Assembly: GCA_043799545.1 (NCBI GenBank)
Contig: JAZDNO010000002.1
Location: 32,001 to 96,000 of the forward strand
Direction of reading: 5' to 3'
DNA: 64,000 bases
Source of the DNA: Methanobacteriota archaeon
Lineage (GTDB): Archaea > Thermoplasmatota > Thermoplasmata > SG8-5 > DAIRED01
Under the pieces are notes generated by a model. It was not told the origin of the DNA. It saw nothing but the letters and a program-made list of their open reading frames with translations, and made no database searches. The position numbers and the translations under genes are program-made. Position 1 is the first letter of the stretch; every line of letters begins with the position of its first letter. Positions 1 to 64,000 of this stretch are shown piece after piece.

Positions 1-651
1 CTCCTGGCGGTGGAATGCCGGGCGCTTGGCGTTCATGTCGTTCTTCAGCGAGAGGGCTAGCCTCTTTTCCGCGCTGAGCTCCGGCTTCGCCTTCGCCTTG
101 TAGACGTCTTCTTCGTCCTTCTCGTCCACTATCTCGACATCGGGGTCGCCAGCCTTGGCCGGGGCCTCGTACTTGACCTTTTTGGCCTTCGGCGCGGCCT
201 TCTTCTCCGGAGCGGCCTCAACGATTTCAGTTTCCGCTTCGGACTTGACAACGGGTTTCGTCGGCCTAGGAGCCGGTTTGGGCGCCTCCTCTTTCGGTGC
301 GGATGCGGCCCTGGCTGGCTCGGGAGCCATCCCCTGCGGCACTTCCGGCCTTAGCTCTTTCAGCTCCTGGTAAGCCGTCTTCTTCTTCAGCTCCGCCGCT
401 GGGGCGGGCTTCGGGGTCTGCGCCTTGGGCGCGGCCGGCTTGGCAACGGCGGTTTTCGCAGCTGTCCCTGCGGCAGCCGCCGGTTTCGCCGCGGGCTTTG
501 CCGCTGGCTTGGCTGCAGCGGCCTTGGGCGCGGCTGGTTTGGCAGCGGTTGCTGCCTTTGGCGCAACCGCAGGCTTCGCCTTGGCGTCATCCTGGGCCTT
601 CGGTTTGGCGGTCTTCTTCGCTTCCTTCGGTTCGACGTTTTCTGCGACCAT
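1..651 (-). CDS. rpl32e: 50S ribosomal protein L32e with ~185-aa Ala/Lys/Pro-rich N-terminal extension (3' end beyond window edge)
   Basis: Manual translation from ATG at 651 (GGTGA SD upstream): MVAENVEPKEAKKTAKP...KPELSAEKRLALSLKNDMNAKRPAFHRQE. The frame is open to position 1, the last residues match the start of the L32e core, and the gene follows rpl6 as expected. Confidence 0.85.
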   Translation of the reverse strand, partial: MVAENVEPKEAKKTAKPKAQDDAKAKPAVAPKAATAAKPAAPKAAAAKPAAKPAAKPAAAAGTAAKTAVAKPAAPKAQTPKPAPAAELKKKTAYQELKELRPEVPQGMAPEPARAASAPKEEAPKPAPRPTKPVVKSEAETEIVEAAPEKKAAPKAKKVKYEAPAKAGDPDVEIVDEKDEEDVYKAKAKPELSAEKRLALSLKNDMNAKRPAFHRQE

Positions 652-665
652 CTTTTTCACCCCGT

Positions 666-1208
666 TCAACGGCTCCCCTTCTTCGTGATGAAGACGCCGT
701 CCTGGAATATCCTCAAATCCCTGTCCTTTATCCGCGTGGCCTTCTCGATGTTGGCTGCAGTCTGGCTCACGTTCTCGACATCGGGCCCTGTGAGAAAGAC
801 CTCGTCCCCCTTGACCACGATTTTGGTGTCGCTGAGTATTTTTGCCTTCCTCGGCGCCTTCTCGCCAAGGAAGTTCTCCACGTGGAAGAAGTTGCCCTTC
901 ACAGCCGTCTTTATCGGAAAGTGCGAGTACACGATTTTCATCTTGTATTCGTACGGCTGGGCTGCCCCGTGGAGCATGTTTAGTATGTGAGACATTATCG
1001 TTCCAGCGACCGCGGCTTCGCGCCTTTTCGGCTCCTCGCACGAGATGTGTATCTCCTTTCCGGAGAGTTCAACCTTCACGCGGGGGTGCGCCAGCTTGCG
1101 GGTCAGCGTGCCGGCCTTGCCCTTCACCGTGAGGACGCCTTCCTTGTAGGTGACTGTCACCCCGGCGGGGATGGCTATCTTCTCGTCGATCATTCCTACT
1201 CTCGTCAT
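666..1208 (-). CDS. rpl6: 50S ribosomal protein L6
   Basis: IAIPAGVTV, YSHFPIK, NFLGEK and DLRIFQDGVFI motifs; operon position. Confidence 0.97.
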   Translation of the reverse strand: MTRVGMIDEKIAIPAGVTVTYKEGVLTVKGKAGTLTRKLAHPRVKVELSGKEIHISCEEPKRREAAVAGTIMSHILNMLHGAAQPYEYKMKIVYSHFPIKTAVKGNFFHVENFLGEKAPRKAKILSDTKIVVKGDEVFLTGPDVENVSQTAANIEKATRIKDRDLRIFQDGVFITKKGSR

Positions 1209-1218
1209 TTATTTCACC

Positions 1219-1608
1219 TCAGTAGACGTAGGCCAGGAGTTTTCCCCCTATGCCCATCTCCTTGGCCTTTGCATTCGTTATCACGCCCTGGGTCGTCGTC
1301 AGAATGAGAACCCCGAAGTCCTGGGCCGGCAAATACCTGGCCTCGAACCTGTCGAGCTCGTCCTTCCCGACGGCGAACCGCGGCTTGATTATCCCGCAGT
1401 TGTTGATGCTCCCCATTAGGAGCACCTTGAAGGTCCCGGCCTTGCCATCGTCCTGGTATTCGAACTGGGCGATGTAGCCGGCGTCCTGCATAACCTTGAG
1501 CACCCTGCCGATGAGCTTGGAGGAGGGCATTATCACGCACTCGCGCTTCCCCTTCAGCTCGGCATTCTTTAACATCGACATCGCATCGTTCAAAGGATCG
1601 TGCAGCAT
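1219..1608 (-). CDS. rps8: 30S ribosomal protein S8
   Basis: [10 protein letters not shown]...IKPRFAV...[11 protein letters not shown]...GGKLLAYVY. Confidence 0.98.
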
Positions 1609-1618
1609 TTTATCCCTC

Positions 1619-1765
1619 CTACGAATACTTCTTGAACCCGATGTTCGGGGCCATTTCCCTGAAGCACTGCCTGCAGACGTGCATGCCGTACCTGCGGACT
1701 ATGCCGCGTTTCCTGCCGCACCTGTGGCAGCCTTCCTTGCGCCCGAACTTCTTCCGAGTCATCAT
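1619..1765 (-). CDS. rps14: 30S ribosomal protein S14 (zinc-finger type), missed by the ORF track
   Basis: Manual translation [48 protein letters not shown] (48 aa, two CxxC); ATGA overlap with the rpl5 stop. Confidence 0.96.
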
Positions 1766-2277
1766 TCTATCACCTCGACCTTGAACCGGTTCCTGATAAA
1801 CTCGATGCCCTCAACCTTGGTTATCCGGTGCTTGGGCGGAATCTTGGCCGGTTTTCGCTTCCTTATCCTGACGCGCTTCCCCGCTCTCGCCAGCGTGACC
1901 GTGACGTCCATCCCGAAAACGCCTATGTCGGGGTCGTACTTCATGCCCTCGAACTCCGTGTAGTCGGGGACGCCGAAGCTGAAGTTGCCGCTCGGGTCGA
2001 ACGAATATCCGGTTATCCTGTTGTTCTTGACCCAGAGAGCCTTCTTTATGAACTCCTCTGCGTCGGTGCCGCGGATGGTGACCTTGCAGCCGATTGGCTG
2101 GTCCTTGCGGATGTTCAGGTCCTTGCTCGTCGTCTTCGAAATCGTCTCTATGGGCTTGCGCTTGGTCAGCATCTGGAGCACCTTCTGGGCTTTGACGAGC
2201 CGCTCTCCGGATTCGCCGACTCCGATGTTGACGACTATCTTGTCTATCTTGATTACCCTCATCTTGCCAGACTTCAT
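1762..2277 (-). CDS. rpl5: 50S ribosomal protein L5
   Basis: [31 protein letters not shown] and [10 protein letters not shown] motifs. True start MKSGKM at 2277 overlaps the rps4e stop; the track ORF is over-extended. Confidence 0.97.
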
Positions 2278-2984
2278 AGCACGCTCACCTCTGGCAGTTT
2301 GACGTCCGGGCTCTCCTTGCCGACTATGAAGACGTTGGCCTTGACCGTGGAGCCGCCGTCCTCGAACTCGACCACGTTCGCCTTCGGGTTGTGGGAAACG
2401 AGGTAGCCCTTTACCTTCCTTACCTCGCCAACGTGCGAGCCTGCGGTGAGGAGCGCCATGAACCCCTTCTCGAGCGGGTATTTGGCAACGACCTTCTGCG
2501 ACGGGACCTCGATTTTCAGAACGTCGCCTGTCTTGTACTGGCTCTTGTCGAGCAGTAGATTGCGCCCGTCGTGCAGGGTAATCTGGTATTTGCCGCTCTT
2601 CACGGATGTCTTGCGCTCTATCCTTCCGAGCTTCCACTTCGCCTCGTCCTCGCCGATGCGCGTGAGGCGGAGCTTGCCCCTGCGGTCGACCATCATCCTG
2701 AAGTTCTCCTTCGTCTTGGGAATCGTGAGGACGTCCATGATGCCTATCGGGCGCTTCGGGTCAGTGACTATCTTCCCGTCGATGAGCACCTCTCTGGCCC
2801 CTATGATGCGCTTTGCCTCGCGAGCCGTGTCGCAGCACTTCACCATGTCTCTGAGCACGACTGCCAACGGCATGCCCATCTCGACCGGGTGCGGGCCCGG
2901 GGACGGCTTCGTCGCCCAGTAGGCGGTCTTCTTCTCCATGCCCCACGACTTCGGCGTGGTCAGCCGCTTCATGTGAAGGCTCAT
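2274..2984 (-). CDS. rps4e: 30S ribosomal protein S4e
   Basis: HMKRL..PKSW, KPSPGPH, PIGIMDV and QITLHDGRN motifs. Confidence 0.97.
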   Translation of the reverse strand: MSLHMKRLTTPKSWGMEKKTAYWATKPSPGPHPVEMGMPLAVVLRDMVKCCDTAREAKRIIGAREVLIDGKIVTDPKRPIGIMDVLTIPKTKENFRMMVDRRGKLRLTRIGEDEAKWKLGRIERKTSVKSGKYQITLHDGRNLLLDKSQYKTGDVLKIEVPSQKVVAKYPLEKGFMALLTAGSHVGEVRKVKGYLVSHNPKANVVEFEDGGSTVKANVFIVGKESPDVKLPEVSVL

Positions 2985-3394
2985 TGCGCTCCCTCCGGTT
3001 TGGCAATCTTCGCCTCGACCTTCTCCCTTCTCTTCGGGTCGGTCAGGTCGAGCCTGATTATCATGACGCTGGACGGGTGAATCTTCCTCACGACCTCCTT
3101 GTTGTCGGCCTTCTTGAAGTTCACGCCCTCGACGGCGATTTTAAGGTCGCGCCTGAAGACGTCGGTCACGCGGCCTTCCTTGCCTTTGATGACCTTCTTC
3201 TCGTCGCGCCCGGCCCTTGCCCCATCGCCGCGCATTATCTTGACAACGTCGCCCTTCCTGACAGGCAGTGACCTGATGTCGTACTTGGCCCTCAGCTCCG
3301 GCGAGAGGTGCGACGACATGAGCTTCCTGCGCGTGTGCGACGGCGCGTCGTAGTTCGCTTTTCTCTGCTTCCTGGGCATTTTTGAGTTCGTCAT
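2981..3394 (-). CDS. rpl24: 50S ribosomal protein L24
   Basis: PRKQRK..YDAP.H, LPVRKGDVVKIMRG and IHPSSVMI motifs. Confidence 0.97.
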   Translation of the reverse strand: MTNSKMPRKQRKANYDAPSHTRRKLMSSHLSPELRAKYDIRSLPVRKGDVVKIMRGDGARAGRDEKKVIKGKEGRVTDVFRRDLKIAVEGVNFKKADNKEVVRKIHPSSVMIIRLDLTDPKRREKVEAKIAKPEGAQ

Positions 3395-3403
3395 GCTATC
3401 ACC

Positions 3404-3802
3404 TTAAATTATTGTCGAAGCCTTGGAGGCAATCATCGGCCACCTCTCGGCGGCCTCGCGAGCCACTGGCCCCTTTATCTCCGAACCTTTCGTCTCCCCC
3501 GTGTCCGTGACCAGGACGACCGCGTTGTCGTCGAACCTGACCATCGTCCCGTCGGACCTGCGGAACGGCCTGCGCTGCCTCACGAGGACCGCGTGGAACA
3601 TCTGCTTCCTCATCTCGGGCGTTCCCCTCTTGACTGTGACTATCATCATCTCGCCTATCCCTGCCGCCGGGAGGCGCCTGAGCTTGCCGTGGTAACGAGG
3701 CACGTCCATGACCTCGACTATCTTCGCCCCGGTGTTGTCGATGCAATCGACGCGTGCGCCCTTGGGTATCCCGCGGGTCTGCCTGCCTGCTACTCCCTTC
3801 AT
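3404..3802 (-). CDS. rpl14: 50S ribosomal protein L14
   Basis: DNTGAK, VTVKRGTPEMRKQ, FDDNAVV and IKGPVAREAAERW motifs. Confidence 0.98.
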   Translation of the reverse strand: MKGVAGRQTRGIPKGARVDCIDNTGAKIVEVMDVPRYHGKLRRLPAAGIGEMMIVTVKRGTPEMRKQMFHAVLVRQRRPFRRSDGTMVRFDDNAVVLVTDTGETKGSEIKGPVAREAAERWPMIASKASTII

Positions 3803-3816
3803 CTCTATTCACACTC

Positions 3817-4295
3817 CTACTTTTTCTGCACGACTACGAAAGAGACCGTCTTGCTGAGCGGCCTGCATTCGATGATGGTCACGCTGTCCCCAGCCTTTAT
3901 CCCCAGGCATGGCGGGCTGTGAGCCCTGTGCTTGCTAGTGCGCTTCTCGATACGCTCGTATTTCGGTATCACGTGCTCGTACTCCCGCCTCACGACGACC
4001 GTCCTGTTCATCTTGTCCGAAACGACCGTCCCCTCCAGAATCGAGCCCCTGACGCGGAGCCTGCCGTGGAACGGGCAGTCCTCGTCGTCGCAGCCCTCGG
4101 TCGGCAGCGGCACGTCGAGCCCGATGTTCCTGGCCTTGAGCGACTTTTTCTTCAACGTCGCCCTCGCGAGGGTCTCGTTCTCGTCGACCTTTGCCTGCTT
4201 CTGGCCGTCTTCTTTGCCAGCTTCTTGTCGGCCTCGGCCTGGTTCGCCGCGACATTCTCTTCCACTGCAATGACTGTCTTCTCTTTTTCCGCCAT
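3817..4295 (-). CDS. rps17: 30S ribosomal protein S17; core 3817-4155, with a probable N-terminal extension from ATG 4295 joined by an apparent frameshift near 4207-4217
   Basis: Core [36 protein letters not shown]. The SD-preceded ATG at 4295 is out of frame with the core (see findings). Confidence 0.85.
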
Positions 4296-4299
4296 TTTC

Positions 4300-4566
4300 T
4301 CACCCAGCCTTTTTGGTCCTGTCCTCTGGTCTGAACGCTATCGTCGAGCCTTCCAATGTGACGGCCTTGCCGTCCCTCAGGAACTCGAACGTCCCTCCGG
4401 TCTTCTGGACGACGCGCATCGTGCCGTTGCCGGCGACCGAGAGGGTGTTCTTCGTCTCGTCGACGACTGTGCCCTCGCAGCCCGCGATGGTCGGGTCCGG
4501 ATGCTTCGCTACCCTGACCCTGAGCCCGATCAGCTCGCCCTTCGCCATCGTTCGCGCGTCCGTCAT
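4300..4566 (-). CDS. rnp1: Ribonuclease P protein component 1 (Rpp29/Pop4)
   Basis: ELIGLRVRV, GTVVDETKNTL and RPEDR motifs; usual position between SUI1 and S17. Confidence 0.94.
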   Translation of the reverse strand: MTDARTMAKGELIGLRVRVAKHPDPTIAGCEGTVVDETKNTLSVAGNGTMRVVQKTGGTFEFLRDGKAVTLEGSTIAFRPEDRTKKAG

Positions 4567-4574
4567 GTTCCCGC

Positions 4575-4874
4575 CTACTTGACCTCTACCGGGAAGCCCA
4601 TGTCCTCCAGGGTCTTCTGCACCTTCTTCCGGTGCTCCCCCTGGAGTTCAATCTTCCCGTCCTTCACAGTACCGCCCGCCGCGCACTTCGTCTTCAGCTT
4701 GCGCGCCAGGTCGTCGACGTCAATCTCGCCCGCGTTGAACCCGTCAACGACGGTCACGGTTTTTCCGTACCGCCTCTTATCGGAGTAAATCCTAATCTGC
4801 TGCTGCTCGCGAGCTATCTCCTCGCACATGCAGAGCTCTTCAGGCAGACCGCAGGTCGAACAGATTCCCGGCAT
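4575..4874 (-). CDS. sui1: Translation initiation factor aIF1/SUI1 homolog
   Basis: [33 protein letters not shown] and IELQGEH motifs. Confidence 0.95.
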
Positions 4875-5074
4875 TACTTCTTTGCCTCCCGTTCGATTGT
4901 CTTCAGCCTGGCGATGTTCGTCCTGATGGCCCGGAGCTTGCCCGGGTTGGCCGGCGCGCCGCCCATCGACGCCACGCCGCGCTCGTACATGAGGTCGTTC
5001 TTCAGCTCCGCGAGCTTCGCCTTCTGGTCCTCGATGCTCAGCGCCCTGATGTCCTTCGTCTTAAGCAGTGCCAT
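4874..5074 (-). CDS. rpl29: 50S ribosomal protein L29
   Basis: [11 protein letters not shown]...[18 protein letters not shown]. Confidence 0.96.
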
Positions 5075-6044
5075 CGGTCTTCACCTCCGTACTCGGTTCC
5101 TTTGACTCCGCAGTTGGCTCCTGTGCTTTCGCCGGCTCAGTCTCGGGAGCCTTCTTCTGTTTCGCTTCTGGTTTCGGGGGTGCCGCGACCTCCGGTTTCG
5201 CTGCGGGGGATTTTCCCTCCGTTTTCTGCTTGATATCCTGATCTGGCGCCTTCTCCTTCTTCGTCTCTGGAGCCTTCTTCTGTTTGGACTCTGACTTCGG
5301 CGCCTTCTCCTTCTTCGGCTCGGCGACCGGCGCATTCGGCGCTACGGGCTCGGCCGCTGGCTTCGGCCCCTCGGTCGTTCCCTCGGCGGGAACCTCGGGC
5401 TTGGCCGCCTCTACCTTTTTGACCTCTGCCAGCTCCTTGTCCGAAACCATGCGCTCCTTGACCGTTATCTCGTCCGGCAGCTTGGCGTTCGGTTTCATTA
5501 TCTGGACCTTGACGCCGATGACGCCGGGCTTGAGCTTCGCCGTCGAGAAGCCTATGTCCATCCAAAGTATCTTGGTCTCTCCGCAGAACTTGATGTGGCC
5601 GTCCTTGAACTTCTCGGTCCTGTGGCGCTGGCCGGTGAGCTTTCCGGAGATGACGATGAGGCATCCCTTCGCTCCGGATTCCATTATCCTCCGGACCGTC
5701 GAGTGCCCCGCGCGCCTGAAGTGCCAGCCCATCTCGAGGGCCTGGGCGAGCTTCTCCGACATTATCTGCGCGTTGCAGCCAGGGTTTTCGACCTCCTGCA
5801 CCTCTATCTGCGGGTTGTCGAATTTGAACCTGTTCTGTATCTCGTCCGTGAGCGTCTTGATGGCGCTTCCCTTCCTTCCGATGACGAGGCCAGGCCTCTC
5901 GGTCAGCAGGGTGACGCGCGTGCCCATCGGGGTGCGCTGGATGTCCAGGCCTCCGAAACCGGCGCGTTTCGTCTGTTCCATCATGTATTCCCTGAGCAGC
6001 TCGCGCCTGACGTTCTCGATGACGAACTTCCTCTCGGATGCCAT
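5061..6044 (-). CDS. rps3: 30S ribosomal protein S3 with ~130-aa Lys/Glu/Pro/Ala-rich C-terminal extension
   Basis: Start MASERKFV at 6044; RAGFGG, RPGLVIGRKG, HFRRAGH, ISGKLTG and GVIGVKVQI motifs. Confidence 0.96.
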   Translation of the reverse strand: MASERKFVIENVRRELLREYMMEQTKRAGFGGLDIQRTPMGTRVTLLTERPGLVIGRKGSAIKTLTDEIQNRFKFDNPQIEVQEVENPGCNAQIMSEKLAQALEMGWHFRRAGHSTVRRIMESGAKGCLIVISGKLTGQRHRTEKFKDGHIKFCGETKILWMDIGFSTAKLKPGVIGVKVQIMKPNAKLPDEITVKERMVSDKELAEVKKVEAAKPEVPAEGTTEGPKPAAEPVAPNAPVAEPKKEKAPKSESKQKKAPETKKEKAPDQDIKQKTEGKSPAAKPEVAAPPKPEAKQKKAPETEPAKAQEPTAESKEPSTEVKTDGTA

Positions 6045-6046
6045 GC

Positions 6047-6502
6047 TCAGTCCTCCATCTCTTCCATGACTATCTCGATGTTTACGCTGTGCTGGTCCCA
6101 CGGGGACGAGCTTCCGTGCGCCCTCGGCATGTAACCGGGGAACGTGCGGCCTCTGTGCGCTGCTGCCGTGATAATCTTCATGTTGTCCGTCATGAGTTTC
6201 TTGGCCGGACTCTCGGCGTTCGCTCCCGCGCTCTCCAGAACCTTGAGTATCGCCTTGCAAGCCTTCACCGGGTACCTTCCAGGGCCGATTCCCTTCTTGT
6301 GGTGTATCATCATTTTATACCTCTTGAAAGGGACCGCGCGCTTCATGTCTATGACGTCCTGGAGGTACTGCTTCGCGTCCTCGAACATCATCCCGCGGAT
6401 GGCGTGGCACACCTCGACGCTGTGCTTCGGCGATATCTTCAATTCCTTGCCAATCGCCCGCGCGATGTTCTCGCCGTTCTTCTGGTTGCTGTAACCTGCC
6501 AT
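6047..6502 (-). CDS. rpl22: 50S ribosomal protein L22
   Basis: ISPKHSVEVCHAIRG, GRYPVKA and MPRAHG motifs. Confidence 0.97.
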   Translation of the reverse strand: MAGYSNQKNGENIARAIGKELKISPKHSVEVCHAIRGMMFEDAKQYLQDVIDMKRAVPFKRYKMMIHHKKGIGPGRYPVKACKAILKVLESAGANAESPAKKLMTDNMKIITAAAHRGRTFPGYMPRAHGSSSPWDQHSVNIEIVMEEMED

Positions 6503-6511
6503 CTTTTCACC

Positions 6512-7039
6512 TCACTTGAGCGGCATGAACTTGGACGACCTGGTCGCGCCGACGCCCGGCCCGCTGTGCTTGCCGAACTGGCGCGTCATGGCGAACTCGC
6601 CGATGTAGTGCCCAATCATCTCCGGTTTTATATCGACAGTCCTGTATTCCTTGCCGTTGTAAATCTGGATCTGCTTGCCCACGAACGATGGCAATATGAC
6701 AACGTCCCTCCGGTGGGTCTTCAACTGGGGCTTGTCCCCCTTCAGGAGCCTCTTCACGAACGTCTGGTTCTCATCCGAGAGCCCGCGCTTGAGCGTGCGC
6801 CTCGACCTGGCGGGCAGAAGCGGCAGCACGTCTTCCATGCTGAGCGCCAGGAGCTCGGCGAGCGTCAGCCCGCGGTACGTGAACTCCTTGCGCCTCCTTG
6901 CCGATACCTGGCTCTTCTGCTTTCGCGTCCTGCGCCTTGCGGCCTTCGCCCCGCCGCTTCCGGCGTACTTGTCCTTCTTTGGCTTGTGAACTGCCGCAAT
7001 CGGCGCGCTGGTCGGTGCTGGAGCTGCTGGATCCGCCAT
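6512..7039 (-). CDS. rps19: 30S ribosomal protein S19 with N-terminal extension
   Basis: EFTYRGLTL, KTHRRD, IYNGK, MIGHYIGEF and HSGPGVGATRSSKFMPLK motifs. Confidence 0.97.
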   Translation of the reverse strand: MADPAAPAPTSAPIAAVHKPKKDKYAGSGGAKAARRRTRKQKSQVSARRRKEFTYRGLTLAELLALSMEDVLPLLPARSRRTLKRGLSDENQTFVKRLLKGDKPQLKTHRRDVVILPSFVGKQIQIYNGKEYRTVDIKPEMIGHYIGEFAMTRQFGKHSGPGVGATRSSKFMPLK

Positions 7040-7040
7040 A

Positions 7041-7739
7041 TTAGACCCTCCTCTTCTTCTGCGGCGACAGGCGCCCTACCTTCCTTCCCGGAGGGGCGTT
7101 CCTGCCTACCGTGCTGGGCTTGCCGACGTGCGGATGGCCCCCGCCTCCGTGCGGGTGGTTGACCGCGTTCATCGCGACCCCCTTGACCTTGAAGTACCTC
7201 TTTGCCTTGCTCTGGTACGCGTAGAATTTCTTGCCGGCCTTGGTGTAGGGCTTCTCGCCCCTGCCGCCCGCGGCCACCAGGCCGATTGTCGCCTTGCATG
7301 AAGGGTTGATGTTCTTGAACTGCCCTGACGGCATCTGCAGCGTCGTCGTCACGCCGTGACCGACGATGACGGCGGACGTCCCGGCCGCGCGGATGAACTT
7401 ACCGCCGTCGCCTGGCCGGCTCTCGATGTTGTGAACGAGCGTGCCTTCCGGAATCAGCCCGACGGGCATGACGTTCCCCGGCTGGATCTCGGCGTCGTTG
7501 TCGAAATGTAGCTCCTGGCCGACGTGGACGCTCTCTGGGGCGAGCATGTAAAACTGCTTGCCCGCGGGTTTCACCAGCGCCACTGGCGCCGACCTGCCGG
7601 GCGCCTGCACGATGTCCATGATCTTGCCGGTCCCTGACAGGCCCCTCGGGTATTGAAGGTCCCCCAGATGCCTGTGGCTCGGCGAGCGGTATGTGGAGCC
7701 CCCGCAGCCCCTCCTCCTTGTAATTATGCGCTTACCCAT
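7041..7739 (-). CDS. rpl2: 50S ribosomal protein L2
   Basis: MGKRIITRRRG, APGRSAP, RAAGTSA, GVAMNAVNHPHGGG and PPGRKVG motifs. Confidence 0.98.
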   Translation of the reverse strand: MGKRIITRRRGCGGSTYRSPSHRHLGDLQYPRGLSGTGKIMDIVQAPGRSAPVALVKPAGKQFYMLAPESVHVGQELHFDNDAEIQPGNVMPVGLIPEGTLVHNIESRPGDGGKFIRAAGTSAVIVGHGVTTTLQMPSGQFKNINPSCKATIGLVAAGGRGEKPYTKAGKKFYAYQSKAKRYFKVKGVAMNAVNHPHGGGGHPHVGKPSTVGRNAPPGRKVGRLSPQKKRRV

Positions 7740-7749
7740 AGTATCACCC

Positions 7750-8037
7750 TCAGAACACTCCGATTCTCATGCCGATGTCCTCGGCGGAGTATCCCTCCTT
7801 CATTTTTATTATCGCGTGCTTGCCAGTCTTGAGAATCCTCGTGTTCACGCTCGCGACCTTCACCTCGAAGCGCTTCTCGAACGCAGCCTTTATCTCAGCC
7901 TTGGTCGAGTCGCGGTTCACGATGAATTCAATTTTATTTCCATCTTTGTTCTTCAGCGCCGGCGTCCCGGAGATGTGCGTCATCGTCTTTTCCGTAACGT
8001 ACGGATGCAGCAGAACGTCTCCCTTTTTACCCATCAT
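7750..8037 (-). CDS. rpl23: 50S ribosomal protein L23
   Basis: PYVTEK, FEVKVASVNT, KHAIIK and RIGVF motifs. Confidence 0.96.
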   Translation of the reverse strand: MMGKKGDVLLHPYVTEKTMTHISGTPALKNKDGNKIEFIVNRDSTKAEIKAAFEKRFEVKVASVNTRILKTGKHAIIKMKEGYSAEDIGMRIGVF

Positions 8038-8891
8038 GCCACCCCCTTCAAAGATTCTAGCGCCTTCTTGCTTATGACCATCAGCCGCCCCGGGTCACCG
8101 CCCGGCGCCAGCATCTCGAGGTTGAGCTCCCTGGGCGTCGCGATTTCGACCCCTGGCAGGTTCCTGAAGCAGCGCTCGATGGTGGTGCGGTTCGAAACGA
8201 CGACCAGCAGCGACTTCGGAGTCCTGTACCTCCGCCCGCGCATTTTTCCGCGGCCGGAGCGTATGTGCTTTCCTTCCTGAGCCCTGTCGACATCGCTTGA
8301 AACTCCGAGAAGCTCGAGAACCTTGGCTGTTTCCTTGACGTACTGCGGGACCTCGTTCGACTTCAGGTACATGTCGTCGACTATCTTCGGCAGGTCCTCG
8401 AAATCGTTCTCCGCCACGACTGGCAACGTGATTCCGTCCTTGAAGATGTGGCCGCGCGCCCTGACCGTCTCGACGTCGGCGCACGCCGCGAGAGCGCTCC
8501 TCCTGGCGAGCCTGCGCTCCTTGTGGTTGATTGACTTCGCCCAAATCGTCTCCACCGTCGGCGGGTGCGCCCTGCGCCCGCCAGGCGTGTTCGGGGACTG
8601 CGCGCCCTTTCCGGAGCCATGGTGAGTTCTCGGAGTCCTGGCCATTCCGCGACCCTTGCCCGGCCACGAGACCGCGTGCCTCATCCCGGCGCCCGGTTTC
8701 GGGCCGTAGGCCTGGCGCCTGTTGGCCCTGGCTGCTGTCACGGCCTTGCGGATTATGTCCGGCCTGAATTCCTCGTTGAATATTTCGGGCAGCTCCATCT
8801 GCGATTTGGCCTCTCCCTGGATGTCGTAGACGTTGACCTTGCGGGCTCCGGCGCGCGGAATCGCAGCTTTCACGTGCTTTGTTGCGACCAT
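8034..8891 (-). CDS. rpl4: 50S ribosomal protein L4
   Basis: Start MVATKH at 8891; RPDIIRKAV, GRGMARTPR, GGRRAHPP, GRGKMRGRRY and LAPGGDPGRL motifs. Confidence 0.96.
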   Translation of the reverse strand: MVATKHVKAAIPRAGARKVNVYDIQGEAKSQMELPEIFNEEFRPDIIRKAVTAARANRRQAYGPKPGAGMRHAVSWPGKGRGMARTPRTHHGSGKGAQSPNTPGGRRAHPPTVETIWAKSINHKERRLARRSALAACADVETVRARGHIFKDGITLPVVAENDFEDLPKIVDDMYLKSNEVPQYVKETAKVLELLGVSSDVDRAQEGKHIRSGRGKMRGRRYRTPKSLLVVVSNRTTIERCFRNLPGVEIATPRELNLEMLAPGGDPGRLMVISKKALESLKGVA

Positions 8892-8893
8892 GT

Positions 8894-9874
8894 TCAGGCC
8901 CCCTGCTTGGAAGCTAGCGAAACGTACGTGATTTCGGGCGCCTTGTCCACCTTGACTCCTGACAGCCTGGCCGCGTCGCGGAAACCTATCAGGCGCTTTA
9001 TCGGCCCCGGGATGGAGCCGTGGAGCATGACGTAGCTGTTGCGCACCAGCCCGTAGTGGAGGAAGCCTCCCTTGGGGTTGATCTCGTCCGGTTTCTCGCC
9101 TATCCTGAGGACGCGCTTGTTGAACTCGGTCCTCTGGTGGTATCCCATCTGGCCGGCCTGCGGGACCGTCGGGCGGACGTACTTCGGGGACTTCGGCCCC
9201 AGGTTTCCAATCATCCTGCGGTGCTTGCTGTTCTTGTGCGAAAGGAGCTTGCACCCCCAGCGCTTGGTGTGTCCCTGGAAGCCCTTCCCGGTGGTGATGG
9301 ACGCGATGTCTATCAGCGCCCCCTCACCCGCAAAATCCTTGAACGTGATTTCCTTGCCGAGCAAGCCCTTGGCGAACTCGAGCCTCTCCTTGTACTTGCC
9401 GCCGCCGACCTGTATCTCCATGATGTCGGGGACGTGCTTCGGAATCCCCGTCACGAGGTTGGGCAGCGTGTGCATGAGCACCCTTACCTCCTCGAACTCC
9501 GAGCCTTCCAGCTTCGCCATGGCCTCCTCCTTGTATTCCGGAAGCGATATGCGCCTCTTGAGCTCCTTGTCCAAGTTCTTGGCCCATGCCTCTCCCACGG
9601 TCTTGAGCCCGTAGGGCGTTCTCTCGTAGACCCTGACCGCAGCGACCTTCATCGGCGGCACCTCGACGATGGTGACGGGAACCTGGAGTTCCTGGCCAGC
9701 CGTCGTGCTGGTCGGCCTGTAGTCGATGATGAAGGCGTGGGTCATCCCAGCCTTGTATCCCGCGAAGCCCTGCAGCTTCGGGCCCTCGGCGACCTCAGGC
9801 CAGCTGGAGAACCTCGCGATGTGGTCCCTTGCTCTCTTCCTTGGCGAATAGCCGCGCGAACCGCGTCGTGACAT
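8894..9874 (-). CDS. rpl3: 50S ribosomal protein L3
   Basis: Start MSRRGS at 9874; GYKAGMTH, GKGFQGHTKRWG, AGQMGYHQRTEFNKR and GSIPGPIKR motifs. Confidence 0.97.
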   Translation of the reverse strand: MSRRGSRGYSPRKRARDHIARFSSWPEVAEGPKLQGFAGYKAGMTHAFIIDYRPTSTTAGQELQVPVTIVEVPPMKVAAVRVYERTPYGLKTVGEAWAKNLDKELKRRISLPEYKEEAMAKLEGSEFEEVRVLMHTLPNLVTGIPKHVPDIMEIQVGGGKYKERLEFAKGLLGKEITFKDFAGEGALIDIASITTGKGFQGHTKRWGCKLLSHKNSKHRRMIGNLGPKSPKYVRPTVPQAGQMGYHQRTEFNKRVLRIGEKPDEINPKGGFLHYGLVRNSYVMLHGSIPGPIKRLIGFRDAARLSGVKVDKAPEITYVSLASKQGA

Positions 9875-10073
9875 CTTATCCCTCTCTTGAGCGCGAGCGC
9901 TGCCCCTACCTGCTGGCTCGAGCAGATTCCGCGCCCCTTTCCTTGCATCCACCGTGACGCTTCAATCGCCGCCAGATAACATGGAAACCCATGGGCGGCG
10001 CGCGGGGAACAGGTAGCCCCTAGCGTCTGGTTAGACTTTGTGGATTGCGGTACCGCAGGCATACCGGTACTTG

Positions 10074-10080
10074 TATAAAA
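10074..10080 (-). promoter_or_regulatory. Probable TATA box of the ribosomal protein operon
   Basis: TTTTATA on the minus strand ~200 bp upstream of the rpl3 ATG; the only such AT-rich box in the intergenic gap. Confidence 0.5.
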
Positions 10081-10126
10081 CGCTTTGCCACTCCATTGTA
10101 CAGATGCCAGGCAACGGACATATACT

Positions 10127-10954
10127 TTATTGTTTATTGGCCAGCCGCTCCGCCGCCGCGCGCCCCAGCCACCTCGCGAAAGTCAGGTAGCCCGTGTGCC
10201 CGAGCATGTCGAAGGAGGGCCTTATGCCCATGTCCCCAACGACCATCTGGCGCTCGAGCGTTTCTATCGTGACGTCCTGCGCCCAGCCCCGCGCCCTCAA
10301 CTGTCGCACGAGCCTCTCCACCTGGTTCGCCGAAGGCGTGTAGAACGCGGCAGACGCCCCGGGCCTGAGAGAGCTCTCCGCGAATTCGAGCATGTCCCAC
10401 GGGTTCGGGACGTCGGCAACGAGAGCGTCGCTGTCCTCTTTCCCCCGGGATTTCGCGGCATCCCCTTCGACGAGCGAGACCCTTTCCGAGAGCCCCGCGC
10501 GCTCGAGATTTTTCCTGACGAGCTCTATCGATTTCGGCTCTATCTCATGAGTCGTAACATGGCCGTCCTTTCCCACGAAAGATGCCAGAGCAAGCGTCAT
10601 GTACCCCGAGCCAGCCCCAATTTCCACAACCCGCGCCTCGGGCCTTATTCCGAGCCTTGCCACGATTGGACCGGTGTCCTTGAGCGTTATTATCTGGGCG
10701 CGCCGCTCGCAAAGCGTCAGGATGTCTGCCAGCCCAGCTTCCCGGAGGACCACGTACGTCTCTCCGCAGAACTCGAATATCGCGCCGTCCGCCAGACCGG
10801 CGAGCTGGCGCGGGTCCAGTATCCCCAGGCCAGCGACCTTGACATGATCCCCGGTTGTCGTTACCAAGTGCGTCTTGAAGTCCTTCAACGAGACAAGCAG
10901 CCTGCGGTCATCGCCGTGCATCGACCTCGCGAACACACGCATCGATATATGCAT
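10127..10954 (-). CDS. trmI: tRNA (adenine57/58-N1)-methyltransferase (TrmI/GCD14 family)
   Basis: RRAQIITLKD, VVEIGAGSG, ADVPNPW, FYTPSANQV, ETLERQ and IRPSFDMLGHTGYLTFAR motifs. Confidence 0.93.
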   Translation of the reverse strand: MHISMRVFARSMHGDDRRLLVSLKDFKTHLVTTTGDHVKVAGLGILDPRQLAGLADGAIFEFCGETYVVLREAGLADILTLCERRAQIITLKDTGPIVARLGIRPEARVVEIGAGSGYMTLALASFVGKDGHVTTHEIEPKSIELVRKNLERAGLSERVSLVEGDAAKSRGKEDSDALVADVPNPWDMLEFAESSLRPGASAAFYTPSANQVERLVRQLRARGWAQDVTIETLERQMVVGDMGIRPSFDMLGHTGYLTFARWLGRAAAERLANKQ

Positions 10955-11216
10955 TGTGCAAACGGCACCTACGGCTTTTGCCGAAGAGCATGTGCGTCTT
11001 TCGCCGTATATAAAAAGACATTTTACTAATCCAACTCACGGACAAGTGATGTTATGTAATATTAGCTTGATTTATTATCAAAATTAATTGTTGTGCTTAT
11101 TTGTAATAATACTATATATAAAGGAGTGTTTTTAGAGAAAAGTTTATATATATCTATAACTCTCCCAGAAACAATGAGCCGCAAGTGGCGGCCATAAGAA
11201 AAATAGGAGGAATATA

Positions 11217-13958
11217 ATGGAAAAGATTTGGCAGAAGGGATGCGCCATGGTGCTGGCAAGCTTCATGGTAATGACGGCGCTGGCAGTCTTTGCGACACCG
11301 GTATTGGCGGACGAGTACGCCGCACGCACCGGCGGGCGCATGGGCTGGAATATCCACTGGGTGGACTACCGAATGGCGGACGACCCAGCTGTCGATGCTG
11401 AGGATGAGAAAATCATCTTCAACTACGACGGGGAAAACGGCAATATGTACTACCTGGGAGATGACGAGTCTAGCCTATCGTTCCGCCTATGGTCGAGCGG
11501 ATGGGACACGACCGCAGGTGGATCGAACGGGATTGACAACGACGGCACATGGGTTAACGTCACACTTGTGGACGGGAACGCGACCGATGCAGTGAAGCCT
11601 GGAGACGACTACTTCAGAAGCTTCAACGGCTTGTGGACAAACGACTCATACGACAGGATCTACTTCACAGTCGACATCGCCAACAACGGAACTGTCGAAA
11701 AATTCTACCCGCTCACTGTGAGGATTTCATACAGAAATGAAACCATGGCACCGACTGACGCCTACCTCATCGACACGATTGGCATCGACATCTACGTCTC
11801 GTCCGTCTTCCACGACGACGACGGCGATGACTCAAGAGACATGGCCGACACCCTGACCTACGACGGCGACGACGGCTCGTGGGACTGGGACAAGAACTTC
11901 CTCAAGGACGATGGCGGAGACTTCGGGTTCGAACCTGGCGACACGTTCGAGGACGGCTTGTTCGAGGCTGACTTCGACGCACCTTTCGACATGATAAACA
12001 CTATGCTGACACTGACCCCTCCGACAGGTGGCAACATCACATATGCCGCGAACTACGCCCAGAGCATGGGTCGGAACTCGGGCAACATCGACTTCAACTA
12101 CAGGGTAAACGTGGCACCGCAGACCCCCGCAGGGATATACCATGGAACGGCAGCCTTGGGATTCACCAGGGATGACCACGGATACAACCAGAACATCGTC
12201 GAAGGCGCAAGGTCTTACGACGTTTGCGTAGACTACACGTACGCCGACCGCGGCGCGTTCACCCGCGACGACCTGGGCAACTGGTACTCCGAGTACGCGA
12301 TGGTCGCGACCGAGGTCAATATAACGGACATCGGCGAGGTAATAGACGACGTGACGCCGACGAACGACACAGGCAACACCACCGGCAACGGCACGAGGCA
12401 GATCGACATCTTCGAGCTCCCGAGCGACACCTACGAGCAGAGCACCTTCAGCGACAAGCTGATTACCTTCGACGTGACGATACAGAACAACGGCAACACC
12501 GAGCTCTTCAACGTCGAGTTCTACTTCGACCCCCAGACCGGCACACCCGGGGAATGGGACTACTTTCGCAACCCTAACTTCTTCTATGACTCTTGGGATA
12601 TGCAGTATGATACTGCTAGGATGTTTATTGAGAGCTTCCCTGTGGGTGCGGAGGAAACGTTCACAATCCAGGCGACGGTAGTCAAGGAAATCCCGGTCGG
12701 CGAGCACAGGCTCCCGATATTCTACACGGGATACTACTTCGACGCAGGCGTGCTCCTGACAGACACCGACTTCGTCGAGACGGACGAATACACGGTCTAC
12801 TTCAGCATCTTCGTGACTGACGGACAGATGGACTGCAAGGTGGACGATGTCTGGACTCCGAACAACAACTACGGCACTGACGACACGACCGACATCTTCG
12901 TCAACGTGGACATCTGGAACCTAGAGGGTTACGCCTTCATCGATGTCATTGCGACAGCCGACTTCACAGGGACGCCATTCTACGACCCGATGATTGGTCA
13001 GAGCGCGAACCGCATCATCCCGGCAGAGCAGACCCCGTGGGACTACTGGGGACCAATAGACTCAGGTTGGGACGAGATGGACCTCGACTTCTGGGTCGAC
13101 ATGCAGACCGACCTCACACCAGACAAGTACCCGTTCACGATAACGCTGGTCGCGATAATCGAGACGACCCTAGAGGAGGTCACGACGACAATCCCAGCCA
13201 CGCTTGTCATAGAAGGCTACGGCCCGAGGATCTGGATTGAGGCATTCGCGACATCCGAGATCAAGGCCGGCAACTACTTCGACCTGAACCTCACGGTCAC
13301 GAACAGCGGCGACGACGACCTCAGGGACACCTGGGCCTACATCGGAGCTGACGGCGTCGAGCCGGCAGGGTACCTGTACGATGAAGTGATTTGCAATGTC
13401 ATCGGCCAGATACAGAGGGAGAGCGAGGAATTCAACGGATCTGGAGATTTCCTGGGCGAGGAATTTAACATCTCCGAGTCATATACCTGGGACGGAGCCG
13501 AAGTCACCCTCGAAGACCTGGACATCGACAGCGCCAAGGAAATCGTGGCACTGAACCTATACATCGACGGTGTCTACTCCTCGCCGAGCGCGGTCATCAC
13601 ACTGCTCTACATCGGCACAATCGCCGCTGGCGAGAGTGTCCAGGTGGACTACCAGATGATGGCGGACAAGGATATGGTCGACGGCAAGCCATACGTCATA
13701 ACTGTGGAAGTCTGGGGCATAGACTCAGAGGGAAACGGTTACGACATGGGCGAAGGCTACGGTGTTGACATTACTGTCAAGACCGCGAAAGAGGGAGCCG
13801 GTTCGTACAACCCCGTAGAGACGGACTACTTCATGGGCGGCATGCAGATAATGGGCCTCGTGCTCTTTATCATCATCGTCATCGCCATACTGTTCTACGT
13901 CCTCCGGAGGGTCGTCTTCCCGCCGAAGAAGGAGCAGCCACCGGTGCCACCGCAGTAA
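11217..13958 (+). CDS. Acidic exported glycoprotein with C-terminal membrane anchor; candidate S-layer protein (COG1361-like)
   Basis: Signal peptide, many N-x-S/T sequons, Ig-like segments (ITFDVTIQNNG, FDLNLTVTNSG), C-terminal TM helix plus PPVPPQ tail, strong AGGAGG SD, strongly C-ending codons and its own terminator. Confidence 0.65.
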   Translation: MEKIWQKGCAMVLASFMVMTALAVFATPVLADEYAARTGGRMGWNIHWVDYRMADDPAVDAEDEKIIFNYDGENGNMYYLGDDESSLSFRLWSSGWDTTAGGSNGIDNDGTWVNVTLVDGNATDAVKPGDDYFRSFNGLWTNDSYDRIYFTVDIANNGTVEKFYPLTVRISYRNETMAPTDAYLIDTIGIDIYVSSVFHDDDGDDSRDMADTLTYDGDDGSWDWDKNFLKDDGGDFGFEPGDTFEDGLFEADFDAPFDMINTMLTLTPPTGGNITYAANYAQSMGRNSGNIDFNYRVNVAPQTPAGIYHGTAALGFTRDDHGYNQNIVEGARSYDVCVDYTYADRGAFTRDDLGNWYSEYAMVATEVNITDIGEVIDDVTPTNDTGNTTGNGTRQIDIFELPSDTYEQSTFSDKLITFDVTIQNNGNTELFNVEFYFDPQTGTPGEWDYFRNPNFFYDSWDMQYDTARMFIESFPVGAEETFTIQATVVKEIPVGEHRLPIFYTGYYFDAGVLLTDTDFVETDEYTVYFSIFVTDGQMDCKVDDVWTPNNNYGTDDTTDIFVNVDIWNLEGYAFIDVIATADFTGTPFYDPMIGQSANRIIPAEQTPWDYWGPIDSGWDEMDLDFWVDMQTDLTPDKYPFTITLVAIIETTLEEVTTTIPATLVIEGYGPRIWIEAFATSEIKAGNYFDLNLTVTNSGDDDLRDTWAYIGADGVEPAGYLYDEVICNVIGQIQRESEEFNGSGDFLGEEFNISESYTWDGAEVTLEDLDIDSAKEIVALNLYIDGVYSSPSAVITLLYIGTIAAGESVQVDYQMMADKDMVDGKPYVITVEVWGIDSEGNGYDMGEGYGVDITVKTAKEGAGSYNPVETDYFMGGMQIMGLVLFIIIVIAILFYVLRRVVFPPKKEQPPVPPQ

Positions 13959-13977
13959 ACACCATAGTACGACTGAT

Positions 13978-14030
13978 GGGCTCCGAAAGGAGCCCCTAAA
14001 ACTCTTAATCCACTTTTCATTTCTTCTTCT
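13978..14030 (+). terminator. Hairpin plus oligo-T terminator after the candidate S-layer gene
   Basis: GGGCTCC-GAAA-GGAGCCC (13978-13995) followed by TTTTCATTTCTTCTTCT. Confidence 0.65.
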
Positions 14031-14102
14031 GTTGGCGGAAACGCTGCTCACCGAAATTTATATATCGGCATTTTCCTTACCTATTCCCTGGATGGATGCA
14101 CC

Positions 14103-15386
14103 ATGGTCGAGAAAGGGATAGCCCTAGGGATACTGATTATCGTCTACGCCCTGATGATATCCGAGAAGGTCCACCGCACGGTGGCCGTGCTGATGGGGGC
14201 GGCCATGATGGTCGGGCTCGGCATCGTCAGCGAGTTCCAGGTCATCAAGTTCATCCACTGGGAGGCGCTCGGGCTAATATTCGGGATGTTCATCATCGTC
14301 GGAGCCCTGGCCGAGACCGGGTTCTTCCGATGGGTAGGCCTCCACGCCCTAAAGTTCACCAAGTTCAATCCGCTCAAGATTTTCATCCTTTTCTCGGTGA
14401 TATCGGCGTTGCTGGCGGCATTCATGGACAGCATCACGGTCATGATTTTCATGGCGACCCTCACAATCGAGGCGTGCAGGGTGATGGACGTCAAGCCGAT
14501 TCCGTTCCTGATTGCGCAGATAGCATCCGCCAACATAGGCGGCGCTGCCACGATGGTGGGGGACCCGCCGAACGTGCTCATCGGCACTACGCTTGGATAC
14601 TCATTCATGGACTTCGTCGTCAACGTTGGCCCGATAGCCATCGTCCTCTTCATCGTCAACATCGTGCTCATGAGGTACATATTCCGCAAGTCGTTCATCA
14701 AGCACCCGGTGGACATGGATAAGATTTACAAGGAGCACGCGGAGCTCGTGCCGTTCAGCGCGGTCAAGGACGTCAGGCACATGCGCATAACGCTGGCCAT
14801 CTTCGCCTTCACGGTCACGATGCTGGTCCTGCACCAGTTCCTCGACATGGTTGTGGCGACGGTGGCGATGATTGGTGCCACGCTGGTCTTGCTGGCCGGA
14901 GGACCGAAGGCCCCCGAGCTCGTAGAGAAGATTGATTGGCATACAATCCTGTTCCTCGCGGGGCTATTCATAGTCGTCGGCGGCCTGGACGCCGTTGGCC
15001 TCCTCACGGACTTCGCCAGGTTCATCGTCTCCTCGACCGGCGGCAATCCGATAATCATAGTCTCCGCCCTGCTCTGGGTGTTCGCACCCATCTCGGCCTT
15101 CCTGGACAACGTGCCGTTCGCGGCGGCGATGATACCAGTCATTAAGACAATCAACGAGACCACGGGGATGCCCCTGCCGACGCTAGCCTGGACCCTGGCG
15201 ATAGTCGCGGACGTCAGCGGCAACGCCACGCCGATAGGCTCGAGCGCCAGCGTCGTGGGCGTGTCCGTGGCGAAGCGCGAAGGAATCCAAATCAGCTGGA
15301 AGGAATATTGCAGGACGGCCTTCCCCGCCATGCTTGTCTGCATAGCCGTGGCCAACGTCATGATAGTGGCGATATTCCTGCTCTGA
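14103..15386 (+). CDS. ArsB/NhaD/SLC13 (P-protein-like) ion transporter
   Basis: ~12 TM helices; LGLIFGM, AFMDSITV, ANIGGAATMVGDPPN, FLDNVPF and GNATPIGSSASVV motifs. Confidence 0.88.
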   Translation: MVEKGIALGILIIVYALMISEKVHRTVAVLMGAAMMVGLGIVSEFQVIKFIHWEALGLIFGMFIIVGALAETGFFRWVGLHALKFTKFNPLKIFILFSVISALLAAFMDSITVMIFMATLTIEACRVMDVKPIPFLIAQIASANIGGAATMVGDPPNVLIGTTLGYSFMDFVVNVGPIAIVLFIVNIVLMRYIFRKSFIKHPVDMDKIYKEHAELVPFSAVKDVRHMRITLAIFAFTVTMLVLHQFLDMVVATVAMIGATLVLLAGGPKAPELVEKIDWHTILFLAGLFIVVGGLDAVGLLTDFARFIVSSTGGNPIIIVSALLWVFAPISAFLDNVPFAAAMIPVIKTINETTGMPLPTLAWTLAIVADVSGNATPIGSSASVVGVSVAKREGIQISWKEYCRTAFPAMLVCIAVANVMIVAIFLL

Positions 15387-15444
15387 ATCGGATGTGCCGC
15401 CTCAGAGCGATATCCTCATATATTGTCCTTGCATCCCAGGGGCG

Positions 15445-16104
15445 ATGGCCAAGAAAGTGAAGACCGACGAGGAGGAAGCCCCCGTCTTCAAATACCCTGA
15501 GTTCGACGAGAAGCAGTACCTCCGGGAGGAGATGCGGGACTCGAAGGCGATAATCGCATCGGCGCTGGTGGCCTTGCCGATGGCCGCGGTCGCTGCGATG
15601 ATAACGGCTTCTTTCAGCCCCACCGCAGGAATCGTCATGGGTCTCGCTGGCTTCGCCGTCATCTACTACATTTTCATCTTCCTGTTCAAGGACCTATCGG
15701 GCTTCAAAATCAAGCACTGGCTGATGTCGATTGGCGGATACTTCCTCACCTTCCTAGCGCTCTGGATACTTTTCATCAACCCGCCGTTCATGGACCTCTC
15801 CGGCCCAGTGATAGAGAAGCCGCAGTACACCACGGCGCTTCCAGACTTCGTCGCCGTCGAGGACGACCTCATCGACCTGCCAGACGGAACGGGCGACTGG
15901 ATAGTCCGCGTGCGCGTCGCAGACAACGTCGGGTTGGAGGGGCTGCCCCAGCTCATTGCAGGGAGCTCCGCGCCGGTCGGCATGACACCCGTCCCAGGGG
16001 AGAGAGGGGTGTATGAGGCAGCTGTGAGCGGCATAGTGGGAGTCACGATAACTGCGACAGATGTCAACGGCCACGAGACAAACTATTCGCTGAGCGTCTA
16101 TTGA
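15445..16104 (+). CDS. Hypothetical membrane protein (3-4 TM plus C-terminal extracellular domain)
   Basis: Likely start MAKKVK at 15445; charged N-terminus (PEFDEKQYLREE), hydrophobic segments, then a beta-rich tail. Confidence 0.7.
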   Translation: MAKKVKTDEEEAPVFKYPEFDEKQYLREEMRDSKAIIASALVALPMAAVAAMITASFSPTAGIVMGLAGFAVIYYIFIFLFKDLSGFKIKHWLMSIGGYFLTFLALWILFINPPFMDLSGPVIEKPQYTTALPDFVAVEDDLIDLPDGTGDWIVRVRVADNVGLEGLPQLIAGSSAPVGMTPVPGERGVYEAAVSGIVGVTITATDVNGHETNYSLSVY

Positions 16105-16141
16105 GAAGTGTAACTCACGGCACATTCTCGCGGTACTGAGT

Positions 16142-17494
16142 TCAAACAGTCCACGGCATCCGCTTGTCCAGAAGGGCGCTCATCGCTCCCCGGTGCTCCT
16201 CCCGGAGCAGCTCGCTTAACCGCTTTATCTTGTAAGAGCCCTTCACGGGCTCGTTGAGGTGCTTGCCCAGGTCCAGGCCGGGAATGTTGGCTTCCAGCAG
16301 CGCCTTTGCATCGCAGTATTTCCTCGAGATGTCCACGTACCACCTCGCCCCGACGAGGAACGGCGGGCTGAGCGCAGCCTTGCTGTCACGCCACTTCTCC
16401 ACGAACTCCTTCGCGTTCGGCACGTCCACGGGCGGCCCCTCGTGCCTCAGCACTCCCGGAAGCTGCGCGGACTCCAGCTCCACTATCACCATCGTGTCCA
16501 ATCCTGACGCGTAAACTGCCGAGTCTATGACCTTGAAACCGTAGTGCGCGAACAGGTCGCAAAGGGCGCGCTCGCACTTCTTCACCTGCGGCCAGACCGT
16601 ATCGTCGCCAATGTCTGGCGCCCTGAATTGTATCGCTATCGGCTCCGTCCCCCGCTCGCCCATGAGGCGCTCTATATCGCCCAGGGGAAGGGGTTTCCTC
16701 TCGCGCGGGAAGAAGAAGCGCTCCGACTGCCTGCCCAGGTAGTCCCCCGCCGCCTGCATGAACTGGGCCATCATCCTGTCTCCCAGGGCCGCCGCGACGT
16801 TCCGCTTGTCGTCCACCGGGTCCACGAACACCAGAGGCTCGTCGAACTTCTTTGCCGGCCTCGTCTCAGGTAGGCTGATTGCCTCGCCCACGCGCCACTT
16901 GCTCGCGGCCTGGAGCACCCCTCTGAAAGTGCCGTACCTCAGGACTAGAAGTTCTACCAGGTATCCTGAAAAACCGCTTATCTTCGCCTCGGCGCCGTAC
17001 ACGCCCGTACCTTTCATGAAGAGCTTGAGCATGCGCACGTCGTCGCGCTGGCCGTCCTCGATTTTCCCGAGGACGAACTCGGTGTGGAACGGCGTGCGGT
17101 CCACGGCGGTCATGCGCTGCTCTGGAGAGTCAATTTTGTAAGACGGGACGATGTCCACTTCCATGCCGTCGTAGACTCCGTGCATGTAAGGATGCTCTGC
17201 GTACCTGGCCTCGCCCTTTACCACTGACTGCCCCAGCTCCAGGCCTACCTTTTCCAGCCGCTCGCGCTCCACCTTCGGAGGGAAGAGGAGGAACATGTCT
17301 ATGTCCGGCTCCCTCAGGTGGGTGCCCTTGGCTATGGAGCCGACGAGGATGGTTTCTACGTTTATTTCTGTCTTCGCGATTTCCCGCTTCAGCGCGCGCT
17401 GGAGCTTAGCCACAACCTCCTTGATTCTGCGGTCCTCCGTGGCCGTGGGCCTCGCCCGTTCCAGCGCCTTGAGCTCCAAATCCGTGAAAGACAT
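16142..17494 (-). CDS. cca: Archaeal CCA-adding enzyme (class I tRNA nucleotidyltransferase)
   Basis: VGSIAKGTHL..PDIDMF, YAEHPY, VDIVP, VDRTPFH, GVYGAE...GFSGYLVELLV and DPVD..RNVAAA motifs; start taken at MSFTD (ATG 17521 is an alternative). Confidence 0.95.
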   Translation of the reverse strand: MSFTDLELKALERARPTATEDRRIKEVVAKLQRALKREIAKTEINVETILVGSIAKGTHLREPDIDMFLLFPPKVERERLEKVGLELGQSVVKGEARYAEHPYMHGVYDGMEVDIVPSYKIDSPEQRMTAVDRTPFHTEFVLGKIEDGQRDDVRMLKLFMKGTGVYGAEAKISGFSGYLVELLVLRYGTFRGVLQAASKWRVGEAISLPETRPAKKFDEPLVFVDPVDDKRNVAAALGDRMMAQFMQAAGDYLGRQSERFFFPRERKPLPLGDIERLMGERGTEPIAIQFRAPDIGDDTVWPQVKKCERALCDLFAHYGFKVIDSAVYASGLDTMVIVELESAQLPGVLRHEGPPVDVPNAKEFVEKWRDSKAALSPPFLVGARWYVDISRKYCDAKALLEANIPGLDLGKHLNEPVKGSYKIKRLSELLREEHRGAMSALLDKRMPWTV

Positions 17495-17520
17495 GATGCG
17501 CCTCCCGAACGCTTCCTCCA

Positions 17521-17733
17521 TTAAGGCTTTTTCGCGCCCCAAGCGAGGCCGAGCGCGGCGAGGACGGCACCGATTGAGAACATTGCTATCCACAATCCCC
17601 ACGTGCCCCAGTTGCCTTCGACCGCGCAGCTCGGGCAGTACTGGCCCAGGTAGGCGAAGAGCGTCAGGACCATGAGGAGCAGTCCCACGACGAACATCAG
17701 GGTGTGGGGCTTCATATTGCCGGTTTCGGCCAT
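17521..17733 (-). CDS. Small two-TM membrane protein with a CPSC loop
   Basis: 70 aa; two hydrophobic helices flanking YCPSCAVEG; fills the gap between cca and the binding-protein gene. Confidence 0.6.
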   Translation of the reverse strand: MAETGNMKPHTLMFVVGLLLMVLTLFAYLGQYCPSCAVEGNWGTWGLWIAMFSIGAVLAALGLAWGAKKP

Positions 17734-17792
17734 TTATGCGGATTGGCCAGGGGGTATAAGAAGGGAGCGCCGGAGAAACAATGCTTCAGCGT

Positions 17793-20537
17793 TTATTTGC
17801 GTGGGGGAGACCGTACATATCTTCTCATTCCGAGGAAAAACGTGGATACAGCCACAGCTACGCAGATGACGCCAATGGCGACGACAAACTGCGTAGATAT
17901 AAATGGTTCCTTGGGTTCTGGCGGAGGCGGTGGAGGCGGTATACCAAAGTTGATTGTACCGGATGCTGAACCGAAATCGGGATGGCTGACAATAATATCC
18001 ACGGCGAACGTATGCATTTGTAAATAACTTGAATTGGCTCTAAACTCCAACACAGCGATTCCATCGGAATTTGTATCTGTGTCCCCAGAAATCGTCAGCC
18101 CAGCTTCGGATGGCACGGCTTCGACTGTCGCGCCTTCCACGGGATTGCCGACTTGATCTTTGACCGTGACCGTTATTTTCGTCGTTGTGCCAGGTTCCAG
18201 AACATCAGTCTCGACTTCTATTCTTAACCTTAGGAATGTTGCGCCTTCCTTTTTCACGATGATCACGCTGGCCTTCGACGGCGCCGGGTCGTAGTCTATC
18301 CCGATGCGTCCCTTCGTCGCCCCGAGAAGGCTTATCGCCACCTTCGTGTCGTTGCCCGCGTTCCGCGGAACATAAGGCGCGGTCCACTCGATCTTCGCCT
18401 GCCCGTTCCCCAGCGTTGTCGCGTTGCACTCGCGCAGCCCGTTTGCGAATGTGCCGTTGGCGCAACTCAGTTCAACCGTTGCACCTTCGACCAATGTACC
18501 ATTCTGGTCCTTCACGGTCACTATGATGTCACTCTCCGAAGCGGATGGGACTGGCGATTCGACCGACATCGTGGCCTTCAACCGATACTCGCCTGGCGGG
18601 TGGATGCCCATAATGGAGCGCCATGAGAAGATGGAACCTGTCGGGCCGACGGTCCAGTTGACGAAGCGGTCGGAACGGTAAGCCTCGATGTTAGTTTTGA
18701 AGTAGAGAACGTTGTACGGCTGGTCGTAGGCGATTGCGGCCTGGGCGTCCCTGATGGCTTTGTGCTTGACGGCTGTGTCGTTCGTGCTCCTGGCGAGGTC
18801 TAAAAGAGCGTCGAAAGATACATTCCTATACCCGGGATAATTCTGCCCCGATTCCGTATTGTCCGAGTGGAAGAAGGCGTACATGAAATCGGTCGGGTCA
18901 GAACCAATGCGCCATCCCATCTCAAACATGTCGAAGTTCCGCTGATCGACCCTGGTAACAATCGTGCCGAAATCAAGGGCGATGGATTCCGCGTTTATAC
19001 CGACGTTCTGCATCTGCGTCGCCATCATAATCCCAGGCTGCGCAGCTATCGGATCGTAATCGGCTGGCGGTGTGAGGATTTCGATTTTTCCACCGTCCCC
19101 ACTTCCTATCGGTGTACCGTCAGGGTTCTTCCACCAGTTTCCTCTTCCAGGGGGTTTTGTCGGGTCTGTGAGTTGATAGTCATCAGATGTTCCGTCAATT
19201 CCATCCGCCCCGTAATCGAGGGTTTCTTTCGCCTTCGTGATGTTGAATTCATATTGCGGTATGCTCTCGTTGAACCATTCAGTGTCGATTGCACTTATGG
19301 GTCCGTCAGCTGCTATGCCGAAGTTCTGGAGGATTCTTTCGACAATCTCCTTTTTGTTTATGCAATAAGCGATTGCCTGCCGCAAAGGCTTTCCGTAATC
19401 CCCTTTCGCAGGGTCGTTGTCCAGATAACCGAAAGACTTCTTCCGCATGTTGAATGCCAGGTATTTGAAACCTTTCTCAGCGGATTGTGAAATCCCGATA
19501 TTCTCATCGTTTATTAGGTCCGGCACGTACGTCGGCGGTATCGACCATGCGATGTAATCTACATCACCTTGTTGCAATGCCTGGACGGCCTGTTCGGCGG
19601 TTTTATAAATTTTAAAAACAATTGCGTCGATGTAGGGTTGCTGTCGGCTGAAATGCTCCCGCCATGTGTTTATCCGCGCCTGCTGCCCGGGCGTCCAGCT
19701 GTCGAACTTGAAAGGTCCGCTGCCGATGGCTTCTTTATTCTCGAACGCCAATGCTTTTGCCGTGCTCCAGCATCTCGGGTCTGTCGCAGGCAGGAACGGG
19801 TCCGCGTTGTCGTAGTCCTGCCCCCCGATTATGTTCGCCCAGATGTGCTGGGGGAGTATGAAAACCGATAGAGTGTTGCGGATGAAGTCTGCGAACGGTG
19901 TCTGGAGATAGAACCTCAGCGCCGCGATTTTGCCATCCGCGCTCTCGTAATATTTCTTCATACCGAGCCAGTGCGTGTCAGAATAGTTTGAACCTGCTTC
20001 TCCGCCCTTGTCCATCAAACACTTGACGCTGGCCGCCCAGTCAGGCTGGATTGCTTGGATGCCGAACGAGAACATGATGTCGTTGATGTCCATCTGATGC
20101 CCGTCGTGGAACTTGACGTTGGTGAAGTTGTAGTAAACAGTTATCTGACCCGCCTTAGCACTCGGTTCCCAGTCAGATTTGTTATCGAGATTGAATAGCG
20201 ACGATGTCGAATAATTCAGAGAGTGGATGGCTATATAAGGAATGAATTTCTCCGAATCGATGAGGTCGACGCTTAACGGGGTGTCATAGAGGTATCCCAG
20301 CACGTTCCACGTCCACACATCCCCAGCCACCAATGGATTCAGCGATTTCACATCGTCCTGCATCGCCACTCTCAAAACGATTTCCTCCCGCGTCCCCACG
20401 GTTGCGGGCAGGCCGTCGGGAGCGTCGTCCGCTACCTGGGAGGAGGCGATGGGCAATACACACGCCAGCAGCAGCGCGACCGCAATGATGCTGCCTACCC
20501 GCACACCGTACATGGACGAAAATCGATTGCGGAGCAT
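17793..20537 (-). CDS. ABC-type oligopeptide/nickel substrate-binding protein (family 5) with C-terminal Ig-like domains and TM anchor
   Basis: Signal peptide; SLNPL, KFHDGH, IGSGPFKF, LAFNMRK, LRQAIAYCIN and YPGYRNVSFDALL motifs; Pro-rich linker and C-terminal TM. Confidence 0.9.
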   Translation of the reverse strand: MLRNRFSSMYGVRVGSIIAVALLLACVLPIASSQVADDAPDGLPATVGTREEIVLRVAMQDDVKSLNPLVAGDVWTWNVLGYLYDTPLSVDLIDSEKFIPYIAIHSLNYSTSSLFNLDNKSDWEPSAKAGQITVYYNFTNVKFHDGHQMDINDIMFSFGIQAIQPDWAASVKCLMDKGGEAGSNYSDTHWLGMKKYYESADGKIAALRFYLQTPFADFIRNTLSVFILPQHIWANIIGGQDYDNADPFLPATDPRCWSTAKALAFENKEAIGSGPFKFDSWTPGQQARINTWREHFSRQQPYIDAIVFKIYKTAEQAVQALQQGDVDYIAWSIPPTYVPDLINDENIGISQSAEKGFKYLAFNMRKKSFGYLDNDPAKGDYGKPLRQAIAYCINKKEIVERILQNFGIAADGPISAIDTEWFNESIPQYEFNITKAKETLDYGADGIDGTSDDYQLTDPTKPPGRGNWWKNPDGTPIGSGDGGKIEILTPPADYDPIAAQPGIMMATQMQNVGINAESIALDFGTIVTRVDQRNFDMFEMGWRIGSDPTDFMYAFFHSDNTESGQNYPGYRNVSFDALLDLARSTNDTAVKHKAIRDAQAAIAYDQPYNVLYFKTNIEAYRSDRFVNWTVGPTGSIFSWRSIMGIHPPGEYRLKATMSVESPVPSASESDIIVTVKDQNGTLVEGATVELSCANGTFANGLRECNATTLGNGQAKIEWTAPYVPRNAGNDTKVAISLLGATKGRIGIDYDPAPSKASVIIVKKEGATFLRLRIEVETDVLEPGTTTKITVTVKDQVGNPVEGATVEAVPSEAGLTISGDTDTNSDGIAVLEFRANSSYLQMHTFAVDIIVSHPDFGSASGTINFGIPPPPPPPEPKEPFISTQFVVAIGVICVAVAVSTFFLGMRRYVRSPPRK

Positions 20538-20601
20538 ATAAAGAGATTGGTTCGCCGTTTTGTCGGATATTTAAGAAGTCCGGTAAGGGTTTTGTGGAGC
20601 G

Positions 20602-21126
20602 TCACTTCAACGGTTTTCCGAATTCTTCCGCGCTCGTTATCTCCGCCAGCGCCTTCCTCCGCTTCCCGACCAGCGCTCTCGTGAGGTCAATTTTCTCGCG
20701 CGGATAGCCCAATGCCAGCAGCGCGACGACGCCGTAATTCTCGGGTATCTTAAGCAGCGCCTTCACCGCCACTTCGTCGAAGCTGCCAATCCAGCATGTT
20801 CCCAAGCCTTCGCTCGTCGCCTGCAGGACCATCGTCTGCATCGCAATCGAGACGTCCACGGCGTTCCACTTCGGCGACTTCTTCCTGTCCCCGCAACCGA
20901 CGATTACGACCGGCGCCTCCTTCAGAAATCGCGCCCACTTGCCCTCCGCCAGCGCGGCGCGCTTCTCTTTATCGCGAACGACGATGAAGTGCCACGGCTG
21001 GTAGTTGGCGGCGGAGGGGGAAATCCTCGCGGACTCCAGAATCCTCTCCAAGACCTCATCCGGGACTGGCTCGTCCCCGTAGGCGCGCACCGACTTCCTA
21101 GTCATTATCGCGTCGAAAACTTCCAT
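20602..21126 (-). CDS. Nitroreductase family protein
   Basis: AIMTRKSVRAY, SPSAANYQPWHFIVV, DVSIA and GLGTCWIGSF motifs. Confidence 0.93.
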   Translation of the reverse strand: MEVFDAIMTRKSVRAYGDEPVPDEVLERILESARISPSAANYQPWHFIVVRDKEKRAALAEGKWARFLKEAPVVIVGCGDRKKSPKWNAVDVSIAMQTMVLQATSEGLGTCWIGSFDEVAVKALLKIPENYGVVALLALGYPREKIDLTRALVGKRRKALAEITSAEEFGKPLK

Positions 21127-21176
21127 GACTGCATCAAGGCGTGCGGACTATTTATCTCTTCCCGGACGGCTAGCGC

Positions 21177-21731
21177 TCACAATCCTCTGTTCCAGTACAG
21201 ATATAGCGCAATCGATATTATCCCCACAACTCCGGCCGCGGCCATCGCGACCCCTTCTGCCCCGTCCTTTGGAGTTGCCGCCTCCTCCTGCACGGGAGGC
21301 TCTGGCGTTTCCTCAACTATCGGAACCAGGATGCTGGCGTCGGTATGGTTGGCCTTCATCGCGCTCGCTATCACTGACATGCCGGCATAAGGCTCCACAG
21401 CAACTGAAAAGGCGAACCGCGCGACGCCGTTTTCATCCGTGGATTGCTTCGCGGCGTCAAACACGACCTCGCCCGACGAGAATGCGTAAACCGTGGCGTT
21501 CGCGACCGCCGTCCCGTTGAAATCCACGACCCGCAGAACCAGCACTCCCGTCGTGTTTGGACCGCCCACATCTGTGACCGAATCGACCGACATGGCCAAT
21601 TGGTTGTAGTCCACCGCCGGGGCGGTCGACCCCCTGGGCCATTCGAGCGACGCCGGCTTCGCGGAGCAGGACGCTGCCGCGGCTGCGATGATGAGTAGAA
21701 GGAGGAATGCCGCCAAACCCGAGCCGCGCAT
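21177..21731 (-). CDS. Exported protein with one Ig-like domain and C-terminal TM anchor
   Basis: Signal peptide, VLRVVD.NGTAVANATV and TDENGVARF Ig-like motifs, C-terminal hydrophobic helix. Confidence 0.7.
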   Translation of the reverse strand: MRGSGLAAFLLLLIIAAAAASCSAKPASLEWPRGSTAPAVDYNQLAMSVDSVTDVGGPNTTGVLVLRVVDFNGTAVANATVYAFSSGEVVFDAAKQSTDENGVARFAFSVAVEPYAGMSVIASAMKANHTDASILVPIVEETPEPPVQEEAATPKDGAEGVAMAAAGVVGIISIALYLYWNRGL

Positions 21732-21811
21732 GGGCTAACATTCCCGTCGAGAATATAAAAGCAGATTGGTAAACGGTTTTGTGAAGATTTGCCGGCGATC
21801 GGCATTCTGTA

Positions 21812-21855
21812 CAAATCCCAGCTTCAAATAAAAAACAAGTGGGGGCGCTGGGATT
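21812..21855. repeat. Outer att-like copy: tRNA-Trp 3'-end duplication (copy 1)
   Basis: AAGTGGGGGCGCTGGGATT (21837-21855) is identical to 42517-42535; preceded by CAAATCCCAGCTTCAAATA, nearly repeated 106 bp later. Confidence 0.85.
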
Positions 21856-21917
21856 CACGACCGCGCTCCGGCGCGGTCTGGTCGCAAAACTGCGGTTTTG
21901 CTCCTGAACCTCCGGTT

Positions 21918-21960
21918 CAAATCTCAGCTTCAAATAATAAATAAGTGGGGGCGCTGGGAT
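21918..21960. repeat. Inner att copy: tRNA-Trp 3'-end duplication (copy 2), left boundary of the element
   Basis: AAGTGGGGGCGCTGGGAT (21943-21960) is identical to 42517-42534. Confidence 0.88.
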
Positions 21961-21982
21961 ATTCACTTACTCAGTGTAGCCA

Positions 21983-22324
21983 GTGTATGGCGTCTGGTAC
22001 CACCCAAAAGCAGAATTACGCCAGAATTCCCCATTTTTTAACGTGCGAACAGCAGATGCGCACAGGGGGATACCCTTGACGGCTACGATTGATGACTTAG
22101 TAAAAGCACATAATACTTTAGAATCAATGATTAAAACCATGTCATCATGCACTCGACCAGTGCAATGCCATAACTGCCCTAAAAATGAAAGATGTGTTAA
22201 TGACCTGCACGGATTTGCAGTTAATCTTCAACTATCCATGCAAAACTACGCTCGGATGCACGAAATCGAGATTTCTGGCTACGACCTCGAACCGATACGC
22301 CCAAGCGGAGAGCCACCATGCTAG
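21983..22324 (+). CDS. Hypothetical protein with a Cys cluster (CTRPVQCHNCPKNERC), possible Zn binder
   Basis: 113-aa ORF starting 22 bp inside the att; overlaps the start of the next gene. Confidence 0.55.
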   Translation: MYGVWYHPKAELRQNSPFFNVRTADAHRGIPLTATIDDLVKAHNTLESMIKTMSSCTRPVQCHNCPKNERCVNDLHGFAVNLQLSMQNYARMHEIEISGYDLEPIRPSGEPPC

Positions 22325-24255
22325 TCACCATCGAACAAGTAAGAAAAATCATTAGCACCATTCCAATTCAACACCAGGACGACTGGAAATGGATTATCCA
22401 TTTTTGTGCTAAAGCAACCGATGATGAATTGGCTGACATTATCTACGATCTCCCGGTTCAGGATATTCAAGCAATCAATACGCGCATGATCAAAGGTAAG
22501 TATTTCGCCGAATTCGCCACAGTGATGAAGATAACATCGTCCTACGAGCGCAAGATACAGCAATTTCTCACGTTAGCACAGGAAACGCTAGAACATGCCG
22601 ACTTCTCGGGCATGGCCCTTAGAAAGCATATAAGGCGCATTTGCGCCTTGAAGATTCTAGCTATAAAGGATAAGAAAAAGAGGAAAATCCCAAAGGATGA
22701 CCTCATTAACACTGCCTGGGACTTGGAAAAGGCCGTATTATTGATTCCTAAGACTTTTCCCCAATGCCAATGGATTATCAACGGTAACAGAACGCCCGAG
22801 AAGATTAAATTCGCTCTGGGCGAACTCAAAGAGGAACTACAACGCTCCAGGATGCGCTTCTCGACCACCAGGAGAAGGTATTTCAGAAAGGCGATCTCCC
22901 TGAACTACGAAGCCATACTAAAGGAATTCCTGGACACCAAAGGACGTAACCTAAAGCTCCACAAAACACGCATCGACCGCCTGGTGATAGACGTTTACCA
23001 CCCCGAACTGATGACGTTCCATCCGGAGGTAATGTCCATCCTCTCCAGGAACGAAGCCGAGAGGAACGTAGAATTCGCCAAGTCCAGAATCATTCCACAA
23101 TCGAAAATTGACGCTCTGCGCAAAATCGAGGGAGAATTCACCGCAGAGGCCGATATCGATTCGATAACGAAACAATGGGAATCGGACCGCCAAGAACAGC
23201 TGGAAAAAGGCTTCGCCTCGAGGGGAAAGATTATTCAAAAGTATCCTTGGGGGAAAGTCGAATTCACTTACGAACCACACTCAATCGGGGCACCGATACG
23301 CTTACGCTTGATAACCAACGTCCAAAACTGCATTCGCCAGGAGCTATTCGACAGATATCCAGATAAAGAAGCCATGTACAAAGCTTCTAGCTGGGGCGGC
23401 AACAGTGAAATTAACTTCATACTGCCCCAGGACTACGATTACTATTATCAATCGGAACGCCCGAAATGCGACTGGCTTTACAGCAAGGCCAAAGAACTGT
23501 TCATGCAGCTTATCAAAGAAGCCCTGGACATGGCCGTTCAGAACCCAGACAAGCTCATTGTCTATGTATCCCAATTCGAAATATGCTGGGAAGAACCCCT
23601 TGAAAGAACCCACGCACTCAAACCGTTCACGAAACTCGAATATCCAGCACTATCAACCTACCTAAATGACAAAGCCGTAGAAATGAACGGTATTGGCAAC
23701 TACGTCAATTGCAAGATAGAAAACGGCAGACCGTCATTCTATTGCGATATCGCTTCGCTCGATCCTACAACGCCAGTCATGCAATATAAGATTTATCCTA
23801 AATTTCATATTGCTGGCAAGACCTACCTTCGACACGAACTGACGAATACTAAGTTCTCCAAATTAATCGACTCGTCGATAGACAGAGAACAAAGCGGGCT
23901 GAGTTATACGTTACTGAACGATCCAGAATTCGCTCGAAAGACATTCGAGGAAATCTTCTGGCTCGAAACGTATAACCATCGAGGAGACGGTTATAACCGC
24001 AGATACTCCCAGGACACAAGCGACGAAGCTCAACTGAACTTCTTTGCCACTCTCACGGCCAAGGCCGTGTTCAATCAATCCTACCTGTCCAGGACAGGAG
24101 ATATGATTCAACTTATGAGAACTGGCAGATGCCCCAAAACAATCCGGGGCAGGCCAAGGAGAACAATGGAGGAACTAGGTATAATCTCCAAGCAAAATAG
24201 AGGAAACTATCTTGCTACTCAACTATACCTCAAATACGCAAATGGAAACGGGTAG
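22318..24255 (+). CDS. 645-aa hypothetical protein; possible replication initiator (Rep_trans-like motifs, weak)
   Basis: Long ORF is certain. The function call rests only on TRIDRLVID, VYVSQFEICWE and QYKIYPK...YLRHELT resembling R.D / K.Y.K...LR.E initiator motifs, a basic wHTH-like C-terminus, and a hairpin-rich non-coding region that follows. Confidence 0.4.
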   Translation: MLVTIEQVRKIISTIPIQHQDDWKWIIHFCAKATDDELADIIYDLPVQDIQAINTRMIKGKYFAEFATVMKITSSYERKIQQFLTLAQETLEHADFSGMALRKHIRRICALKILAIKDKKKRKIPKDDLINTAWDLEKAVLLIPKTFPQCQWIINGNRTPEKIKFALGELKEELQRSRMRFSTTRRRYFRKAISLNYEAILKEFLDTKGRNLKLHKTRIDRLVIDVYHPELMTFHPEVMSILSRNEAERNVEFAKSRIIPQSKIDALRKIEGEFTAEADIDSITKQWESDRQEQLEKGFASRGKIIQKYPWGKVEFTYEPHSIGAPIRLRLITNVQNCIRQELFDRYPDKEAMYKASSWGGNSEINFILPQDYDYYYQSERPKCDWLYSKAKELFMQLIKEALDMAVQNPDKLIVYVSQFEICWEEPLERTHALKPFTKLEYPALSTYLNDKAVEMNGIGNYVNCKIENGRPSFYCDIASLDPTTPVMQYKIYPKFHIAGKTYLRHELTNTKFSKLIDSSIDREQSGLSYTLLNDPEFARKTFEEIFWLETYNHRGDGYNRRYSQDTSDEAQLNFFATLTAKAVFNQSYLSRTGDMIQLMRTGRCPKTIRGRPRRTMEELGIISKQNRGNYLATQLYLKYANGNG

Positions 24256-25538
24256 ATACAAACACCATAGACAACCATCGCCAGCCCAGGCTACGCCGTT
24301 GGGCAGCTAAATGGTTTATATGGAAAGGTCTGCTCGACCATAGCAATCAGTTTAAACGCAGGCCATTTCTTCAAAATGGCATACACAATCAGACTTGAAT
24401 CAAGTCCGATTGACAGCTTAACTAGATAACCGTCAGCACTTGACGGCTCGCCGGGCTGCGCCTCGGCTCGCCTCGAGATTAGAGGCGTTCCCGGCCTTTC
24501 GGCACAGTTTGGGGGCTTGCTGAGCAGCCCCACAAATCTTGGGCGCTACGCCCCCAACGCCCTACACCTATGGTGATGGGCTAAGGCCACCTTCCAGGTG
24601 GCTCAAAGGATTTGCTGGGGAACGTCCATATGGCGAAAATGATTTTCTACCTATGGTGGACCGTAATCCCACGTTGGATACCAACAATACAGAAGCACAC
24701 GTCTGAAATAACGTATAATGACGGACTTTCATAAAAGCCCCTCTTTAATGTTCCCGACTACTCTAGTTTGCCAGACAAAAAGCTTACTCATATCTATCAA
24801 TATGAGCCAAGATGCACTTAAATTCAATCATTACACTACGCTGCATTCATTCATAAGAGTTTATCACGGCGAATAAGAGACGATCAAAGTAAGCATTTGT
24901 CAAAGGCTAAGACAGTAATCTAGGAACGTTCAATCGAATAGGCTCTAAAAAGCCCATTCTAACTTATATTCAGACGTTTTAATGCTTCATGAATGGTAAC
25001 CAGGATAAGGATTACGTCCTTATGTGGCCTCTCGGCGGAGCCTTCGGCCATCCACATATGACATGCAATCGGTGAAAAATCTCCACGGCTACAGCTTAAG
25101 GACAGAAACTCAATCCTAACTATAGCCATCCAGCCGTAGTATTTTTAACTATACAACTGTGGCAATCCTATTTACGCAATTTCAGAACTTATGGCCTTCG
25201 GTACCCTCGGGCCAGATAATCATTTCCGGTTCCGGAAAAGATTTCAATGATGCTCAATGGAACGTATCAGGGAAGGCGATTACCGGAAATGTTATCAGGC
25301 CACGGCCATGCCGACCTTCTCCATTTCAGCCTATGCTCGAAGGTCCCACACTGTCAAAATTTCCTTGCCGTCTTTTCGGTCATTCCAGCACCCCCGATGG
25401 AATCGAGGTGCAGTAATGACACCATTGGTTAGGCCGTCCGGGGCGAATGACCGGAGAAGCGTGATAACATCCGAGCCGGGATGGGAATACTCCCATGCCT
25501 TTAAAATAAGGGAATTCAGCGACCAGGGGGTATTCTGA

Positions 25539-25832
25539 ATGAGTCCTCCCGTCTGGTTCAAGACACTCGACCACCTGGCAAGTGTGCCTGGGAATGGGTA
25601 CACGGACTTGACCGCTCCGAGAGGATGTAACCAGGACGGCATCGCTGCGGCCCTGGGGATAACCAGGGCGCACGTTGCACTGAATCTGAAGAACCTTGTC
25701 AATCGCGAGCTCGTGATGGTGCGTTTGCTACATGTTCCCGGTAAAAACCGGAAGGTCAGGACGTACCAGCTAACGTTTTACGGTTACAAATTCCTCCACG
25801 AGCTTCACACCAGGCGTGGTCAGGAGGTGTGA
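25539..25832 (+). CDS. Winged helix-turn-helix DNA-binding protein
   Basis: NQDGIAAALGITRAHVALNLKNL helix-turn-helix plus RKVRTYQLTFYG wing. Confidence 0.8.
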   Translation: MSPPVWFKTLDHLASVPGNGYTDLTAPRGCNQDGIAAALGITRAHVALNLKNLVNRELVMVRLLHVPGKNRKVRTYQLTFYGYKFLHELHTRRGQEV

Positions 25833-25835
25833 GCG

Positions 25836-25997
25836 ATGTGCCGGTACGATAGGGGCTTCAACAAGGGCTTCATGTGGGCGATGCGCCACAGCGCCGAGGA
25901 GGTCGGGAGGTACCTGGCCTCCCGGCGAGCGAGACCGAAAAGGTCGTACTGGAAGGGGTACATGGACGGGGTGAGAGCTACGGAGAGGGAGGGATGA
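25836..25997 (+). CDS. 53-aa hypothetical protein, missed by the ORF track
   Basis: Manual translation MCRYDRGFNKGFMWAMRHSAEEVGRYLASRRARPKRSYWKGYMDGVRATEREG; GGAGGTG SD; Y..G(F/Y)..G repeats typical of small viral/plasmid proteins. Confidence 0.55.
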   Translation: MCRYDRGFNKGFMWAMRHSAEEVGRYLASRRARPKRSYWKGYMDGVRATEREG

Positions 25998-26437
25998 GAT
26001 AATGCTTCTGGCTTATCCGATTAAATTCTTGTCTGGTAGTATGACCATGATACTATTATGTATTGTGATGATTATATGGGATATGATGATAATATGATGC
26101 GAAGGCAAGCTCTGTCAGAGTTACCAATCATAAATATTCGGTTTATAGGAGGGTATTATTAATGGAAAAATGGGAGTCAAAAAGAAAAATATTAATTTTT
26201 TATAGTTATTCCCATCTTGATAAATATGATGTTGGAAAATTAAAAAGTATACTTGAAATGCATGGATTTGCTGGGTTTTTAGCCCATGAAGATATTCAAC
26301 CATCGAGAGTATGGGAACAAGAAATTTGTGAGGCTATTCAATATTCTGATATCTTCATACCCTTTCTCACGAATAACTTTAAAACGTCCACATGGACTGA
26401 TCAAGAATGTGGGATGGCCATGGCTCAAAATAAAAAG

Positions 26438-27136
26438 CTAATGAGTGCTCCCAAGGCTAAAGCCTTGGGTATCCTCATCAGTTAGCTGGAGTAATCGTTC
26501 AGAGACCTTTGAGGAGTCATAATTTCAGGCATCATCTTACTGGGCCATGCCCTTGTCGGCGCATTGTCTGGGTGGTGCTTTTTCTGGGATGATTCGATGT
26601 AATGTTTGATGGTCTCCTCGTTCACTTCGCTGATTGGTCGAAAGAACTTGCCAGCGGACCATAGATGGCACCGGCTGTAGCCATCCAATTCGGGGAAGAC
26701 AAGTCTCAACTCTCTGGAACTGCAGCCCTTCAGATATTGTATCACCTGGCTAATCGCCTGGGAAGGGCGGATATTCAAGAACAAGTGTACGTGGTCTTCC
26801 ATTATTTCGTAAGCCTTGATTTCAAATCCGTGCCTCTCTGCAATCGCAAAGAATATAGCGGCCAATCGCCCTTTAATGTCTGCTCGGGCAAACATCTTAG
26901 AACGTTTGTAGGGCACAAGCACCACATGGTACTGGCAACATCCATAGGCATGGCTGAATGATCTGGCGGGATCCATTTGTGTCATACTCCTGGCGGTTCC
27001 AAGGCGCGCCGCGAAGCGGCGCGCGCCGTCAAAACGCCAGTATCGCGTGTATGGCTAAAAAGATGCCCCGGGTTAGCCGGTGCTTGCTCGCCCTACATCC
27101 CCAACCTAAAGGTTGCGGTATTAGGGCTAGGTCAGC
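26438..27136 (-). mobile_element. IS200/IS605-family insertion sequence (tnpA only, 699 bp)
   Basis: Y1 transposase flanked by subterminal hairpins CCCAAGGC-TAAA-GCCTTGGG and CAACC-TAAA-GGTTG; CTAAT occurs at both junctions (26438-26442 and 27137-27141). Confidence 0.9.
26482..26985 (-). CDS. tnpA: IS200-family Y1 (HUH) transposase
   Basis: YHVVLVPYKR, EDHVHLFL (HUH), YLKGCSSRELR, LWSAGKF and HYIESSQ (catalytic Tyr) motifs. Confidence 0.93.
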   Translation of the reverse strand: MTQMDPARSFSHAYGCCQYHVVLVPYKRSKMFARADIKGRLAAIFFAIAERHGFEIKAYEIMEDHVHLFLNIRPSQAISQVIQYLKGCSSRELRLVFPELDGYSRCHLWSAGKFFRPISEVNEETIKHYIESSQKKHHPDNAPTRAWPSKMMPEIMTPQRSLNDYSS

Positions 27137-27727
27137 CTAATAATGCCACTGGAAGTAGATATATTACCATATGGATTTTTAAATAAGTATCAAAGCTTTA
27201 GATACAATCGTCATTCACCTGAAGTAATGGCTGCTAAAATAATTAAAATCATTATGGGTTCAAATATAAAAGGTATAAAGAGCAATATGATTAACATGTT
27301 CTCGGAAAGTCCCTCATTTGATAAAGCAAAATGTAGGGCTAAAATGCTTAAAAAATTTAATAATTTTACCCGAGACGAAATTAATTATATCATTGAAAGT
27401 AGCATTAAAAATGACCAAATATATAATTCATTTGGTGCGAGGGATGTATTACTTGAATTTTTAAAGACATACGAAGGCCAAATCGTAGAAAAAAATATTG
27501 ATAAACTAAAGGATATTTTTTCAAAAAATCCTATAAGTGGTTAGTAATTTGTAATCACCGTATGCCACTCTGCCATTCCCTTCTGAAGCAATTTCCTTCG
27601 TGCGCTCCGCTGTTTGTATTCAATCGGTTCTGAAAGCCGGAGTTAGGTTATTAATAGGCGAATACCCATCATTGGACCGTGAGCGCGAATAGGAACCGTC
27701 ACTTGGGGGCGAACGGAGGGCGCGAGT

Positions 27728-28102
27728 ATGCCATTATTGTTAGCTAGCCATCGAATGCGAACACTTCTTGAGAACTTATCTGATTCATTACTTTCTAAAT
27801 GTCCAAGTATAGAATGGAACGACTCTGATCAATGGAGAACTTTTAAAACAAAACAAAATGGATTAGTTTTTGTTCGTATCAGACCATACAAAGATTCAAT
27901 TGCCATTTTTCCACATTTACCACTATCATATATGGAACAGATCGAATCTTTTAAGGTGTTTCCGGTGTCTGGCAAAAAATGGGAGAAGAAAAGACCATTT
28001 CGTTTTAATATCGTAAAACAGGAACAGATTCAGGAAACGATTCACATTTTAATGGATGCTAATTACTATACAATCAATGGAACGTTAGAGCACCCACCAT
28101 GA
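27728..28102 (+). CDS. Hypothetical protein (possible DUF5655-like fold)
   Basis: 124-aa AT-rich ORF; the pattern W.TFK...FVRIRP...W resembles DUF5655-type proteins only loosely. Confidence 0.5.
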   Translation: MPLLLASHRMRTLLENLSDSLLSKCPSIEWNDSDQWRTFKTKQNGLVFVRIRPYKDSIAIFPHLPLSYMEQIESFKVFPVSGKKWEKKRPFRFNIVKQEQIQETIHILMDANYYTINGTLEHPP

Positions 28103-28202
28103 GCCCCCTCCCCCGTGCATGCCATAGAACGACGAAAGGGGGCGTTGATGATGGTATGTTTAAGTCCGCCGAGGAGGATAGCGGATGCGGAGGCGACAAG
28201 TC

Positions 28203-28260
28203 ATGCAATACTCGGGGTTGGACGTGCACAAGGAGTTTTGCCATGGGACAGTGCTGACGG
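28203..28260 (+). pseudogene. 5' remnant of an IS110-family transposase
   Basis: GGAGG SD, then MQYSGLDVHKEFCHGTVLT, matching the GLDVHK N-terminal RuvC-like strand of IS110 recombinases; similarity ends after ~19 codons. Confidence 0.5.
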
Positions 28261-28356
28261 TTCTGTTGCGTTGTAGAGTTATAGCAACCGCCAAGGATGG
28301 ACTGTTGCATCGCAGTTGCTGACGGATTGCTTCTCCTCACCTGGCCAAGTATAATC

Positions 28357-28629
28357 CTATTTCTCCAACTCTTCGTCCACTTTGCTCAGAAGGGTTGCCA
28401 CGCGCTTGCCTTTGTCGGTCAGGGAGATTAGCCGCCTCCCGCCGAACTTGTCCTCGGTTTTCTCGACAATCAGACCGTCGGCCCTCAGCTCGCCCAGCCT
28501 TGAGCTTATCGTGCTGATGCTGCCGCCCGTGGCTTCGGCTAGCTTGGAGAACGGGATGGCCTTTCCCTCTTGGTGAATGGCGATGAGTACGTCCATCGAT
28601 TTGCTACGTTCCAAATTTCTGAGACTCAT
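28357..28629 (-). CDS. Winged helix-turn-helix regulator (ArsR/MarR/HxlR-like)
   Basis: FSKLAEATGGSISTISSRLGELRADGLI...RRLISLTDKGKRVA. Confidence 0.88.
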   Translation of the reverse strand: MSLRNLERSKSMDVLIAIHQEGKAIPFSKLAEATGGSISTISSRLGELRADGLIVEKTEDKFGGRRLISLTDKGKRVATLLSKVDEELEK

Positions 28630-28742
28630 AGAACGGGTATCGACGGGGGCGCAAATATTCCTTGTTTTTACTATTATAGGAAATTAATATATCATTCTTC
28701 TGCCATAACCCTACTTATTGCAGAAACAAGTAGGTGGTCGGA

Positions 28743-28880
28743 ATGGCTGACGAAATGGACGAGATTATCGAGATGGTGGCCCGGTGGGTGAGGCCTAACG
28801 TTGACATGGCAGAGCTGAAGGCATCCCCGTTCTACGGCTCGGTCAAGAATAAGGTCGAGGAACTGATAGGCAGGGAGTAA
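28743..28880 (+). CDS. 45-aa hypothetical protein divergent from the wHTH gene, missed by the ORF track
   Basis: MADEMDEIIEMVARWVRPNVDMAELKASPFYGSVKNKVEELIGRE with a GGTGG SD. Confidence 0.5.
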   Translation: MADEMDEIIEMVARWVRPNVDMAELKASPFYGSVKNKVEELIGRE

Positions 28881-29075
28881 TCTCTGTGCGGTCACGTGGT
28901 GGCATCTTTTTATCTATCCTAGTTGTGCTAGAATTCGTTATCAAGTATCAGACTGTGCTCTCCTCGTCGGTCAACTGCCCTCCTTTTGCTTCCGTTCACA
29001 AATCAGTTTACAAAACAGATTATATACACCCTATCCTATCTCATCATCGCAATACGCTAGGAGAGAGGGGTCGCG

Positions 29076-32000
29076 ATGAGAACATTTACCAAGGCGCTGG
29101 CGACGGTGTGTGTAGGCGTAATGTGCTTGACCGCACTCCAGAACGTTTCTGCCGGAGCTTATGACGAGGGGGAAGACATGGATATTTTCACGGATTCCCT
29201 TGGGAACAGGCATATGGTCTGGAGGGAATTAGTCAACGGGGTTTATCAGGTATTCTATAGCCTAGAGATTGTCGATGATGAATACACGACAAACTATCAG
29301 TCTTATATGACACAGACCATTAACCAGAACTTAAATTTCGACGACGGGTACCTTACCATCCAGAATTGCCAAATTAATGGAAATTTAAAATTAACTCGCG
29401 CACAGGTCTCAATCATCAATTGTACGATAAATGGAAATGTTAAAATCGATATGGGAACGATGATAATCCGTTCAACTTCGTTACATGGAAACCTGGATAT
29501 TAAAAATGCGAATTTAGAATTACGGGTTAACGAAATCAATGGGAACGTTAAATCTCAGACAAATACGGATTTGTTTTTCCAAACTGTTATCACAGGCAAT
29601 GAGATTGATGGAAATCTAGATTTAAAGAGTGGTATCTGCTACGTGGTTGGTAACTCAGTAAATGGGAATCTCGATATCAAGTCTCCGGCCACAATTCAGT
29701 CGGTGAGTGATAACGATGTGAATGGAATGATCAAATTAACAAGCGATACAAGTGGTTTTAATGGAATCCAGATAACCAATTTAACGACCAATGCAGCATA
29801 TCCGCAATGTGCAATGGACCCAACAACTGGATTATTCTACATAATATGGGTCACGAATGAAGGTGGGTACAGGGCATGGTATAGCGGTAGTGACGATGTG
29901 GTCGAATGGAGCCTTCCTTATGTTACCGACGTTGTTATCAATACGTGTGACAATCCGCAGATGGATTTTATAGCGTATGGTGGAACCCTGAGCATCTCAT
30001 GGTTGCAGTATGGCAATGCTCAAATTGTTGCTGACTTGGACTTTGATATGATTCCAGACATTAGTGACGTTAATCCATTAACATATGATTCTCAAATCGG
30101 TATTGGAACGTTTAGCCCGGATGTTATCATGGCGGATGGTACGATGGGAATCAGTGTCGCTATTGATTACGCGACGAATTTGACTATCAAACCGACACTC
30201 GCCATAGCCTCGTGTCCGATTCTAAATGCTAATTATGGGCCTTATTTTAGCGTTACAATAGGGTCATCAGATAATTTCACCGCCATCATTAAAATGAAGT
30301 TTGACCCGAATGCACTCTCCACTGACACAATCAAATACCTGCGTATGTACTGGCTTAGGGACGATACGAATTGGAAAATATTAAAAAATGTTTCCGCTGG
30401 GGAGGATACAGGGGTTGATTTGGACAATGGATATGTTTGGGCAGTTACTGCTCATTTCAGTACATTCACAACCGCGGATTCTTCAATGGTGGATTCTGAT
30501 TCTGATGGACTTACCGATGCCCAGGAGATAAATGCTGATGGAAGCTTACCTATTGTTATCGATAAATTTTCAGACGATTCAGCGGAAAGAAGTTTGATAT
30601 TCAGCGGTTCAGACAGCCAAACTGTATGGTTGAAAGTTCCTATTAGCCAGATTGACATACTTCGCGCATCATCAACCCAGATGGATGTTACAAGTAAATT
30701 ATTCCAAATGTCAGTTCAGCAGATGTTATACAATGATGATGCTGCAGTTTATCAGTTAAGTCCCCAGATATATGAGGATAAGGTGATTTGGTGCGACAAT
30801 CGATACGATACAGTTTCAGGAAAATGCGCAGTATTTTTGAAAACAATTGGAACACCTGATGAAATACAATTATCTTCGATTAATGAAAATTCTGGAAACG
30901 CGAAAATATCGGGTAATTATGTAGTGTGGTCTACATATAGCTCAACAAGCAATAAGATTAGCGTTTATAATATTGAACGGAATGAGATAATCCAAAGTTT
31001 TGGGGTAAGTGCCGGTGATTTGGATATTTATGGTGATATAATGGTGTGGAGCGAAATGAGCGTTTACGGACCAGACTATCTATATACCTACAAAATCAGC
31101 ACACAAGAACTTCAACAAATTACTACAACGGATTGTGGAGCCACTCATATATATGGCGATTATATAGCATATCATGATCATACGCAGGGTGGATTGTGGC
31201 TATATCAGCTATCGACTCAACAATATACGAGAATCACGACTGCGGGTGTGAATCCCTGGATGCTCGATATTGATGACCGATATGTTGCATATTTAGATAT
31301 AACTTCAAATGATATATATGCCTATGTCCTAGCTACGGGTGATACGATTCGATTGACCAATACATTTTCGTATGAAAGCAATCCCTCAGTCGACGGTGGA
31401 ATTGTTCTCTGGACTGATTATAGAAATGGCGATCCGGACATATATGGTTTTGACATTCTAAAAAATTTTGAGATTCCAATATGTGTTGCATCAGGTAATC
31501 AGGGAGCTGCATCAAAATATGGAGATAATATCGTATGGCAAGACCAGCGAAATAGTCCACTTCCAAGAATATATAGGGGAACAATCGGAACTCCATCTAT
31601 TTCTATTGCTATTGGAGATAGAAACTTAGATAATATTGTGATGGACGGGACGAATTCAGAGTTCCCAGATTTTTCTGTGCCATTAAATTATTATCTTTCG
31701 ACACATAGTGATAGTGATGATGGGGTATCAGACAACTTTATCTCCGTGCCGCTGGCATTCTCAACAACAGCTGTGGGGGAATTGACATTTTCAAACCTGG
31801 AAATCAATATTTATCCTGCCCTTACAGATCCAGTGAATTGGGATACGGACGGCGAGGGTCTTTCCGATGGTGATGAAGTATTGATGTATTTTACGGATCC
31901 ATGCGACATTGATACAGACGACGATAAATTGTCTGACTATGATGAACTCATGGGAATCTATCATGGGTATATCAGCGACCCAAATAATCCTGACACAGAT

Positions 32001-35000
32001 GGGGATAAAATAAACGATGGTGTTGAGGTAAATGTTTTATCGACTCAAAATTCGGAAATTAATACATTTACTGATGGATTTTCTACAAAAGATATTATCT
32101 TCACAGAAGCTGGTAGCCAAACAATCTCATTTGAGATTCCAATCACTGCTGAAGCAATAGAGTATGCGCAGGCTTCATCAGTGCAATTTGCATGCCAGGA
32201 ATACTTGGTGATTGACAAAACTAAATACCATCATAAACTCGCGATGAATGATAACACAATTGTTTGGGCAGATAAAGTCGATGGAAATTACGACATTAAA
32301 TCATATAATTTTATCAATGATGTTAGTAACCAGATACCGACTCTATCGGGCGATCAGGTGGAACCTGCAATGTACAATAATATCGTTGTATGGACCGATT
32401 ATAGAAATGATGCGGATGGTAAATACACCGGTACAGGAGATAATGGTGATATTTACCTGTACAATATCGCTACTGGGGTTGGAAAATACATTTCTTCTTC
32501 CACGCAAAATGATTTTGATCCGGCAATTTATGGAAATTACGTTGTGTGGGTAAGAGAGAACAACAATCAACACGATATAATATTGTATGATATAGAGAAG
32601 GGGTATGAAAATTCTGCGACTGGCGAAATCGCAACACTTGGTGGGATGCCATATAATCAATTCGAGCCTAGCATTTGGGGACAAAGGATTGTCTGGACAG
32701 ACTCAAGAGATGGAAATTTAAACATCTATATGCATGACATCAGCACTGGAATAACAATTCCTGTTACAAACAATCAAGCGATTCAAGATTCACCTTGCAT
32801 ATATGAAGATGTTATTGTATGGCGAGACAATAGAAATTCAAATTGGGACATATATTCATGTACTGTGGGTACATCAGGAGAAAATAAATTATCGAAGATG
32901 TCAAGTAATGAGTTTTCTCCAATGGTCTGGCAGGCCGGAGTAGTGTGGACAAAGGCTAATGATGACCATTTTGATGCCCAATGGTATAGCGATGGAGTAA
33001 CGCTTACCACATTCCCGCATTCTACCTTAACCGACCAATTACTTTGCACGGCATGGGGACAAAATATTGCTTGGATTGATTCCTCAGGATCCGGGTCAAA
33101 AATAACTATTTATTCGGTTGGGGATGCCCCTCAGGCAACAATCACGAGCATAACGCCGGATCCTGCATCGCCAGATACTTATACATTCCAAGGAATTGGG
33201 TCTGCCGCCGGGAGTGCTACGATAATGGATTACAGGTGGTACTCCGACCTTGACGGTCTGCTGAGTTCGGCAGATACCTTTACTACATCGAGTATGACGA
33301 AGGGAACACATGATATATCATTTACAGTTAGATCAAGCAACGGTTTGTGGGCTATTCCATTCCACTCAACAATCGTGATAAATAATGATATTCCAATTGC
33401 ATACATATCTTCGATATCCGCAAACGCAGTCATAAAAGGCCAATCCGTCACATTCTATGGATTGGGAACGGATTCAGATGGCTCGATCGTAAAGTATCGT
33501 TGGGTATCCAGTCTGGATGGGGACATCGGTAGCCAAGCATCATTGGCAACAAATATGTTGTCCTCTGGTAACCATGAGATATTTTTCTCAGTCATGGATG
33601 ATGCTGGTGAGTGGTCTACAGTTGTTTCATCCGGTCCAATAATAGTTTCGGAGAGTTCAGTCACGACGGGAAACATACCGACAGGGGGTGGCATGATATG
33701 GCAATCTACCTATCCAAGGTTGATCAGCATCCAAGTCACGGCTGGAGCCTCCTCAAACTTCGGAATATCCGTTGATGGAAGAACCTCCAGAAATGTAAAG
33801 AACAGTGGGACGTATTCGTATGTTGGATATGCTACATCGATTTCTCTGAGTTCTTTTGATAGTGGCGAATCCGGAACATATTCAGTGCTCCCTGGCATCC
33901 TCACATCTTATAGTGGTAATATAAAGAGCGAAGATGTCATATGGGAATCGGATGTATTACGTGAAGTAACTGTCAAAGTTGTTTCAAATACAGGGGAATT
34001 CGAAATTAATGCGAATGGGAATTGGAGGTCACTAGCCAATTTGGGAACGTATTGGTACGTGGGTAGAACCGGTTCCATCGGAATTGATTCTCCTGGGGGA
34101 TCGTTTAGTGGAACATACCAAATAACACTGGGCATATTAAATGGCTATTCAGGATTATTCTACGATTCCGGTTCTACGGAGGTAGTCTGGGAATCAGATA
34201 CGGCGAGGGATGCGACAGTGAGGGTAACATCAACGAGTGGAACATTCTCTGTGAATGCGAATGGGAATGCGAGAACAATGGCATACCCGGGGACGTACTG
34301 GTATGTCGGGATTACGAGTTGCGTACAAATGACATACGTAGGTTCAGGAGACAGTGGGAATTACGAGATAATATTAGGAGTGCCAGGCAGTGCGAGCAGT
34401 TACACTGGAACATTCGCGTATGCTGCATCGACCCAAGTTGTCTGGGAATCTGACACAGCGAGAGTAGCGACTGTAAAAGTTTCATCAACAAGTGGGTCAT
34501 TTGCAGTAAACGCGAATGGCAATACGAGGTCGATAGCATCACCAGGTACATACTGGTATATTGGGAGTACGAACTGTGTACAACTGTCATCGATGGATTC
34601 TGGGGATGGGGGAAATTACGTAATAACGTTGGGAGTAGTTGATACGCCATATGGTTATTCTGGCACTATTTCCGATGCCGGCACCAGTGAAGTAGTCTGG
34701 GAATCCGATATCGACCGATTGATGACAGTGAAGGTGGTATCGACAGACCCAGACCTCGGAGATACCTTCTCTGTAAAAATCGACGGAGCTACACGAGCAA
34801 CATTAGCCAAGCCTGGCACATATTGGTATGTTGGTAATATTCATCTTGTAGAGTTAAGTTTATTCGGTCCAGATGATGCAGGGATATACGAGATAAAAAA
34901 CGGTATAGCTGAGAGTTACTCGGGGTCATTATTCCACGATGGCGTTAGCGGTGGGAGCGAGGTAATTTGGGAATCGGATACATCCATTCTCGGATGCCAG

Positions 35001-38000
35001 GTCGACATCGTGGCATCATCTGGATCTTTCACAGCGTCGGTTAATGGCGGTTCAACAGTAACAGTATCTGCAACAACTCCATTATCCTACACAGGAGCGT
35101 TGTATTCCATCGTCATTTCCAGCTTTTCAAGCTCTGATACTGGTTCCTATCAAATAACACGAACAAATCAGGCTCCAGTAGCAGAAATAATTTCGATATC
35201 TCCAAACCCAGTTACAGCAGGATCAGCAATTACATTCGTCGGCTCTGGAACGGATTCTGATGGATTTATCGATGGATATTCGTGGTCGATATGGGTTATC
35301 GGAGGGTGCGATCCCGCAGTATTCACTAATACTCAGACATTCTCATGGGTTACGACTATTGTTGGTACACATACCGTATATTTTTCTGTGTGTGATGATG
35401 ATGGCGTCTGGGCATCATCTGATATCGCAACGATAACTGTAACCGCGGCCTCTTCGATCATCTCAATACCAGCCCCAATGATTTATGAGGATAAACTACC
35501 CTCATCGAATTATAACTGTGGCAATTCAATAAATGACCCAACTCTCCTTACAACCGTACCATCTGAATTGCCTATTGCATCCATCGATTCGATTGGACCA
35601 TCTCCATCGAGATACAACGAACTTGTTACAATGAGAGGGCATGGAACGGGAGCCAATGGTCGGACAATCAAAGCATTTAGCTGGAGGTCCGGTGCAACAG
35701 CATTGGGTACATCTGCCACGACATCAACGCAATCATTGAGTGCTGGTATCCACATCATCTATTTCAAGGTCCAAGACAGCTCTGGTCTATGGTCTGAAGA
35801 AGTTGGGAGTGTTCTAGTCGTGAAAAGTAATATTCCGCCAATGGCTTTGATTTCGGCACCAATGGATAGCGCGGTGTTCGTATTTGGCGAGGACATCGTG
35901 TTCAATGCAGGGACAAGCTCAGACTCCAACAACGACAGGTTGACGTTCAACTGGGACTTCGGTGATGGAGCTACAAGTACTAATGTGGTATCTCATCATG
36001 CCTACATTATAGCTGATAATAATCAAAACCAGGAAACTACGTATACAATCCGATTGACAGTCAATGATGGAATACTCGTGTCCGAGACTTCGATTCATAT
36101 CCATGTACGGTCGAATATTATGCCGACAATAAGTTACACTCCAAATATTCGGACTACCTTAAATTATGAATACAAATCGACTCTAGCATCTCCTACCATA
36201 TCCGTAGAGGTGGCGAATGATGATTGGACCAATCAAAATTTCCGATTGACGACAGAAACTATTTCGTTAACAAAAGGCATCAACAATTATCTAACATTAT
36301 TCCATCAAGCGAATGTTGCAGGTACTGCGACTATAGTGTTAAAAATTTCGTCCACCTCTGCAGGACTAATACGCGTTTCCAGTCTCTTCGTTCAAGTTTC
36401 AATCCTCGTGCTCGATTCTTCTTTCCCAGATACCGACCTTGACAACCTTGATGACGGAATCGAAGTATATGTGCACGGAACAAATCCATGTGTGCAGGAT
36501 ACGGATGGCGACACTTTGTCCGATTACTACGAGATAATGGGCACCCCGACCAGACCAGAGTTTCGTTCTGACCCGCTCTTATGGGACACAGATAACGATG
36601 GCTTAAACGATTATGAAGAATATTCTTATATCGGGTTAAATCCGCAGAACCGTGACACTGACGGAGACTACCTATTTGATGGTGATGAATTATATCCATC
36701 GTTATACCATAAAGATTGGTTGTACACACCGTATTCGTCAAATCCCTTGAATCCGCATTCTGACAATGATGGGTTGAATGACCATGCCGAAGCCATATTC
36801 TTGTGCAACCCAAAAGCCGTAGATACCGACCGTGATTACCTTTGGGATGGTGATGAAATCGATCCAATTAATTTCCATAAAGACTACTACGAGACCGCTT
36901 TCTCATCTAGTCCAACGGTAATGGATTCAGACGCAGATGGGCTGACTGACTATGAGGAAGCCAGATACCAATCGAATCCGATGACGAGTAATTCTGATGA
37001 GGATGGAATAAGCGACCCAGACGAGTTAACATATTTGTTGAATACTCCAAGATACCACTCATCGGGTGAAGGAACAATCATATATGGTGAGCAAACGTAC
37101 AATTTTATCGTAGAAATGCCTCCAATTTATGGAACAGTACAAATGGTATATCTTTATCTAAGAATAATGTACCCATATCTGGGATGGCAATTTACCCTAA
37201 GTTATTCAAGCCAGGGAGTCACAATCAACCAATTTGAAATAGAATATTCAACTGAGCAATACCTTGTGGGGGCACACGATCCAGACTGGTACCACCCATT
37301 GACACTTACCAAGGGAAGCGTCTGGACTTTGTCCGTTTATAGTCCCGAACCGTATGTTCTCGATATTCTACAGGAATTTTCATTGTTATTCTATAAATCT
37401 CCCTCGCCAACGCTCACGGACAGTGACGGGGACGGATGGAACGACAGCCTCGAAATCGGACAGGGCACGGACCCTACATACTGGAACGATATTTCTGTAG
37501 GACTTGACACAGACGGTGACGGGTTGAGCAACAGCGTAGAAGACGCAGACGGAGACGGGGCGATAGACGGCGATACAAACAACAATGGCATTATTGATTA
37601 TGGCGAGATTTGGCATGAAACAAACCCGAACAATCCTGATTCAGACGGGGACGGCCTGTGGGATGGGGATGAAATCGACCCGATAACAATCCATAAAGAT
37701 GCGTATGAAACAAAATTCCCATCAGACCCAAAGCTGAAAAACTCGGATTCTGATACCTTGGATGATAGGCAGGAGGCTATATACCAGTCCAATCCGAAAT
37801 TGAAGCACTCAGACAACGACGGGCTGGATGACGCACAAGAGATAGCATTTGGGTGCAGTCCGACAAACCCAGACAGCGATGTTATCAACGGCATGATGGT
37901 CGGCGACGGCCTATACGATGGTTGGGTCGATACTAACGGTGATGGAGTATACAACGCGGGAGAGCCCAAGGGCGAACTCGGCGATCCTGACCTGGGATAT

Positions 38001-39851
38001 GCTGGGGGGCTCGGGACGGACCCGCACGACCCCGACATGGACAACGACGGGCTTCGAGACGGCTGGGAGGATACCAACGGTGATGGTTGGTACCAACCGG
38101 GTGAGACCTGGGGCGAAATTGGAAACAGTCTCCAGGGGCTAGGGGGATATGGCACGTCCCCAACAGATGAGGACTCCGATAACGATGGAATCAATGACGG
38201 ACCGGAATCGATATACTGGCTGACGCAAACGGGAACGCGTGCGGTAGACTCTATTGGGACTCTACTGAACAACCCGAATTCTGATGGTGACGGATGGACA
38301 GACGGCGAGGAAATTAATACCTATTTCACGAACCCAGGGCTGACTTCCACAGACTCGGACGGAGTTCCAGACGACTGTGACATTGACCCTCTCGTAAATA
38401 CACAAGTTACATTGAAGATAACAGAGATAGAAGCAAAGGATGATGTGGATCCAAATAATGATCCTGCAGACTTTTTTATAAGATGTAATATCAACGGTGT
38501 TCTATTTGGGCGTAATCCAACTATTAATGACGATACACCATCGAATTACCTAGTCAATAAAAATGGTATCGGAACGTGGGATCAGGACAATCACAAAACA
38601 CCAGATGAGATTGAGAACCAATTACAATTCACCGTGGATGTTTCGGATGACAAGACACAATATAATAGTAGGATGGAAATCGAAATTGCAATCTCCCTTT
38701 TCGATGATGACTATGGGCGCAGTCCGCCTGATGATGACCTATGTGATATAACTCGATTCCCGATTTCGAATACTGCTTATATATTCTATAGTTTAAAATT
38801 CGCTCAATGGTCTGGTGAGGATGCGATATATTTCGATCCTTTATCAGATCCTAGTAACACCCCAGGTGATCCACCAACGGGGGGTATTTATGATGACCGA
38901 TTCGAATATAATTACGGCAATTATGGGCGTAGCTATGGGATGATATCTGGTGAAGAGGATGGTATTAGAGGGGATGAGAATGATTGCATAGTATGGTTTG
39001 ATATTACACAAAGTGATTTTGATAACGATGGGTGGACGTATTGGGAAGAGATGGATTATTTTGGCACGAATCCAAAAATCACTAATCAAAAATATGCTAT
39101 TGTTGTTGGATGCTCTAATTATGATGATGAACCAATATATACAAATGATCTACGATGTGGCGATAATGATGGAAAGGTCGTGTACGATTGGTTATTGGCT
39201 GCAGGCTGGTCCCGAGATAATGTATATTTCTATGTCAACTCTAACTTAGAGGATGGAGATCCAGGAGCATCTGAATTAAGAGAATATGATGTCGATGGTG
39301 AGCCAACGACAGCGAACGTTGATAATGCATTTAGTATTATTGACGGTTGTGTTACTGAAAATGATATTATCTTTTTCTACTATTCTGGACACGGTGAAGC
39401 AGGGACCTCATCTTTATGGTTTGTTGGTGAGGATAAATACAGTCCTATAAGTTTATTAAATAAATTCTCATATTTACATGCAATGCATAAAATACTTATT
39501 CTAGATTCTTGCTTTGCTGGTGGTTTCGTTGATGAGATTAATAAAGTAATATCTGGAAATGCGTATGTAGATACGATTGTAATAGCTTCATCAACTAGCG
39601 CCGAAACAAGTGGTTATTTGCCCCCTCGCTTTGGAATCGGTGACATTGAGTTAGTAACCAATAGTTATACAACCCTTGACATCACAAATTATATTCTTCA
39701 GAGACCATCCGAGCCCATTACACACCCCAGAAGTCTCCAAGATGTCATCGATTTCCTCCCCGAACGACCAACTCAGCATCCACAAAGTGCTGACCGCGGA
39801 GGTATTGCACAGGATATCTATTATCTCGATGTAGGGTGGTGTAACATATGA
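29076..39851 (+). CDS. 3591-aa exported multidomain protein: beta-helix-like N-terminus, two beta-propellers, PKD domains, novel repeats, many DxDxDG Ca-binding repeats and a C-terminal caspase-like (clan CD, C14-like) peptidase
   Basis: Signal peptide; W.D.R.G..DIY propeller blades; PKD motifs (FNWDFGDG, DSDGSIVKYRW); D.D.DGL.D..E repeats; peptidase motifs KYAIVVG, FFYYSGHG (His at 39390) and ILDSCFAG (Cys at 39510). No C-terminal TM anchor. Confidence 0.85.
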   Translation: MRTFTKALATVCVGVMCLTALQNVSAGAYDEGEDMDIFTDSLGNRHMVWRELVNGVYQVFYSLEIVDDEYTTNYQSYMTQTINQNLNFDDGYLTIQNCQINGNLKLTRAQVSIINCTINGNVKIDMGTMIIRSTSLHGNLDIKNANLELRVNEINGNVKSQTNTDLFFQTVITGNEIDGNLDLKSGICYVVGNSVNGNLDIKSPATIQSVSDNDVNGMIKLTSDTSGFNGIQITNLTTNAAYPQCAMDPTTGLFYIIWVTNEGGYRAWYSGSDDVVEWSLPYVTDVVINTCDNPQMDFIAYGGTLSISWLQYGNAQIVADLDFDMIPDISDVNPLTYDSQIGIGTFSPDVIMADGTMGISVAIDYATNLTIKPTLAIASCPILNANYGPYFSVTIGSSDNFTAIIKMKFDPNALSTDTIKYLRMYWLRDDTNWKILKNVSAGEDTGVDLDNGYVWAVTAHFSTFTTADSSMVDSDSDGLTDAQEINADGSLPIVIDKFSDDSAERSLIFSGSDSQTVWLKVPISQIDILRASSTQMDVTSKLFQMSVQQMLYNDDAAVYQLSPQIYEDKVIWCDNRYDTVSGKCAVFLKTIGTPDEIQLSSINENSGNAKISGNYVVWSTYSSTSNKISVYNIERNEIIQSFGVSAGDLDIYGDIMVWSEMSVYGPDYLYTYKISTQELQQITTTDCGATHIYGDYIAYHDHTQGGLWLYQLSTQQYTRITTAGVNPWMLDIDDRYVAYLDITSNDIYAYVLATGDTIRLTNTFSYESNPSVDGGIVLWTDYRNGDPDIYGFDILKNFEIPICVASGNQGAASKYGDNIVWQDQRNSPLPRIYRGTIGTPSISIAIGDRNLDNIVMDGTNSEFPDFSVPLNYYLSTHSDSDDGVSDNFISVPLAFSTTAVGELTFSNLEINIYPALTDPVNWDTDGEGLSDGDEVLMYFTDPCDIDTDDDKLSDYDELMGIYHGYISDPNNPDTDGDKINDGVEVNVLSTQNSEINTFTDGFSTKDIIFTEAGSQTISFEIPITAEAIEYAQASSVQFACQEYLVIDKTKYHHKLAMNDNTIVWADKVDGNYDIKSYNFINDVSNQIPTLSGDQVEPAMYNNIVVWTDYRNDADGKYTGTGDNGDIYLYNIATGVGKYISSSTQNDFDPAIYGNYVVWVRENNNQHDIILYDIEKGYENSATGEIATLGGMPYNQFEPSIWGQRIVWTDSRDGNLNIYMHDISTGITIPVTNNQAIQDSPCIYEDVIVWRDNRNSNWDIYSCTVGTSGENKLSKMSSNEFSPMVWQAGVVWTKANDDHFDAQWYSDGVTLTTFPHSTLTDQLLCTAWGQNIAWIDSSGSGSKITIYSVGDAPQATITSITPDPASPDTYTFQGIGSAAGSATIMDYRWYSDLDGLLSSADTFTTSSMTKGTHDISFTVRSSNGLWAIPFHSTIVINNDIPIAYISSISANAVIKGQSVTFYGLGTDSDGSIVKYRWVSSLDGDIGSQASLATNMLSSGNHEIFFSVMDDAGEWSTVVSSGPIIVSESSVTTGNIPTGGGMIWQSTYPRLISIQVTAGASSNFGISVDGRTSRNVKNSGTYSYVGYATSISLSSFDSGESGTYSVLPGILTSYSGNIKSEDVIWESDVLREVTVKVVSNTGEFEINANGNWRSLANLGTYWYVGRTGSIGIDSPGGSFSGTYQITLGILNGYSGLFYDSGSTEVVWESDTARDATVRVTSTSGTFSVNANGNARTMAYPGTYWYVGITSCVQMTYVGSGDSGNYEIILGVPGSASSYTGTFAYAASTQVVWESDTARVATVKVSSTSGSFAVNANGNTRSIASPGTYWYIGSTNCVQLSSMDSGDGGNYVITLGVVDTPYGYSGTISDAGTSEVVWESDIDRLMTVKVVSTDPDLGDTFSVKIDGATRATLAKPGTYWYVGNIHLVELSLFGPDDAGIYEIKNGIAESYSGSLFHDGVSGGSEVIWESDTSILGCQVDIVASSGSFTASVNGGSTVTVSATTPLSYTGALYSIVISSFSSSDTGSYQITRTNQAPVAEIISISPNPVTAGSAITFVGSGTDSDGFIDGYSWSIWVIGGCDPAVFTNTQTFSWVTTIVGTHTVYFSVCDDDGVWASSDIATITVTAASSIISIPAPMIYEDKLPSSNYNCGNSINDPTLLTTVPSELPIASIDSIGPSPSRYNELVTMRGHGTGANGRTIKAFSWRSGATALGTSATTSTQSLSAGIHIIYFKVQDSSGLWSEEVGSVLVVKSNIPPMALISAPMDSAVFVFGEDIVFNAGTSSDSNNDRLTFNWDFGDGATSTNVVSHHAYIIADNNQNQETTYTIRLTVNDGILVSETSIHIHVRSNIMPTISYTPNIRTTLNYEYKSTLASPTISVEVANDDWTNQNFRLTTETISLTKGINNYLTLFHQANVAGTATIVLKISSTSAGLIRVSSLFVQVSILVLDSSFPDTDLDNLDDGIEVYVHGTNPCVQDTDGDTLSDYYEIMGTPTRPEFRSDPLLWDTDNDGLNDYEEYSYIGLNPQNRDTDGDYLFDGDELYPSLYHKDWLYTPYSSNPLNPHSDNDGLNDHAEAIFLCNPKAVDTDRDYLWDGDEIDPINFHKDYYETAFSSSPTVMDSDADGLTDYEEARYQSNPMTSNSDEDGISDPDELTYLLNTPRYHSSGEGTIIYGEQTYNFIVEMPPIYGTVQMVYLYLRIMYPYLGWQFTLSYSSQGVTINQFEIEYSTEQYLVGAHDPDWYHPLTLTKGSVWTLSVYSPEPYVLDILQEFSLLFYKSPSPTLTDSDGDGWNDSLEIGQGTDPTYWNDISVGLDTDGDGLSNSVEDADGDGAIDGDTNNNGIIDYGEIWHETNPNNPDSDGDGLWDGDEIDPITIHKDAYETKFPSDPKLKNSDSDTLDDRQEAIYQSNPKLKHSDNDGLDDAQEIAFGCSPTNPDSDVINGMMVGDGLYDGWVDTNGDGVYNAGEPKGELGDPDLGYAGGLGTDPHDPDMDNDGLRDGWEDTNGDGWYQPGETWGEIGNSLQGLGGYGTSPTDEDSDNDGINDGPESIYWLTQTGTRAVDSIGTLLNNPNSDGDGWTDGEEINTYFTNPGLTSTDSDGVPDDCDIDPLVNTQVTLKITEIEAKDDVDPNNDPADFFIRCNINGVLFGRNPTINDDTPSNYLVNKNGIGTWDQDNHKTPDEIENQLQFTVDVSDDKTQYNSRMEIEIAISLFDDDYGRSPPDDDLCDITRFPISNTAYIFYSLKFAQWSGEDAIYFDPLSDPSNTPGDPPTGGIYDDRFEYNYGNYGRSYGMISGEEDGIRGDENDCIVWFDITQSDFDNDGWTYWEEMDYFGTNPKITNQKYAIVVGCSNYDDEPIYTNDLRCGDNDGKVVYDWLLAAGWSRDNVYFYVNSNLEDGDPGASELREYDVDGEPTTANVDNAFSIIDGCVTENDIIFFYYSGHGEAGTSSLWFVGEDKYSPISLLNKFSYLHAMHKILILDSCFAGGFVDEINKVISGNAYVDTIVIASSTSAETSGYLPPRFGIGDIELVTNSYTTLDITNYILQRPSEPITHPRSLQDVIDFLPERPTQHPQSADRGGIAQDIYYLDVGWCNI
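33693..35165 (+). repeat. Six tandem ~82-90 aa repeats inside the giant protein
   Basis: Consensus V(I/V)WESD..R..TV.V.S..G.F.(V/I)..NG..R..A.PGTYWYVG......DSG.Y.I..G, visible in the translation. Confidence 0.85.
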
Positions 39852-40585
39852 AAAAGAACATCAAAGGAGTCGGAGCCATAATATCGATTGTAGTTATTCT
39901 CTCTGTAATATCGGTTTATCTTTATATACCAAGTGATTACAAACCAAAATATACCTTGTACACGGCACCTAGACAAATTCAATCTAGATTCATATCATCA
40001 TCTCCAACTATCGACGGGAAACTGGGACAGAATGAATGGGATTATGATGAACTCAGCCAGATCATTTTATCATCAAATTTCACTGAAGATTCTCTCACTT
40101 GCCAATATATTATTCAAAATATAAATTCAACGTTGTTCCTTTTATTTCGAATAAGCGATGATACTTATGGCCCTTTAGACATTTATATAGATAATCGAAA
40201 TGATAACCTCCTAGACTATACACAAGAACCAATGGAACACCGTCTTCATTTTTACAAAGATAATTTACAATGGTGTATATTTTCAAGGGATATTGATGGA
40301 AATTTCACTTGGAATGCTGGAGAAAAACGACCAATGCCAAAGATAGTTCAAAGCTTTGGATCGAGCCAATCGGAGGATTGGATCGTTTATGAGATAGCCC
40401 TCTCCATGACCGAGGAAAACGAGATAATCCTGGGATTAAATAATTCGATTGGAATGGATTTTGCATATTGGGACTACGATGTTGGTCAATATTATTTTAC
40501 TGACCCATATGGTAATCCTGCAGGTGATGCCTCGAATTATACGGACATTTACCTAGCTAATGCTCCACAGGATCTACGGGAGTGA
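39848..40585 (+). CDS. Membrane-anchored exported protein with a DOMON/CBM9-like domain
   Basis: N-terminal signal-anchor, SPTIDGKLGQNEW and W..EIALS motifs; ATGA overlap with the giant gene. Confidence 0.65.
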   Translation: MKKNIKGVGAIISIVVILSVISVYLYIPSDYKPKYTLYTAPRQIQSRFISSSPTIDGKLGQNEWDYDELSQIILSSNFTEDSLTCQYIIQNINSTLFLLFRISDDTYGPLDIYIDNRNDNLLDYTQEPMEHRLHFYKDNLQWCIFSRDIDGNFTWNAGEKRPMPKIVQSFGSSQSEDWIVYEIALSMTEENEIILGLNNSIGMDFAYWDYDVGQYYFTDPYGNPAGDASNYTDIYLANAPQDLRE

Positions 40586-41066
40586 AAAATGACCTTCCGT
40601 AACCCCCGAACCTGCCGGAGAAAACGCCAGAAGGCGTTGTGTGGCAGCGTGAGCCTTCCCGACAAACCGTCGTCTGGGATGCCGCCGCTGATCCTCCCGG
40701 TGCTTCTCATAGATGAAAAGACCCTTTGCTATCCACCATCCATCGACGGAACAGCGCATTTACTCCGCAATCCGGCGCTGTATTGCACAGCAAAATATGG
40801 GCGGGAAATTCGTAAATCCTTTCGCCAAACACCCCCGTACCGTACGCTTATAGAAACGTTTAGTCCGTAGAGGATACACGACCGATTCGCAACAAAGCTC
40901 AGACCCTTCGCCGTGAATATTATCCCATTGGCGGGAGGCAGCGAAGATGCCTCGATGGAGCATCCCCGTCCAAGATTTGATGGTAAGATATCGAATGATG
41001 GATTGCGACAATTTATAGTTATGGGATGAAGGAAGAAAAGGATGACAGAAAGGTTTGTATTAATAC

Positions 41067-41432
41067 TCATCTCACTTTTTTATAGAACTTCGGGGGATCA
41101 TATATAAAACCACTATACCCAGAGATCTCACCATCACGAAAATCAAGGTCATGAGCGACACGAATCCCTCTGGGTGTCAAGTAAATCATTCTTTTCCTGT
41201 GTCCCTCAGTTGAATAGTCATCCTTTATCAAACCAGCGTTTATTAAATCTTTAAGACGGAGGTTGATTGTGGAGTTACTACAATCTATAACTTCAGACAG
41301 CTCGGATAAAGACATCGTAATTGGTAATGACTTTTCTAATGGATCTTCCTGGTATAACGCAAGCAAGATTTTTATAGCTCCAGGAGCTTCAAGTATGTAG
41401 ATTGGTCTTTTTGGTACATCATTTTTTTTCAT
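41067..41432 (-). CDS. Winged helix-turn-helix regulator divergent from the integrase
   Basis: MSLSELSEVIDCSNSTINLRLKDLINAGLI...KRMIYLTPRG. Confidence 0.85.
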   Translation of the reverse strand: MKKNDVPKRPIYILEAPGAIKILLALYQEDPLEKSLPITMSLSELSEVIDCSNSTINLRLKDLINAGLIKDDYSTEGHRKRMIYLTPRGIRVAHDLDFRDGEISGYSGFIYDPPKFYKKVR

Positions 41433-41574
41433 CGCGAAACATTATATCAGGGCTCATATTTATAATTACCGAATTTGACATTGGGTAAAATTAATATACC
41501 CGACAATGCATACCCATTTTCAATATGAGTAATTACCCGAAAAAGAAACAGGAATCGAACAAGAGGATGATATA

Positions 41575-42495
41575 ATGCGTAATCCAGCATATCTCATCAG
41601 AGCTAACGAGTGGCTCGATGGCCTCAGGAAGAAGAACTATAGTGAGATGACAACGCGCAAGGCTTATCGTTGGCCGCTAATGGCCGCGTACAGGGCTCTA
41701 AAGAGCAAAGGATATCCTACACAGATTAGATCTATCGGTTCAGAAGCCGCATTATTCGTTATTCAGGATGTTTTCCATGGACGCGCTAAAGACATCGCAG
41801 CATGGAACCGGTTCTTGCTAGCCAACAAGAATCCGGTCATCGAGATGCTGGAGTACCACGTCAATCCAAGCACGAGAAGCACCGTGGATTGGCTGAACCT
41901 AGAGAAAGGCGAGGACTTCGCCGTTTGGGAAGCCGCGCGAGAAATCAGGGAAAAAGCCCTGATTCACTCGGAACTTTACCTTGGCATGCGCAGGATATCC
42001 GTCCAGCGGTTCCAGCTTTCATGGTTCAATGGACAGAGCATAAACATCCATGGCAAAGGGCGGGGAGGCGGCAAATGGCGTACGATAGCGCCGCACAAAG
42101 ATACTGCCGAGTTGTTCGCAACCGTAAAAGAGCATAATTCCCAGCTTGCCAAGAAAGCCGGTTCAGACTCATATCCCGACAATATGATGTTGTGCGTGAA
42201 AGGTACGAACCTCAGGAAATACGGGTTCACTTCGTTGGACAACATCGTCAAGCGGGTTTCCGTCAGGTCCGGGATAGAATTCAGCCACCACACGTTGAGG
42301 AGAACCGCAGGCCGTAGGATGTGGAAGGCAGGAATCGCCATCGAGAGCATCGCGAGGTTCCTCGGGCACTCCGACATTAGGATGACCATGTTATATATCG
42401 GCGCTAACTACGACGATACCGAGGCGGCGATGCGAGCCGCCGAGAAATGGGACGAAGAACGTAAACGGTCCGCGAACGGTACAGGGGGTCCATGA
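41575..42495 (+). CDS. int: Tyrosine recombinase/integrase (intact, not split by the att site)
   Basis: Catalytic set: LGMRR (R), GKGRGGKWR (K), HTLRR (HxxR), LGHSD (H) and TMLYI (Y); the gene ends 25 bp before the tRNA 3' end. Confidence 0.93.
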   Translation: MRNPAYLIRANEWLDGLRKKNYSEMTTRKAYRWPLMAAYRALKSKGYPTQIRSIGSEAALFVIQDVFHGRAKDIAAWNRFLLANKNPVIEMLEYHVNPSTRSTVDWLNLEKGEDFAVWEAAREIREKALIHSELYLGMRRISVQRFQLSWFNGQSINIHGKGRGGGKWRTIAPHKDTAELFATVKEHNSQLAKKAGSDSYPDNMMLCVKGTNLRKYGFTSLDNIVKRVSVRSGIEFSHHTLRRTAGRRMWKAGIAIESIARFLGHSDIRMTMLYIGANYDDTEAAMRAAEKWDEERKRSANGTGGP

Positions 42496-42519
42496 GCCAG
42501 CAAATCCAAAAAATAGAAG

Positions 42520-42695
42520 TGGGGGCGCTGGGATTTGAACCCAGATCAGCGGGTTTCTTCCACGCCGGGAGCTACCCGGCGCGTTTTCTGAACTACGGGT
42601 CAGCGCTCCAGTCATACATCACTTCTTCAGCAAACCCGTTGGCAATCATGCCCGTAACTGGAGCCCGCGAGGATACCGTGTTACCCCACACCCCC
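42520..42695 (-). tRNA. trnW: tRNA-Trp (CCA) with a 103-nt intron at position 37/38
   Basis: 5' exon GGGGGTGTGGGGTAACACGGTATCCTCGCGGGCTCCAG (42695-42658), 3' exon ACCCGCTGATCTGGGTTCAAATCCCAGCGCCCCCA (42554-42520); full cloverleaf with CCA anticodon. Confidence 0.97.
42555..42657 (-). ncRNA. tRNA-Trp intron encoding a box C/D guide RNA (predicted targets Cm34 and Cm39 of its own tRNA)
   Basis: Boxes ATGATT (C), CTGA (D'), GTGATG (C') and CTGA (D). Guides CGGGTTTG and ACTGGAGCG pair with the exon junctions, with the +5 nucleotide opposite C39 and C34. Confidence 0.9.
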
Positions 42696-43004
42696 ACCAT
42701 TTCCGGGAGCGCAGACGTTTCGGGCTGCCCGACGGCACACACCGTCAGGCAGCGGCAGTTCAACTAGCGCTTGCGCAATTTCTGGGCGCGCTTTCGTCTT
42801 CGCATCTTCTTCTTGCGCCACTTCCAGCGCTGCTTGCCGCGCTTTTTCCACGCTCTGGAGCTTCGCTTCATTCAGTTTCCTCGCTGAAGTCGGGTAATAG
42901 CTGGTTGTTAATATGGTTTTGGGATGGCTCAAGCGGGTCGCGGGTGCAAAGGACGACAAATTATATTAGCCCCTTCGCACGTGGCGAGCCATATCCTTTT
43001 ACGC

Positions 43005-43079
43005 GGGCACGTGGCCTAGACCGGATATGGCGCCGGCCTTCTAAGCCGGAGGTCCCGGGTTCGAATCCCGGTGTGCCCG
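43005..43079 (+). tRNA. trnR: tRNA-Arg (TCT)
   Basis: GGGCACG acceptor, CCGGC-CTTCTAA-GCCGG anticodon arm, CCGGG-TTCGAAT-CCCGG T arm; CCA end not encoded. Confidence 0.96.
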
Positions 43080-43214
43080 CTTTTCATATTCCAGCGATGA
43101 TTGCTGAAGAAAAGCGGAACTACTAGCGGTCTGGATTTATCAGTCGGAGCGGAGCTGGTCCGGTCCGCTTATCCAAGCGCCATCCATTTATATCCAAAGG
43201 TTGATGTTCGGCGC

Positions 43215-43787
43215 GTGTCCCATCTGTACCCCTGGGGCGGCGAGTACGTCGTCGGCAACCCGGACAGCTGCGTCGCGGCCGTCACGCTTTCGGAATACAT
43301 CAGGCTGCCAATTGACGAGGTCGCAATACACGGCCACATGAAGACGGAGAACCTGGGAATCGAGAAGGTCGTCGCGAACGTCGTGTCCAATCCCAACATC
43401 CGTTTCCTGATAGTCTGCGGCAAGGAGGTCCGGGGCCACCGCTCTGGCGACACAATCCTGGCAATCCACAGGAACGGCATCGACGGAAACAACAAGGTCT
43501 TGGATGCAAAAGGGGCGGTCCCGTTCATCGAGAACCTGACCAAGGAGGCTGTCGAGCGTTTCCGCCATCAGGTTGAAATCGTCGACATGATTGGCGAGTG
43601 CGACCCTGAAAAAATCATGGCCAGGGCAAGGGAATGCGCCGCCAATAATCCGGGCTCGCTCGGCGAGCCGTTCATAGCGATAAAAATTGAGGGCCAGAAG
43701 AAAAAGGCGGACGTGTCGGGGATGCTGGCGCTCCACAGCTCGCTGAGGGTCGACCCGTATTTCGAAATGTCTGAGCTGGAGGGATGA
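43215..43787 (+). CDS. mtrA: Soluble MtrA/MtxA-type corrinoid protein (no membrane anchor)
   Basis: YVVGNPDSCVAAVTL, KTENLGIEKVVANVVSNPNIRFLIVCG.EV.GH.SG (cobalt-ligand His), GAVPFIENL, AVERFR.QVEIVDMI and PF motifs. GTG start lies 27 bp after a TTTATA box (probably leaderless). Confidence 0.9.
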   Translation: MSHLYPWGGEYVVGNPDSCVAAVTLSEYIRLPIDEVAIHGHMKTENLGIEKVVANVVSNPNIRFLIVCGKEVRGHRSGDTILAIHRNGIDGNNKVLDAKGAVPFIENLTKEAVERFRHQVEIVDMIGECDPEKIMARARECAANNPGSLGEPFIAIKIEGQKKKADVSGMLALHSSLRVDPYFEMSELEG

Positions 43788-43819
43788 GATGCCTGCGCGG
43801 TGCTGGAGGGTGTTGTAGG

Positions 43820-44743
43820 ATGTTCGGATTCGCAACTGAGCAGAAGAAGTTCAAGGTCATGGGCGCCGTTTTCGGAGGACAGCCAGGTGAGAACCCAACT
43901 ATTCTGTTTGGAACAGTCCTGTTCGGGAAGAAGTACCTGGCATTGGGCGCGCCGGAGAAGGAAGAGGTGAGGGGTTTCATCGCACAACAGGGAGAGTATG
44001 CCAAGCTGACTGGAAACCCGGCGGTCGTGGACGTATTCATAGATTCCATGGAGCGCGTCGCTGAGCGGCTGGAACTGGTGGCCAGCGCGTGGGACGGCCC
44101 CTTCTCCCTGGACGTTCCGGAATCCGAGGTCCGCATCGAGGCGCTGAAACACTGCGCGAAAACCGGGCTGCTGGACCGCGCGATTTATAATTCACTCAAC
44201 CTTGGTGTCACCGAGGATGAAATTAAAACTCTAGCGAAGCACACGCCCGCAGCAGTAATCTGCCTGGCATACAATCCGAAGGACTTTTCCACCGATGGAC
44301 GGTTGGCGATGCTCAAGTCCGGGGGCGGAATCCTCGACAAAGGGCTCGTTCAAACCGCCAACGACATCGGCGCAGACAACCTCCTGCTGGACACCGGAGC
44401 CACTCCGTTCGAGCACAGCGCCGCCGAGTGCCTGCGCGCGATTCCGGTCTTCAAGCACGAGTTCGGGCGTCCGGTCGGATGCGCGATACACAACACCGTC
44501 GAGAGCTGGCTCTGGATGAAGGCCTGGCGCAAGGAGCACAAGGCGCAGTACGAGCTCTGCGACGCCGGCTCGAACCTCATGCCGATCCTGATGGGCGCGA
44601 GCTACTGCGTGTACGGCCCGATGCGGAACGCCCCTATGGTATTCCCAGCGGCTGCGATGGCGGACAAGTTCGTCTCCGAGGGGGCCGAGGACTACTTCGG
44701 GGTCGCCCCGGCAGAGGGCCATCCGAGGAGGAAGCTCGGTTGA
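43820..44743 (+). CDS. mtrH: MtrH/MtxH-type methyl-pterin:corrinoid methyltransferase
   Basis: FGGQPGENPTILFGT, GNPAVVD, IYNSLN, LLDTGATP and G.PVGCAIHN..SWLW motifs; GGAGG SD before ATG 43820. Confidence 0.88.
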   Translation: MFGFATEQKKFKVMGAVFGGQPGENPTILFGTVLFGKKYLALGAPEKEEVRGFIAQQGEYAKLTGNPAVVDVFIDSMERVAERLELVASAWDGPFSLDVPESEVRIEALKHCAKTGLLDRAIYNSLNLGVTEDEIKTLAKHTPAAVICLAYNPKDFSTDGRLAMLKSGGGILDKGLVQTANDIGADNLLLDTGATPFEHSAAECLRAIPVFKHEFGRPVGCAIHNTVESWLWMKAWRKEHKAQYELCDAGSNLMPILMGASYCVYGPMRNAPMVFPAAAMADKFVSEGAEDYFGVAPAEGHPRRKLG

Positions 44744-45651
44744 GCCGCCCGTTCGCGCCGCTGGCTGCGACGGTGGTCGGCAGTTTTCCCGCAAAGCCCG
44801 CGATGAAAATGATGGCGGCCAGCTATCGCGACGGCTCGGACCCGTTCGTCGCATCGCTTGAGGGGAGCGTGAAAGCCCAGCTCGGCGCGGGAATAGATAT
44901 CGTTTCAGATGGTCAGACCCGCGACACGATGGTCAACCTCTTCGCCAAGGGGCTGAGGGGCGTGAGGATGCGCGAGCGTCCGGCCGTTGTGAGGGAGATA
45001 GAATGGATTTCCCCCATCACCCTAGAAGACCAGAAGCATGCGAAGAGCCTCCTGCCCCCTGAAAAGAAGCTCAAGGGAATCATCACCGGGCCATTCACCA
45101 TGGCCAAGGGCCTGGAAGACAAATTCTACGGCAGCGCGGAGAATATGGCCTTCGCCCTCGCGGAAGCGATGAACAAGGAGGCGCGCTCCCTCGAACCGTT
45201 CGTCGACGTCATCCAGTTCGACGAGCCTTTCTTCTCCGTCGAATGGCCAGAATTCGCCCAGGTGCTTGTCGAGACCGCCAGGCGCGGGCTGTCCAAGCCT
45301 GTAGCGTTGCACGTATGCGGCGACGTGGCCCCGATCTTCGACAAGCTTACCGAGCTTCCGGTAGACCTGCTGGACCACGAGTTCGCGGCGCATCCCGAAC
45401 TGCTGGCGACGGTCGCGGACGTGTCGTTCAGGCAGAGCCTGGGATTCGGATGCGTGCGCTCCGATAAGAACGAGGTCGACCGGTTGGGCGATGTTGTCTC
45501 GCTCGTCCGCGAGGCCATTGACCGCCTTGGCGCGGAACGCATGCTCCTCGACCCGGACTGCGGGTTGAGACATCTGGACGAGCCAGTCGCCCGCGCGAAG
45601 CTGGAGACTGTCGTCCGCGCTCGGAACGAAGTGCTGGCCATGCTTCGCTGA
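44740..45651 (+). CDS. Core (single-barrel) MetE-like methionine synthase, MesA-type methylcorrinoid:homocysteine methyltransferase
   Basis: TVVGSFP, GIDIVSDGQTR, GIITGPFT, IQFDEP, Zn ligands LHVCG / DHEF / DPDCGLR; ~303 aa, lacking the N-terminal folate-binding half; TTG start overlaps the mtrH stop. Confidence 0.88.
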   Translation: MSRPFAPLAATVVGSFPAKPAMKMMAASYRDGSDPFVASLEGSVKAQLGAGIDIVSDGQTRDTMVNLFAKGLRGVRMRERPAVVREIEWISPITLEDQKHAKSLLPPEKKLKGIITGPFTMAKGLEDKFYGSAENMAFALAEAMNKEARSLEPFVDVIQFDEPFFSVEWPEFAQVLVETARRGLSKPVALHVCGDVAPIFDKLTELPVDLLDHEFAAHPELLATVADVSFRQSLGFGCVRSDKNEVDRLGDVVSLVREAIDRLGAERMLLDPDCGLRHLDEPVARAKLETVVRARNEVLAMLR

Positions 45652-45701
45652 GCCGGGAGTTGGCGAAGGGGTTAAGTACGTCAGCGGCGATTTGACCCAC
45701 G

Positions 45702-47795
45702 ATGACCCTGCGGCCCCGCGCTTTCACGGTCGTTCTCGCATCAGCGTTGCTCGTGTCGAGCATCGTCGTCTGCCTGGCATCGCCCCGCGCTGGCGCGGCC
45801 TCGTGGACCGACGACTTCGCCGGCACGGCGTTCGACCCCAGATGGACTTTCCACGGCGACGGCCTGCCGATGCTCGACAACGATACGCACTGGTTCGCGC
45901 TATATCATGACGTCGCGAACGAGACGGCAGGGGTCTGGAGGGGTCCCGCCATCAGGGCGCAGACAGCCGACGCATACGAATTCGACGTTAGCGCGACGAT
46001 GAGGTGCATCGCCGGCGAGGAGCCTGTCGGCAGGGCGGAGGTGCGCCTGCTCGATTCCGCTGGCGCTTCGATATACGCTTTCAGCTGGACCGACCCCGCC
46101 AACACCAACAACGCCGCGCAGGTGTCGTTCTTTTCCGGCGCGGCGGATATGTTGATGTACACCACGGGCGCAACGTACGACTACTCGATATTCATGGACA
46201 AGTCGCTTAGGCTGGCACGGCTGTCCGGTCAGGTATCGTTCTACATAGACGGGGCGCTGAAGTATTCGGGCACGACCCAGGCGGCCAAGGTCTCCACAAT
46301 CCAGCTCGCGCTGCTGAAGGACACGGACATCTGCCCGCTGAGCAAGGAGGACATGACGTTCGACAGCGTCTCCCTCGATTACACGGCGGCTCTGACGCCG
46401 TCGGCGCCCACCGGGCTCGCCGCGGCACCTTCGAACGGAGCGGCCTCGCTCTCGTGGTCGTCACCGGATGTGGGAACGGGCGCCCCCGTGATTGGCTACC
46501 GCATCTACAGGGGATACTCGTCCGGGAACGAGCTCTTCCTCACCTCGGTCGGCCCCACCCCTTTCTACAACGACTCGGGATTGACGAACGGACAGCCCTA
46601 TTTCTACAAGGTCAGCGCGGTTTCGGGGCTGGGGGAGGGCGCGATCTCCACCGAGGCCTCGGCCGTGCCGAGGACCGTGCCGGGCCAGCCCGTCAACCTG
46701 CAGACCGTCGGCAGCCCATCGCGTGTCAGCCTCACGTGGTCCCCCCCCGCAGACGACGGCGGCTCGGCGGTCATAGGTTACAAGGTCTACCGTGGAACCC
46801 AATCCGGTTCGCCGTCGTTGCTGGCCGCCCTCGGAGCGGTCGTTTCCTACGACGACGCGGCGGTGACGGCCGATTCGTCATACTACTATTCGGTCAGCGC
46901 AGTGAACGGCGCGGGCGAGGGTGCCCAATCGGGGGAGGCACATGCCAGCACACTCTCCGGCACCACCCTTCCTTCAGCTCCCAGGGATCTCGCGGCTCTT
47001 TCAACAAATGGCACGGTCGCCCTGAGCTGGAGCGCGCCGCTATCGAACGGCAACACCCTCATCGACCATTACTCTGTCTACAGGGGGGCATCGTCAGGAG
47101 AGAGGGCGTGGCTCGCGGACGTAGCTGGAATTCCCGGCTACGCCGACGCTGCCGTAACGGCGGGCCGCACCTACTACTACACCGTCACGGCGACGAATGC
47201 CGCGGGGGAGAGCCCGACCTCTGGCGAAGCGAGGGTCACCGTAGCGGGGACGACGGTCCTGACGGAGCCATCAGAGCCGCTGAACCTCACTCTCCAGACG
47301 GGGGACGGTTTCGTCCTGCTGACGTGGGAGAGCCCCGCCGACGACGGCGGCAGTCCCATCACGTCGTACAAGGTCTACAGAGGTTCGACGCCCTCCGCGC
47401 AGGCGTTGCTTGTAGAATTCGGTCCGGTGAACGGTTACTCCGATACGGATTTGGCGAGCGGCGATACCTACTGTTACGCGGTCTCGGCCGTGAACGCCGT
47501 CGGCGAGGGGGCGGCCTCCGCCACAGCGAATGTCACGATAGCCTCGGAGCAGAGCGTCACCAACGAAACGGAGACGGACGACACGTCGCAGCTGAGCCAC
47601 TGGACCTGGAAGTCGTCGGTCGTGATGCTCGTCCTGCTCGTCATAGGAAGCGCGGGGATTCTGTGGTACATGAGAACGCCGGAATCCCCTTCACAACCTG
47701 GCGACCCACTGAAGGGCTCAGGTGAAAAGCCAGACGAGAGCGTTGATGGCGAGTCCGATGAGGATGCCGCCGACGAAGAAGGTGGCCACGATTAG
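45702..47795 (+). CDS. Exported protein with four fibronectin type III domains and a C-terminal TM helix
   Basis: Signal peptide, repeated LSW..P...G...Y..YRG...Y.D......YYY.V.AVN..GEG motifs, TM helix and acidic tail. Confidence 0.88.
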   Translation: MTLRPRAFTVVLASALLVSSIVVCLASPRAGAASWTDDFAGTAFDPRWTFHGDGLPMLDNDTHWFALYHDVANETAGVWRGPAIRAQTADAYEFDVSATMRCIAGEEPVGRAEVRLLDSAGASIYAFSWTDPANTNNAAQVSFFSGAADMLMYTTGATYDYSIFMDKSLRLARLSGQVSFYIDGALKYSGTTQAAKVSTIQLALLKDTDICPLSKEDMTFDSVSLDYTAALTPSAPTGLAAAPSNGAASLSWSSPDVGTGAPVIGYRIYRGYSSGNELFLTSVGPTPFYNDSGLTNGQPYFYKVSAVSGLGEGAISTEASAVPRTVPGQPVNLQTVGSPSRVSLTWSPPADDGGSAVIGYKVYRGTQSGSPSLLAALGAVVSYDDAAVTADSSYYYSVSAVNGAGEGAQSGEAHASTLSGTTLPSAPRDLAALSTNGTVALSWSAPLSNGNTLIDHYSVYRGASSGERAWLADVAGIPGYADAAVTAGRTYYYTVTATNAAGESPTSGEARVTVAGTTVLTEPSEPLNLTLQTGDGFVLLTWESPADDGGSPITSYKVYRGSTPSAQALLVEFGPVNGYSDTDLASGDTYCYAVSAVNAVGEGAASATANVTIASEQSVTNETETDDTSQLSHWTWKSSVVMLVLLVIGSAGILWYMRTPESPSQPGDPLKGSGEKPDESVDGESDEDAADEEGGHD

Positions 47796-48881
47796 AACGG
47801 TCACCTTCTTGCCGAACGTCGCGTTGAGCACCGGTATGGCCGAGATGCAGATGGCGTTGCCGCATATCGCGAACGCTATCGCGTGGCCGAGGGGCAGCCC
47901 GAAGGCAAGGAGCGGAGCCAGTATGATCACGTCCTCGCCGGAGCAGATGAAAATCGGTATGGCTATCAAGACCAGCAGCACTAGCCCGGGTATGCTCCCT
48001 ATGACGTCCGCCCTGTCGCCGATGAACGATACGATCATCTCTTCGTTCAGATAGGTCGCGATTATCGACCCGAGGAGAATCCCGAGGAAGATGAACTTCA
48101 TCAGGTACATGAGCTGGTCCCAGCCGGCGAGCAGCGCCGATGTGCGCGTCTGGTATGACTTCGACGAGCGGCATCCCTCGCACGAGTAGCATCCAGCGCG
48201 CGCGTCCCCTGGTTCCTTCACGCCAGCGAAACGCTCTATCAGCACCCCAGCGCTCATCGCGATGACGAAGACGGATATTATCTCGATGACCAGGTACTCC
48301 CAGCCTATCCTTGCGACCGCGAGGACCATGACCATCGGGCTTAGTATCGGCACGACGACCAGGAACGTGATGACAGCCCGCACGCGCATCTGCTTGCCAA
48401 GCATCATGCCATGCGCGAGCGGGACACCGGCGCACGAGCATATCGGGATGACCGATGCGAACAGGCCCGCGCCGAGCATGCTCTTCGGCAGGCGAAGCTT
48501 GCCCAACGTCATGTATTTGATGACGAAGCCAGCCAGTATGCACCCCCACACAAACCACGGCGCTATCCCGAGCAGGTCCTTGTAGACATAATCGAGGTAG
48601 CTAGCTTCCCCCTCCCCGGACGAAGTCTCGGCCTTGCACCACCAGCAGTACATGTAGAGGAAGATGGAGAATACGGCCATGACGGCCATGAACCACCACT
48701 TGGCCCTGTCCGAGATTTCGAGACTCCCGCCGATGCGGTTCAACCATTCGTCGAACGGCTTGGATCGCTTCCGAACGGATTCTGAGACGAATGCCCAGAC
48801 TACATACACGACAAGGGCGATGCTGAGAATCCAGTGGACCCCGAAACCATCTACGTACAGTTCCAGCGCGGCCATCGCCAT
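47718..48881 (-). CDS. ArsP/DUF318-like permease
   Basis: IPICSCAGVP, TFLVVVPILSP and IPIFICSGED motifs; two TM bundles separated by a GCYSCEGC loop. Confidence 0.82.
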   Translation of the reverse strand: MAMAALELYVDGFGVHWILSIALVVYVVWAFVSESVRKRSKPFDEWLNRIGGSLEISDRAKWWFMAVMAVFSIFLYMYCWWCKAETSSGEGEASYLDYVYKDLLGIAPWFVWGCILAGFVIKYMTLGKLRLPKSMLGAGLFASVIPICSCAGVPLAHGMMLGKQMRVRAVITFLVVVPILSPMVMVLAVARIGWEYLVIEIISVFVIAMSAGVLIERFAGVKEPGDARAGCYSCEGCRSSKSYQTRTSALLAGWDQLMYLMKFIFLGILLGSIIATYLNEEMIVSFIGDRADVIGSIPGLVLLVLIAIPIFICSGEDVIILAPLLAFGLPLGHAIAFAICGNAICISAIPVLNATFGKKVTVLIVATFFVGGILIGLAINALVWLFT

Positions 48882-48981
48882 AGTTTAACCGCACGAGCTA
48901 TTTATATTCTGCCACAATCTGGTTTGTTTCGAGCAAAATTTATTATATGACACAGGATTGTTATCTGACGAGGTCCGACGA

Positions 48982-51900
48982 ATGCGCTTCAATCCCGCTG
49001 CCACAACTCTAGCACTCGCAGTCATGATGCTCACGGCATCGCTCCACGCGTTACCGGCGGCTGGAAAGGTTGAGGGCGGAGAGACCCCGAACGACATCGA
49101 ATACGTCCCGGGCGATTGGTACGTCGCTAGTAGCGAGTGGAGGAATGACACTACCGTCATCCTCAGGGGGAACCTCATCGTCCCGACTGGCGCCACTCTA
49201 GCGTTCCGCAACGTAACGCTGAAGATGGACTGCACGCTCTCCGACGGGCAGTATCGCGTCGAGGTCCGGCCCGGCGGGAGGTTCTACGCAAACGATACTG
49301 ACGGCGATCCATCCACGGCCGGGGACGCACCCGTCATTGCGAACAACGGTACGATTTACGGCTTCGCGCTCCAGGTCAACGAGAGCGGCGTCTTCGAGCT
49401 CAGGAACGGCGCACTCACCAAGTGCGGTTTGCTCCACGGACAGGTTGGCGCGGGCGTTTCCGGCCCGAGGTTGCTCTCCGACAACGCCGCGCTCGTCGGC
49501 AGCGAGATATATGGGTGCGCGAACGGAGTCGTGGTCGATTCGGCCAATGCTACGATAACGGGATGCACCATAAGGAACAACCTGTTCAACGGCGTGTATG
49601 TGACGAACCTGTCCGTACCGTCCCACAGGTTCTCGTTCGATGTCAACAACTCAAACATCTCGGGCAACGCTGGGGCCGGGGTCGATGTCAACGTCGACTA
49701 CCTGGATGCACATCTGGCGGATAACGAGTTGTGGTCGAACGGCAAGGGGGGGGTCCTTCTCAAAGGGGCGATGTTCTGCAACGCGACGCTGAGCCGGAAC
49801 ATCCTTGGCAAGAATTTCGAGCCGGGGACGATTGGATTCTTCGCCTCGCCTGGCGGGTCCGTCGATGCGTCGATGGACAACAACACCCTGGTGGCGAACA
49901 ACGGCACGCAGGTGCGAGCCGGCATCGAGAACACTGGTTCGTCCTATCTCGACGAAATCTCCGCCCGGAGCGTCGAGTTGGATGCGATCGACAACGTCAT
50001 AGACAGCGACGGCGCGTTCGCGGGGTTCTTCGCCCTGGCGACGGAACGCATCAGGACGAACCTATCTCGCAACGAGATACACACGGACGGGAGCAGCTAC
50101 GGAGCGATTCACGTCGGGAAACTGGCTTACGGCAAGGTCAACAACCAAGCGGCCACCGGGAGCGTCAGCGTCGAATTGGTCGGAAACAACATCTCCAACA
50201 AGGACGGGGGGGCCCTCAAGATAACCGCGCTCCGCCGCCTCTGGGTAAATATGACGGACAACAACCTGACCAACCTAGTGTCGCTGTGCGGCGGTATGTC
50301 CTTCGGCTGGCTCTCCGACAGCATTGACGACTCGACGCCCGACACCGCGGACATTCTCGTTTTGAACAACCGCTTCAAGGACGTGGAGGGCTCGAATGGA
50401 CTGTGGATGAAGGCCGTGTACGACCTGAACGCGACCGTGGAGAACAACACGTTCAAAAACATTCTCGGGGGGGCCCTGAGACTCGGCTGGCTGTCCGATG
50501 TCGATTCAAACTACGCACCGCTGCCGTGGGCCTACCCGACCAGGAATGTCAGGGCAAAGGTCTGCAACAACGTCATCTCCGGGGGTTCGGGCCCTGGAAT
50601 ATGGATATACTCGTCCAACGGGAGCCAGGTCTTCTCCAATACTGTCTCGTGGAAGTACGGCAACTACTACCCGTACATGGGGGACGGCATCCGCATCCAA
50701 TCCACCAACAAGCCAACGTTCGTCCATCACAACACCATTGTTGACTGCTCGATGGTCGGGATACGGCTCTTCAACGCAACCGGCGCTTCGGTCTACGACA
50801 ACACACTCTCGTCGAACATCTACGGTCTCGGATTCGAATCGCAGGCGAGGGGGAACACGCTCTGGAGAAACGTTGTAACCAAGACGACGAGCGAATACGG
50901 TTATTACCTGACCGTAGATTCTCTCAACAACTCGATACCGGTAAACAACACGGTCCAGGGTTCCTATCTCAAGTTAATCCACGGCTTGCACGGCACGCCC
51001 ATCGTCCTCGCCACGTTCCCTCCGTGGAACGAGCAGGTGCACCTCATGTCCAACCTGGGTCAGATAATCGTCGGCGACTCGACGTACCTGGACATACAAG
51101 GACACGTCGCGAAGAACGGCTCTGCGGGCTTGTGCCTCTCGAACGTGACGCACTCGCTCGTCCGCGGCAACGCGCTGTCCAGCAATCAAGCCCTTGGCGG
51201 CTCCGGCTTGGACCTGAGGACGGGTTCAGCATGGAACGTCGTCCGGGGCAACACGCTCTCGTCGAATACGAGAGGGATCTCATTCAACACCATGGCTGCA
51301 GAGAATACGCTGTGGTCGAACACTGTGACAAAGGCGGCCTCCCAGACGGGGCTCTGGTTCGACACTCAATCGAGGTGGTTGCGAAACATCATCCCGGCGA
51401 ACAACACGGTCAACGGCGTCTCCATGAGGTATTACCATTCCGTGAGCGGGTTCTCGCTGGACGGCGCATCGGTAAACGTCCCGCTCATGACGAACCTCGG
51501 TCAAGTTACAGCGGTGAACTGCACGGGACTGTCTCTGTCCAACATCACGTTGATAGGCGCATCAGGGGCGAGCGGAATCTACCTGCACGCGACCGACGGA
51601 GTCACCATCCTCGATTCGTCGGTCTCAGGGAGCTACATGGGCCTCTACGCCAGGGATTCGGACGGACTGCTTCTCCGGGATGTCTCTCTCAACCAGGGAA
51701 CCTACAACTGCGACCTCTACAACGTAGCGAACGTCGTCATCGAGGGGTGCAACCTGGACAACGGGGCGACCCTGCTGTACCTCCGATCCACGTCCCCGAC
51801 AATCCGCAACTCCTCAATCAATGGCGCCTCCTACCTGGCATTCAACCTCTCCTCCGGAAGCAAGGCGAAGCTGCTGAACACGACGCTCCAGAGGAACAGC

Positions 51901-53496
51901 GCCACTGTCTCCGCGGACTCGTCCCTCGAGGTCAGCTGGTATCTCCACACCCTGGTGCAATGCAATAATATGGTGGTCGGATTCGCGGCGCTTCGCCTCA
52001 CGAACGTCACGGGCGCTACGGTCCTGAACGCACTGACAGACGGTTCAGGCAGGATGAGGAACGTCGCGGTTCCTGAGTTCAAGCTCGATGGCGCAGCCGG
52101 TCTAAAGATGTACAATCCATACAACCTGAACGTGACGAAAGCAGGCTACGGCTCGGCGGATGTCTTCGCACCGATGGACTCGACGACGGCACTCGTCGTG
52201 ATTCTGGATGACCGCACATCCCCTGTAACGACGGTCGGACCATCTTTGGACCGTTCGCCCGTCCTAGCCTCCAGGGGGAAGGTCTGGCTGAACGCGACCT
52301 TCGACGACAGAGTCACCGGCAACGGAACGATATCGAGGGGGGAATATGTCATCTCGGCAACGGCGACGCCGAACGGTGGGGGGACGGGGATGACGGCCGC
52401 GGACGGCGCGCTAGATTCCGCCTGCGAGACGCTCACCGCGCCCATTTCGATTGCAGGCTGGGTGGAGGGCTCGTACACCATCTGGACCCACGCCGCGGAC
52501 GCCGCTGGAAACTGGTGCCCCTGGCAACAAGCCCAACTCACCGTTAACGACGACCTTGGACCGAAACTGACGAAGGGGCCAACCGTGTCCCCCACGGCGG
52601 TCTCGACGGAGACTTCCAGGTTGTGGGTGAACGCCACTTTCGACGATTCGCTGACCGGAGGTTCCGACATGGCAGGCTGCTCGCTGACGGTATCGAACGG
52701 CTCGGGGGTCATTGGCCCCGCCCTCTATCCATACACGATTACGGCGACCGACGGGGCGTTTGACGAGGCGGCGGAGGGGCTGAGTGTCTCAATCGACTGC
52801 ACGCTTTGGGGAGTCGGGATTTACACGCTGAGTATCATGGGGAAGGATGAGAGGGGGAACCTCGGAAACGTCATCGCGCTAACTCTCAATGTCGCAGACA
52901 AGACTCCGCCATCCATCCCGACTGACTTCCGCGTTTCGACGGGGAATGGCACGCTCAAGCTTTCCTGGACGGCGGGTACTGAGGCGGACCTCGCCGGGTA
53001 CAGACTCTACAGATCATACGTCTCGGGCAAAAGCTACAGCCTAATCGCGAATGTCCCCGGTAACGACATCACATACCTGGACGTGGGCCTTGTCAACGGC
53101 GTGACCTACTACTACGTTCTGACGGCGGTCGATAACGCGACCGATCCCAACGAGTCCCCCCGTTCCATCGAAGTCTCCGGTAAACCGATGGCAGAAGCTG
53201 TGATTGACGACGGTGGCGACGGCAGCACGGACGACGGCGGCTCGGGTGACGACGGCGGCACGGACGACGGTGACTCGGATGACGGCGGCAGCACGGACGA
53301 CGGCGGCTCGGATGACGGCGTCGACACGGACGACGGCGGCGGCAGTGCAGACGATGACAGCGATGCGAACAAAACAGCAAGTGGCTCGGACCTTGACTCG
53401 GGGTTGCTCGGTGCCGCGGTCGCTGCCGTTATCCTATCGATTGTCGCAGCGTCCGCAATATACCGCAAGAAATCCTTGAGGAAGAGAGGCAAGTGA
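48982..53496 (+). CDS. Large surface protein: parallel beta-helix (NosD/pectin-lyase-like) repeats, Ig-like and FN3 domains, Asp/Gly linker, TM anchor
   Basis: Start MRFNP at 48982 (GAGGT SD); N..S.N...GI.L repeats; ADLAGYRLYRS...YYYVLTAVD FN3; DDGG repeats; C-terminal TM plus basic tail. Confidence 0.85.
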   Translation: MRFNPAATTLALAVMMLTASLHALPAAGKVEGGETPNDIEYVPGDWYVASSEWRNDTTVILRGNLIVPTGATLAFRNVTLKMDCTLSDGQYRVEVRPGGRFYANDTDGDPSTAGDAPVIANNGTIYGFALQVNESGVFELRNGALTKCGLLHGQVGAGVSGPRLLSDNAALVGSEIYGCANGVVVDSANATITGCTIRNNLFNGVYVTNLSVPSHRFSFDVNNSNISGNAGAGVDVNVDYLDAHLADNELWSNGKGGVLLKGAMFCNATLSRNILGKNFEPGTIGFFASPGGSVDASMDNNTLVANNGTQVRAGIENTGSSYLDEISARSVELDAIDNVIDSDGAFAGFFALATERIRTNLSRNEIHTDGSSYGAIHVGKLAYGKVNNQAATGSVSVELVGNNISNKDGGALKITALRRLWVNMTDNNLTNLVSLCGGMSFGWLSDSIDDSTPDTADILVLNNRFKDVEGSNGLWMKAVYDLNATVENNTFKNILGGALRLGWLSDVDSNYAPLPWAYPTRNVRAKVCNNVISGGSGPGIWIYSSNGSQVFSNTVSWKYGNYYPYMGDGIRIQSTNKPTFVHHNTIVDCSMVGIRLFNATGASVYDNTLSSNIYGLGFESQARGNTLWRNVVTKTTSEYGYYLTVDSLNNSIPVNNTVQGSYLKLIHGLHGTPIVLATFPPWNEQVHLMSNLGQIIVGDSTYLDIQGHVAKNGSAGLCLSNVTHSLVRGNALSSNQALGGSGLDLRTGSAWNVVRGNTLSSNTRGISFNTMAAENTLWSNTVTKAASQTGLWFDTQSRWLRNIIPANNTVNGVSMRYYHSVSGFSLDGASVNVPLMTNLGQVTAVNCTGLSLSNITLIGASGASGIYLHATDGVTILDSSVSGSYMGLYARDSDGLLLRDVSLNQGTYNCDLYNVANVVIEGCNLDNGATLLYLRSTSPTIRNSSINGASYLAFNLSSGSKAKLLNTTLQRNSATVSADSSLEVSWYLHTLVQCNNMVVGFAALRLTNVTGATVLNALTDGSGRMRNVAVPEFKLDGAAGLKMYNPYNLNVTKAGYGSADVFAPMDSTTALVVILDDRTSPVTTVGPSLDRSPVLASRGKVWLNATFDDRVTGNGTISRGEYVISATATPNGGGTGMTAADGALDSACETLTAPISIAGWVEGSYTIWTHAADAAGNWCPWQQAQLTVNDDLGPKLTKGPTVSPTAVSTETSRLWVNATFDDSLTGGSDMAGCSLTVSNGSGVIGPALYPYTITATDGAFDEAAEGLSVSIDCTLWGVGIYTLSIMGKDERGNLGNVIALTLNVADKTPPSIPTDFRVSTGNGTLKLSWTAGTEADLAGYRLYRSYVSGKSYSLIANVPGNDITYLDVGLVNGVTYYYVLTAVDNATDPNESPRSIEVSGKPMAEAVIDDGGDGSTDDGGSGDDGGTDDGDSDDGGSTDDGGSDDGVDTDDGGGSADDDSDANKTASGSDLDSGLLGAAVAAVILSIVAASAIYRKKSLRKRGK

Positions 53497-53626
53497 GCGC
53501 AGAGACCTTGCTCCTCGTGAATGCTGTTTCTGAAAAAATGATCTGAGAATCTGTCGGACAAATAAAAAGCCTTTAATAATATAGGTTATTACAGGGACGA
53601 TAATATTCTATAAGGAGGTTTGGAAA

Positions 53627-56600
53627 ATGGCGAAAATTCCCGAGAGAAGCGCGATAGCGAGCATAACATTGGTGTGCATGATGTTGGCCAGCACGTTCAC
53701 GGTGATGGCCGGAAGCCCGGCGCCACCGGACGACGGCGTCGACGGCCTGCAGTACATCGACGGGGACTGGATTGTTTCCGGTGCGGAGAGCTATACGGAC
53801 GAGATAATCGTCCTCAGCGGCAACCTGACGATACAGGGCGCCGGTTCCCTGACGCTCACGAACACGACGATACAGATGAACTGCACATACGGCAGGGAGT
53901 ACGGCATCACTGTCATGAGCGGCGGCGCGCTGTTCCTCTACGATGGCGGGGACGGTTTCACACCGATGGAAGCTGGCGACAGCGACCCCTCGGTCATCTC
54001 CGTGTACGACAACAACTATCACACGTTCATGATTGTGGAGACAAACGCGGTCTTCGAATCTGACATGAGCATAATAGAGTACGTCGGCACACTCGGTCAA
54101 GCAGGGTACGTTCGCAGCGGGGCGACCGCAGAGATCAACCTGGGCGAATGGCAGGGGGTCTCGAACGGCGAATTCCGCATCACCATCGACGGCGTCGCGC
54201 AAGACATCTCTGGGCTCGACTTCACCACGATTGGCTCGCTGACGGACGTGGCCGACATCATCACTGGCGGGATACAGGCTGCGGACACGACGCAGGGCTA
54301 CATCAACGCCGATTGCGACTGGGACGGCAGCCGGTTCATAATCTATTCCGGCACATACGCGGACAACATCGGGTCGCCCGACTCGACCGTCGCGCCGCTG
54401 CAGGCGCACTCCGCCCCGACGGGAACGGACATCTCCGGCCTGACGGCGAGCACGTTCGGCCTATATCTGGACCTCGCGGCGAACGCGCTCTCGGTCCCGA
54501 TGCTCTCTCCGGAGATGCAGGGGACTTGCTTCCAATCCGACAACGTGCAGATTTCCGAGTCGCTAATCCAATACAACGGGCACGGCCTCATCTTCGACAG
54601 CTGCATACCTACGGTCCTGTCATACAACAACATCTCCGACAACGACGGCTTCGGCTTGGGCATCGTCAACATCGCGGACCCCGGTTTCGACGCGACGGGC
54701 GCGCTGTCGGACAACAACGTGGTCTTGAACAGCGAGCAGGGGGTCTACGTCAACGCGGACTCCGTCGACCTGGACTTCTCCTTCCTGAACGTCTCCGAAA
54801 ACTCCTACGGAATAACGGTCATCGCGAACAGGACCATTGACATGACGGTCCTCGATTGCACAATCTGGCGAAACGACGGCTCCACTGACCAGGACAATGC
54901 GAGCCTTTACGTCTGGACCCCGCCGACGGGCAACATCAGCCTCACGGTCGAGAGCTCGGTAATCGCCGAGAACAACTGCGGCGGAGTGTGGGTCGGAACG
55001 AGCTATACCAACCCGGACATCTCGTCGGCCAACGTGCTCGCCTCTTTCGTAGGCAACAGGATTTTCGGCAACCAGGGCGGGAACAGGTACAACGCCATGG
55101 ACGACCTGGATTTGACCATGCGCCAAAACTATCTCGGCGGTTCCGACTATTATGATGAGGGTGGCCGGTATATAATTGGTTTCAACACGCAGGGATCTGG
55201 CAACGCCCCGTGCGATAACGTCACCTTAAACCTGATAGGCAACGAATTGAACTATGGAATGCCTTGGAACGGCTGGAGCATCACGCACGCATTCAGGGTT
55301 ATCGCGGACAACATCGTGGACGTCAACATCTCCGACAACAAAGTGCGCGGCGCATACGAACTGTACGGTTTGTTCATCATCGGCGACTCGTACGACCAAT
55401 ATTACCCCCAGGTGATCAACGCCCAGGTGTGGAACAACGATGTCGTTTTGCTCGATGACACGTCGAACAACGCCGAAATCAGGCACGTGTTCTTCTTCAA
55501 CGCCCTGCGCAACATCGACATCGAATTCATGAACAACTACTACTTCACTTCGATCAGGGGTTACTTCTGGACTAACTGGAACAAGGGCGGCCACCTATGG
55601 ATAGGCGGCGCGGACTTCTGCAACGCGACGATACAGGGAAACACCATGATACTCAAACCGATTGATTCGAGCACCGATTGGTCTTCCTCCGCCTATCACG
55701 GCCCGATGTACGTCTGGGCGAACCTTGAGCTGAACGTCGACGTGGTCGACAACTTCATCGACGTGCACGAGCTAGCGGACGACTCGTACGACGCGCCGTA
55801 CTTCATCATGTTCGGCGGCGACGAAGGGTTCTGGGACGAGCTCTGCCAGAACGTCACCCTCAACTTCGTCGACAACACGGTCAGGGAGACCATTTACGGT
55901 GGCGGCGAGGCGGGAATCGGGATGATACGCGTCCTTGCCGACGACCAGCTCGACTGCAACTTCACGGGGAACGACCTGACCTTCAACCACGTCGCGAGTT
56001 ATGGCAGCACGGCTGAGCTTGAAGGCATGGTGAAGCTCGGCGGCTGGAGCAACACCGAGGCCGAAGACGTGAATCTGATATTCAACGGCAACAACCTCCA
56101 AGGGAACTTCGGAGAAGATGTTGATGCCGGAGGAGCCCTGAGGGTCGTGGCGAACAACAACATCACCGCCGATTTGAACGACAACGTCATCCAGGGATGG
56201 TGGGGATACTCGCCGGACGATGAGGACAACGCCGAAGACTTCGGCGTGAGGATTGGGTACATCTGCCCCAACGATGGGATCACATCGGAGAACACCGTCG
56301 TGACCATGCGAAACAACGTAATCGGCCCCGGCGGAGTGGGGAGCGCCTTGGCTGTCGTTGCGAACAACAACGTTACGTTCTCATTCGACGGCGGCGAGGT
56401 GCAAGGCGCGTTCTACGGCGACTGCGGCGGAACCGGCAGCTTCGGGAATGAAATAACGTACGGAAACGGGATAATGCTCCTGGCCGAGAACTGCCTGACG
56501 GCGGACATCAAGGATGCCAACATCCACGACAACAGGGGCGCTGGCATCTTCATCGAGAGCGTGAACGACGCCACCGTGGAGATATCGAACAGCTTCGTGC

Positions 56601-59600
56601 ATGACAACTACTGGGACGGCATCAGGCTCGTCAGCCAGGACGGCTGGCTCGACGCCTCCAGCTCGATAACCGAAACGGAGGTCTCCGACAACTGCGACGA
56701 CAGGAACGGAGATTTCGGCTCGAACGGTTGGGGGCTGTACGCATACCATGCGAGCGTCTACCTGGAGAACTGCACCTTCGACAACACCTATTCGCCATTC
56801 GAGTTCTACTGCGAAGGGCTGAGCGACGTCGAGACCCTGAACACCACCTTCGACAAGGACCTTGTATACCTCGGGGACGCGACAGACGGCACTCTGTACA
56901 GCGGGCCACACATCGAGAACGACTGGACCCAGTGGGCTGCGCTGACCGACGCCTCGTTCAACATAACCATCGACGGCGTGTCGACGGACATCACCGTTGA
57001 CATCAACGCTGCCGCGCCGGCAACCATGGATGGCGTGGCTGCAGCCATCGAGGCTGCCATCCAGGCGGCCGTGCCGACGAACCAAGGATTCATGAACTGC
57101 CAGGTCTCGTGGTCTCTGACCTATTTCTACATAGTCTCCGGGACTAACGGGATGCTGTCCGAGGTGCAGCCGTTGCTCCCCCACAGCCTCGGGTCTGGGA
57201 CGGACATCTCGGGCGCCACGGCGAGCGTCACCGCAGACACTTACTGGCTCGACTGCGACGCGAACGAATCCGTCGTCGAGCTCGGCTATTCGGACAACCT
57301 CCTAGTGCAGTGGTTCATGCACGTCAAGGCCGTGCAGCAGTCCAGCGGCGTGGGACTCCCGCTGACTGACATAACCGTCAGGGACGCGTCCAACAACATC
57401 GTCGGAACAGGGACGACCGGGCTCGACGGGTACGCGCGCTGGTTCGTCGTCGGGGAGTACTTCCAGGCCACGACCCTCGGCACCGCCGATTACAGGAGCT
57501 ACTACACACCGCACGACGTGTACGGCATCAAGGGGTTAGCCAACGGTCAAACCCTCGGCACTGTGATGGACGCCTCGCAGGAGGTCTGGGTCTACCTGGA
57601 CTACGTGACGCTCCCGCCGAACGCGAACGCGGGCGCGGACCAGACAGTCGACGAGGACGCGTCGATGACGTTCAACGGCACGCTCTCGACGGACGACTGG
57701 GCCATCGTCACCTACGAGTGGACCTTCAACGACGGCGCACCGCAGACGCTATACGGCGAGGAGCCGACCTACACGTTCATCCAGCCCGGAGTCTACACCG
57801 TCACGCTCACCGTGACGGACTACGAGGGCTTCTTCGACACAGACACGGTCGTCATAACCGTCAACGACGTGACTCCACCGACCGCAAACGCGGGGCCGGA
57901 CCAGACCGTCAACGAGGGCGCGAACGTCCTCTTCGCTGGCTCGGGGACGGACAACGTCGCCGTGACCAACTATACCTGGACATTCACGCACAACGCCATC
58001 CTGCAGACGCTCTACGAAACGGGTCCGTCCTTCGTCTTCGCGATACCAGGGGCGTACCTGGTGACGCTCACTACGTCGGACGCCGCCGGCCTCACCGCAA
58101 CCGACACCATGTGGGTCACCGTGGCGGACATCGCGCTACCAGTCCCAGTCGCGGGCGCCGGCCAGACTGTGGGCGAGGGAACGACCGTGACGCTCGACGG
58201 CTCCGCGAGCACCGACAACGTAGGCATCGCGGGATACCGCTGGACCTTCAACGACGGCGCGAACGACGTCGTCGCCCTCGCGCCGACTCTCGACCACACC
58301 TTCACCATCCTGGGCAACTACACAGCCACCCTGATGGTCTGGGACGCCGCAGGCAACTTCGCCAACGGCACGACCTACATCAACGTCGTCGACGTGACGG
58401 CTCCGAGCGTCCTGGTCGTCGCGCCGGGCGACAGCCTCATCGATGTCCCGCTCGACTGGGAACTCATAATCGTCTTCACCGAGCCGATGAACACCGCCTT
58501 GGTCGAGGCCGCGTTCTCCATCAACGGGACGACGGTCGGGTCTTTCACCTGGGACGCAACCGACACCTACGTCACGATAGCTTTCGACGACATCCTGATA
58601 ATCAACACGACCTACGACTTCGGGATAGCAGCCAACGCCACGGACAAGGCGGGCAACGCCATCACGGCAGCGTATGCGGACAGCTTCACCACCATCGTTG
58701 GAGTGAAGCCGTTCGCCAACGCGGGCTCGGACGTCAGCGCCCGCGTGAACGCCTCGATCGCGTTCGACGCCACGGACAGCTACGACCCAGACGGCGCCAT
58801 CCTCTCCTACCTTTGGCAATTCGGCTACGGCGCCAACGGCACCGGTGCGACGGTCTCGCACGCATTCACTTCTCCGGGGGCGTACGTCGTCACGCTGACG
58901 GTAACGGACAACGACGGGTTGACATCGACGGATACGCTGAAAGTCAGAGTCGTCGCCGACATGATTCCGATTGCAATCGCAGGACCGGGTTTGATCGCGC
59001 GCATGGACACCCCGGTCGACTTCGACGGCTCCGACAGCTACGACGAGGACGGGACAATCGCCTCATATGCCTGGAACTTCGGCGACAACTCCACGGGAAC
59101 CGGCGCGACCCAGACGCACACCTACGCCTCTGCGGGCACGTTCACCGTGACCCTCACGGTCACCGACAATGACGGCCACACCGCCACCGACACGCTGACG
59201 GCAACCATCTTCGCTGGCAAGGCCCCGTACGCCGTTGCCAACTCCAACATCACAGCGATGGCCAACACCGCGGTCAGCTTCGACGGCTCGGCAAGCCACG
59301 ACGTCGACGGGACCATCGTCTCATACAGCTGGAACTTCGGCGACGGCAGCGCGGACGTCCTCGGCATGACAGCGACCCACACCTACACAACCGTGGGCAC
59401 TTACACGGTCACCCTAACGGTTACTGACAACGACGGCAAGAGCAGCACGGACACCCTTGTCGTCACGGTCGCGGATTCCATCGATACGGACGGAGATGGA
59501 ATAGTGGACGCCTTCGACACCGACAGCGACGGCGACAGCATACCCGACGTGAGCGACTCGATGCCCCTGGACACGGACAACGACGGCCTGGACAACGCCG

Positions 59601-59851
59601 TCGACCCCGACGACGACAACGACGACGTGCTGGACGTGGACGATACAGACCCCATTGATTCCGAAACCGGCGAGGAGACGAGCGAGCCCTCTTTCGTCGA
59701 GGACTACTGGTGGATTTTCATTGTCATAGCATTGGTGGCAGTGATAGTCCTCCAGTTCATCATGGGACGGAAGAAACCCGAGCCAGCGGTACCTGAGGCC
59801 GAGACGAAGCTGGCCGAGCCAGAGGAGATGGACGACGAAGGCAAGCAGTAA
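53627..59851 (+). CDS. 2074-aa surface protein: beta-helix repeats with two inserted DUF3383-like domains, six PKD-type domains, Big_5-like domain, DxDxDG repeats, TM anchor
   Basis: Signal peptide; ANAG.DQTV and Y.WNFGDG...H.Y...G.Y.VTLTVTDNDG PKD motifs; I.FTEPMN Big_5-like motif; WWIFIVIALVAVIVLQFIM anchor. Confidence 0.85.
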   Translation: MAKIPERSAIASITLVCMMLASTFTVMAGSPAPPDDGVDGLQYIDGDWIVSGAESYTDEIIVLSGNLTIQGAGSLTLTNTTIQMNCTYGREYGITVMSGGALFLYDGGDGFTPMEAGDSDPSVISVYDNNYHTFMIVETNAVFESDMSIIEYVGTLGQAGYVRSGATAEINLGEWQGVSNGEFRITIDGVAQDISGLDFTTIGSLTDVADIITGGIQAADTTQGYINADCDWDGSRFIIYSGTYADNIGSPDSTVAPLQAHSAPTGTDISGLTASTFGLYLDLAANALSVPMLSPEMQGTCFQSDNVQISESLIQYNGHGLIFDSCIPTVLSYNNISDNDGFGLGIVNIADPGFDATGALSDNNVVLNSEQGVYVNADSVDLDFSFLNVSENSYGITVIANRTIDMTVLDCTIWRNDGSTDQDNASLYVWTPPTGNISLTVESSVIAENNCGGVWVGTSYTNPDISSANVLASFVGNRIFGNQGGNRYNAMDDLDLTMRQNYLGGSDYYDEGGRYIIGFNTQGSGNAPCDNVTLNLIGNELNYGMPWNGWSITHAFRVIADNIVDVNISDNKVRGAYELYGLFIIGDSYDQYYPQVINAQVWNNDVVLLDDTSNNAEIRHVFFFNALRNIDIEFMNNYYFTSIRGYFWTNWNKGGHLWIGGADFCNATIQGNTMILKPIDSSTDWSSSAYHGPMYVWANLELNVDVVDNFIDVHELADDSYDAPYFIMFGGDEGFWDELCQNVTLNFVDNTVRETIYGGGEAGIGMIRVLADDQLDCNFTGNDLTFNHVASYGSTAELEGMVKLGGWSNTEAEDVNLIFNGNNLQGNFGEDVDAGGALRVVANNNITADLNDNVIQGWWGYSPDDEDNAEDFGVRIGYICPNDGITSENTVVTMRNNVIGPGGVGSALAVVANNNVTFSFDGGEVQGAFYGDCGGTGSFGNEITYGNGIMLLAENCLTADIKDANIHDNRGAGIFIESVNDATVEISNSFVHDNYWDGIRLVSQDGWLDASSSITETEVSDNCDDRNGDFGSNGWGLYAYHASVYLENCTFDNTYSPFEFYCEGLSDVETLNTTFDKDLVYLGDATDGTLYSGPHIENDWTQWAALTDASFNITIDGVSTDITVDINAAAPATMDGVAAAIEAAIQAAVPTNQGFMNCQVSWSLTYFYIVSGTNGMLSEVQPLLPHSLGSGTDISGATASVTADTYWLDCDANESVVELGYSDNLLVQWFMHVKAVQQSSGVGLPLTDITVRDASNNIVGTGTTGLDGYARWFVVGEYFQATTLGTADYRSYYTPHDVYGIKGLANGQTLGTVMDASQEVWVYLDYVTLPPNANAGADQTVDEDASMTFNGTLSTDDWAIVTYEWTFNDGAPQTLYGEEPTYTFIQPGVYTVTLTVTDYEGFFDTDTVVITVNDVTPPTANAGPDQTVNEGANVLFAGSGTDNVAVTNYTWTFTHNAILQTLYETGPSFVFAIPGAYLVTLTTSDAAGLTATDTMWVTVADIALPVPVAGAGQTVGEGTTVTLDGSASTDNVGIAGYRWTFNDGANDVVALAPTLDHTFTILGNYTATLMVWDAAGNFANGTTYINVVDVTAPSVLVVAPGDSLIDVPLDWELIIVFTEPMNTALVEAAFSINGTTVGSFTWDATDTYVTIAFDDILIINTTYDFGIAANATDKAGNAITAAYADSFTTIVGVKPFANAGSDVSARVNASIAFDATDSYDPDGAILSYLWQFGYGANGTGATVSHAFTSPGAYVVTLTVTDNDGLTSTDTLKVRVVADMIPIAIAGPGLIARMDTPVDFDGSDSYDEDGTIASYAWNFGDNSTGTGATQTHTYASAGTFTVTLTVTDNDGHTATDTLTATIFAGKAPYAVANSNITAMANTAVSFDGSASHDVDGTIVSYSWNFGDGSADVLGMTATHTYTTVGTYTVTLTVTDNDGKSSTDTLVVTVADSIDTDGDGIVDAFDTDSDGDSIPDVSDSMPLDTDNDGLDNAVDPDDDNDDVLDVDDTDPIDSETGEETSEPSFVEDYWWIFIVIALVAVIVLQFIMGRKKPEPAVPEAETKLAEPEEMDDEGKQ

Positions 59852-59981
59852 GCCATCATGGAAAAAACCTTTTCACATTTCTTCTTTTATATCAATTCCG
59901 CAGATGTTCCACAGCGGGTGCGCCCCTCGAAGCATTTATATCCGTGAACGCATACCTCGAAAGAGACGGAGGCGAGGGCAC

Positions 59982-60332
59982 ATGGTAGAGACAAGGGAGG
60001 CGCAGCGCAACAGGGCAATGAAGTACGACCCGGCCGGGTTCTTTTTGATTTACCTGGACATCGAGAGGGACGAGATTGTCGCCGAGCATTACCTGAACGT
60101 CACGAAGGACAAGGACGCCCCCGCCACTGGAAAGCTGGCCCAGGTCATCACCGGCACGAGCGCCGAGGCCATCTGCCACACGATTTCGCGCATGGGCCTC
60201 ATCACCAGGCCAGAGCATTCCACTTATGTCGGGCGAGAGCTGCAGAAGGCGGACATCGCCCTCAGCGAGGGCATCAAGTACACGCAGGACGAGCCGCTCG
60301 ATTTCATGGCGCGCCGCAAGCGCTCGAAGTGA
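59982..60332 (+). CDS. DUF4346 family protein
   Basis: DPAGFFLIYLD, G.SAEAIC.TI, EH..YVGRELQKA and Y.QD.PL motifs; start MVETRE at 59982. Confidence 0.85.
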   Translation: MVETREAQRNRAMKYDPAGFFLIYLDIERDEIVAEHYLNVTKDKDAPATGKLAQVITGTSAEAICHTISRMGLITRPEHSTYVGRELQKADIALSEGIKYTQDEPLDFMARRKRSK

Positions 60333-61612
60333 GCAGTGACAACATGCCCAGAAACGAGCTGACCAGGAAGGTTTACGAGATAATGGAGCGGGAGATGCAG
60401 GACATCGGCCCGTTCATCGTGAGGAAGCAGTGCCTGCAGATACACGTGGACCCGGAGAACATCGAGCCAGCGAACCTTGCGCAGCTGGCCGCGAACCTCT
60501 CGGAGGTCATGGTGCTTTTCGGGGGCCATGAGAAGGCCAGGAAGATATACTCCGAGCTCAGGAAGCTCAAGGACCTGGACCTCCTGGTCAAGGAGGAGAC
60601 CAGCGAGGGGACGAAGCTCAAGATGACGGAGGAGCTGGGAAAGGGCAGCCTCTTCGCCGGCGACTGGCCCAAGGCAAAGGAATATTTCGAGCAGCTTCTC
60701 GCGGACGCCAACGCCAGGAAGGACCAGCTCGCCAAAACTCGGTACATGAAATGGCTCGGGACGGTGCACCAGGAGCAGGGCGAGTTCGACCAGGCGCTCC
60801 AGAGGTTCGAGGCCGCGCTCGCCATCGCCAAAGGCTTGTCGAACAAGGCGGAGCTGGCCAATTGCTACAATTCCATAGGCGACGTGCGCTGGTACAAGGG
60901 CGACCACGCGAAGGCCATCGACGCCTACAGGCTGGCCGCCAGCGACGCGGAGTCCGCGGGTTTCCTGATCGGCGTGGGAATCGCGCACGTTGGCATAGGC
61001 AACGTCCTGGCCGACAGGCACGAGCTCGACGAATCCATCAAGAGCTACCTGACCGCGCTCGAACGCCTCAAGTACACCGAGGAGTTCCAGCAGATAGCCA
61101 GGGCGTACAACAACCTCGGCGACACGTACAGGCAGAAGAAGAACTGGGACGATGCGCTGAAGTGCTTCGGCAAGAGCGAGGAGTACGGCGATAAAGGCGG
61201 CTGGCTCAACATGGTCGCGTGGGCCAGGTTCAACTCCGCGATGGTGCTGGTCGACAAGGGCTCCCTGCCGGAGGCGGAGGGGCTGCTCAGGAAAAGCGAG
61301 GCGTCGCTCGTCCAGATAGGCGACAGGACCGGGCTGGCCGGGGCCAAGCACGTGTGGGGGAAGCTCTACGCGGCGAAGGGTGATGCGGCCCAGATGGACC
61401 GCGCGTACACCGAGGCCATCGAGAGGTACCGGGTGCTCAAGACGCCGTTCAGCGAGGCGGAATGCCACAACGAGTTGGGCATGGCGCACAAGAAGCTGGG
61501 CAACCGCACAAAGGCTCTGGACCACCTCAGGATGGCGGCCGTGATTTACACAGACTTGAAGCTCGACAAATGGGCCAAGGTCGCGGTCAAGGAAATAGAA
61601 TCGATGGGATGA
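60329..61612 (+). CDS. Tetratricopeptide repeat protein with a ~75-aa helical N-terminal domain
   Basis: About eight TPR units (YNSIGDVRWYKG, YNNLGDTYRQKK...); GTGA overlap with the DUF4346 stop. Confidence 0.88.
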   Translation: MSSDNMPRNELTRKVYEIMEREMQDIGPFIVRKQCLQIHVDPENIEPANLAQLAANLSEVMVLFGGHEKARKIYSELRKLKDLDLLVKEETSEGTKLKMTEELGKGSLFAGDWPKAKEYFEQLLADANARKDQLAKTRYMKWLGTVHQEQGEFDQALQRFEAALAIAKGLSNKAELANCYNSIGDVRWYKGDHAKAIDAYRLAASDAESAGFLIGVGIAHVGIGNVLADRHELDESIKSYLTALERLKYTEEFQQIARAYNNLGDTYRQKKNWDDALKCFGKSEEYGDKGGWLNMVAWARFNSAMVLVDKGSLPEAEGLLRKSEASLVQIGDRTGLAGAKHVWGKLYAAKGDAAQMDRAYTEAIERYRVLKTPFSEAECHNELGMAHKKLGNRTKALDHLRMAAVIYTDLKLDKWAKVAVKEIESMG

Positions 61613-62097
61613 TGCCAGTGCCGAACGATGCCAAGCGCCGTTTCATGGCGCTCGCGATAGACCAATCCCGGGAGGGCGTGCGCGAAGGCCAGACCCCTTT
61701 CGGGGCGTGCATTGTCAAGGACGGCGAGGTCGTAAGTTGCGCCCACAACAATGTTTGGGCCAGCACGGACATCACGGCTCACGCCGAAATCGTCGCGATA
61801 CGGGGGGCGTGCGCGAAGCTGGGAACGATTGACTTGTCCGGGTGCGACATCTACTCGACCACGGAGCCGTGCCCGATGTGCTTCAGCGCCATCCACTGGG
61901 CCAGAATCGGAGAAGTGGTTTTCGGGGCGTCCATAGCCGACGCAAAGGCGTATGGTTTCCACGAACTGCCAATATCGAACGAGGCGATGAAGGAGACGGG
62001 AAAAAGCCCCATAAAAATCACACGGGGATTCATGGCGAGGGAAGCGCTGGATGTTTTCGCGGAATGGGCGAAGAGCAAGGAAAAAAGGACGTATTGA
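61609..62097 (+). CDS. Zinc-dependent nucleoside/nucleobase deaminase (CDA/TadA/guanine deaminase fold)
   Basis: PFGACIV, DITAHAEIVAIR (HAE) and STTEPCPMCFSAIHW (PCxxC) motifs; ATGA overlap with the TPR gene. Confidence 0.92.
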   Translation: MMPVPNDAKRRFMALAIDQSREGVREGQTPFGACIVKDGEVVSCAHNNVWASTDITAHAEIVAIRGACAKLGTIDLSGCDIYSTTEPCPMCFSAIHWARIGEVVFGASIADAKAYGFHELPISNEAMKETGKSPIKITRGFMAREALDVFAEWAKSKEKRTY

Positions 62098-62261
62098 GCC
62101 AAAATCGGCCGAGCGAGCAGGCTTGGTCTGAGTTTCTTTGCTCCAAATGCTTTCTTTGCGAAGACCAAGCCAGCGCAGCGAGGCTCAAAGAAAGCGTTTG
62201 CGGGGAAGCGCTGGATGTTTTCGCGGAATGGGCGAAGAGCAAGGATAAGAGAACTTATTGA
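62039..62261 (+). repeat. Direct duplication of the last 59 bp of the deaminase gene (62039-62097 and 62203-62261) around a 105-bp insert
   Basis: First 43 bp identical; the last 16 bp differ at 4 positions, all third codon positions. Confidence 0.92.
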
Positions 62262-62398
62262 AGATGGCCGCGGTTTGCATACTAGTATAAAAATATTCAA
62301 ATCTCTTGCCATTTTAGTAAACTCGTAAGTATATACCAACTGATAAGCTAATATCCACCTTATGACTATTACCTTCTTCAAAGTCAAAGATGGTGCAT

Positions 62399-64000
62399 AT
62401 GGCCAAACGAAAAGGCAAGAAGAAAAGGCCGGTTCGGGGGGAAGAGGAGTTCTTCATCGTAGATGTTCCCGGCCAGTCCGCCGAGAATGGTTCGCCCAGC
62501 AGCGACAAGGTGGAGGCGGACCTCGACGCGCTGGAAGAGATGGCTTCGGACCCGGATTCGCTTGAAGGGTTGATGGACCAGCTGGTCGAAGAGGTCAGGA
62601 GCGCGTACCCGGAGCCGGAGGCGCCAATCGTCTCGGACGGTTCCGAGTACGGCACCCAAGGCGAGGCCTATGACGACGATATCGTTTTAAAGACCCTGAT
62701 CGAACTGGAGGGGGCGTACATCCAGGAGGTCGGCGGCTCCGAACAAGGGGAGCGCCCCGAAACCGCGAGCCTCACCAACGCCTCGCCAGAAGAGATGCGA
62801 AGCGAGGAGGAGCTCGAGGATGAAGCGGACGCATCCTCAGGCTACCGAGGAAAGGGCCTGACCAACGGTGTGAGGGGGCGCAGGAACGGTTTCACCAACG
62901 GCCGCGGACGCACGAACGGACTCACCAACGGCGTCAGAGGCCGGACCAATGGCCTGACCAACGGAACCGGCCGCACAAATGGCCGGGGAAGGACGAACGG
63001 CCTGACCAACGGTTCCGGTTACGGGCGCACGAACGGGCTTACCAACGGTGTCCGGGGGCGCACGAACGGCTTGACCAACGGGACCGGCCGCACAAACGGT
63101 TTCACCAACGGCTGGGGAAGGACAAACGGGTTGACGAACGGCGTGCACGCCGGCCACACGAACGGGTTGATAAACGGGACCGCTGGCCTGACCAACGGCT
63201 TGAGCCGCCCGCGCTTTGTGGGAGACCGCAGGCCCAAGAAGCGGTTGAAGAAAAAGCACAGGTACATCGTCACGATCGCACTTGTAATCGTTTGCATACT
63301 GATGCTTCCGGTTCTTTACGTTCTGATAGTGCCAGAGACGGAGCAGCAGCGACTTATCGAGGTCGACGGCGCTTTCGAAGATTGGGGGAAGGTGACCCTG
63401 TACGACGAGTCGTTGTCCATAGCCGACCCGGGCCTGGACATAATCGATTTCTCCATAGCGGCTGACCCGGACACGGTTTACGGCTACATCAGGACCCGCG
63501 GGGACATCATGGCCAGACCGCAGATAGACAGATTCTACGTCTTCATCGATTCGGATTCGAATCCCGCCACGGGCTACTCCATGGAGGGCCTGGGTGCGGA
63601 CTACGTTGTCGAGGCCAACGGCTGGAACGGAAGCGAGTTCTCGGTCGTGTCCCAGTCTTTCACCGGCGGCGACCAGCTCAACTGGAGCGCGTTCGGGAAT
63701 CCGAGGAGCGGGTACCTCAAAACCTCGGGAGCCAGAGTGGAGTTCGGTGTGAACCTCGATACGACGCTGACGCCCGGCGCATTCAGGGCGAAGTTCGCCA
63801 GCGCATCGACCGGAGGCGCGGGCAAGGTATGCGCCCCCACAATCGACGGCCTGAACGGCGCGCTCGTGATTCGCCAGATTCCCCAGGACACGAACGGCAT
63901 CGTCAACTCGGGCGGCCTGATGACCCTCGACGTCAGGGCCACGGGCAAGGATGTGAGCCTGAACGGCATCCATATGGAAAGCCTCGGCGCAACGCCTGCG
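62399..64000 (+). CDS. Type II membrane protein with an acidic N-terminus, a TNG-repeat tract and an extracellular domain (open at window end), missed by the ORF track
   Basis: Manual translation MAKRKGKKKRPVRGEEEFF... is open for 534 codons; TM helix YIVTIALVIVCILMLPVLYVLIV; extracellular IEVDGAFEDW...DIIDF...FIDSDSNPATGY. Confidence 0.85.
   Translation, partial: MAKRKGKKKRPVRGEEEFFIVDVPGQSAENGSPSSDKVEADLDALEEMASDPDSLEGLMDQLVEEVRSAYPEPEAPIVSDGSEYGTQGEAYDDDIVLKTLIELEGAYIQEVGGSEQGERPETASLTNASPEEMRSEEELEDEADASSGYRGKGLTNGVRGRRNGFTNGRGRTNGLTNGVRGRTNGLTNGTGRTNGRGRTNGLTNGSGYGRTNGLTNGVRGRTNGLTNGTGRTNGFTNGWGRTNGLTNGVHAGHTNGLINGTAGLTNGLSRPRFVGDRRPKKRLKKKHRYIVTIALVIVCILMLPVLYVLIVPETEQQRLIEVDGAFEDWGKVTLYDESLSIADPGLDIIDFSIAADPDTVYGYIRTRGDIMARPQIDRFYVFIDSDSNPATGYSMEGLGADYVVEANGWNGSEFSVVSQSFTGGDQLNWSAFGNPRSGYLKTSGARVEFGVNLDTTLTPGAFRAKFASASTGGAGKVCAPTIDGLNGALVIRQIPQDTNGIVNSGGLMTLDVRATGKDVSLNGIHMESLGATPA
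62855..63199 (+). repeat. Coding repeat tract, 19 copies of TNG (GRTNGLTNG-type units)
   Basis: Counted in the manual translation; synonymous codon variation between units. Confidence 0.9.

Follow-up and report, generated by a model that had tools for sequence, protein, structure and literature searches.

A conserved mtrA-mtrH-core metE-DUF4346 gene module as a candidate soluble cobamide-dependent methionine synthase in Thermoplasmatota

What feeds core methionine synthases in cells, and which function do MtrA and MtrH serve in archaea that are not methane producers? Both questions are raised by a locus from a Thermoplasmatota genome (2.06 Mb assembly, 94% complete) in which mtrA and mtrH directly precede a core metE gene. 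Free methylcobalamin, used in vitro with core synthases, has been held to be non-physiological since 1999 (PMC7005905, PMC7857596), and the role of MtrA/MtrH in archaea making no methane has been called "unclear" or "unknown" (PMC9635834, PMC11291895, bioRxiv 10.1101/2020.03.09.984617). A soluble B12 relay, involving just three or four small soluble proteins, would address the first question, and methionine synthesis is the role that we offer in answer to the second. Our literature search found no paper describing an mtrA-mtrH-core metE-DUF4346 operon.

Gene layout and protein identities

The original prediction had described three packed co-oriented genes with a 32-bp gap, a TTGA overlap and a TATA box. 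The gene boundaries and the element CATTTATATCC in the window (the whole 64-kb stretch of DNA that was analysed) agreed with this description, and the three-gene arrangement and the gene identities were confirmed:

43185-43195, + strand: TATA-like 11-mer CATTTATATCC, promoter core, 20 nt 5′ of the mtrA GTG
43215-43787, + strand: mtrA, GTG start, 190 aa, soluble MtrA-type corrinoid protein (Pfam PF04208)
43820-44743, + strand: mtrH, 307 aa, methyl-pterin:corrinoid methyltransferase homologue, pterin-binding (Pfam PF02007)
44740-45651, + strand: core metE (single-barrel), putative MesA-like methylcorrinoid:homocysteine methyltransferase, TTG start, 303 aa (Pfam PF01717)

The 32-bp spacer between mtrA and mtrH contained GGAGG 9 nt 5′ of the mtrH ATG, and the TTG start of metE overlapped the mtrH stop (TTGA). 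The 11-mer was present in two copies in the 64-kb window, compared to 0.03 expected, the second one being located 5′ of a DUF4346 gene. Its distance of 20 nt to the GTG was compatible with a leaderless mtrA transcript.

MtrA matched PF04208 (1.4e-57) and passed the NCBIfam model of the short-MtrA subfamily (NF002126, 172 bits, cutoff 161), while its score for the equivalog TIGR01111 (182) was under the cutoff of 249. When aligned with PDB 5LAA (1.3e-49), its His75 (EVRGHRSG) was placed on the cobalt ligand His84. The protein has 190 aa, compared to about 238-240 aa in full-length MtrA chains, and no membrane helix was found in it (highest 19-residue Kyte-Doolittle mean, 1.04), in line with the predicted retention of the ligand His and absence of a C-terminal membrane helix. 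MtrE, which was the subunit searched among MtrB-G, was not found in the genome. The lack of the C-terminal helix, the low hydropathy and the MtrE result together mark MtrA as a soluble paralogue rather than a subunit of the pump. A membrane Mtr complex encoded elsewhere and using these proteins was rejected, since no MtrE was found, MtrA was single and it carried no anchor. MtrH matched PF02007 (3.1e-72) and, weakly, Pterin_bind (PF00809), and its TIGR01114 score of 259.7 bits was just short of the equivalog cutoff (271.4).

MetE presented a single barrel with a match to PF01717 only (Meth_synt_2, 5.5e-34) and exceeded the cutoff of the NCBIfam methionine-synthase model NF002119 by a margin of 1.5 bits (259.5 versus 258). 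In the alignment with T. maritima MetE (1XPG), His191, Cys193, Glu214 and Cys274 corresponded to the zinc ligands, the homocysteine-binding motifs GSFP (residue 14) and DEP (residue 161) were both aligned, and a loop of about 12 residues of the tandem enzyme was absent. The predicted single barrel with intact zinc ligands and without the folate half was borne out by this alignment and by the genome search, in which neither Meth_synt_1 (PF08267) nor a full-length MetE was found. In a phylogenetic tree, the core MetE and every operon-linked MetE constituted one clade (support 100/99), with the other Thermoplasmatota MetE-like proteins outside. The only homologue labelled as methanogen (P0089, from a 'Methanopyri' MAG) was 47% identical to the core MetE and 91% identical to the MetE of two operon-type loci (L071 and L072).

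MtrA, MtrH and PF01717 genes were present in one copy each in the genome. Neither mcr (McrA) nor metH was found in this 94%-complete assembly, the latter searched as the MetH/BHMT homocysteine domain PF02574, which leaves the core MetE as the apparent sole methionine-synthase candidate. AdoHcyase was present, indicating that homocysteine must be remethylated. The genome also encoded further B12-binding proteins, indicating that cobamides are in use. CobS was found in none of nine genomes of the order searched, which implies that the cobamide must be imported. A reductive activase of the RACo/RamA type was not found.

Conservation of the gene order and the fourth gene

In the same order, MtrA was present in 19 out of 22 genomes and the order mtrA-mtrH-metE was kept in all 18 further loci fetched. 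The phylum sample of 401 genomes contained 60 with a short MtrA, and in 53 of these a same-strand MetE followed about 1 kb further downstream; in four of the seven exceptions, no more than about 1 kb lay between MtrA and a contig end. In metagenomes, mtrA was followed by mtrH in 46/46 loci having at least 1.6 kb of upstream sequence, and mtrH abutted metE in 68/68. The arrangement held down to 36-40% protein identity, and the short MtrA and the operon-type MetE clade showed near-perfect co-occurrence in the phylum sample. The synteny survey thus upheld the expected linkage, and coincidence was rejected as its explanation. A MAG labelled 'Aenigmatarchaeota' was discarded as a second-phylum case because its phylum survey returned the same genomes as the phylum of the window. 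The longer MtrAH pairs of the Methanomassiliicoccales type had neither operon-type MetE nor DUF4346, indicating that not every orphan pair is explained; a biosynthetic role for orphan MtrAH/MtxAH pairs in general, as originally suggested, did not hold.

The proposed three-part unit stood as regards mtrA, mtrH and core metE, but it was not complete, since a fourth conserved gene, DUF4346, had been overlooked. The comparative data indicate a conserved unit made up of four genes. In the window, the fourth gene was located further downstream:

45652-59920, no strand: 14.3-kb insertion with an fn3 surface protein, an ArsP-type permease and two giant surface proteins (Pfam), outside the system
59933-59943, + strand: second copy of CATTTATATCC, 39 nt 5′ of the DUF4346 ATG
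59982-60332, + strand: PF14251 (PterinBD-DUF4346) gene, 116 aa (3.1e-24, 86 bits versus a cutoff of 29.6)

In a same-genus relative (L004), metE was followed by DUF4346 across a 76-bp spacer, and positions 3415-5101 of that locus matched 59922-61613 of the window; this contiguity indicates that the 14.3-kb insertion displaced the DUF4346 gene here. A metagenome relative (L060) carried the insertion too, at least in its left part. The four genes would accordingly be read here as two transcription units split by the insertion, both behind CATTTATATCC.

DUF4346 was located directly 3′ of metE in 54 out of 59 genomes and in 61 out of 65 metagenome loci. In the phylum sample, DUF4346 and short MtrA, each present in 60 genomes, had 58 genomes in common. 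Natural MetE-DUF4346 fusions were found in P0072, P0091, P0101 and L078, the last one within an mtrA-mtrH operon. A word index and a protein atlas returned no fused or related DUF4346 forms, while a full HMM search did; 16 of the 20 long forms sampled from it were MtrA-DUF4346 fusions, one also with a thymidylate-synthase-like domain, and fusions to Pterin_bind and to thymidylate-synthase-like domains were found as well. The AlphaFold model of the DUF4346 protein (pLDDT 86) comprised three strands and two helices. A natural MetE-DUF4346 fusion was modelled with each domain confident and the linker disordered (pLDDT 91, pTM 0.73). Neither sequence nor Foldseek searches gave a significant match in the PDB, and no match to DUF4346 was found in the searchable literature. 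Its evolutionary fusion with either MetE or MtrA suggests a probable role of the domain in docking or capping the corrinoid protein.

Methyl relay, methyl donor and alternative readings

We consider it likely that mtrA-mtrH-metE-DUF4346 encodes a soluble multi-protein cobamide-dependent methionine synthase, in other words a counterpart of MetH with its functions divided among several proteins. MtrH would bind a methyl-pterin, most likely 5-methyl-tetrahydrofolate from MTHFR, and would methylate the Co(I) cobamide on soluble MtrA. Methyl-Co(III)-MtrA would then dock onto the single-barrel MesA-like MetE, where a zinc-activated homocysteine thiolate would accept the methyl group, so that methionine is formed and Co(I) restored. 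Gene identities, catalytic residues, synteny, co-occurrence and fusions are shown by the data, whereas the direction in which the methyl group flows, the identity of the pterin and any physical complex among these proteins are inferred. The comparative context strongly supports the relay idea, and the route from methyl-pterin through MtrH, MtrA and MetE to homocysteine, as originally proposed, gained from the synteny, the sole synthase candidate, AdoHcyase and the adjacency of MTHFR. As for the pterin, folate appears likelier than H4MPT or H4SPT.

The MTHFR gene overlapped or abutted mtrA in L005, L006, L007, L032 and L034, an MTHFR-like gene was present in five metagenome loci, and MTHFR was found in 5/5 other operon genomes searched and in 8/8 same-order relatives. 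Mer was found in none of five genomes searched, and FolD was present in the source genome. In the source assembly, no MTHFR was found by Pfam, by tblastn with three divergent queries or by synteny with the MTHFR locus of a relative. The adjacency of MTHFR to mtrA in relatives, the presence of FolD and the failure to find Mer in the five genomes favour folate over H4MPT/H4SPT as the probable pterin.

The fusions of DUF4346 to pterin enzymes (Pterin_bind and thymidylate-synthase-like domains) could also be read as pointing to a direct folate-dependent synthase, in which DUF4346 replaces the N-terminal barrel and MetE uses methyl-folate itself, MtrA and MtrH being merely co-located and serving another acceptor. 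The four MetE-DUF4346 fusions would fit such an enzyme, as would three genomes (G103, G033 and G260) in which MetE and DUF4346 were adjacent although mtrAH was located elsewhere. We regard it as unlikely, because the predominance of MtrA fusions among the long DUF4346 proteins sampled speaks for a link with the corrinoid protein and not with folate binding, short MtrA and the MetE clade co-occur almost perfectly, mtrH abuts metE in all 68 metagenome loci, and characterised core MetEs use methylcobalamin, not methyl-THF (PMC7005905).

A catabolic relay in reverse, resembling the MT1-CoP-MT2 system MtgBCA, would have the MetE-like barrel demethylate a methylated thiol or methionine onto MtrA, with MtrH passing the methyl group to a pterin, where it would be oxidised or assimilated. 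The corrinoid-to-THF direction is that of MtrH homologues like MtgA, whose model matched MtrH at 8e-48. Weak URO-D (MT2-like) Pfam matches in some MetE relatives and the presence of FolD agree with this direction, which is nevertheless very unlikely: MetE is the only methionine-synthase candidate of a genome that has AdoHcyase, the neighbour of mtrA in relatives is MTHFR, the enzyme that produces methyl-THF, and both the zinc site and the GSFP and DEP motifs are of the MetE type. Moving a methyl group from a thioether onto Co(I) is, moreover, thermodynamically unfavourable. In the literature, such genes have usually been assigned either to methyl-THF:CoM methyl transfer in Methanomassiliicoccales (PMC6147122) or to a route for the methyl group into the Wood-Ljungdahl pathway (PMC9635834). 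On this reading the module would be a non-biosynthetic methyltransferase remnant of lost methane metabolism, with coenzyme M, another thiol or a different substrate or cofactor as acceptor. This was the least probable of the explanations weighed, as McrA was not found, the barrel that partners MtrA and MtrH is a MetE and has the substrate motifs of one, and across whole orders of non-methanogens almost no genome lacks the module. Such near-universal retention fits an essential anabolic role.

If methionine synthesis by the soluble relay is true, Thermoplasmatota of sediments and groundwater rely, in whole orders, on imported cobamide for methionine, and metagenomic mtrAH matches, often taken as a sign of methane-related metabolism, would be read differently. 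The uncharacterised domain DUF4346 would gain a biochemical context. A broader possibility, which we put forward tentatively and consider rather doubtful, is that DUF4346 is a required docking/cap subunit specific to MtrA-type corrinoid proteins, joining MtrH, MtrA and MetE, and that the four-gene module represents the general physiological form of MesA-type synthases, possibly the anabolic ancestor of the membrane Mtr pump.

Comparison with known systems

The membrane MtrA-H complex (methyl-H4MPT:coenzyme M methyltransferase; PDB 5LAA, 5L8X and 8Q3V; PMC4915002, PMC10998594) has the MtrA fold family and the His ligand in common with the operon, whose MtrH is near the equivalog threshold, and the first half-reaction, from methyl-pterin to Co(I), would be identical. 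In contrast, the operon MtrA has no anchor, the genome search gave no MtrE and sodium pumping is not expected; the proposed acceptor is homocysteine via MetE instead of coenzyme M, and the donor is probably methyl-THF. The split MetH of Rhodobacterales (bmt, cbp and PGA1_c16040; also MtgCDE; PMC12366255, PMC12478193) and canonical MetH follow the same logic, the split form with a pterin-binding methyltransferase, a corrinoid protein and a zinc homocysteine methyltransferase as separate genes. The operon differs from both in its corrinoid protein, which is MtrA-type and not of the PF02310 fold, in its homocysteine module, a MetE barrel and not PF02574, in having no SAM-dependent reactivation domain and in the extra DUF4346 subunit.

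A corrinoid protein likewise feeds a core MetE in the pairing of MesB/core MetE with the Wood-Ljungdahl CoFeSP in Dehalococcoides (PMC7005905, PMC7857596). In Ca. Methanomethylicus, a neighbourhood of genes for a corrinoid protein, MtrH and MetE, noted in a single sentence rather than surveyed, likewise hints at an anabolic MtrH-corrinoid couple (PMC7886697). These cases differ in that the corrinoid protein is CoFeSP or MtbC-type, with no MtrA and no DUF4346. The core MetEs of methanogens and Dehalococcoides use methylcobalamin, and a corrinoid protein has been postulated as their real donor (PMC7005905, which also recounts the methylcobalamin:homocysteine methyltransferase of methanogens reported by Schroeder and Thauer in 1999). 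Price et al. (2021), whose criterion for MesA was an identity of about 40% or more to the characterised M. thermautotrophicus enzyme (MTH775), found MesA in methanogens only and predicted MtrA as its donor from the phyletic pattern alone (PMC7857596). The operon MetE resembles MesA in being a single (beta-alpha)8 barrel of about 300 aa that has the zinc site (His/Cys/Glu/Cys) but lacks the N-terminal half for folate binding; it passes the same NCBIfam model, and MtrA is the predicted donor for both. Unlike MesA, it is found in non-methanogens, where its translation is coupled to that of a dedicated soluble MtrA and MtrH; it is accompanied by DUF4346 and would probably draw its methyl groups from folate.

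The mtrA-mtrH-metE operon and its conservation

The operon recognized in the original prediction was confirmed, with its three genes, the 32-bp gap and the TTGA overlap of the metE start with the mtrH stop all found as described:

43215-43787, mtrA (GTG start, 190 aa)
43820-44743, mtrH (307 aa), after a 32-bp spacer
44740-45651, core metE (TTG start, 303 aa)

The predicted TATA box corresponded to CATTTATATCC, a TATA-like 11-mer located 20 nt upstream of the mtrA start, and a GGAGG motif preceded the mtrH ATG by 9 nt, inside the spacer. The three products matched their Pfam families (E-values of 1.4e-57 for MtrA, 3.1e-72 for MtrH and 5.5e-34 for Meth_synt_2). When compared to NCBIfam, MetE narrowly passed NF002119, a 306-position methionine-synthase model (259.5 bits, cutoff 258), MtrA passed only the short-MtrA subfamily model and MtrH fell slightly below the mtrH equivalog cutoff. 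Alignment placed the cobalt ligand His84 of the MtrA structure 5LAA on His75 of the EVRGHRSG motif, as anticipated. The expected lack of a C-terminal helix was also borne out: while full-length MtrA chains have 238-240 aa, the window MtrA stops about 50 residues earlier, and its maximum 19-residue hydropathy mean of 1.04 indicates that there is no membrane anchor. The zinc ligands of Thermotoga maritima MetE aligned with His191, Cys193, Glu214 and Cys274 of the window MetE, which retained the GSFP and DEP substrate motifs, whereas the loop of about 12 residues present in the tandem T. maritima enzyme was deleted.

The soluble MtrAs compared (window 43215-43787 and, in loci of relatives, L005 6001-6579, L025 7062-7628, L026 6806-7375 and L006 5989-6573) shared a C-terminal tail, GEP[FY]IAI[KR]I followed by a short gap and ALHS.L.V, in the place where the membrane helix would be. 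This conserved tail may be a docking peptide.

The synteny survey revealed that mtrA-mtrH-metE is a highly constant neighbourhood. Within the same order, MtrA was present in 19 of 22 genomes, the remaining three being 59-83% complete, and the gene order was kept in all 18 further loci fetched. Among the 401 genomes of the phylum sample, 60 carried a short high-scoring MtrA. In 53 of these 60, MetE was encoded on the strand of mtrA, the two Pfam hits being separated by a median of 1006 bp, the length of mtrH. The seven exceptions were G260, G033, G329 and G371, in which MtrA was at most about 1 kb from a contig end, G103 and G018, which had sequenced room after mtrA yet carried metE on a different contig, and G029. 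In one family of the phylum (f23), 50 of 53 genomes encoded MtrA and 49 encoded MetE. A metagenome scan using the MetE alignment as query returned 80 loci. Where the upstream sequence reached 1.6 kb or more (46 loci), mtrA-mtrH was always present, and where it reached 300 bp or more (68 loci), mtrH always abutted metE, the tblastn hits being a median of 9 bp apart. The order held even at 36-40% protein identity. The MetE of Proteinoplasmatales SG8-5 (P0048) was 99.7% identical to that of two loci carrying the full operon (L065 and L066); Zinke et al. (bioRxiv 10.1101/2020.03.09.984617) called the function of those Proteinoplasmatales mtrAH genes unknown.

A fourth gene, DUF4346, and its displacement

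Neighbour clustering showed that metE is directly followed, often with overlap of its stop, by a gene for a protein of about 110 aa, which belonged to PF14251 (PterinBD-DUF4346). It was found in 60 genomes of the phylum sample, 58 of which also had the short MtrA. In 54 out of 59 genomes it was located 65-167 bp from the Pfam hit of MetE, and it followed metE in 61 out of 65 informative metagenome loci. In G103, G033 and G260, DUF4346 remained with metE though mtrAH was elsewhere. In the window, the gene was displaced:

45652-59920, 14.3-kb insertion between metE and the DUF4346 gene
59982-60332, DUF4346 gene, displaced from metE

In the same-genus locus L004, metE was followed by a 76-bp spacer and then DUF4346, and its sequence from position 3415 on matched the window from 59922 on, indicating that the 14.3-kb block was inserted into this spacer. 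Its cargo comprised an ArsP-type permease and three surface proteins, one of the fn3 type (697 aa) and two giant ones of 1512 and 2074 aa. The insertion was absent from L004, and at least its left part was shared by the metagenome relative L060. The 64-kb window contained two copies of CATTTATATCC (0.03 expected), one per transcription unit, at 43185-43195 and at 59933-59943, the latter 39 nt upstream of the displaced gene. This suggests that the mtrA and DUF4346 units are still co-regulated.

A full HMM search returned 1261 DUF4346 proteins, and among 20 long ones sampled DUF4346 was fused most often to MtrA (15). Two others combined DUF6513, Pterin_bind and DUF4346, and single proteins carried MtrA with a thymidylate-synthase-like domain and DUF4346, the thymidylate-synthase-like domain with DUF4346, or no other family. 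MetE-DUF4346 fusions of 400-403 aa were also found (P0072, P0091 and P0101), and in locus L078 the gene directly behind mtrA and mtrH encoded a 401-aa MetE-DUF4346 protein, and an MTHFR gene was convergent to it. DUF4346 is thus joined to the corrinoid protein or to the homocysteine methyltransferase, as would be expected if it brings the two into contact. Its predicted model (pLDDT 86) had three strands and two helices and no PDB match, and no mention of the domain was found in the literature searched, mostly without subscription journals.

DUF4346 was located at the C-terminus of the MtrA domain in P0131, P0154, P0155, P0163, P0171, P0175, P0178, P0183, P0187, P0188, P0193, P0196, P0197, P0202, P0207 and P0213.

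Upstream of mtrA, a block at 21960-42510 had a GC content of 0.40-0.46, compared to about 0.60 in the flanks, and carried a tyrosine integrase gene (41575-42495) at its end. The L060 sequence jumps from window position 21960 to 42510, which indicates a 20.5-kb integrated element ending about 700 bp 5′ of mtrA. A segment of about 240 bp (42930-43166) containing tRNA-Arg(TCT) (43005-43080) was inverted relative to L004 and L060, in which this tRNA lies on the strand opposite mtrA; no flanking inverted repeat of at least 12 bp was found around it. On the minus strand, 42517-42653 was 93-94% conserved with L004 and L060 and gave two weak Rfam matches, one at 42517-42566 to a tRNA-like 3′ end and one at 42598-42653 to the C/D-box sRNA family sR3 (27 bits, gathering score 41). 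The stretch may serve as the attachment site of the island or encode a small RNA.

Genome content and the methyl donor

The genome assembly (2.06 Mb, 31 contigs, 94% complete) encoded one copy apiece of MtrA, MtrH and PF01717. Its named relatives were Thermoplasmatota MAGs and Proteinoplasmatales SG8-5, consistent with a Thermoplasmata archaeon. McrA, MtrE, a MetH/BHMT-type homocysteine domain and the Meth_synt_1 half were not found in the assembly. Since AdoHcyase is encoded, homocysteine is made and has to be remethylated. The genome also encoded FolD and small B12-binding proteins; no RACo/RamA-type activase was found in it. A search for CobS in nine genomes of the order gave no match, so cobamide is presumably imported.

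The original prediction had proposed methyl-H4MPT or methyl-H4SPT as donor. Here, a folate is favoured instead. In L005, the MTHFR gene runs into the start of mtrA (ATGA overlap), and in L006, L007, L032 and L034 it abuts mtrA. An MTHFR-like gene adjoined the operon in five metagenome loci, and MTHFR was detected in each of the five further operon genomes and the eight relatives from the same order that were searched for it. Five genomes were searched for Mer, and none had a match. The main local weakness of a folate model is MTHFR itself, which was detected in this 94%-complete assembly neither by Pfam nor by tblastn with three divergent MTHFRs; it may lie in the absent 6% or may have been truly lost.

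The operon-linked MTHFRs, directly 5′ of mtrA in L005, L006, L007, L032 and L034, were of a divergent type: those of genomes G002 and G003 shared 59% identity, versus 21-22% with the unlinked MTHFR of the same-genus G001.

Altogether, we consider it probable, from gene content and order, that the operon encodes a soluble relay in which methyl-folate made by MTHFR would be used by MtrH to methylate the cobamide on soluble MtrA, from which the MesA-like MetE would take the methyl group with the help of DUF4346. Gene identity and context are observed, and the rest of the relay is what we infer from them. The core of the earlier interpretation, from methyl-pterin through MtrH and soluble MtrA to core MetE and homocysteine, is thereby retained; the corrections concern its donor, more likely a folate, its three-gene set and its extension to orphan MtrAH pairs in general.

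Reach of the operon and related systems

In a maximum-likelihood tree, operon-linked MetEs, fused forms and Altiarchaeota- and ‘Methanopyri’-labelled proteins formed one clade (support 100/99), distinct from the MetE-like proteins (317-407 aa) that other Thermoplasmatota encode. The Altiarchaeota-labelled proteins shared 60-66% identity with the MetE encoded at L069, a locus with all four genes, which hints that the operon may extend beyond one phylum; a MAG labelled ‘Aenigmatarchaeota’ fell, like the window, within the GTDB phylum sampled here. The ‘Methanopyri’-labelled protein shared 91% identity with the MetEs of L071 and L072, located behind a short soluble mtrA-mtrH, so we do not claim a true methanogen MesA inside the clade. 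No DUF4346 was found within 2.5-6 kb downstream in these two loci. Either the ‘Methanopyri’ label or the assumption that the organism is a methanogen is open to question.

A longer MtrA (open frames of 255-289 aa) was present in 11 genomes of the phylum sample. The same kind of long MtrAH pair, described by Speth and Orphan (PMC6147122), occurred in seven loci of named Methanomassiliicoccales MAGs (L008-L014; 256-260 aa in the four MtrAs measured). All 11 genomes lacked the operon-type MetE and DUF4346, and PF01717 had no match in three named Methanomassiliicoccales MAGs. The role in methionine synthesis first suggested for orphan MtrAH pairs, whose function in non-methanogens has been termed unclear (PMC9635834, PMC11291895), thus covers one large class and not the Methanomassiliicoccales-type pairs.

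No description of an MtrA-MtrH-MetE-DUF4346 operon was found in the literature searched, mostly without subscription journals. According to Deobald et al. (PMC7005905), Schroeder and Thauer showed that methanogen core MetE uses methylcobalamin and proposed that its true donor is an unknown corrinoid protein, for which MtrH (MTH1156) and MTH124 were named as candidates. Price et al. (PMC7857596) reported MesA in methanogens only and predicted MtrA as its donor from phyletic patterns. Loh et al. (PMC7886697) remarked on a corrinoid protein-MtrH pair beside metE in Ca. Methanomethylicus, and split MetH systems are present in Rhodobacterales (PMC12366255, PMC12478193).
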